A stretch of DNA of 54,929 nucleotides, filler included, from Bipalium vagum (Eukaryota): the NCBI GenBank assembly GCA_037834085.1. It is 3 parts of 3 records of this genome, joined end to end, with 100 filler letters (N's around TTAATTAATTAA, not from the genome) between each part and the next. Parts side by side here need not be neighbours in the genome. Positions count along the whole stretch, not along the records: positions 16,587 to 37,080 come from JBBMKC010252096.1; 2 more parts are not named here. One strand, written 5' to 3'. The notes beneath the pieces are model-generated. The model made no database searches, was not told the DNA's origin, and worked only from the letters and a program-made list of their open reading frames with translations. The translations under genes and the position numbers were made by a program. Within the stretch, counting starts at the first letter, position 1. Every line of letters starts with the position of its first letter. This document shows positions 1 to 54,929 of the stretch, piece by piece.

Positions 1-14
1 ATAGTAAATTATTT

Positions 15-92
15 ATTATTATTATTATTATTATTCTTATTATTATTATTCTTATTATTCTTATTCTTATTATTATTATTATTATTATTATT
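15..92. repeat. (TTA)n microsatellite with TTC interruptions
   Basis: Directly visible trinucleotide repeat. Confidence 0.9.
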
Positions 93-94
93 TG

Positions 95-1325
95 CTTTGA
101 AATTCCTACGAGGTCTTTTCATGCACATAAAAAATCAAAGGATAGTCCCAATCGCCCAATCGCCCAATCGCTGTTCATCTGTGATTGATGATCATTCTAT
201 TGTGAGTTCAGGAGATTCAGCATCAGTATCGATTAGCTCCGCATCTTTGCTGAGGTCTTCTTTGGATCATCGTGGAACTTTTTTCTGGGTCTCCTTGGTA
301 TTGTTTTTCAACATTCCACGAGTTTTGTGAAGGTGACAGTTGATTTTACTGAAGAAAGTGATATTTTTATTTATTTTTCTATTTATTAAGGTTACAATTT
401 AATTTCACTGAGGCTTTTATAACTTTAAAAATCAATAAAGCCATTTCCATGTGGTCCATAAAGACCACTATCATAGCACTTGAATGTCGTTTGGCACCTT
501 GGTAGCGGGATCGGATAGTTGAATTCTGAGTTGTCAAAGATGTTCCTACTATACGACTCAGGAGACTTCGTTGGTATTGGTGCAAGACTTTTCGAACTAT
601 AGTGTCGTTGCCGGTCTTCGAATTGGAGACGCCATCTGCTTGATGGATAGGTCCTGACCCCCGTCAACAAATGATGTGTCAGATTGACAGCTACGTGCAG
701 CGGGTCAAATTTACCGATCGTTAGAAGATACAACTAACTTTAAAAAGTCTTACTGTCAATGGTAATACGTCAAACGATCTCGAGACCTGTTCTGAAACCT
801 TAAAGCGGAATTCTTATGTGAAAATCAATTTTATCACTTTAAATTACTTTTGCCTTGATTAGAAGGTCATGAGATTAATGATACGATCCTTTACATTGCT
901 TCAGTTTTCATTAATCCTTTTAATCCATTGAAATATACTTTGTACCCATCAACGTCTATTCTAAGAAACCTCTCTGAGGAAAATAATGTGCTGGTTATGA
1001 AGGTCTCAGAAAAAATACCACTCCGTCGACTATATTGACTATATTGATTGCGCAATTGTTCCGTTATCATTCAAAAGAATTGCGTTAGTGTAAAGGAAAG
1101 AGATTGAGTTGACTTCCGGTCAGCAAAAGATCTCTTCAGAGATAATTTTCATCGCTTTTCAGATAACGACTGAATTCTTGTTTCAATTGGTTAAGAACAT
1201 ATCCGAGTCCTGTTCCGACCTTTCCTTCGTTTTTTCATCAAGAATTTCCATCATTTCTCTATTGCTGAACTGTCAGAATGCAAACCACCGACCTCAAAGA
1301 AAACCGGAAGTAACACTTTGCTAAA
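95..1325 (-). pseudogene. Degenerate coding-like segment of unknown identity
   Basis: Higher GC than flanks; minus-strand frames read as protein broken by stops (e.g. LNQLKQEFSRYLKSDENYL*, KINCHLHKTRGMLKNNTKE); a ~48-nt GT..AG intron-like stretch near 349-395. No family recognised. Confidence 0.25.
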
Positions 1326-1351
1326 CTTGATTAAAAAATTGAAATTATTTA

Positions 1352-1354
<3 letters not shown>

Positions 1355-1413
<59 letters not shown>
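1355..1413. repeat. (TTA)n microsatellite
   Basis: Directly visible. Confidence 0.95.
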
Positions 1414-1415
<2 letters not shown>

Positions 1416-2805
1416 AAGTATAAAATAGATCGAGTTTTGTATCTTTTATCTTTTATCAAATCCGTTATTTATTATTATTTTATCTATCAGTTATTGATTT
1501 AAATTTATTGAATTAAATTTAGTAAATAAAAAATCATTTAAAGAAATTCTCAATAATGTTAGTTGCAGATAAACATGAATAGTAATTGAAAATGTTGTTG
1601 ATTTTGAACTGCAAATCAATATCATATTTTGATTGGTATAATACATGTGGAGATCACGACAAGGTGCCGCTCAAGTAGGAGCGTCCAGAGACGAAGACTT
1701 ATTTAAGTAATGTTTATTTCAGATAATTTACATTTTCATTTGTTTTTAAATTTCAATTTTTCAGTAAAAAGTGACTTATTTTATTCAATCATTTAATAAC
1801 TTTACTAATTTATGAAAGTTTTCGAAATGATGTGCTGAATTACGGTAAGGAATTCTGTAATAAATAAAGTACTGTAAGAAACAAGTAAATTGCAAGAAAC
1901 TATAAATCACAAACTGGATCCACAAAGTATGGAGGAAATAGATTAAAAGTAATATGAGGATAAGTAAGGGTCTCTTGGCTTAATTATTCATCAATTTAAT
2001 TAACTCAATTTTAGCAAAATGTGCATTGAGGTGTGATGCTATGATCCCATCTTAGCGTTAAGTGAGAAGTAGCACTTTTTGCAAAGCTATGAGTCAGATG
2101 AGAGAAATGACGTCATTTAGATATAAGGAACTATTGAATTGATACAAAAATAGATTCAAGTAATTAATATTTTTCTTTTCAACTTTTATCTTTAGATTGT
2201 AATCCCACCGAACTATTCCGATTAAACAAGTCTCTTATCAGAGGAACTCATCACTTACTTTTAAAGTTTGAGATTATTCGTATTGGTTACTTAAAGTTAT
2301 TAAGTTGGTATTTGGTGATAATACAAATATATTTTAGTTTCAATAAAGCGTGTTTATTTATAGTGTTGATTTTTATTTGTGAATCGTATCTGAATGTTTG
2401 GGAGTCAGATTGTATTTGATATTACAACTGATTAAGAAGGTTTTCCCTCAATAGACTATTAGAAATAAGCGATAAGTAAAGTAACGGTTGATAATAAATT
2501 AATTACTTCGATTTTTGTACAAGTTAAAGTTAAGCATTTGACAGATCAAGCATCACCGAGTAAAAATATGACTCAGGTCTCAAATAAACCTTAACATACA
2601 TATGAAAAGTATTTTATGGCTTAAGGTAAAAATTTTAAAAATTCAATTATTTAAAAATATAAGATGACACGTTTAAAAATATATACACAAGTAACCTATT
2701 TTTTAAGAACATAACAGAAAAATTTTCCTAGTGGTAAATACAATCTATATATCTTGTTGTTTGTTTAAAGTTATCTGCATACATCTTCTGAAGGTCTTCA
2801 ATCGC

Positions 2806-3051
2806 CTAGGAGCCGTACGTATTATTAAAGTTTTTTGTGGTACTGGAGTCTTTGTTCACTTTTCTTGGTTCTTCGTTCATCTCGGATTTGCCAAGGTCGA
2901 CTACGGAAAGTTTTTCATAAATCAAACTAATTTTTTCCTCCAACACATCCAACCTTTTAATGATGCAGTTCTGAGCCTCCATGATTTTAGAGCCTTCCAC
3001 AATTTCATGTAATTTTACATATCGTGATTTGCGATTTACATCTTTCTCTCC
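2806..3051 (-). CDS. Possible terminal coding exon of an unidentified gene (short coiled-coil)
   Basis: Acceptor-like ttttaag followed by open frame EKDVNRKSRYVKLHEIVEGSKIMEAQNCIIKRLDVLEEKISLIYEKL...YGS*. Upstream exons could not be resolved. Confidence 0.25.
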   Translation of the reverse strand, partial: GEKDVNRKSRYVKLHEIVEGSKIMEAQNCIIKRLDVLEEKISLIYEKLSVVDLGKSEMNEEPRKVNKDSSTTKNFNNTYGS

Positions 3052-4384
3052 TTAAAATGTTGAAGAAAAATTCTAATTTCTTTTTAATAATAAAATATAA
3101 TTTTACAGATACAAAAAAATTATTTGTCAGAAGAGATTAAAAGAAATTGAAATATTTACGAAAATACTTAGTCAAAATATTTTTAAAAGGGAATATGTTA
3201 CCAGGTCGAATATTAAATAAGAAGTGTAAATCAAAAGTGAAAAATGAACTTGATTTTATTTCAAACAATCCAATAAGGAAAAATTTAAATTGAAAGTTTT
3301 ATGAATGAGAAAAAAATTTACATCATAAAAAATTTAATTTAAATATAAAAATTTTAATTTTAACTGGAGTTTGTTTTAATTGGTGGTTATAAACAAACTT
3401 TAGGCGCCAGCTGTTTTAATTTTCTAATTAAATCAACTTCTAGATATATAAATTTATTTAAATTAATATATTAACTTAAATTATAAATTAATTTATCTAA
3501 ATTATTTATGTCAAAATATTTTTTTGTAAAGATTTCTAACAAAATTAAATTGATTCAACCATTTCTTTTCTTAACATGACTGATTATGATTATTATCAAG
3601 GTCTAAAGTTACTTAGTGAATATTGAAATCGATTATTGCCTTTGTTATTTTGGAGCATTTTATTCTTTTTGTTAATGAAGGGTTTTGGAAGAAAGTTGTG
3701 CTCGGACTCCGACGTATTTTTAAAGGTGAATTCTCAAATTAAAATACTTTATAATTTCTATTAATAGATTGGTCGGAAAATAATTTCAGATTTTGTCATT
3801 TTTCTTTAAACTCAAACAAATTTCGCTCAAATGAACTTTATTAAATGAATTTCAAAATATTTTAAGTAATTATTTATCAAATAATTTTATTTCATTAAAA
3901 ATATAATATTTGTTTAAATATTACAACCTTTTAGTGAAAAATTTTTTAAAAAAACCAAAGAGTATTTTATCTTTATGAATTCAAATAAAGCAATGGCGCT
4001 GCAGAGATCAGCCGAAATATTAATGTGTGTGCCATACGCCAACTCTTTCAACGTCCTTTATTATTATACATGTTAACACCTTTCGTATTATACTTCTCAA
4101 AGATATCTGGTGCTCTGAGTTATTTGATTCCTTAGACTTTTACGGAACACTTATCAATAACATATTTTCTTTTAATTAAAATAATTTTTATTTTTTAAAA
4201 ATTAATACTTTTTTACATTTTGCCATATTTATTTAAAGACTTTACTTGATCTCCTAGATACGAAAAATTCAAAGACTTCAACTCGAAGAACCCTATCAGT
4301 TCTTCAAACTGATATGGTGTATGTGTAAAGTCCAACTCACAGCAAGACGTGTTTTTTCAACGTTGGTATATCTTATCGGAGATA

Positions 4385-4406
4385 TTTATATAGCATTCTT
4401 TCAGTT
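4385..4406 (+). promoter_or_regulatory. Candidate TATA-like element and TCAGTT initiator for the lectin gene
   Basis: tttatata at ~4385 and tcagtt at 4401-4406, 30-50 nt upstream of the ATG. Spacing is shorter than canonical and the background is AT-rich. Confidence 0.25.
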
Positions 4407-4436
4407 GAGATTATACGTCTACATTTTGGTCTTGTC

Positions 4437-5024
4437 ATGAACTTGATTTTGGCGCTCTGTTTTTTGGTGTTCGGTCAACAAAGTCTGGCTGAACTGAACG
4501 TTTCCAGACTGGTGCTTTCAGATCGACTGGAGGTTGCCTTCGTCAGCGGGGATAATGAAGCAAGAATGGGTCATTTGCAGGCTCACGAGTTTTGCAGAAA
4601 CCTAACTACTTATTTGAACATAACCAGCACGAAGGACCAACCATATGTATCTGATTTATTGGCCGTTCACGACCATCGTTTGATTTCAGAAAAGCTCATG
4701 CCTTGGGTACTGGAAATCAGCCGGGAGGTCTTCTGGATTGGTGGTATTTTGAGGATTATTCCCATGCGCAGACACATAAGAAGACATCAAATTTGGACCG
4801 ACCGATCAAAGTTTTCGTCCAAGAATTTCCATCCTCATCTTATTATGCTTCATAAGCTGAGAAAGGGAGAAAGGATATGCATAACCATAGCCTATACCAA
4901 TGGTCGTTGGGGGGTGGAAAACTGCAATAAGAGAATGTTTTTCATCTGTCAGATAGTCAGACCGAATATGTCGAATAACGTTCCTCAGTTGGAAGAACCT
5001 TTAAAAATGCCAGGAACGGTCTAG
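4437..5024 (+). CDS. Secreted C-type lectin-domain protein (intronless, 195 aa)
   Basis: Hydrophobic signal peptide (MNLILALCFLVFGQQSLA); CTLD hallmarks AHEFC, FWIGG, WTD, C..(ICITI)..WGVENC....FICQ with four conserved Cys; AATAAA at ~5059. Confidence 0.85.
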   Translation: MNLILALCFLVFGQQSLAELNVSRLVLSDRLEVAFVSGDNEARMGHLQAHEFCRNLTTYLNITSTKDQPYVSDLLAVHDHRLISEKLMPWVLEISREVFWIGGILRIIPMRRHIRRHQIWTDRSKFSSKNFHPHLIMLHKLRKGERICITIAYTNGRWGVENCNKRMFFICQIVRPNMSNNVPQLEEPLKMPGTV

Positions 5025-5227
5025 GGCTCGCTTTTTCATTAAAAAAAAACTTTATTTCAATAAACTTTGATTAATTTTATTTATTTTTATATAACAAAAA
5101 TAATAATATTTGTATTACATGTGAGTTCTCATCGCTAAAAAGGCTAAAAACGTATTTGTTCTCCTGACGATGAGCTACTGTTACTTAGCGTAAAGACGAG
5201 TGAAGGTACAATGACATCCAGTGGGTC

Positions 5228-8200
5228 CTACTCCTTCTAGAGACAATTAAGAGATCCGATTAACGAAACTGGAAAGAATGAATATAACCTCAATGTCTCC
5301 TGAAGCACCCTTCTGCCATTTCCAATTGCGATAAGCCCTTTGGATGGTGCAGGCTGCCTTCTGGAGATCCTCTTCATTGTCCCTTTTCTCGTTCAGAGTT
5401 TCTCGTGACCCTTTCCGCGTACACTGGTGACCTAAATTTTTATCACTCTTGGAGTTGTATGAGGTATCAGACTTACCATTCTTTCTCCTTCTATACTCCC
5501 GGAACGCGACCTGAATAACCGTTGCTGCAGAGATTTTCTGCTTTTATCAGTAAAAAATAAATTAATTAATCATTTACTTTGAAAAAAATAATCATTTTTT
5601 GTTTAAATCATATCCATCTTTTAATTTTTTTAATTTTATTGTCCAATTAAATAATCTCATTCATGCAAAAGTAATTTTTCAAAAAAATGCTAAATATTTT
5701 TCTTTTATTTTTTAAATATGCTTTTCGTTTTATCTGCTACCCTTTAACACTTGGCCAAATTGTAAAGATTGTTTGTCCTTTAGGAGAAGAACAATAACAA
5801 AAATAGTACTCAAATATTAGGGTGGGTCAAAAGTAATTTCGTTTTTTTATGAAATAACGAAGAACGAAGGTAAGTAAATTTTTTATGAAATCTCAAATCA
5901 AATCTTCCAGTGAACTCAATGATCTTAACCCATACCATTCCTTGTCCTTGGACACGAAATACTTTTGGCACCCCTTTTTCACTTTGTCAAAATCATTAAA
6001 GGTATGTTCTTTGAGGAAATGTACCATTGCTTAGAAAAGATGATAACCCAATGAAGCAAGATCAGGGCAATATGCTGGATGTGGTAAAAATTGAACAGAT
6101 TTAAATTCTTTGATTTTTTCAATTGTCTTCAAGATGTGTGGTCTGACATTATCTTGCTGCAGCAGTACCCTATTGTTATTGACTAATGAAGGGTATTTCG
6201 GCTGCATCTTCTCATACATTTGATCTAATTGTGCACAATAAAAGTCTGCATCTAATGACATGTTCAGAATTAATTCAAAGTGAATGACGTCTTCGAAATT
6301 TCATCAAACACACAATAGCACCTTGTTAAAAACCGTTCCCTATTTGGAACTGGTTTAGCCACCTGGACAATATCCAATTATTGGTTATCTTTCTCAAGAC
6401 TGCTAAGATAGATTCATTTGTCATCTGACGTTACAATTTTTCGAATAAAACGATTTTCAAGTAGTTTAATGCATACTTCAATGCGTCACCTTGCTTGATT
6501 TTATGTTAAATTATGATTCACTTCTCCGCAGCATCTGTTGATCTTACTGATAGCTACGATGTCGGACAATTGTTCTCTGGTCCACTGCTGACAAACTTCT
6601 AGTACTATTCGATGGATTATCTTCAATTGATTTGTTTAGCTTTTCACAATTCATTTTGACTGGTCGGCCAAAACGTGGATAACCCAGAAGGTTGCTCTTA
6701 CCATAATTAAAATTTTTGAACCAGATTTGAGCTTCACTAGTTGACTCAACATCCTCATCTTCCCACTCACATTTTTTCCAGCCAACGCACTGGACTGAAA
6801 TCTTGTTTCCTATAATGTCACAGGATTGTCCGAATTTCAATACTTTTCCGTTTTTATTATCATTAAAATAAGTTATAAAATCAAATTTTGTTTTATATCA
6901 GTCCATTTACCTACTTATAGAATATTCAAAGACCTTCAAAATGATATATAATTCAATTATTTAAATGTTTTAACTAAATAATAAATTACTTTGAAATAGT
7001 TAAACAAAAGCGAAAATACTTAAGACTCACCATAATATACAAATGAGAGAAATCAGACCGCGCAAAAATGTTTTGAGCATTATTTCATCAAATTTTTGAA
7101 GTTTTATGAAATATCCGATGTATTAAGAACTTTGCAACTAATATCATTGTTAATAATATTTGTTTTCTTGAATTACTTTTCGCGGCCATTTAAAATATTG
7201 ATATAAAAATATTGTAATTAATTATTACAGTCATCGTTAAAATTCTGTTCACCCCCCATAAGAAGTGTAACTTTTAATGGAAATGAATAAGTTCAAAGTC
7301 GAAATTTATTAAATAAGTAAGTATTTAATAGTTTTAATATTTAGTAGGATATCCTTTTGATGTTTTGACTAATTACCATCTTCTTGCATAGATTTTGAGA
7401 AATTTTGTACCATTCATCTTTAACTGCCTTCCATAATCTTTCAACAGAGTTGTGTGCCATTGTTGAAAATTTTCTTTTAAGGATACTCCGTAAAGGATGA
7501 CTTTGAAAATTTTGCACAAATGATTTTTTTGTCTGAAATATGGAACTCGTAGAAAATTGCTGGTCCCAAATTATTGCAAGGTTATTCGAATGAACATAGA
7601 ACAACGTTCACTGACTATTGTCTTGAGTCATCTGCAGAAAGTTAAGATATAATTAAGGATGGCGAAGAAGATAGAATTTTTCATATGAATTAATTCAAAT
7701 CTATAAATTTAACGACTTGAGTTGACCTCTTTTTCACTTAAAAGAAATCACACTACTCCATTTTAAAAATACATTATATCTGAAAATGAAAAATGGATTT
7801 CTTATGATAATCATAAACGAAAAAAAGACGACGACTGGCGGAACTATTGCATTGAGGAGTGAACAATATTTGATCACCTTTATTGTCTCAATAATTCAGA
7901 TGGCTTGTACGATAAATAACGATTAATATATTTACACAGAACAAAGTTTATTTTTAACATAATCCCCAAGTAGGTCTATACACTCAAGTTTATTAATTCC
8001 TTCTTTATAATAAGATTGATCCAGTCAATCAAAGTAAGCACTTACTTCATGAATGATTTCAATATTCGATTGAAATTTTCGACCTGCAAGCCATTTTTTC
8101 ATGTCTGGAAAGAGGAAATAATCAGACGGAGAGAAATTGGGTGAGTATGGTGGATGTGATAGTAGTTGAAAGTGTAGTTAATACAGTTTTGTCATTGCAA

Positions 8201-11200
8201 CTGCTGATCTGTGAGGCTGTGCGTTATCATGAAGGAACAACACCGTTTTCTTCAACATTTGTGGCTGCTTCAATTTAATCTCTTCATTCAAACGGGTCAA
8301 AATCCACTATAATATTCTCCATTAATTGTTTTTCCTTTATCAAGATAATCGGCTTGAATTACACCGTGCGCATTCCAAAAAATGACAACCATGGCCTTTC
8401 CAGCAGATGCAATAGTCTTCGACTTTTTCGGAGCTGGTTTGCCTGATTTTATCCACTGCTTTGATTGATTTTTAGATTCAGGCGTGTAGTGGTGAATCCA
8501 AGTTTCATCAACAGTGATAAAACCACAAAGACATTCATTTGAATTGTCTTGGAATAAAGCCAAACCTTGGTCCGAACTTCGCATACCCCACGCTTTTCTT
8601 CAACTGTGAGCAAGCGCGGCATCCATCTCGCAGACAGTTTTCTCATTTCCAAATCTTTATGCATAATTGAAAATGTTGATCCAACTGATATGCGAACAGC
8701 CTAGGCTATCTCGCGCACTTTGATTCGTCGATCATTAAGAACAATATGGAGAATCCTTTGAATAATTTCCGATGTTTTCATTTCATTTGCAAGACCAGAC
8801 TGTGTGGAATCATATGTGCTTGTACGGCCACAACGAAATTCTGTTAACCATTTATGGATCAACCCGATTTACGGTTAGGAGTCACCATAATATTTAATGA
8901 GTCGTAAATTTGTTTCGCTGATTGTTTTACCTCTCAAAAATAATGTTTCAGGACTCAAAATTCGCGATTTTCCATTTTCATATTGATAATTGTTATAGAC
9001 ATCTTTGAAATGTGATATAATTAAAACGATTTTATTTATTTATCTGAAATTTCGGATTTCACATTTTTAATGTCTAAATTGTTTATTTAAAAAGTTTAAA
9101 AATCTTTGTGCTAAATTTTTTTTTATTTTTCATGGACTTATTGAACCGCCCTTGTATTTTATTGATATCTTTTCTGATCTTATATTGGTTGGCAAGAAGG
9201 TAATAAATAATTTTACATAACGACATTTAACTTCAATTCAACTGTATTTTAAATAAAATACTCATTGTTTAAATAATATTAAGATATTGTGGACAAATTC
9301 AAATGTCAATCAATAAGTTGATTTCATATATTTTTTGTTTCGTTTTTTTAATTTTCAATTTTAGTAAGAAATAACGGAGCAGGCATTTGAGGTAAATTTC
9401 ACTTTTCTATTATTGGAAAGGAAAAAATGCATCATAACCTCTCGAAAAATATGTGAAGTGCATAGTGATGATTCATTAAAGTTTAATGATTATAAAAGAA
9501 TGATAATGTTGGGATTAGTTTGAGAAATTTAAAAGGGAAAATAAAATAACTGAAAAATAAGCAATGATCAAGCCATCCAGTAGATGTCAATGAAAACAAA
9601 ATAAAAGGTTTAATCAAACTGGATTATCATAGACAACATGTGACATTGAAAGGAAGCTCAGTGCATTAAATGCAATATGCAAAAGGCATATTAAGCATAT
9701 GGGTTGCGCTTTACTCTGTGGTACAATTTAAAAAATTATGTTTGTATGTAATCATTACATAATCGTAAAATAAACATTAATAAATTAAAAACAACGAATA
9801 TTTAATCTACCAATATTTATTTTATAAAATGGGATAACATTCCCGTATATATCGCAGCAACTCTTCAAAGTCATCGACACCATTTAAGCGCCATTCCCGT
9901 CTGGCGAGATATTGCATAAAGTGGCCTCAAATGCCTCTTCATCCGGCTGTCGTTTCCGAAACCAATTCTTAATCGGCGCCTTGATAATAACATAATCCCT
10001 AATATCATTGAACCTTGAACTATATGGAGAAGAAGCAGCAGAGCAATGTAAAGTCATCCGACAAACCGGCAGCTTATATTCCCTCTCTCCTGAAGAAGCG
10101 TGAGGGTGCCAGAAGTAACCTTCCAACATTTGTTCCCGAAAAGCCTGTTCGTCCAGTTCAGACGAACAATGATCAGGGGTGAGACAAGTGACAAATTTTA
10201 AGATGAATTAATCAACTAAGACGAAAATGTCAATTTTTTCATAGATCAGCGGTATTGATAAAAATAAATTGATTGGCTTTTTAAGAGGGATTATGTGGTC
10301 CGAATATCGTTTGTTGTCCATTAAGACAACAAATTTTATTAAAACAAAATAATAAAATTTATATGGTACAATTTATAATTTATAATGTCATCAAAATTTA
10401 TGTGGTACAAAAATTAAATTACATGATGATTATGCAATGGTTTTTAAATTGTACCACAAAGTAAAGCGCAACCAGCATATGAGCTAAGTGGAAAAATTCG
10501 ATTTATGGGTTCCTTACCGATTTAAGAAAAGTCACACTCAAGAAAAATAGCAAATTCTTGAAATGATTGTTAATGATCGGTCAAAAGTGAATTTCCTGCA
10601 ATAACGTTCAGCGGAAAATATCATGGTCCAAGTCAGAGGAATCAGTGCTGAAAAGAAAGTTATGCTACGAGTTTACTGGTAATATCAAGAAATGATATAC
10701 TTTGAAATAATAATGTCAAGCAAACAAAGGGTTGATTCTGATGTCTACATTGATCAACTGACAAAATTGAAATCCAAGTAAAACTCAAAAAAATTTCAAA
10801 ACCTAAAGCATTGCTTCATATCATGACAATAGAAAACCACGCATTTCTTGGACCAACCAGAAAAGATTTTTGAAGCTTGTTTAGGACGTGGTGTCACGTC
10901 CACCATAGAGTCCAGACCGCACTTCTTACCATTACCATTAGTTTCTCTCTATGAAAAACTTCTTGAATGATAAAACTTTTACTAATGGTGATCACTTCAA
11001 ATACGACTTGTTGCAGTTTGTGCAAATAAAAAACTCAAAAGGTTTTACGAACGAGGAATTTTTATGCTTTCTGGAAGAGGACAGCAGGTCCTTCACGACA
11101 ATGGACAATTACGTTAATTTACAAAATATTGTTTTATGTAGTTCCAAATATTTTGTTTCTTCAAAAAAATTGATTATTACTTTCTTGTCAACCCAATAAT

Positions 11201-13961
11201 AATGAAAATATAATTAATGAAACTGAAATAATAATAAAAATATTATTTTCTATACAGAGCTTTAACCTTATCCATTTCCTTGTGATCGCTTTCAATAGGC
11301 GGCAGAACTTTTGCCCTGTTATAGGGATCTGAAGCTTTTAAAAAGTGGTGGAAACGAAAAGATTATTATTTACTTTTATTCTCGTTATTGTTTTCTTTTT
11401 CAACCAAGTTTAGTTTATTGCACATCTTTCTTTCTTCAACGTCTCTAAAATGAAATAAACGTTAGAGATGTTACCAATTGATTAAATGATCAAAAGTTTC
11501 GATGGAGGTGAAGAGCCAGAGACAAGCGGCGGTCGTAAACGTTTTATCTTTAGTGAATGACCAGAGACGATGATCTAGAGTCTTAGAAAGATTTTTTTTG
11601 GTCTCATAGCAACAATATGCTACCACCTAGTGAATGCACATGTACTTAGTTTCAGCTGCACTAATAATTTTCCCGGCAGTAAATGGTCTAACGAAACATT
11701 TTAATCTTCACAATTTATAGGCGTCATAAATAAAAGACATATTTGTTCAAGGAATTTCATCAATCAACGACTTCGGGCAATTTTAGGATACCTTTTACAA
11801 ATTTCCAGCCACACAACCCTAAGTGTTCCTTAGTATTTCTGAATAAATGATCTTTGAAAAGATAAATTAAGACTTGTATGAATATAAGAACTTTAAGTAT
11901 TCAATCTTCAAGATAAACAGGCTTTAAGCAACAAATTTTATTATTCTGAAGCTAGGATGGGGTGTTAGTCTTCCAAAATAGTCGACGGAATCTGTACTAT
12001 TGTCAACCCGTGACTTGTTGAGGCTATTCCTAATTATCCCTTCCAATGTTGCGGTAAAGAAAGGAAATAGACAAAACATCCTCATTTTTATATTTCTATA
12101 CCGTTTTTGTATACTTCTTTTATTTTCAGAAAATCCTTTGTAGTTGAGTTTAACCACGTTCTCGTTAGAGGCTGCAATGTAACATTCGCCGTCGACAATG
12201 TCTTCGCTACTTCGAATCTTTTTGAAGTCCTTCGTGTAAAGTCTGAATGGAAAATAGAAACAAAACAGAATTAAAACATAGACAATCTCAAAATGACAGA
12301 TTATTATTATGAAAGCAAATTTATTATTTTTAATATACTGGTGTGAAAATTTTTTGACAACAGTAAAAATGTCAATTTTTCTCAATGTAAAAAATTTTTT
12401 TTCACAAAATATGTCAAATAATGATTTTCAACATTTCTAAATACAAATTTTTATTTTTAGATTTTTATTTCAAAAATTGTATTTTTCAGGAGTGCATAAT
12501 TAATGACAACAGCTAGAAAAAAGATAAAATTGGCTGTCATTGGCAAGCAAATTACAGCCATTCGACCTAGGCGTCAATAGATCTTTTAAAGAGGAAAAAC
12601 CTGTAAAATGGGAAAATTGGTTGGTCAATGAGAATTATAACTTTACGAATTCTGAGTCAATGAAAAGGGTTCCTTACGATAAAATATGAGAATAAATCGA
12701 CGAAAGTTGAAAGGAAGTAACATTAGATTGCATTAAATGGATATAAAGCCGCCAGTATATGCTGATATCCACACGAAATGCAAACAACTGTAATATCTCT
12801 GAAGATGAAGCCGAGTGTGGCATTCCAGATTCTTTATATGTCGTGTTTGATAACTTTAATACGAGATCTGATATGCAATTTGACGGTTTTGATAGTTAGA
12901 TAACTTTGTTTGTTAGGTCCTTTTTATAAATTACAAAATTATGTCGATAGAATTCAGATTGGTTCACAAGTAAAAATGAGTCAATGTGGTTTATAATGAC
13001 TTTTCATCAATGAAAATTTTCCCATTAAATGATTTATTTAGCGAACAAATCAAATGAGAATTGACAGAAGTCAAATACAATGAGTTCAGAGCGTCAGGCA
13101 AAATATCCAATCCAAAAGCTAATAATTGGTTCTCATTGAATAATGATATATGAAGATTTACGTTATTGTGTATTACATAATTCCTGAGATATTTCGAATG
13201 CTTTTCGTATTGGGATGGCGAATAGGTAATTTTGTATTCTTTGTAATGTAATTCGGGTCAAATTTATACTTTAAAAAACAACTTTTTAGCCAGTTGTTTT
13301 TACATTTATTTACATTAATGATATATAATCAATAAAGCATTGTTTAGTTAATCATTTTAAAGGCATTTGTTTGCAAATATTTAAACTACTGGAAGACAAA
13401 ATATTTATTTTCGTCACGTTTTAATTCTCAACTTCAGAAAAGGAAACAATTTTAACAAAGCGCGCAAAGGTACTTGTGACTTCTATGGAAAAAAAGTCGT
13501 GAAAATGCGGCAGTGTCAAAATTTGTATGCCAAATTTCGTTACGGAAATTTTTCTCTGAATGGCGAACCACGTTCTGGATACCTATTGGACGTTTCTGAC
13601 GACCAAATCAGAGAAATTATTGAATGTGATCGTCATATTACAACTAACTATGTAGCTGAAATATATTCCTTGTATTTATATTATATTCCTACCTTCTGAT
13701 GGGTCGATTGTTTAGCAGGAGGACCTTTTCTTCGATCGTCTTCATTACCATTTCCAGGCAGTTCATGTTCCTGTAACTGATCACAACTTTCGCTGCACGG
13801 GAATGTTGGTCCCCGTTTCTAAGAACACTGAAAAAACAAAAAATTCAGTCAAATTTATTAATAAAAGGAACATTATATTCATACTAAACAATGTAATTGT
13901 TCTTAAAAACCGCCAGGTTTTCTGATGTTTTTGGCTCAGAACTTTCTTTACTTTTTTGTCT
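5228..13961 (-). CDS. Doublecortin (DCX)-domain protein with two C-terminal IQ calmodulin-binding motifs; multi-exon
   Basis: Phase-consistent GT-AG exons 13961-13885, 13827-13693 (VLRNGDQHSRAAKVVI...RPIRR), 12242-12102 (LYTKDFKKIRSSEDIVDGECYIAAS), 12029-?, 11444-11374, 11334-11267, 5540-5477 (AATVIQVAFREYRRRK), 5431-5289 (AACTIQRAYRNWKWQK), 5236-5228 (KE*). Start exon and the 11450-11930 junctions are unresolved; linking across the 5.7-kb intron rests on phase and orientation. Confidence 0.75.
5815..7036 (-). mobile_element. Mariner transposon, full-length but decayed (cecropia/Hsmar1-like TIR)
   Basis: TIRs tattagggtgggtcaaaagtaatttcg / cgaaaatacttaagactcaccataata; transposase fragments PRFGRP, QQDNVRPH, HPAYCPDLAS..YHLF. 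Confidence 0.9.
7227..7520 (-). mobile_element. Tc1-like transposon 3' remnant
   Basis: TA-CAGT terminus at ~7226; C-terminal transposase-like peptide SILKRKF...LWKAVKDEWYKISQNLCKKMVIS. Confidence 0.55.
7740..7900 (+). mobile_element. Mariner transposase fragment
   Basis: Reads YIISENEKWISYDNHKRKK, matching the mariner ITGDEKWIxYDNxKRK motif. Confidence 0.55.
7935..9156 (-). mobile_element. Mariner transposon, irritans/Himar1-like, decayed
   Basis: WMPRLLT, ITVDETWIHHYTPESK, SAGKAMVVIFWNAHG, HPPYSPNFSPSDYFLF; 5' TIR (rc tacaagggcggttcaataagtcc) at ~9133-9156. The other TIR was not found. Confidence 0.9.
9183..11197 (+). mobile_element. Mariner transposon, decayed, interrupted by a Merlin insertion
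   Basis: TIRs tattggttggcaagaaggtaat / attactttcttgtcaacccaata; motifs LWVPY, HDNRKPH, PP*SPD, MKNFLNDKTF. Confidence 0.85.
9702..10473 (-). mobile_element. Merlin (IS1016-like) DNA transposon, internally deleted
   Basis: ~29-bp TIRs GGTTGCGCTTTACTCTGTGGTACAATTTA / TAAATTGTACCACAAAGTAAAGCGCAACC; exact 8-bp TSD AGCATATG (9694-9701, 10474-10481); frameshifted C-terminus YLARREWRLNGVDDFEELLRYIRECYPIL resembling Merlin transposases. Confidence 0.85.
12490..12900 (+). mobile_element. pogo-family transposase remnant
   Basis: KLQPFDLGVNRSFK...WENWLVNENYNFTNSESMKRVPY...S*KEVT matches the pogo LQPLDxxVNxxFK C-terminal region. Confidence 0.75.
13208..13660 (+). mobile_element. Mariner 5' fragment (TIR plus HTH region)
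   Basis: TIR-like tattgggatggcgaataggtaat; FRHVLILNFRKG...KFRYGNFSLNGEPRSG...IECDRHITT. Truncated just before a DCX exon on the opposite strand. Confidence 0.8.
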
Positions 13962-15254
13962 CTAAGGAAAATTGTAAAAATAAAATTTTTATTAGTAATA
14001 TCGATTTGAATACAAATATAAGCCGGATGAATTTTCGATTTATATAATTAATAAAAGATTTTTGAAAAATATTTATTGAAATCATCACAAAAGAAATCAT
14101 TTTTCTTTTTATTATTCTTTTCAGTCATTTTCTTTCTCATTCTTAGGATTTAAAAGTTTATTACATCAAAATTTGATTTTAATTGAAATCAATTGTTTTA
14201 TTATTATACATGGTGGTCATCCGAAAACCGGGAAATTTCAAAAAAATTAATTATTGTCATTATACATTCAATTTTATTATTTATCATTTCATAATTATTG
14301 ATTTTTTTAAATAGCTAATTTGATGATAGAAGGAAAACAATTATCAGATTTTGAGAGACAAGTAATAATTCTGTTTTAGACGGAAAATTCTACATGGGGA
14401 TTTACAAAATGTTCGAAGGTGTTACCTGATTTTTTTGGATAGGTTACCAAACAACAATTTGATAATGCCGTTGCATGTTTTAAAGCAAATCCATTACAAA
14501 TTACCCGGAAAAAAAGTATTAATGAAAAAATTTTATTAATTTTTATTGATTAAATTTTGGGCAATGTTTTTTTTATCTTTTGCAATATTGTAAGTCAACT
14601 TATATACATTGGGTGATGAGCAGGTCATTTTTGACACACTACATAAATTAAACTTTTGTTATTTAGTATTTTACACAATAATTTAATATGTGCAACCAGT
14701 TCGATGAAATTATAAAATTAGCGAATGGAGATTCAATAGTGGTACTCAACAATGTGATAAGAGAACATTAAAAATATTTTGATAAGAAATACTGGACCTT
14801 AGTAATAGCAGATAGTAATAGACAAATCATCACAATATACACTGATAAGGCAAGAGTATATTGTGACTTAAACTAAACATGTAAACATAAATTGGGTTGT
14901 CATAAATATCAGTTTGTTGATTATGACTGCAATATCCACACCGAGATCAAAGAAAGCTGAAAGCTATACACGGAGCATATAATCACCACAGGTGTGATTT
15001 TCTTCAAGAAGTCATATGGTTACAGTACCATAATGACTTTGAAGAAACGATGAACCTCTTAATAAAAATATAATTGCTGGTTGTCAATTTTATCCTTCTT
15101 ATTATTATTGACATTTGTTTTTTATTGTAGGTCAAAAAAACAACATAGGTAATTTTGTAGGTCAGAAAAAAACATTGTCCAATTTTTTAAAACTTAATAT
15201 ATCGATTAACATTTTAAAATTAGTATCAAAACTGTTACAATTATACTTAGACGT

Positions 15255-16093
15255 AGTAACGTGTGCTCGTGTACTCGTGACCCCTCACTCTTTAAATCGT
15301 TGTGTCCGTAACTCCTCTTTAAACCTCATCCAAATCAAAACACCCACGATATTACTGTATCTGCTTCCTAAGAACTGAACCAAAACTTCTACAAAAAAAC
15401 TTTATTTGAACAAAACACAATCACACTAGAAAATAATGATCACAACGACATTCCACTTCTTCAGATCACTCTTTAATCAATGAATCCAATAAATAAAAAT
15501 GTCACCAAGAATAATGATAAAAATAAAAATAAATAAATATTATTACTGTTTTAATAAAAGAAAAGAAAGAAATTATCACAAAAGAGAGAGTCGAGAGTTT
15601 AAAAAAATAAAACGCTCTCACCCAGAGTGACAAGGGGTTCCGGGTTGCCCTATAGGTCCTTCTCAGGTCCCAACCTCGCTGGGTCCCCTTGTAGAATCCT
15701 CCTGCGAAGTCATATCGACTTAAATACCTTGAGGTCCTGTCTTCGACTCGTAGTCGTTCCCTTGAATTGTCGTTTCCCGTTGTATTGTCTAGCGTTTTCC
15801 GTTTTCTTTTTTTGTCTTTTCTGTTGAGCGCTGAGCCATTAACGGGAATAGCCGTCTCTTTATAAAAACGTAGAGATTGGTCTACGATCACCATTCCCTA
15901 CGCTTAGAGACGGCTATTTTCCCTAATAGCCATCAACTGTATCTCCACGCCAAGATAAACTCATATCAAGGCCAATGGAATCCTGTCAGGGAATCCATTA
16001 GCCTAATCTGCCGAAAATCCCAAAAGCGAAATTCCAAACCAAACAAAATTTCTAATTAATTTTTTTTATTAAAAAAATTTAAGAGTTCACAAC
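15255..16093. mobile_element. Possible solo LTR / LTR-like non-coding repeat
   Basis: GC-richer non-coding block with gtaac...cacaaca ends, TATA-like and polyA-like signals and a strong internal hairpin; no TSD found. Confidence 0.3.
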
Positions 16094-16486
16094 AATTTGA
16101 GTACCAATAGTTAAAAAATTGAAAAATTTTGAAATTTGAAAAAATTGAAAAAGTGAAAAAAAAAGTTAAAGTATTAAAAATTTAAAATTCAAAAAAAGGA
16201 TACGATTTAAAAATTTTTAAATTGAAGAAATACAAAAAACGAATTAATGCGAATTTTATTGTTTTTTGTTTTGCTTGTTTATTTTGATTGGTCATTTTAA
16301 CACTACTTAAGACTATTATTATTTATCAATCTTGAATAATCTTTGTTTTTAAGAAAATCTATTTTTGTCATTCGTTTCAAGAATTTTTTTCCGATTAATT
16401 GTATAAAGTATCTTTTTTGACTGAGTCGCTTAAAAAAACATGATCCAAAAATTTTTCTTTTAATAAAGCATTGTATTTAAATATTA

Positions 16487-16586
16487 NNNNNNNNNNNNNN
16501 NNNNNNNNNNNNNNNNNNNNNNNNNNNNNNTTAATTAATTAANNNNNNNNNNNNNNNNNNNNNNNNNNNNNNNNNNNNNNNNNNNN
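16487..16586. other. Artificial contig-join linker (N44-TTAATTAATTAA-N44)
   Basis: Exactly 100 bp; palindromic core gives stops in all six frames; identical structure at 37081. Confidence 0.95.
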
Positions 16587-16662
16587 TTTTCCGCTTTACC
16601 TCTTTGTCTTCGCAACTGTTCATGATAAGCTCCTTCATTAATTGTTCTTTTTCCCATTTGTG

Positions 16663-17054
16663 CATGAAGAAATTCTTCCATTAACTCCAATATTTGGAGC
16701 AATATTTGCAGGCTTAGGAGCAGCAGGTGAAGTTGCAGAAGGAATTGCAACAACTGTTAGAAAACAAAAGAAGCATCAAAAAATAAAGCAAAGAAAGAAA
16801 AGCTTGAATTGGAAAAACTGAAATTAGAAATGGAAGTAGAGCAATTTAAACCTAAGGAGGAACAAAAATCTGGAGCTGGACTTTACTTCTATCCATATTT
16901 TGGAAAAGGATTAAAAGATGCAATTTTAAATAGTTCAGAATATAAAATACAGAAATCTGAAAGGAAAGATTTAAAGGAATTATTACAAAATTTATGTAAA
17001 AATAAAATTAAAATAATTAAACAAGGATCTGGACTATTTTTTGACCCTTACTAG
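16663..17054 (+). pseudogene. Polinton core/membrane protein with adenovirus pX-like motif and GxGL(Y/F)xxPY repeats (copy A)
   Basis: EILPLTPIFGAIFAGLGAAGEVAEGIATTV, coiled-coil, then SGAGLYFYPYFGKGL and QGSGLFFDPY; frameshifted. Confidence 0.65.
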
Positions 17055-17539
17055 AAAAGTAAATAAACACACCGACGGTGCTAGAGCCGAAGGCTTGTTT
17101 TCCCAACTCAAAATTTCCAAACAATATTTTTTACCCAACTTAAATTTTTTTCCCAATTCAAAATTTTCCCAATAATATTTTTTTCGCAAACTCAAAATGT
17201 AATTTAAAAATTGATGTTCTTATGTTTTTGTGGTTTTTATCATGATAGATTTTTGGATTAATATGTAGCTGCAGAATTTAATTTATCTTATAGAGAGCTA
17301 ATGAGACTATTAAATTTGAATGAAATAATGATGTATACTGAATATTTAGATGAGGATGAATTATTTATTGAACATGATTAAAAAACGTAAACGAAAAAAA
17401 TCCAAATATTTAAAATTTTCTTTTAAAAATGCAAGACACGCCCACTAAAAGTGTTAGGACCGTAGGCCCGCTTTTGAAACCAAAGGTTTCGTCGCGATAT
17501 AAGATTGTAAGAACAAATACATTACTAGTTTTTACGTAA

Positions 17540-17893
17540 ATATGGAATTAATTCAACATCAAATTTTGATTTAATAGATATTGCAGAAGATTTAGAAATT
17601 CCCTTAAAGTTTTAATGCTGGATGAACTAACTAAAAATATAATAAAATCTGAATTTCCATTAATTATTATCTATCAAAATAAAAATCAAAAAGGAATTCA
17701 TTGGGTTGGATATTACAAAAATTTTTACCTTGAATCTTATGGTTTATCACCACTTAAAGATTTAGTAAAACATGTTAAAGAATATAATAAATTTGATTTT
17801 CAATCTGAAACAGATTTAGAGGACTGTGAAAAATTATCTTTATATGTTTTATATCAAATTTTTCAGGGAAAAATTTTAAGGAAAATGAAGTAA
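17540..17893 (+). pseudogene. Adenain-like (adenovirus-type) cysteine protease (copy A)
   Basis: SNFDL..IAEDLEIP, GIHWVGYY (His), ESYGL, FQS (Gln), DCEKLSLYVL (Cys); N-terminal frameshift. Confidence 0.8.
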
Positions 17894-18002
17894 AACTTCA
17901 TGAGAGCTTCGCTCGCATTTTAGAAGAGTTGGAAAGTTATATTTGAAAAGTTAAAACTAAAACTAAAAATTAAAAATTAAAAATTAATAATTAAATTAAA
18001 AA

Positions 18003-18275
18003 ATGCCAGATGTTTCAGGAGATAAAAATTTTTTAATATTGCTGGAAATGGAGAATATATTTATACCAAAGCTCTAAATCATTATGATAAAGATGGAGAT
18101 GAAGAAAATGAACTAAAAAAGTAAATTTTATTAGAAATGAAAGTGAAAATAAATTTTTAAATGTTACTGGAGATTCTAAGAAAGGAATTTTAAATATGAA
18201 TAATAATAAAATAATAAATATTCCGAATCCTACTGAAGATAAGGATGTTGTAAATAAACAATATATAAATAATAA
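18003..18275 (+). pseudogene. Fiber/spike-like protein N-terminus (copy A)
   Basis: FLNVTGDSKKGILNMNNNKIINIPNPTEDKDVVNKQYI resembles the GDxMxGxLxM..KI..P....DA.NK.YV repeat of tail-fiber/trimeric adhesin proteins. Confidence 0.55.
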
Positions 18276-19380
18276 TGTGGAAAATATCCTTTTGAACCCT
18301 TGAAACCAAATGTATTAGGAAAATCTTTTAATGGGAATAAAGTAAAATTTATAGAATCAATAAATCTTATATTAAAATGTTTAATTTTCATAATAGTAAT
18401 TTTACTATCAGAACTCAATTTTTCAACTGGCAACTTATTTTTCATTGATCAATCTAATATTGGATGATTATATTGTTTGAAATCCTCACTAATTAAAACT
18501 TTACAGAAGGTATCAATAGAGTTTTAATTTCCAATTGTAACATCTTTTAAAAATTCAATATTATTTTGAATATTTTCAATTGTTAAATTTTCTAATTCTA
18601 CTTTAATTTTAAAATATAAAATTGTGTTTGTTTGTATTTTAAAATATATTTTTCTTTCAGTATCATAAGCTATTGCATAATTCATTTTATGATAACCTGC
18701 ATTTTCTTGAGTAGATTCAAAATCAAAAAATAAATATTTATTACTTTGTTTAAAATTTCCTTCATTATTTTTCATATAACATTTATGTTGATTAAAAGGT
18801 GGTTCATAGTCTTCATTACAAATTGGAAAATTTTTACAACCACATTTATGATCAGATCTATTATAATATTCTTGTTTACAATCTTCACAAATTTTTGAAT
18901 TTCTATAAGTTGTAACACTATCTACTTTGCATTTATGTTAATTTTGAAATCCTAGTGACATTTTTTTTGTGATTGTAAAAAAGCTGATATTTTCGCAATT
19001 GAAATAAAGTGATGATTTTCTTGATCATAAAATATAAAAGTTTGTTTTTCAAAATTTTCATTACCTCTATATAAAATAGAATTATTATTATTATGATGAT
19101 AAACTATAATTCTTAAATTTAAATAATTTTCAAATAATTTTAAATCATCAATATTATTACCATTTTCTTTAATTTCTACTTGTGCCATATTACATAACCT
19201 TTTAGCCCATTCTTCTTGAATTTTATCTCCTCTTCTAATATATCTAATTCTATTATCTTTTTCTTCAAAGTTTAAATAATTTTTATTTGTGAAATTATCA
19301 TGTTAAAGAAGTTACTATTGACCTGGCCAAACAAAGTGAATCATTATTTTGAATTATATTAATTTATTTTTAAAAATTCA
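18270..19380 (-). pseudogene. Protein-primed family B DNA polymerase, N-terminal and exonuclease fragment
   Basis: NNDSLCLARSIV, Cys-rich CEDC..HKCG..HKCYM, Exo I YLFFDFESTQ, IRFIDSINF..PLKDFPNTFG..KGYFPH; many stops and deletions. Confidence 0.85.
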
Positions 19381-20739
19381 AAAGTTGAATCTCAACGAAC
19401 AGACTTTGTTACCAAAAACGGTCAGAACTTTCTTTAAAACCTAGTAATGATATTTTTCAATTATCCATCCTGATCCTTTTACTCTATATATTTCTCTATC
19501 CAACAATTCTTGATAATTAGAAATACCACTGATCATATCATCCTCTTTTATATATCTATTTAAATTTATAATCTGATCAGATTCAATTTTTTTGTAATGA
19601 ATTAATTATCTCTAGTATTATTTATTGTAGCATTAACTATAAATTGATATTTATTTTTTTATTTTATTTAACATGTTTTGTAAATAATTCAATATATTAT
19701 CTTTCTTATTTATTACATATTCTATTATAGTAATATTTGGTGAAGAAATATCATGAAATGTTTTTTCATCTATTTTGAGAAGCATTGTCATTTTCATTCA
19801 CTTAAGTATCATCTTTCATTAAATTTAAGAAAGCTACTAATATTAATATTAGGATAAAAAGATTTCTTAAAAATTTCTATTTTCTTTTAATTCATTATCT
19901 TTTATATAAAGATGAAAAATAGAATTTCATAAACTCTTATATTTCTTAAATAAATTCTTAATTTAATATTACCACTGTTTTTTCTACATTTACATGAATA
20001 TTTTTCTTCAGAATTATAATCAAAGTAAAATCTTGTAGGTGAATCTTGTTGTTTAATCATCCTCTATCATAAAAATATTATATCCATTCTTTTATAACTT
20101 TAGATATGTTTTCTGTAAAGGTCTTCCATCAAGTATAAAATAATTCTTATAAGTATTATACCAACTGAAAACATGATAATTATTTGTTGTTCCAAAATTT
20201 ACAGTATTATTGTTTGTGTAGTCATTTTATCTGCAGCTAATATTATTGTAAATTTACCTTTTAATAATAAAGTTTTTTCTCTAATGAAATACCCGAACTT
20301 TGATATATTGATTTCTAAGTTTTTAGAATTTATAAAATCTATTGATGAAGATTTCCAATTAGAATACAAACTATTAGTGTAATTTTTTCACACATGTTTT
20401 TAAAATCATCAACTACAAAAATAATTTTTAATTTACTTTTAATATTATTTTTTAATTTATAAGGGTCTTCATTTTCTTTTTTTACTTTTATGATTACATT
20501 TTCAACAATTTTAAAATTTTTATATTTGAATCTTTAAATTCACTTTGCCAATGTTTGTTGGAACAAATGATATAAAATATTTGTTAAATTTATAATATTT
20601 TAATTCGTTTCATTTCTATTTCTTTCAAATTTTTGGACCTTCTTTAGAATTATATTGTGAAATTTCTATTTCAATTTTTTCTATTTTTTTTCTTCATATG
20701 ATTTTAATTGACTTTTAATATTCTATTTATACTAATTTC

Positions 20740-20861
20740 ATTTAATAAATATTTTCTAACTTTACAACGTTATTATCATTTATTGGATCTGCTACATTTA
20801 TTATTTTATTATTATTCATATTTACAATTCCTTTCATAGCATCTCCAGTGAAATTTAGAAA
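20740..20861 (-). pseudogene. Fiber/spike-like fragment (copy B)
   Basis: FLNFTGDAMKGIVNMNNNKIINVADPINDNNVV, homologous to 18155-18270. Confidence 0.55.
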
Positions 20862-21110
20862 TTACTCTTTTACATGTTTTTCTAAATCTTCAAGTGGTGG
20901 TAAACCATAAGAATCAAAATAGTATCCACTGTAATAACCAACCCAATGTATTCCTTTTTTATTTGTATTTTGATAATTAATAATCAATGGTATTTCAGAT
21001 TCGATATGTTTTTCTTTTAACTCATCTTTCATAAAAAATTTTAAAGGCATTTCTAAATCTTCATCCATGTGTATTAAATCAAAATTGAAATTTTATTAAT
21101 ACCATATTTA
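20862..21110 (-). pseudogene. Adenain-like protease (copy B, catalytic-Cys region deleted)
   Basis: IPLIINYQNTNKKGIHWVGYYSGYYFDSYGLPP; joined directly to the fiber-like fragment. Confidence 0.8.
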
Positions 21111-21158
21111 TAAAGGAAATCAAGTATAGTCATTTTAAATAAATAAATATTTAATCTT

Positions 21159-21570
21159 TTATATAAGAATCGAAGTAAAGTCCCATCCCTTTCTTATTTG
21201 ATTTTTAGATATCTTTTGTAATAACTCTTTTAATTCTTTTCTTCCTGATTTATTAAAATTTTTATATTCTAAACTATTTAAAATTGAATCTCTTAACCAT
21301 TTTCCAAAATAAGGGTCATAATACAATCCTGCACCAGATGTTAGTTCTTTTGGTAAACCTTTGGTGTTGAGAGCTCGCTTGATTTTAGTTTCTCTATTTC
21401 TAATTCTAATTTCTTTTTCTCTAAATCTGTTTTTTGTGCTTCTTTTGCTTTCTGTACTGCAGTTGCAACACCACATACAACTCCCCCAGCTGCACCTAAT
21501 CCTGCAACTATTGCACCTAAAATTTGTTTTAATGGTAATACATCACCTTGTGTCTCATCTTCAATTATAT
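21159..21570 (-). pseudogene. pX-like/GxGL protein (copy B)
   Basis: QGDVLPLKQILGAIVAGLGAAGGVVCGVATAVQKAKE...SGAGLYYDPYFGK; frameshifted. Confidence 0.65.
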
Positions 21571-22109
21571 TTTTAATTTTATTAATTATCGTTTTACTTA
21601 TATATTTTTTCTCACCATTTAATTTTATTACTTTTGGTATACCAACATAAATTATTTTTATATTTTTTCTCGAGTAATTTCACTTTTACTGTCATGAGCT
21701 TTGCTAGTTTCATCCATTTTTATAATAACAAATTTATAAATTTTGTTAAACTAATAACCCAACAGAAATACATAATAAAGTATATTTATATAAAAGATAC
21801 TAAATTAGAAAACAATATTATGTTCTGCTATTGGATAGAGCTGTGAACGGCGTACACCACTGTCTCCAATCATAGACAGATTATTTTAGCATGACCATTT
21901 TCCCTTTTATAAATCAATAGATTTTAATATACATTTCATGAACAAACTTCCGCATCTTTGGAAATTTCCAATAATTCATCTTCATCCAAAGTTTTATTTG
22001 GTGAAGACATTTCTACATCTTCGGTAATATTTTGAAGTAGTAGATTTTCGTAATTTTGAGATAATTTTAGAAAATTTTGATTTTCTATAATAAAATAAAA
22101 TAAAAATTT

Positions 22110-22420
22110 ATATTTTTATAAAATTCCTCTTAAATTTTGCATATTCTTTATCCACTCATAGTTTTTTAAGAATACGTTGATACTCTTCAAATATTTTTTC
22201 AAACGCATTTGTGATTGAGATTCCAGTTTTATCTTTTAATTGAATTGCAAAAGCAAACTTTGTATATAAATCTATAACCGTTAGAATTATTTTATATTGC
22301 TTTCTCCTGGTACAATTGTTAAATCTGCACTCCAATACATTTTTATTAAAAACTTTAACTTTCAATACAATTTTAGATCTAAATTCTTTATATAATTCTT
22401 TGGCTAATTGTACTCTTTTC
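22110..22420 (-). pseudogene. Polinton retroviral-like (rve) integrase fragment
   Basis: LAKELYKEFR, WSADL (shifted frame), YKIILTVIDLYTKFAFAIQLKDKTGISITNAFEKIF. Confidence 0.85.
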
Positions 22421-22519
22421 CTGGAGGAAGTCCTTTGGAATTTTTATATAGTTTTTCTTTTGCTAAATTCTATGCATTCTCTGGCTACCGAGCCTTTAGC
22501 TCTAGTACCTTTGGTATGT

Positions 22520-22980
22520 CTTGTCTAAACAATACCTTACCCTTCATAATTAATTTTACTAAAGCTCTTTCTAATTTTTCTCTTGGAGTAGGATTTTCAA
22601 TATTGTTCATTTCATGTATCATTTCTATGTCTGCAACATAACAATCTTTTGAATCTTTTGACATGTATTTTACATCATGTTTTATTGCTGCTGCATCAAC
22701 TCTGTTTATTGGTATTGAATCTGGTTTAGGAATTGGAGGAATGTATAAACTACCTGTATCATTATAATTATTGATTATTTAATTATAGTTTTCTAATCTT
22801 TTATCAATATTCGAGTAAATATTTATCCAGTAAATTGGTGAACGGAATTTTTATTGTTAAAAGGGTTTAAAGATTTTAGATGTAATTCTCCTGGATATGT
22901 TCCTGTAGTAAATTTATTTAAAAATTTATTATTTGTTATTGCTGATTGAATATCACCACCTCTATGAGATATTGAATATC
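22520..22980 (-). pseudogene. Parvovirus VP1-type phospholipase A2-like domain
   Basis: GELHL...HQFTG...NIDKRL...PINRVDAAAIKHDVKY...ADIEM...REKLERALVKLIMKGK; His-Asp dyad present. Confidence 0.8.
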
Positions 22981-23719
22981 CACCTCGTTTAGGAAAAAGA
23001 CTGGGATATTTTTTATAAATATCTTCACGTAGTGAAGGTAACTTCGTTACATTTTTTATTTTTTCATTATTTCTTCGTTTATTTTTTCATGTTTTCTTGT
23101 ATTTTCATGATGAGATTTTTTTTCTTAGAAATACTTTTATCACAAATTTCATAATACCATTTTTAATCCATTTTTTTATGAGAATTATTGAAGTTTTATT
23201 CAAAAATTTTATTAATTTGTTTTCATAAAATTTCAATATTTCTAATGTTATAGTTTTATGTATATTTTCATATCTTTCTCCCATTTCATTTGATTCAAAA
23301 CAATGGTAATTTAATATCATTAATAAATATTCAGATTCTCATGTCTTTCATTCATATCATCTACACATAGTTTAAAAGTACAGTTACCATGATAAATCTT
23401 TCTGATTGCTTATGAAATCTTTGTTATCTAAAGAATTATTTTTACCACGTAAAAATATTTCATAATATTTATTTTGCTGAAATTTTTTCTGGATTTTATA
23501 ATAGTCTTCATTAGATAGAAATTTAAATTTTTTCTCATTGTAAATATTTCAATATTTTGCCTTACATTTGCGTTCATTTATATAGTAAAATTATATGGTA
23601 AAAGTATTTTGTTATTATGATAATTTGGTATTTTGGTATTTTGATAATGTCGTAATTTGATACTTTTGATATTTCTTCCACAGGGAGAATTCAGGTCATG
23701 TTTCAAACTCTGGTGTTAC

Positions 23720-24700
23720 ATACTACATGTTTCATTCATTTTTTCTAATTAATTCATTCCTTTCATTTCTTCTTCAATAATTTCTTCAGTTTCTTTGTCT
23801 ATTTCTTCGGTTACCTCATGTTCTTCAATTTTTCTTCCACTTCGTTCTCCTCTCCAACTTCTTCAATCATTTCTTCTATTTTTGTTAATAATGCCTCCAT
23901 GTTCAGATGTGTCCTCCTTTTTGCGATTTTTCTTTTCTGTCGTTATATGTAAAACTTTTTCTAGATTGACTAACTCCTCTGCATTAATATCTACTATGTA
24001 TTTGATTTTTAGCTAGTAAAACAAATTATACTCCTTCTTTGTATGAATTCATTACTGAATTTTGTAAAAGAGAATAGTACTGATTTTCTACTCTGGCTAA
24101 CAGATGTAATTATTGTTTCCTTAAAACTTCCTGTATTAGTATCTTTAGTGCAATAATTTTTCCTTGCTGATTTTCCCACTTGATCTCTCTTTTCTATTCT
24201 TCTACTAATAATGTTAGTATAATTTCTTCGGTAAAGTTGCCTCCTGCTATTAACATAATGATTGTATGTCCATACATATTTTCTTCATTTAGTGACCATA
24301 AATAATTATTATTTATTATTCTAAATATTTCCCATGCATGTTCTTCCTTATTTCTCAAGATCACATTGTTTAAAGGAGTATCACCATCCTTATGTTTTAG
24401 AGTGAATATGACTGGTAGTCTCCATGATATCTGGTTAAAATCTTCTTATTTTGTCATGCCAAGTGTAAAGTTATAATCGGATTTTGCTATTTTATATGAT
24501 TTCTTCTTAGGATATTTCGTTGGTTGTCTTGGCAGAATTTTCACATTTATTTCGTTATCCCATTTTGGTAATAACTCATTTTCTAATATATTCTTTTGTT
24601 GATTTAGTGGTTTTCCATAATATGAAATATTTACATTTCATAATGCTGACCATTTATTTTCTGTATTAAGTCCGTTATTCTCATCAAATTAACTATATGT
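23720..24700 (-). pseudogene. Degenerate ORF with ankyrin-like motifs and acidic tail
   Basis: KHKDGDTPLNNVI and NEENMYGHTIIMLIAGG in broken frames, followed by a Glu-rich segment. Confidence 0.25.
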
Positions 24701-25778
24701 TTTGTTTTATACTCTTCTTCCAATATTAACTCTATATTAAGTGGAGTAAAATTTAAAGGTTTGAAATTGTGATTACATGTAGTGGCAGCTTTAAAACCCT
24801 CAAAATATTCAGCCTTTAATAACCTTTGAACCAGTGAACCGATTTTGACAAACTATATATGAAATTGAAGTTAAATACATTTTCTATCATAAAACATATG
24901 AATTTACTGAAATAAAATTTTTTTAAAAATTATTTTTTTCCTAAAAATGACTGAAATAGCTGAAGAAAATTTTAAAAATATTATTGATGTGGGAAAATCG
25001 AAATACATAACTGTTAATGGTAAACAATATTAATTAAGTCATAAAATAAGAAATTAAGGAAAATGATGAATATCGTCTTGCAGACCAACAACTGGTTATC
25101 GATAATGTAATGATATTAAGATATTACATTTCCCAAGGTCATGTTTACATGATTATAATTAGGTACACTCAATCAATTACTATTAATGGGAAAAGGTAGC
25201 AGACGTGGATAATAAATAATTTTGATTGATAAAAATATTGGTTTTATAAAATTAATAATCTTATATCAAATGATTCAAAATTATTATTGAAAAATTTAAC
25301 AGATCATTAATGATATTTATCAGACTTGACAATCATTTTACAATAAAAAAATTATATATTGACTATGATTTGTGTTTAAAACATTTATTTCAACTTTTAG
25401 AAAAAGAAAATACCAAGGACTTGAATTTTATTTTAATTTTTAAGCGGTTAGAATATTTAAAGTCTATATTTTCGTAGGACAGGTTATGTGACATTTGATT
25501 GGGTAGTCATATCTCTTCATTAAAATTTTATATTTTATTATAAAATACTTAATGTAATGTGAATGACCGAAGTTGTTTAAATTTAGGAAAAAATTTCATC
25601 TCTTAAATTTACATCTCATTAAATAGAAAGTTAATTGGTTAAAAATAGCTAATTTTATTCAAATTTGCTTCAAATAAACATTTCAAGAGTTAATAGTCGA
25701 AAACTCAACTATTATTATTATTTTCCCTTTAATTTAAAGTTTAAGAGAGTTAAACATTCTTCCGGTTTTCTAATTTAG

Positions 25779-27383
25779 TTATTTCTTTTGAAGAAAATTA
25801 GATTCCTTGAAATCATATTTTCGCTTCAAACTGCGCTCGATCGAGTTATCCAAAGAATTGTTCATTTCATCTGAAGGTTGTTGTAAAGACTTTGGAGACA
25901 GACAAGTTGGTGTGAATTTCGATAATTCAGCCAGTAATTCACCTTCAAATATTTTGACATAATTATTTGACTGTTTTTTAAATGCATTTTCAAATATATT
26001 TTTTGTTTTACTAAGTAATTTTTCCTTTATAGATGGTTTTGGTGTAATAGATTTTGATTTCAATAAACTTAACTCATTTGCATTACTATTTATTTCATAT
26101 TTATTGTGTTCATGACTTCTGTGACGTTTCCATGCTGTGTTAATTTTAATATTATTTTGACTTTGACCATCCTTTTTTTTTTCACTTTTATTTATGTTTT
26201 CAGCATCCCGCTTGATTTTCGATTTGTATCGCTTGGTTTTTGCTTTTATTTCCTTTCCAAGATTATCAATATTACTGGCATTTATGTTTTGACCAAAACT
26301 TTTCATATTTGTACTAGTAGAATTACTTTCACTACGATGTAGTTTTAAATTTTGATTTTTATTTGACTGAGATGGATTTTTTGATGTTGTTAAATTTATA
26401 TTTCCTTGATGGGCTTGAAACCCATTTGGAGTTAGCCTTCCTTCCAAATAATTTCGACGAACTGAATAATCTGCCAATTCGTTGAAATGATCTGTACGAA
26501 CAAATTTAGGGTCTAATTTGACAAGAATACCAACTAACCTATCATTTTCTTCTTCTAATAAATCCATGTCTAGTCTTGACCAATGAATTTTTCTGAGTAT
26601 TGTATCCTTTTCTAATTGTTGTGAGTCTATTCTTTCTTGAAATTTTTGTTCTAAATTTCGTTGAAGTTCAACTTTATTTTGTAGAAACATTACATTTTCT
26701 ACTAATAAAGTAAGAACACTCTGTGTTCTGGTATAAATATCTTTTAATCTATCTGCTATTTCTCCAGACTTTTTGATTAAATCAAATTCTGGTCTATCAG
26801 TCCAAAAAAAGACACGATCTATTAATCCTACATTTTCTGTAACTAAAGGCATGCAATAATTACAAACCTGGGTTAAAACTAGGACAAAGTGAAGTTGAAG
26901 ATAAAATAAATCTCGATAGAAATCACAAAGTGGTTTTAATTTATTTTTTATTTCTCTTTGAATTTCTTCAATTGCTAGGGCAATATTTTCAAAAAGTGAT
27001 AAATCTTTGGTTTTTAAATCTGTATATGATATTTTTCTTAATGTTGGAGATCGGCATAAGTTCCTTCTAGAAATCCCATCCCCTATTGTTGACATTCCCC
27101 TCACTGATAATTGACCAAGCAGAGTTTCATTGTGGCGAGTTCGGACTTCTAATTTTTGATCTGCATTTGTGAATTCAACTTTTAGATCATCAATTTCTTT
27201 CTCTCCGAGCTTTAATTGAGTTTCTATGAACTCTTTTGTAATAATTCTATTTTGCTCCTCATTAAGTCTCCTATAATCTTCCAAATATTTATAACAAAGT
27301 AAGAATAAATCTTTATTTTGTAAAATAAGTCTTAAATCTCCTTGAATATGAGGTGGATAAACTGGTAATTGGTCTGCATGCAT
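25779..27383 (-). CDS. Hypothetical protein, 534 aa, coiled-coil N-terminal half and Asn/Lys/Ser-rich tail
   Basis: 1.6-kb uninterrupted ATG-started ORF in very AT-rich DNA; heptad-like segments; no family recognised. Confidence 0.75.
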   Translation of the reverse strand: MHADQLPVYPPHIQGDLRLILQNKDLFLLCYKYLEDYRRLNEEQNRIITKEFIETQLKLGEKEIDDLKVEFTNADQKLEVRTRHNETLLGQLSVRGMSTIGDGISRRNLCRSPTLRKISYTDLKTKDLSLFENIALAIEEIQREIKNKLKPLCDFYRDLFYLQLHFVLVLTQVCNYCMPLVTENVGLIDRVFFWTDRPEFDLIKKSGEIADRLKDIYTRTQSVLTLLVENVMFLQNKVELQRNLEQKFQERIDSQQLEKDTILRKIHWSRLDMDLLEEENDRLVGILVKLDPKFVRTDHFNELADYSVRRNYLEGRLTPNGFQAHQGNINLTTSKNPSQSNKNQNLKLHRSESNSTSTNMKSFGQNINASNIDNLGKEIKAKTKRYKSKIKRDAENINKSEKKKDGQSQNNIKINTAWKRHRSHEHNKYEINSNANELSLLKSKSITPKPSIKEKLLSKTKNIFENAFKKQSNNYVKIFEGELLAELSKFTPTCLSPKSLQQPSDEMNNSLDNSIERSLKRKYDFKESNFLQKK

Positions 27384-28095
27384 TTATAATTTTCTATAAT
27401 TATTATTGATCACTTTGTTAAATATTCAATAATTTAACATTTTTAAAATTTGAATTTAATTCTAGAAAATATTTATCATAAACTGTAATTGAAATTATTA
27501 TAGTAGAACAGGTATTATTCTAACATTATCTGAAACTTGTTTATTGCTAACACAGTACTAAAAAAGCTGATTTTTACTAATGTAATTTTATTGCGAATTC
27601 TAAAATCATGTTACAGGGGCAGTGTTAAAATTATTAAGGTTTTAATAGTTAGTACCATTTTAAAAACATTTATGTGCAAATAAATGGAGATTCTTATCTA
27701 CTGTAAAAATCAGTATATTAAAAAATATTACTTTAATTTCTGTAATTATGTTTTAAGCTTATTAATCTATTTAATGACCATATAATATTATGTCAAGAAC
27801 TAAGAGGTAAAAGCTAGCTTTCACAAAAAAAGATTATTGTAAATTAAAAAATTATTATTTTAGATACATAATACAATTTTTAGTATAGTGATTTTGATTT
27901 TGATAATACACATTTTAATAAGGATACTTCAAATGATACGAAAATGATATCTAAACAACTTCCTTTAACAGTAGGAAATTATATTAAATTGAATTGTCCT
28001 GAATTATTTGAATCATGATATTTTGAATTTTATGGAAAAATTGTTTTAGATGATTTTATTAATGCAATAAATAAAAAATAATGATTTATCAAACA

Positions 28096-28320
28096 TACAG
28101 GGTTATCCAAAGAGGTATGTAGGAAAGTAAGAGGTATGCTTTAATTAGCAAGAAAGATAATTTTTATTTTAACATAAACTACAATGCTTAACAATTATAC
28201 ATGAAAACATTATCGACCAAATGTCCACCACGATATATTTTGCAGGAAGTTATTCTTGTCTAAATTTACAATTACTTCGGAACATAATTGTGGGTAAATT
28301 TCTCGAATAACACGCCAAAG
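28096..28320 (-). mobile_element. Tc1/mariner (DD41D-like) 3' remnant
   Basis: TA-CAGGGT terminus; VIREIYPQLCSEVI...CKIYRGGHLVDNVF C-terminal motif. Confidence 0.65.
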
Positions 28321-28329
28321 AAATACAAG

Positions 28330-29300
28330 TAATTATTATAAAAAATAGAATAATTATACCTGAAGATGAAAAAAATAATTCAAATTCTATAATATAAATA
28401 TTGTCAAGATGATTTAGAAGATCATAGAAGAAGAATAAAGTTCAAGATCATAATAAAAATAGTATTTTTAAAAATAAGTGGAAAAAATAAAATATATTTT
28501 GAGTTTAAAAATGTTTTATTTAAAATCCTTTATATTACGCTCATAACCAATTTCTTTTCTAACCTATGATTTAAAATCTTTAATTAAAATATAATGATCT
28601 TCATAATATAATAGAGATATTGCTCCATTCTGATTGTTGTTATCTTGTGAAGAAATATGTAATGGTTATGTTCTTCATGATTATCTTAATTCAATTTTAT
28701 GTTGATCAATTCATTCTATCATAAATACATTTATTCTTAAACCATTTTATTTTTCAAATATTTAAATATTATTTATTTTTAAGTGAAAGTCTTCATTATT
28801 TAATTTATATTTATATTCTTTATGATATGTAATTTGATGATGTGTAAAAAAGTAATTTATAGTCCATATAAAACATTTTTTTATTTTGATTCTGAATATT
28901 AATTGAGTGTGATTAAAAATGTAAAGTAATAAATGATCTTCCTCTTAACATTTTATTTCAACAATTGAAAAATTACATGGAAAACTATCAATTATTCAGA
29001 TTTCTTTAATCTCTGCCAAGTATTTTCAAATTCTTCTTCTAAAGATTTCATTATTTTTCTGTTTCTGCTTTAATTATTTTTATTGTTATTATTGTTTCTG
29101 GAGCACCTGAAGTTTTTAAGTTGAAAAATTTTGAATCATGTGGATGAAAAAATAGTATTTAAATTTAAAGAAAATTTAAATGGCTGAAAATTTATCTCCA
29201 TCTCAAATATGTTGAAACAACTTCTTTAATCTTAAAAATAACAGGTATAGATAGTCTTTAATAGTATTTTCTTCATACCAATACTTCAAAATTAAATAAT
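28330..29300 (-). pseudogene. Second Polinton-type PolB N-terminal remnant
   Basis: Minus-strand fragments PFKFSLNLNTIF, LRGRSFITL, NIQNQNKKCFIWTI, NHYIF; a KVQDH-like fragment on the plus strand near 28440. Confidence 0.45.
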
Positions 29301-29433
29301 ATTGTGATGAATTATGAAATCTATTTTGTACAGTTATATTATTGTTATCAGTACAGTTTTCTAAATTTTCATGAGCAATTTAATGATTCATATTATTTTG
29401 AATATTTAATATATTTGTATAATTCTGATAATA

Positions 29434-30744
29434 TAAAGTCTTCCAAAAGAAGCTTTACTACTTTTAACATATTAAATACTAAGTAGTTTTTGTTTAAATA
29501 AATTAATATTTAACATTATTCTAGCTAAACATTTGAAAATTAAATGTGGATCGTTATAATATCCAACAACGGGCAGAAATTGTCAAAATATTTAATCAAA
29601 GCGATAGTTCAATCTCAGTAACCGTTAAAAAATTAAATGCAAAATTTCGGAAAAACAAATGTCCATCAAAACCAACAATTAACACTCTGGTTAATGCTTT
29701 TGAAGCATTTGACTCGATAGCAGATAGACCAAAATCTGGACGACCTCAATCTGCGCGTATACCTGAAAATATTGCAAGTAGACGAGAAAGCATTGAAGAC
29801 AATAAATAGACCCCAATTAGTCATAGAGCACAGGAATCAAACCTCTATCAAAATCCATTTTGTCGCGGATAATGCATGAAGATTTGCATATGAAAGCCTA
29901 TAAGCTTACCTAGTTCAGAAGCCTAAAGAATCAGACCATCAGTCGCCTGAATTATTGTAATTGGTTGTTAGAAAGGTAAATTGCGGATCCTCATTTTTGG
30001 AAAAAAATCATTATGACTGATGAAATTCATTTTCACTTGAGTAAAGGTGTTTTTTATAAACAAAATTGTTGAATTTGGGCAGCAAAGCAACCCCATTTTT
30101 TGAAGGAAGAAGCATTACATTCGCCAAAAGTTACTGTATGGTGTGGATTATGGGCAAAAGGTGTAATTGGTTCATACTTTTTCGAAAATACTGCAGATAA
30201 AACAGTTACAGTAACGGGAGAGAGTTATCGACACATTATAGAAACATTCCTTAAGTCTTATCTGAATGATTTTAATGTGGAGAATATTTACTTTCAGCAA
30301 GATGGTGCTACAAACCGTACAAATAGGAAAACAATTGAATTATTACACGAAACTCTTCCATCTGGCGTGATCTCACGTTTCTGTGATGTTGATTGGCCTC
30401 ATAGATCTCCATATTTCACGGCTTCAGACTACTTCTTATAGGAATATCTAAAAGATAAAGTTTATATTAATCAACCAAAAACTATTACACAACTCAAAGA
30501 CAAAATTTCGGAACGAATCACTATGATCTCAATTGACATGCCAAAAAGTTATTCAAAATTCCATAAAAATAGCCCATACTTGTAAGGCTGCCAGAGGCGG
30601 TCATTTATGACATCATATTTAAAATATAAATTTTTGTAATATCTGTGTTTAAATAAAGATATAAATAAAATTACTTGGCTTTTTAATTTTTATGTACTGA
30701 GAAATAGCGACTTAAAATAGTAAAGCTTCTTTTGGAAGACCCTG
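29434..30744 (+). mobile_element. Tc1/mariner DD41D (rosa/VS-type) transposon, full-length, pseudogenised
   Basis: TIRs gtcttccaaaagaagctttacta / tagtaaagcttcttttggaagaccctg with TA flanks; MTDEIHFHL, LHSPKVTVWCG, QQDGA-(41 aa)-SDYFL counted by hand, RGGHL. Confidence 0.92.
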
Positions 30745-31319
30745 TACAATAAACAATGAGGGGTATTTGTAACACGCCCCCATGTTTTATTAAATAATTC
30801 AAAATATGACACATCTTTTAAAAAATGGTCAATTAATAATAATAGGGAAACTTAATAATTAAAAAAAAATATTTAAAAAATTAATAAAGTAAAAATAAAA
30901 TATTGGACATTCAATATCCCTTTAGTTGTATGAAAAGAAAAAAGTCAAATACAAATCTTATTAAAATCTAAAAATTGATCCCTTTGATAAAATATGACCC
31001 CCTTTTAAAAAGTAATTTATTTATATTAAAATATTGGGTGAAAAATTTTCATCTCATTTATTAAAGCTTTTATCTCATTTATTCAAATTAGGAGACATCT
31101 GAAGTACAAAAAAATTGTTATAAGATTTCTAAATTTGTTAATAAATTCAACATAATCTAAAAATGAAAAAGATTTTAAAAACAAAAAATTGTTAAATTTT
31201 TTAAAAATTTTGAAATAAAACTTTCAAAAATGGAAGTGAAACAGTGTAATAAATGTTTTAAATAAAGGCAAGTACACAATTTTATTGCTGTTTAATCATT
31301 TGGATCCATAAGAGATCTG

Positions 31320-31882
31320 AGCATACAAATGGAGGACCTAAGAGATCTTTTTGTGGTCTTGTGAGGAGCCTCTCGTGTTAGACGAAATTCGGAAAAGGAA
31401 TTGGTCTTTACAGTATTCAAAAGTAACGAGGATGTTGTGTGATTTGTTGAAATGCGAAATCGCTTGTCTCATTCTATACCACCATGTTTTCTTTGATGTT
31501 TTTCGTCTAAAAGTTGGACCCCCTTGATCCATTCAATACAGTCTGAGTCGTTCGTGGAAACATTATAGATGGAGATGATACTACTCATCCCATCATTCGG
31601 TAAATTGAGAAATGCACATTTCTCGGGGCGGTAGTGCATCCCCGACCACTCAGTAGTTGAAAAGGCAGTGTTGATGAGAGCTTGCAGGTCAGATGAATTC
31701 CGAGCCATGATGGCACTGTCATCAGTGTAAGCCAAAACTCTAACTGGTGAATTACCAATCATAAAGCACAGAACAGGAGCAGATGTTATCGATTCAATGA
31801 TCGAATTTATGGCTATTGCAAAGAGCAACATCGAAATTGGACATCCTTGCTTAACACCTTGTCGGATTGGAAGGTTCGGAGT
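31320..31882 (-). mobile_element. Non-LTR retrotransposon reverse-transcriptase fragment (R2/NeSL-like)
   Basis: GVKQGCPISMLLFAIAI, VLAYTDD, GMHYRPEKCAFL. Confidence 0.85.
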
Positions 31883-32324
31883 TTATGATTTATTGACATT
31901 GTCTTTAAAATGATATTAAAATTAAATTAATTTAAAAAGCTCTTCTAGGCAGTCTGGTTAATGAAACCTAGTCTTTCTTTTATTTGGAAATAATACTTTT
32001 GTATACTTTATATATAATTTTATGTCTAAATATTTAATATTTTTTATTCTGAATGCCTTGTAAAGTTTAATATTTAAAAATTAATTTTCATAATTTTTTT
32101 GTACTAAAAGTAATCTTATTTATTAAATTAATTATTAGGCAATCAATTTAACTTTAAATTAATTATAAAAAAATTATTGTTATAAATTACAATAACAAGG
32201 ATTATAAATAATTTATTTAACTTTTAACTTCTTGTTTATTTAATCATATCTTATCAAATATTAAATATTTAATAATTTTTATGATTTATAGTTATATATT
32301 TGTAAAATAAAAATTTACATTGAA

Positions 32325-35300
32325 ATGACTGATATCGCCAGTAAAGATAAATTAAGTCTAGTTTTATCAAAACGTATTAAAAGAAGAAATATGTTCAAGA
32401 TATATTTTGGACTTAAAGATGAAAAATTAATAAATATTTTATTTGGGAAATGTTATTTATTCGACGATGAGGTGGCTGCAAAAAAAAGGAATAATTTGTT
32501 AGTTTTAAGTATTTTATAAATATCAATGTTGAATTCTCAAATAGACCAAAGTTTCCAAAAATCAGATGTTCATATCAACCGAAAAAAAGAATATTCAAAG
32601 AAATGGGATTATTAAGTGAATTGAAACTGACAGAAGACTCAATCTACACCGATTCGACTGCTTTTCTAAAGGTAATGTTATCCTAAAATATTACCCTAAC
32701 GTATTTACAGGGTACCCAAAGTTCCAATCCCCATAACGATTATTCTCAGTATTTTGTTGATACAGGCCAAAGGCCTCAAAATTTTATTAGAGACACTGGT
32801 ATTATTTTCCTTGTTTTTCGTGTTTATAATTAATAAACAATTTACTCAGCTACGTTTAAATTGAAATTGAGATTAATTTTGCAATATTTATTTATAATGT
32901 AATTTCTGAAAATTTCAAATAAATGTCTTATATTAAATATAGGACTTAAAAATCGTTTTGAGGAATACCCGAAGCTCAGAGAATTAATTCGATTAAAAGA
33001 TAAATTAATTGCTGACACAGGAAATACTCCTATGTATTTGAAGGCAGATCTTTCATCTTTTAAATTAACAAATCTACAAACTAAATTTGATGTTATTTTA
33101 ATTGAACCTCCTCTTGAAGAATATAATCGCATGAATGGAGCAGTCTATGATAAATATTGGTCTTGGTCAGAGGTTTCACTCGTTTCATTGGTTTTACTGT
33201 ATTAACTCAAACATAGATTGAAGCTTTAGAAATCGAGCAGATAGCAGCTCAGAGATCTTTTATATGGTTATGGTGTGGAAGTGGTGAAGGATTGAATGAG
33301 GGTCGAAAAGTAAATTAACCATTTGTTTATCTTATTGAATATGCTTAGTGTCTTTCTAAATGGGGCTTTCGTCGCTGTGAGGATATTTGTTGGATAAAAA
33401 CAAATAAAAAAAAACCTGGGCACAAAAATTTGGAACCCGGTGCTCTTTTTCAAAGAACTAAAGAGCATTGCTTAATGGGAATTAAAGGAACTGTAAGTTA
33501 TTTGATTCAAATATGTTTATATATATGAGCCAACATTCAAGTTTATTAGATCTGAAAATATTTTGAATACTAAATGTTTTCAATCAGTTTAGATTATAAG
33601 GACAAAAAATATTTGGTGATTTAGATTTTTTACTTATTTTAAAAAAATATTTAACAAAAATACTTTTCTTTTAAGTGAAAGTGTAAAATACAAATTATTA
33701 AAATTGATCAATTTCAAATCTTATTTCTTATTGCCCGGAGATTATCTTTCTAGATGACGGTAGTGTAAGTAAACAATTATTATTCAAGTAAACAATTTAT
33801 AATCTCACAAACTTTGTAATTTTTTTATCCATAAAAGAATATGAATTTAATTTTGACCAGGTCAATAGGAATATTTTTAATATTATAAAGGTTATGAGAT
33901 CATTTTTAGGTGAGGCGGAGTACAGATGGGGATTTTATTCATGCTAACGTTGATATTGATTTAATTATTGACGAAGATCCGAATTATGGAATCAAAGATA
34001 AGCCAGTTGAAATATTTCATATCATTGAACATTTTTGCCTGGGTAAACGGAGACTTCATTTATTTGGAAGAGATAGTACAATTCGACAAGTAAAATTTTA
34101 TTCAATTGATGATTTTCTCTTCGAATGGTTTCCAGGGATGGTTGACTGTTGGTTCCGAGTTAACTTCGTCTAATTTTGATAGTAGAATTTACAATAATTT
34201 CTTTACGAAAGATCTCAGTGGCACTTTGGTTCCGTATAATGAGGAAATAGAAAGATTACGGCCTAAATCTCCCCCGCCACGACAAAAACCATCTCAGCAG
34301 TTGACAACCGGTGTATCCAGTAGTAGTTCAACTGGATTAGGAAATGGATTTAATATGTCTAATTCTGGTAAAAGTTAGTTATTGAACAAGATTTGAGATT
34401 TGAGCAATAATTGAAAATTACTCTATTAAAACGTTTTTTCACAGTTCTTAAACTACGTTTATTAATGGTCATATTATTTAATTTTATTAATGTTTTTAAT
34501 TTTTAAAATTAATATTTAAATAAATATTAACATGTAATATTTATCTCTAATCTTAATTTGCATTGTTGTAACTTATTTTTCAGCTTAAGTTATTTTTTTG
34601 GTAATGAATATTAAAAGATACTAGAATGTTAATAATTATGGTTTGAAAAGATAATTTTTTATTTAGCATTGATCTTAATAATAAAGAAAATAGATTTAAT
34701 AGAACAATAAAATAAAACTATTAAATTTCTGAAAATTTTTTAAAAATATATATTGTATATTTTTAAATTCTATTTTAGTAACAACACCCAAAGATTCTTA
34801 AAAATTCCACAAGCCTTGAGAAAAAATTAACTTAAATAGTTTTTCTTAGAAATATACATTCTACCCTCATATTTGCCACAATCGGAAACCTCGATAAAAT
34901 GAAAAATTTGAAGGAAATAAAGTTTTTTAAACAAATATTACTTATTACACAATTATACAAATACAAACCAAAAAATATTTATTTATAATACAAATTTTTA
35001 TTTTTTCGAAAAGTAATCCGTAATTACATTTCCGTAACCATCCATATTGTAGCATAACTTACTCATCATCTGATTTTTGTATTTTTAAATTCATTTTCTC
35101 ATTTCTGTAACAAAACTTTTGGATGGTACAAGTCTATAGAGCAGTTTCGACCATTGAAAATTTCTGATAGTTTATATGAAGTGGGTTTTAGCATTAATTT
35201 CTGATTATATTTTTTAATACAATAATTTGTAATATAGCATCTTTATAAATCAAACCACTCATTTTGATCATATCAACCTTCTTTTAAAATGGAATCAATT

Positions 35301-36168
35301 TTTGGAATTGATTTCAATGTTCCTCTGATCTAATAGGCTTCTCGAATTATTTTTTCATTATCTTAATAATTCTTAATTGATCTTTTAATTTCATTTAAAA
35401 AATTTAAGTGAAAATATTTCCGATACTTTTGTATGCTTTATACTAGAATTTTTCTTACAATATTATAATTCTATTTTCTTTTAATGACGTTTTTAATTTT
35501 CATTTACACTAAAAATATATTTATTAAAATTTAGAAATAAATAGATTTATATAAGGTAAATTTTAAATTTAGATATTAAAAATTTTTTTTAATTTGATAT
35601 AAAAAGTGGGATAAATAAAAATGGTAAAATTTAGAAAATTCTTAGAAATCTGTAAAATTTTTCTAAATTTTGGAAAAAATTAGTGATAAATCACACTATT
35701 TAAATTCGAAATAGTTACTAATTAGTTCTTTTAAAATTTATTGCAAAAAGTAAATATAATATTACATTTGTTTTTACGAAATTTAACGTTTCTCTTTTTG
35801 TTTTTTAATATTGATTCTTAAATATTTATTTAGATTCTAATGATTTAAATCATTCCAGTGATAATGTTCGGGCAATTGCCCAGCTACTTATGTCACGATA
35901 TCCTAGCAACAATATGGGACTCTTGCCTACTCAAAATTTAATAGCCGCAAATCTAGCGGTTAATATATTAAATCAATACGGAAGTGGAATGGTTGCACCA
36001 TTTACGAACAATTCCAATATTGATTATAATTATTCTCCAAATTTTCCTGCTTTGGTGGAGCTGCTGACATCGGCTCTTCAAAATGTCGATTATCACAATC
36101 CCAATAATATGACTAATTTGAATAATTCAAACAATCGAAACAAGACGATTGGTGGATCTCGTCGATAA
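32325..36168 (+). CDS. METTL14: m6A methyltransferase non-catalytic subunit METTL14
   Basis: Exons 32325-32497, 32545-32671, 32711-32798, 32943-33172, 33217-33309, 33349-33492, 33910-34089, 34136-34367/34373 (or stop at 34378), and probable last exon 35834-36168. Motifs [97 protein letters not shown]. Identity is very clear; the last exon is inferred. Confidence 0.95.
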
Positions 36169-37080
36169 AATCTACGCTTCACATTTGTCATTTAACTATG
36201 AATTCTATTTTAGGAATGATTTGATGTGTCATTTTGTTGTATTAATACATTCTGTACTTCAATTTTATCTTAATAGTGGGGATTTCAAAATTATTTTTTT
36301 CTCATAAAATTTAGAATTCTTAATTACAGTTTTAAAACAGCTTAATTAAAATTATTTGTAAGTGGTATAAATCAAAGTTTTTGTAATCCAGAAAGTAAAA
36401 TGAAAATTTTTCAAAATAAAGAGATCAACCAATTCTTTCTTTAATTGATTTTATTTGAATAAAACTTGGTGAATAAGTCGCTTGGTTCCGTTGTCGATAT
36501 AACTGACTCAGTTTGCAATTTCCTTGAACTGGTTTCCCGAATCGTCAAGTCAATTTTGTTTTCCTCATCGTACTCGTAAGTAAGTGATTTTGACTCTGAT
36601 TACAGGGTCCATTTTCTTCGTTCAGTAATCATTGTGGTTTTCTAATCTGCGTTTGGTTTTCCGTCGAGCATTTTATTTTCCTCATTGACTCGAATTCTTT
36701 TATTTCCTCTTCCAGATTTTCAAAGTCCTCATATCGACATTCTTTAAAGGCGGTGCCAAAACTTATTGTCTTTTAAAATTTAATTGAATGAATTAAATTA
36801 TTGTTTCATATCAAATTTTAAAATCATAACAATAATTTAGACAATAAAACTAAATTACGAAACGAAAACACTTCAAAATAAATCAGAACTCAGTAAATTG
36901 GACAATTAAATTTATCAAAATTCTATTAAATCTTACAGAATCAGGAAATCAATACGATCTCATCTTGAATTTTCAGTGTATTGTATTTTTATTTTGGTGT
37001 GTTATAAATACAAGTGCTGCTTTACTGATTGTTTTGATTTGCACCACCTAAGATTTTGGAGTCAGGTTTAGATTTGATAC

Positions 37081-37180
37081 NNNNNNNNNNNNNNNNNNNN
37101 NNNNNNNNNNNNNNNNNNNNNNNNTTAATTAATTAANNNNNNNNNNNNNNNNNNNNNNNNNNNNNNNNNNNNNNNNNNNN
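37081..37180. other. Artificial contig-join linker (N44-TTAATTAATTAA-N44)
   Basis: Same 100-bp structure as 16487-16586. Confidence 0.95.
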
Positions 37181-37745
37181 ATAACATTTTCAAAATGAGG
37201 AATGAGTAAAAAATTATCATATGAAGATAAATATAATATTGCCAAGCAACTTCGCAACGTTGAAATATATTATTATTTATTGGACTTATTGTTGTTTTTT
37301 AAATTTCCATTATTACATCCATATAAGTAATGTCATGTTTTATAGCATTTTTATCTCTTAATTTCTAATATTGAACCAATTTTTATTTTTGGACCACTTT
37401 TGAAATTTTGTGATCCAAAATATAAGTTGCACTATATTTTATTCATTTCGTTCATCACAGAGGTCAAGTGTTTGAAGTATTTTGATGGAGTATCTTGAGA
37501 CATTACGGTTGGTATGTGACTGTATTTAGATTGAATAAAAGATATAGACTTTTGTGTTATTTGAATTGTAAAGTGATCTTTGCCATTATCAAACACAAAT
37601 ATAAGATTATGAGTCAAATCTTGACTTGTTTAATAAAAATATGCACAGTTTTATTTAAGTTTTAAATATTTATTATAATTATTTCAATTATTATTTGAAT
37701 AATTAAAATTTTTTGTTATTATTATTATTAAAAATAATAATATTA

Positions 37746-37905
37746 CTAGGGTGATGCAAAAGTTCGTATATTTAAAAGTTCGATTATATTTAAAAAATTA
37801 AAATACTCTTCAAAATAAAGTCCATCAGCTTCAATGATTTTAGTCCACCGACCTGTTAGCATTCTTATCTGTTCAAAGTACCAATTTCTTTGTTTTGATT
37901 CGCTC
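37746..37905 (-). mobile_element. Mariner 3' end remnant
   Basis: TIR-like tagggtgatgcaaaagtt; WYFEQIRMLTGRWTKIIEADGLYFE. Confidence 0.65.
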
Positions 37906-38370
37906 AATAGTAACTATAAAATTATTATTCACTATTAATTATTTTAAGCCATTTTTAAAATGATGATATTAATATATTGATGATTATTTCACAGATATGG
38001 TACTGTATTAAGTATTTTATCATATTAAAATGGAATATATCTGTCCATTTGCGGCATATTTTTATCTTGAACGTTTTTTATTCACAAAATTTCTAATTAC
38101 TCTTGATATATGGAACCTATTTCATTAAATTAAGTAAATAAAAAAATGGAACTGTATTTTCATCCTCTCAAATTAAATCAAAATTCATTGTCATTCCAGA
38201 AATATATAATATTTGAATGCCAATCCTTCCATTTAACAGTGATTCACACATACCTTTTGAATAGAATATAAAGAATAAGATGATTTTTTTTCAAAAAAAA
38301 TCATTTTTAAATAATATAAATAAAATTCCAAAAAAAAATTGAATTCTTCAAAAGTAAAATGGTTAGGAAA

Positions 38371-38432
38371 ATTATTATTATTATTATGATTATGATTATG
38401 ATGATTATGATGATGATTATTATTGTATTATT

Positions 38433-38484
<52 letters not shown>

Positions 38485-38490
38485 CATTAT
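38371..38490. repeat. Compound (ATT)n/(ATG)n microsatellite
   Basis: Directly visible. Confidence 0.9.
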
Positions 38491-39619
38491 TTCAGAATTT
38501 AACATAAAATAAAGCTGTTGTTTTTCAACTTTGCCAGCTGGATGATCGTTTCCATTGCCATTGACTTCAAATAAATGTTACGATGATGATCGTAGTAATT
38601 GAAGTCTGGCTATCAAAAGAGAAATGGCGTCAACGTTTCGCTTACCATTTACTTAAAGGTAAATAACGGCAGAAATTTTCTCCAACAATAACAATGGTAA
38701 ATACTGATATGAGAGATATCACGTTGCTTTGATTAGGCTCAGTATCAACGTATATGAGAATGTTAATGTATCCATAATCATCATTTTCAATTTTAAAATT
38801 TCGATGAAATTATTAATGAATAATTTATAGGCGAAATAAAAAAATTTATATTTATTCTCTTGTCATTTATTAAATTTATTTTATCCATTATTGATAAATC
38901 CATTAATGATTTTCCAATAAATGAAATGTCATTTTATATTGATTATATTTTGAAACTGGAAATAATTTTTATCGACTCATATTTATGGTTTTGGTGAGGT
39001 CGGGTTGAAATGGTTTTTCCCCCTTTTATACAAAGATAAATACGAAATTATTATTTTGGCACAGTTGTAATTTTTCTCCGCAATTTTCCAATTAATGTAT
39101 ACATTAAATTCAAAGTCGATTTGTACCAATTTCAGTATGGAAATTATATTTTTCTATAATATAATATTTTTCTATAACATAATATTTTCAAATAATAATA
39201 ATAATAATACTATATTGTCATAATCTGGTGGGTTCTGTTTCGTAGTAATATTTATTTATATTTTAAAAAATATTATATTATTTATATTTAAAGAAAATTT
39301 ATATTAAAAAAACAACACTGTTTTTCAGGTTAATGCTAAGAGGATAAATTATTCATTATATTTTAAATGGATTTGTTGAATTCAAATGAAAAAATTATAA
39401 TTTATATATTTTCTTTTTACAGAAATATTTTTTTCCATTTTATATTTTACTATGGGTAATATAAATCATTGTCTATTTTTAGAGGTTATTATAAATTTTT
39501 CAGTGAACGTTTAAAGAAATTTATTTAAACATTTATTGTTTTTTGCAAAGAGGGTTATCAATTAAACAATTGGAAAAATATATATGAAGAAATTTATTTA
39601 TTTTTTATATTTACATATA

Positions 39620-39944
39620 CCGCCTTTTCTATAATTAAAGCCCGGGCTTGTATTAGGGGATGGATGAAATAGAAGCCACCCTGACTTCTAATATAGGAAG
39701 GGCTTGTATTTTAGAATACCAATAAAAAACGCAATAGCACACGAAATAATATCCTTTTTCTTTACCACAAGTGACCTTGTTCTACAATCGCATATTAAAC
39801 TGCACCTAATGAATATTAATTTTGTTATTATTTTTAAATGAGGGTTATGTAGGATCAATTATAAAGGTCAATCAAAAAACGATTAGCCAATAGAAGCCAC
39901 TCTGGCTTCTAATATAGAAAGGGCCTTAATTATAGAAAAGTTAG
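39620..39944. mobile_element. MITE (pogo/Tigger-like), 325 bp
   Basis: TIRs cttttctataattaaagccc / gggccttaattatagaaaag with TA flanks; paired subterminal palindromes tagaagcca...g(a/g)cttcta. Confidence 0.75.
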
Positions 39945-40589
39945 TACATACATATATATACATATTTTTAACATTTATTGTTTAGCTAAAAATATGAATA
40001 AACTTGATTCTCCAAATTTTTATGTATTTCGTATTCAATTTAATAATAATAATTATAATATTAATAATAAAATAAAAAAATGTACATAAAAAATGTATAT
40101 CACCAGTCAGTTTTCAGAGGGGATAGAAAAAGATTTTTTAATATTAGAAAAATGTTTTATCATTAATAAAATTAAATATATTATTATTATTATTATTAAT
40201 TATTATATTATGTATTATTAATTAATATCACATTATATTATATATTAATAATATCTAGGTATATAGAAAAGTGTTTATATTTAGTAGAGGCTACAAGTAT
40301 TACAAGCAGTCGATAATTAAAACAATTTATTTTTAATAATTAACTAAATGACGCCTTTTACAATGAATAAAAATGTTCTAAATATTTTGATAATTGTCAA
40401 TATTTTAAGAATATCAATAAATTCCATTTTTAATAGCATTCTCTATTATAAGAAATATATACATTTAGCTTGATATTTCCCAATAGTATTTGATAGTTCC
40501 CAATAGCTGTATTTTGTAATAAATTTGATAATAAAATAGATAAAATATTTTATTTAAATAATACCTCTTAATGATAAAATTGAAAATGA

Positions 40590-40637
40590 AATTCTAATAA
40601 TAATTCTAATAATAATTCTAATAATAATTCTAATAAT
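40590..40637. repeat. 12-bp tandem repeat (ATTCTAATAATA) running into a gap
   Basis: Directly visible. Confidence 0.85.
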
Positions 40638-40774
40638 NNNNNNNNNNNNNNNNNNNNNNNNNNNNNNNNNNNNNNNNNNNNNNNNNNNNNNNNNNNNNNN
40701 NNNNNNNNNNNNNNNNNNNNNNNNNNNNNNNNNNNNNNNNNNNNNNNNNNNNNNNNNNNNNNNNNNNNNNNNNN
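40638..40774. other. Assembly gap (N run)
   Basis: 137 N. Confidence 0.95.
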
Positions 40775-41959
40775 AGTACACTGCAAATTAATTTATATTA
40801 TAAATAATACAAGTAAATTTATTTTTGCTTGAAAAATTAAAAAAAATCAAAATTATAATGAAATTAGATTTTTGTTCAAAAATTGATCTAATGTAAATTA
40901 TTATTTATAATATTTTAAAAGAATTTCTGTAAACTTTTTTCTAAGTACATTTTTTAATTTTTACTAAGAAAGTGTCGAGTTCAGATCTGAAAAGAATTTC
41001 TCTATGAATGAAACGATTCTTCTGAAGGATTTGTATAATCGTTACACGTAAATCCTAAATATTTTGTTGTAACATAATTTTCTGTTATTTTATATTATTA
41101 TTATTATTATTATTTTATAATTATTTTTTATTTTATTTTTTTAAAAAACTTTTATTTTTAATTATTGTTTGATTTGATAGTAACGATTGATATTAATAAA
41201 TATATTGAATTGTTTAAGCAAAGAAGTCATCAATAATAAGAAAAACGTAAAATTTCCCATAATAGTTCCAGATCAACAACACTAAATAATGTCTAAGTTG
41301 TCCCTAAAAAAAGTTTCTTCGACATTTTCTGTTTTTCATATAGGAGGTTCCAATGAATTATTATTTCTTTAATAGTGACTTAACTAAATAGTGACTTACT
41401 TTAAGAATTGCGAAAGTAATGAAAGTGTCTCAGAGGCGTCCAAGTAAATTCTGGAATAATGGTATCGATGGTTTAATGGAAAGATGGAAATAGGTGTAAA
41501 TACGGAATGTATTATAACTTGGTATTGTAATATAAGACCTTCCAGACCTTCCTGATGGACCAGACTCAGGGTTTGGTACTCAGGCCGAAGAAGTCATGTA
41601 ACCTTAAAAATAACCACTCTTATTGACAAAGCCAACTTAAATCGATATCTGCGTTGATAAAATATATAATTTTTTGTTTAGGTTTATTCTTATTCAAACA
41701 TTATTTTTGATTCAATGACCTGCCCAAGTTTGGCATTAGCCAACTCTGCTGTTTATCGTAGAAGCTGTTTGCCCGATGTGGAATTTTGCTTAGACTCACT
41801 TTAAATGAATGAATCTGCAACAATACGATGACTGTTGCAAAAGTTTTGAAAGCGACAGGGATAATTTCAGAATCAGGTAAAGATTTTTTAATACTGCCAT
41901 ATTTATAATATCATCTCCTTATGTAAAGCCATTTTTTAAAATTGCTTGGTTTAATTTGA

Positions 41960-42530
41960 CTTGATGGGATTAATTGTACAGTGAAAAAAATTGAATTGGT
42001 TCAGATACACCAAAGAAGGACAAGATTGCTTTATCGACAGGGAAAGTTCGTGGGATCTGTATTTAAGGTTGAATTTTGGAATTAAGTTACTGTGAGAAAG
42101 GAAAAACAATCAACTCACAGTATTATGCAAGCCAATTGGGTGACAGAATTCGTGAATGTTTATAGAAGAAAAAACATTTTTCTGTAAGACAATGAACCCA
42201 TTCACAAAAGTTAGTTGATCATGACAAAATTAAATGAAATGAAATATGGTCACCCATCCTATTCACTACATTTGGGTCAATCAGATTTCTTTTCCCAAAC
42301 TTGAAAAAATTCCTATCTGGAAAGCGGTTTCGTCACAGTCAAGAAGCAATTGATTCTGTAGATTTTTCAAGCCTCGATGAATGTCATTACAATCAAGTTA
42401 TCCAATCGTTGTAAAAACATCGGACTAAATGTGCTGAGCTAAAAGGAGACTTTGTTGAACAATGTGATTTTTTAACAATAAATACTTTTTTATTCTTTTC
42501 CTTTCCAAAAATTTTCAAACCATCATCGCA
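41960..42530 (+). mobile_element. Mariner (irritans-like) 3' half remnant
   Basis: TPKKDK..STGKV, EKGKTINSQYY, DNEPIH, HPSYS, FPNLKKFLSGKRF, KCAELKGDFVE. Confidence 0.8.
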
Positions 42531-44889
42531 AATTTTTTTATATAAAAATATAAAATGAATAAAAATTTAAGTTAAAATTGCCAATATGACTTTTCTGATT
42601 TTTTCTTATTTAGACTCAAAACTTTCTCTCAAGTTTCATTGGAAAGCTGTTTTTTTTAATAATTTTTTTATACTTTAGACATTTTCATTCTGACAATTTT
42701 ATTATTTCTATAAAATTATTAAAAAATATTTTTTCGACAGCATTATACAGAATTGATCAAAATTAATTAATCAAGACATGTATACCATTTTATTGGGAAA
42801 TATTTTTTGTAAAAATATTGATTAATATTTATTATTAAATCTAATTTTTAAAGAATTATCATTTTGTGTGAAACTAAGCCATATAATCAGGAACCAGTTT
42901 TAGAGACTTTTTAATTTTTAAAATAAAAAAATAGATTAAAATTTTGAAAAAGTAAAATAAAAAAATGTATTTTGTTTGATCATGAAAATTAAGTGTAATT
43001 AAAAAAATAAACAAATATCGAACAAGTTTTGTTATTATAGAAAACTTGAGGTCAGATTTATTTTAAAAATAAATGCCTAACAATAAAATGATATAATAAA
43101 ATTAAGTAAATAAATAAATAAAAATTAAAAAAATAAATAAACATACATAAAAAAATAAATTTTAAAAAAATAAAAAAATGAAAATAAAATAATCAGGAAT
43201 TAATAGAAATTAATAATTAAATAAAAAAAAATAAATAAAAATTAAAAAATATAAAATTATTGTAAATTAAGCAAAAACTAACTTAAAATAGAATAAATTA
43301 AATTTAGAAAATTAAAAATTATTTAAAAAACTTCATTTAAGAATAGTTCAGAAAATGAAAAAAAAATTTTCTTAATGATACAAATAAAAGTTTTTGTTAT
43401 AATATATTTGAATATATAAATTAATTATAAAACAATTGGTAATATTAATTATAATAATAAAATAATTTAAAGAAATTTAAATTAAATTAATTAAAAATGA
43501 ATTAATACAAGTTTTAGCACGGAGAAAAATGTCAACTTTAAGTTAATTTTTTTCAGCCACATTGAATAAATGAGATTAGTTTGATCATGTTTTCTGAAGG
43601 AACAAATGCCTAATCTTTTACAAGAATAAAACTGTTGGAAATTATTTTTAATCTTTTCTTCATTGTTAAAAACTTTTTCTCATGTAAATTGAATCAGATT
43701 TTTGATTAAAGGAAATCTGTTGGGTGTTGGTATGGAAAGTATAGTAGATTCTGAAGAATAGTTTAATTGAAATAAACAGGGGGGCGAAAGCTTTGCAACC
43801 TTTTCAAAACATTGGAAATTATTAATTAAATCATTAATTAATCATGCATATAAATAAAATTCTTTTTATTATATATTTAAAATAATAATATTTCAAAAAA
43901 TAAAATGTTAAATATTCATATTTTTTTGAGTGTTCCAATTTAATCTTTGCATATTATAGATGTCTTTAAATAGAAAGGATGTTAGGATCCTGATTCGATA
44001 TTACTGGTAGCGAGAAGCAATGTAATGCTGAAGACTGGCACTCTCAACCATATAACGTTGTCTGTTCCTATTATATTTCTATTTCACAAAACTGAGTTTA
44101 CATCATCTAATTTTCAAGTTGTATATTAATATACTAAGAGTATTTATCCAATGTAATGTTTTTATAATATGTTCGGAAGAAAAAGAAAAAAAATCATAGG
44201 AATAGAAACAAGTTAATAGCTTTTTTATTGTTTCGGAACAGATTGAGGGTTTTTTGTACACCACTGACGGGAAATTATTTTTCATCAACTATTCAATGAA
44301 TGAATAAACCTAATTTGTTTCTGCTAAATTATAGCTTAAGTGATTCGAAACAGTGAGGCAAAGTACACAGCAATGGTATTGTTCAAAATATTAGGCTTGT
44401 GAATTATTTTCCAGAACTAAACAAAAGCTGTCACAATTTAAGTAAGCGTAGTAGAACATAAATGTGATAAATATTATTTTAAAATGTGATTAATTATCTG
44501 TCAAGTTAACATAACATATATTTGTTTTAAAATATATTTCTTTTATTCTTGATTATATTATATTTTACATTATTATTTTGTAAAATGAGTCATATTAGGT
44601 AAAGGTAATTGCGCTGTTTATGGTTAATATTAATTTGAATATAAATTTGTTTTACTATATTAAAATCATTAATAATTTGGCTATTTTATGAAATATACAT
44701 AATTAGTAATTTTTTATTATAGAAATGTAATAACAAGCATTAAAATTGTAGAAATAACAGACAATTTTACGCAAGTGAGGATCACATAATATTATGATTT
44801 GATTTACATAGGAAATCGTTAAGCTTTTGACATTATTGAGTGGTGATAGTTTTCTGTTTCTATTAACAAATTTTGTCATTTATTGTATA

Positions 44890-45330
44890 AATTATGCAAA
44901 CCGAGGGAAAATTACCACAAGAGAGCTGGTATCATGTCTACATGTAAATAAATGCACTCTTGATTCTCTCCTTACATCTTGTGGTGTTCAAAAAGTTTAC
45001 TCTTCCTTTGTACTGCACCTTTTCAATAGAAGAATGCGACAATATCGTTTTGATATATGTCAAAAGTCCTAAATATTTTTGACAGTGTTCTTGGGAAATA
45101 TCATCATACAAACAAGATTTCAGTGCAAGTACAACGGATGAAAAAATATGCTAGGTGAAAGTGAAGATAATCATGTACATAGACAAGGAATGATTTGATC
45201 ACAAGATTGAATAAGTGGCAGTTAGATGGCTTAATGGTCTGTACCTTGAGAGTTAATAAAAAAAGATCTATTTACTCCGTTCTTAATTTTTTCATAGAAA
45301 CGTAAAATTACTTATGACATATCCTAACAG
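44890..45330 (+). mobile_element. Mariner remnant
   Basis: KITTRELVSCLHVNK...GVQKVYSSFVLHL resembles the HTH-to-WVPHxL region; TIR-like aaattacttatgacatatcctaa at the end. Confidence 0.45.
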
Positions 45331-46149
45331 GTATTTAATTAATATAATTTCAGGAAAATATATTTCACAAAATTTTTTATAAAAATTTGTAAAGACCTAA
45401 CTGTTTCCGAATTCACATTGAGAGATCTGTAACCCCTTAATGATCAATAATTAAAATAAATCAATTCTTCATATATTTCTCTGTAACAAAGCATAAATAT
45501 TTAGTATAATTGAACCTAAAACCATGAACCAACAATAATAACTGAAAAACATGGTGTTATCATCTTCAGCAAGGGAAATTTGATATTGGCAGACAAGATC
45601 ATGTTAGAAGAATTTTCTAAGATGTTTTAGAAATTTTTAATTTACTAAATTCTACACTTAGTCTTCAGGGAAAAATTATTATTATTATTATTATTAATAA
45701 TATATATTATTATTATTATTAATATATAAAATAAATTTAAGATAAATTTTAAGTCAGACTGACTAATAATTAAATTAAAATTTATTAATAAATAATATTA
45801 TTGAAAAGTCCCCAAAGAGTTACTGAAAAATAAAATAAATATCATATAAAAACATGAATGGGATAAAATAATGTTAATTTAGAACATAATTGACATTTAA
45901 ATAAAAAAACATTTAATTATAAAAATGAATAAAGGATTTTAAGTTTTTTATATTTTTATGTTTATTTTATTTGTTTAATAAACGTTCTCGAAGAAATATT
46001 TAATGGTGAAAATTGTATCTAAGCAGAAGTGACATACATATTTAAAAAATAAATGTAAGAATAGACTACTGATAAAAAATTAAATAAAAATAATAAAAAA
46101 ATAAATGCTGTGGTATACCTGTCCAACTATTTTGATTCAAAATGGAATA

Positions 46150-54929: not shown

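Follow-up and report, generated by a model that had tools for sequence, protein, structure and literature searches.

Alpha adintoviruses, with an OTU-pfam03175 PolB, were described by Starrett et al. (2021, PMC8502044), and in the parts of that paper considered here they share with the present locus the PolB type, the rve integrase and the adenain-type protease, as well as PLA2 and pX-like domains and a fiber-like gene. Among the entries of its Figure S2 are an element from a Mytilus mussel and a Fiber gene; flatworm names gave 0 matches in the part of the supplement covered, which is weak evidence. Polintons are known piRNA targets in the planarian Schmidtea mediterranea (PMC8532177) and Maverick expansions were reported in Dugesia (10.64898/2025.12.11.693146); as described in the considered sections of both sources, these are, like the present locus, abundant repeats of the Maverick class in a flatworm genome rich in AT. 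Replication modules are exchanged or uncoupled among Polintons: a whole PolB gene was moved in the nematode PolB displacement (Jeong et al. 2023, PMC10748475), and the terminal protein (TP) is separated from the vOTU domain in split TP genes (Krupovic et al. 2024, PMC11161782). Two metagenomic Polintons, L017 and L022, have the one-strand order PLA2-integrase ... pX, protease ... (with fiber in L017), which was also found here.

The window is a 54,929-nucleotide stretch of Bipalium vagum DNA (assembly GCA_037834085.1). The 7-kb stretch at 16587 to about 23660 is very probably a patchwork of broken Polinton pieces of the alpha adintovirus type in a flatworm chromosome, formed from an abundant family by two or three likely separate insertions joined by deletions, and is predicted to be inert. 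Its likely sources were two, and likely three, different virus-like Polinton transposons. The preliminary description had listed motifs for pPolB, rve integrase, adenain-like protease, pX-like protein, fiber-like repeat and PLA2-like domain. All six were confirmed by Pfam, tblastn, profile and PHROG matches within this stretch, each interrupted by stops, frameshifts or truncation, and the Pfam scores of all window fragments were below the Pfam curated cut-offs. The several broken Polinton genes and the many related genomic copies identify a decayed Polinton-derived interspersed repeat, and the proposed Polinton/adintovirus origin is supported. The further reading as one endogenous virus did not hold: virion genes are present twice, on opposite strands (pieces A and B), and the stretch joins, head to head, two subfamilies that have diverged from each other, together with a segment of a different PolB type. 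The doubled virion genes, the gap at the left end and the composite nature of the PolB were not part of the preliminary description. Some 1.9 kb had no assignment. The features were as follows:

16487-16586, no strand: N44, 12-nt spacer and N44, read as a scaffold gap, cutting the left end of piece A
16642-17054, plus: frameshifted remnant of a pX-like core protein in piece A, sharing 73% identity with the B copy
17537-17893, plus: piece A adenain-type protease remnant, 5' part frameshifted (profile E 3.2e-10)
18004-18275, plus: piece A fiber-like gene start (PF03906 E 0.0025; phrog_2710 E 2.8e-5)
18269-19385, minus: alpha-type (pfam03175) pPolB fragment with vOTU, Cys-rich linker and first part of the exonuclease
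19387-19752, minus: terminal-protein-like segment of the other PolB type, GSGW motif at 19459-19476 (E 1e-14)
19753-20745, minus: very repetitive DNA whose reading frames are decayed, no assignment (depth bins 5155-12732)
20746-20863, minus: piece B fiber-like repeat remnant (PHROG tail fiber E 0.008), 80% identical to that of A
20862-21110, minus: protease remnant of piece B, in which the His and Asp motifs are kept (profile E 1.6e-11)
21159-21720, minus: frameshifted remnant of a pX-like core protein in piece B (profile E 3e-4)
21721-22140, no strand: low-depth segment, no gene assigned (depth 211 in bin 21684-22017)
22141-22443, minus: piece B rve integrase fragment, 3' half absent (Pfam E 0.005; profile E 1.4e-12)
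22485-23086, minus: PLA2-like domain of piece B, immediately preceding the integrase (PF08398 E 2e-4)
23087-23660, minus: repeated DNA without assignment, up to the right high-depth border by contig depth (about 23630-23690)
25779-27383, minus: open host gene of 534 codons with DUF5743 (E 6e-81)

Piece A thus holds pX-like, protease and fiber-like remnants on the plus strand, and piece B holds PLA2, integrase, pX-like, protease and fiber-like remnants on the minus strand. Self-BLAST of A against B gave three inverted matches of 73-80% identity. The three genes occur in the same order, inverted, as would be expected of a single element whose virion genes had been duplicated internally in inverted orientation. 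However, the differences by codon position were 39/181, 24/182 and 62/180 (chi-square p 8e-6), and neutral decay following a duplication would strike all codon positions alike; the spacing between pX and protease also differs between A and B. A duplication is therefore largely refuted by the codon-position test and retains hardly any probability. The excess at third positions instead assigns A and B to separate subfamilies, whose divergence, as judged from codon positions, took place under selection and before insertion.

The pX-like remnant of A reached only E 0.3 by profile alone, but a frameshift-tolerant scan scored it at 24 against a null maximum of 15; the B remnant scored 34 against the same maximum. 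The pX-like profile was seeded on an ORF of L022 (Adeno_PX E 0.001), and an Atlas search with the pX-like frame gave no usable match. In the A protease, the His motif is at 17693-17710, Glu replaces the Asp motif, and the Gln and Cys motif is at 17798-17827; the B protease ends before the Gln/Cys motif. Two broken copies of an adenain-type maturation protease are present, a label given by motifs and by relatives in Polinton loci; the profile was seeded on ORFs labelled by their H-D-Q-C motifs, with no Pfam label for the seeds. The fiber-like gene of A is truncated at its contact with the opposite-strand PolB. In B, the first two acidic integrase motifs (22320-22340 and 22141-22155) lie in different frames, and tblastn matched the truncated fragment to metagenomic Polinton integrases at 2e-9. 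The HD motif of the PLA2 domain is intact (22674-22697) and its calcium-loop region is interrupted by a stop; no intron-sized insertion was found in this domain, and at the Gly-Pro position there was neither GGNCC nor an insertion. Rfam gave 0 matches at E<=1 in 14000-28000.

PLA2 precedes the integrase in the window, as it does in the PLA2-rve ORFs of loci L003, L006, L017 and L022. In the alpha adintoviruses, as presented in the considered part of PMC8502044, this arrangement differs, and the window also differs from them in having no PLA2X and several elements mixed. PLA2X, the PLA2 with C-terminal pX-like fusion of the Mayetiola-class alpha virion module, was not found: PLA2 abuts the integrase and the pX-like remnant is a separate gene 0.8 kb off, an arrangement shared with L017/L022. 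The gene order of B is that of L017/L022 minus the central 4 kb: in these loci the integrase end and pX are 3.9-4.1 kb apart, and in place of 21721-22140 they have the remaining part of the integrase, a further ORF and the two capsid genes. L017 and L022 retain the ATPase and both capsid genes, unlike the window. Their PolB belongs to another clade or was not placed and precedes the ATPase; the PolB pieces of the window follow fiber.

Hexon, penton and FtsK ATPase were undetected, and the polymerase core and termini are absent, which also separates the window from the alpha adintoviruses as given in the considered part of PMC8502044. Profiles built from relatives and applied to the whole window gave best E values of 0.94 for the double jelly-roll major capsid protein (MCP), 0.098 for the single jelly-roll minor capsid protein (mCP), outside the element, and 0.71 for the FtsK/A32-type packaging ATPase. 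The same search clearly recovered the protease and PLA2-integrase and found pX in B. Frameshift-tolerant scans for capsids and ATPase scored 17-19 against null maxima of 13-17, with controls at 34-56. Held-out natural fragments of 100 aa were recovered in 33/42 cases for MCP, 24/26 for mCP and 30/30 for the ATPase; the capsid profiles were built on 6 and 10 distant sequences, so that a short, heavily decayed remnant could escape them. The MCP seeds carry PF21738, and the mCP seeds were named by position, without a Pfam label. The earlier remark that capsid and FtsK ATPase genes were not recognisable was thus borne out with working positive controls. An ATPase remnant before PLA2, with motifs seen by eye and a syntenic C-terminal hint at 23222-23079, was rejected as non-significant (E 3.7, 2 bits). 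No terminal inverted repeats were found, and the left end of the stretch is the gap. A 6-bp target-site duplication belongs to a complete Polinton or alpha adintovirus.

Contig depth in the stretch was mostly about 100-1000 times that of the flanking DNA, and the stretch is therefore a common repeat. From 18010 rightward, which is the part covered, depth was 2058-29832 in 15/17 bins of 18010-23687 and 30-726 in 13/13 bins beyond, values from one run, probably of the source sample, that do not give a copy number. Two of the joints fall in the two bins of lowest depth (211 and 838). High depth across most of B and the failure to find capsid genes would suit a capsid-less, non-autonomous Polinton derivative amplified as a unit by helper elements. 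This is very improbable, since depth is lowest (211) in the segment that spans the missing capsid block, terminal inverted repeats were not seen, and other contigs continue differently at the breaks of B, namely at 20722 and 20866 where its genes are cut, with 6 contigs at 20866 continuing in sequence unlike the window. A virion maturation and entry module of one virus, as suggested earlier, is likewise not what was found, with capsids, ATPase and polymerase core missing from a highly repeated family.

The alpha-type PolB fragment was placed by tblastn at 19369-18269 on the minus strand. Its vOTU domain has a Cys motif at 19319-19345 and a His motif at 19006-19020; ExoI is at 18707-18727, and the ExoII motif of the relatives is absent. 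Among 669 candidates, 79 were homologues at E<=1e-3, and PF03175 was found in 75 of these 79 (best 2e-37). In a 1261-aa Mytilus relative, the fragment aligns with residues 145-517; its identity to Mytilus Polinton proteins is about 40%. It is a pfam03175-type PolB with N-terminal OTU domain, as a fragment only. The alignment stops at residue 517 of 1261, and the polymerase (palm) core was not found. In a quick, unrooted tree, from which 16 near-duplicate rows were excluded by hand, the exonuclease piece fell into a 15-row clade with Mytilus and other bivalve-associated PolBs (SH-aLRT 99). The PolB phylogeny proposed as a check thus returned the alpha type and a clade with bivalve Polintons. 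Horizontal transfer from bivalves is not claimed, given 40% identity, a long branch (0.73) and an unrooted quick tree. Viral contigs gave no relative when searched with the fragment, and one distant locus when searched with an alignment.

The adjoining segment at 19387-19752 matches P0123, P0124, P0127 and P0137; the alpha relatives do not match it at their N-termini. By GSGW and the motifs that follow, it may be of the beta type (beta, group 1 Polinton PolB). A low-confidence model (pLDDT 36) of the GSGW-type matches gave weak fold matches to pPolBs and Y-family polymerases, in line with a putative terminal protein. Profile-profile comparison of alpha and GSGW-type N-termini was not significant (E 0.05-0.3); P0137 gave nothing useful against PDB sequences, phages, Pfam and NCBIfam, and viral contigs were not matched by the GSGW-type proteins. 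Two scans of genome contigs yielded no relative. A word-based search with the segment found 0/72 candidates, which is weak evidence. The neighbouring 19753-20745 had no informative family match, with one low-recognition Atlas match only, at 20202-20387.

The terminal-protein/vOTU joint might be a domain swap between two polymerase types. GSGW-type homology reaches 19387; that of the alpha type begins at 19369, or near 19385 by eye, on the same strand. The Gly of GSGW and the Cys of vOTU are 143 nt apart, against 47 codons (141 nt) in 3/3 relatives. The near-register joint is neater than a random fusion usually gives; this counts against the best explanation, as does the similar depth on its two sides. 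A host Polinton family with a real recombinant PolB, in which the terminal protein of the other class is in frame with an alpha vOTU-exonuclease-polymerase and which spread before decay, would account for the spacing, for a joint at the TP/vOTU boundary, the proposed cleavage site (PMC11161782), and for the similar depth on both sides (414 at 19301 and 394 at 19488), about 15-fold the depth of unique contigs. Polintons are moreover known to swap modules and to have had their whole PolB displaced (PMC10748475 and, in its considered part, PMC8502044), but unlike those cases and the split TP genes (PMC11161782), two PolB types here meet inside a gene, in one decayed copy. Such a family is nevertheless unlikely. 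P0112, the alpha relative closest to the fragment (66% in vOTU), carries an N-terminus of the alpha type that is unmatched in the window, 0/25 matches among 1.84 billion representatives cover both segments, the segments lie in different frames with 25 poorly aligning codons between the profile matches, and the bin of the joint is among the lowest in depth.

Assembly artefacts, with collapsed copies of a very common repeat stitched together beside a scaffold gap, could also produce the joints. The gap at 16487-16586, the 5607 contigs on 10 kb and the joints at about 18275 and 19387, bridged by no contig among the matches listed (8 of 6499 pieces), are compatible with this. Against it, 19729-20024, 20385-20546 and 23630-27858 are covered by contigs of single-copy depth showing 0 differences, and parts of the locus therefore exist as written; an artefact is considered decidedly unlikely.

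Under the preferred reading, a deletion-joined patchwork of separate insertions, the parents would have been complete Polintons whose linear DNA was copied by a protein-primed PolB, with the terminal protein presumably cleaved off by the vOTU domain (model of PMC11161782) and integration carried out by the rve integrase. They probably formed particles that were matured by the protease. Copies would have inserted in or beside one another, as repeats do, and their remains would then have been fused by deletions; the joint at about 19387 may have been created at this locus by two decayed elements recombining at a weakly homologous position. Apart from this one neat PolB-type joint, the stretch is likely an ordinary, inactive relic, because the capsid gene and the polymerase core were not found.

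As it stands, the locus adds another decayed copy to a transposon class whose abundance in planarians is already known, and is to be filed as a Polinton-derived relic and not as an adintovirus genome. The suggestion of a lineage undescribed for this host is weakened by the Polintons of S. mediterranea (PMC8532177) and Dugesia (10.64898/2025.12.11.693146), as far as the considered parts of these sources describe them. At the gene level, the remnants point to alpha-type Polintons in a flatworm that are allied to those of bivalves and have a PLA2-integrase layout. Should there be, against the odds, a flatworm family with a chimeric replication protein, joining the terminal protein of one class to the alpha-class protease-exonuclease-polymerase at the TP/vOTU boundary, the alpha polymerase could prime on the genome ends of the other class, and the priming domain would be exchangeable between the two Polinton polymerase classes, deeply separated as they are, with the element still spreading. 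A joint common to many copies would provide a natural test of TP and polymerase as separable, vOTU-cut modules.

The open DUF5743 gene to the right of the stretch marks the host, on the basis of its predicted protein, as a flatworm. This protein is 55-61% identical to the compared proteins of parasitic flatworms, which are 66-86% identical among themselves (tree without outgroup).

Six-frame translation of the element (about 16587-23660) gave only short and broken reading frames. Fragments matching DNA_pol_B_2, rve, PLA2 and a tail-fibre family in Pfam were found, all below threshold. For comparison, eighty loci from metagenomes and one viral contig were collected, and profiles were made from those loci. 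The gene layout of the metagenomic reference Polintons L017 and L022 was PolB, ATPase, PLA2-integrase, ORF, minor and major capsid, pX and protease, with Pfam labels obtained in this type of layout for MCP, ATPase, PLA2, rve and pX. In the window the profiles matched a PLA2-integrase (1e-12), two proteases (2e-11 and 3e-10) and pX twice (3e-4 and 0.3). The six Polinton motifs claimed in a preliminary description were borne out by the Pfam fragments, the PolB relatives and the locus-derived profiles. Apart from PolB, the remnants lie in two sets, here called pieces A and B:

Piece A, plus strand: pX, protease and fiber remnants
Piece B, minus strand: PLA2, integrase, pX, protease and fiber remnants

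Three stretches of piece A are repeated in inverted orientation in piece B at 73-80% identity. Differences between the pieces at codon positions 1, 2 and 3 were 39/181, 24/182 and 62/180 (p 8e-6). This third-position excess is the pattern of divergence under selection, and A and B therefore derive from different subfamilies. The gene order of piece B is that of L017 and L022, except that its integrase lacks the 3' half and a 4-kb capsid block is missing. This order is unlike the layout of the Mytilus-type locus L001 (13-4587), where an integrase without a PLA2 match stands head to head with PolB. The fiber gene of piece A and PolB are both truncated where they meet, at about 18275. About 450 bases with a small decayed frame (17054-17530) separate pX and protease in piece A and are lacking in piece B. 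The PLA2 remnant of piece B shows no insertion of intron size.

No match to the capsid and ATPase profiles was found across the whole window, nor was either found in a frameshift-tolerant scan of 16587-25800. A Pfam scan of read-through frames, a method insensitive on such long queries, agreed. As a sensitivity control, unmutated natural fragments from up to eight held-out proteins per family were searched, and 33/42 (major capsid), 24/26 (minor capsid) and 30/30 (ATPase) were recovered; a capsid or ATPase remnant of 100 codons would therefore usually be detected. The earlier remark that capsid and FtsK ATPase genes could not be recognised thus holds. The polymerase core is likewise missing, and because of these three absences the element is classed as a Polinton-derived relic and not an adintovirus genome. 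Of the earlier reading as one endogenous virus at 16587-23600, the Polinton origin stands; a single element does not fit two inverted, diverged gene sets without capsid, ATPase or polymerase core.

The PolB fragment, read with X in place of two stops, had 79 relatives among 669 candidates, 75 of them carrying PF03175; the best named ones were from Mytilus (about 40% identity). In tblastn with these relatives, 19369-18269 corresponded to residues 145-517 of 1261, comprising the vOTU, the linker and part of the exonuclease. A quick tree of 105 rows, leaving out 16 near-duplicate proteins and matches below 150 residues, placed the exonuclease piece on a long branch in a 15-row clade (SH-aLRT 99) with PolBs from Mytilus and other bivalve-associated sources. 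One Polinton PolB, P0152, bears the label DNA polymerase in the genome bin of a clam symbiont; it clusters with bivalve Polintons and is for that reason likely host DNA in the bin. The close relative P0010 (1603 aa) carries two additional Pfam domains, PF14528 and PF14890, presumably a homing endonuclease and an intein.

Frame 19800-18955 was searched against 1.84 billion representatives. Of 25 hits, 22 were to the vOTU part (best P0112, 67%) and three to the upstream part only. The first 155 residues of P0112 had no match in the window, and an N-terminal profile of the pfam03175-type (alpha) PolBs matched only at 19369 and lower positions. The profile built from four GSGW-type proteins matched 19752-19444 (1e-14), and BLAST carried this match on to 19387. 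The Gly-to-Cys spacing is 143 nt in the window versus 47 codons in 3/3 relatives. Two PolB types thus meet at the boundary between terminal protein (TP) and vOTU, the upstream one (19752-19387) being putatively 'beta'. Local recombination or fusion at this joint is rated above a family-level TP swap between PolB types, which is improbable. A structure model of the GSGW-type protein P0137 was of low confidence (pLDDT 36; 50-67 in the matching part) and had no fold match at E<=0.001. Among its short fold matches are three viral proteins, PolB-type or adintoviral; Y-family polymerases, some of them assigned by title, made up 33 of the 47 matches listed. A likeness of this kind between TP and Y-family polymerases is reported by Krupovic et al. 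(PMC11161782).

Contig depth was taken from one public run (5607 contigs on 18010-28000). Its unique contigs align with 0 differences, so the run is probably that of the source sample. Depth was 2058-29832 in 15/17 bins of 18010-23687 (211 and 838 in the remaining two) and 30-726 in all 13 bins beyond. This depth, which is not a copy number, shows that the element is a common repeat. Its right border, at about 23630-23690, lies near the end first proposed. Other contigs diverge from the window at 20722 and 20866, where piece B genes are cut, and the deletions there are therefore likely private to this copy. None bridged 18275 or 19387 among those listed (15/152 joints, 6/1448 loose ends, 8/6499 pieces).

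Several complete Polintons would have inserted here, deletions would then have followed, and the resulting locus would be inert. Earlier papers describe a TP-vOTU-EXO-PALM architecture with proposed cleavage (PMC11161782) and displacement of whole PolB (PMC10748475). The alpha and beta classes are set out in PMC8502044, together with PLA2X, ITRs, the swapping of modules and a degraded relic in human DNA, and PLA2 appears in the Polinton maps of PMC3671162. For flatworms, Polintons are reported as piRNA targets in Schmidtea (PMC8532177) and a Maverick expansion is reported in Dugesia (bioRxiv 10.64898/2025.12.11.693146), with nothing further on flatworm Polintons in the consulted passages of PMC6431247. 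Neither a gene-level account of flatworm Polintons nor an intragenic TP swap was found among the listings and abstracts covered, which are a part of the literature.

Short hairpins with a C-GAA-G loop occur at 17088, 17911 and 23046, three in the element against 0.25 expected, and five in the window overall. With a looser loop definition, set post hoc, there were 10 against 2.6 expected, several intergenic. Locus L070 carries four long palindromes with the same loop (854, 1203, 2362 and 6739; 0.65 expected), and the matching peptide repeats within several ORFs of this Polinton. The hairpins are possibly a cis signal of the Polinton family.

The window is AT-rich eukaryotic DNA. Scaffold gaps lie at 16487-16586, 37081-37180 (these two being the filler between records) and 40638-40774, two of the three with a 12-nt spacer; the element begins immediately after the first. 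One open gene lies nearby:

25779-27383: DUF5743 gene, 534 codons, from a Pfam match

It has 27 homologues, and all 20 named ones are from parasitic flatworms. Its protein is 55-61% identical to the compared parasite proteins, which share 66-86% among themselves (tree without outgroup). The gene thus marks the host as a flatworm, likely one that lies outside the sampled parasitic groups. A decayed minus-strand frame at 24012-24850, ankyrin-like by eye, had no match in Pfam, PHROG or NCBIfam; it is moderately repeated (depth 420-726) and likely a separate element. Mobile-element remnants at 29537-30441, 31469-31882, 8297-8599 and 48028-48438 comprise helix-turn-helix/transposase-like frames (DUF4817 match at 29537, the rest by eye) and one reverse transcriptase (RVT_1, E 3e-13). 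Host gene pieces at 4329-5024, 11924-12427 and 32903-33205 resemble C-type lectin, doublecortin and, by a weak match, MT-A70.
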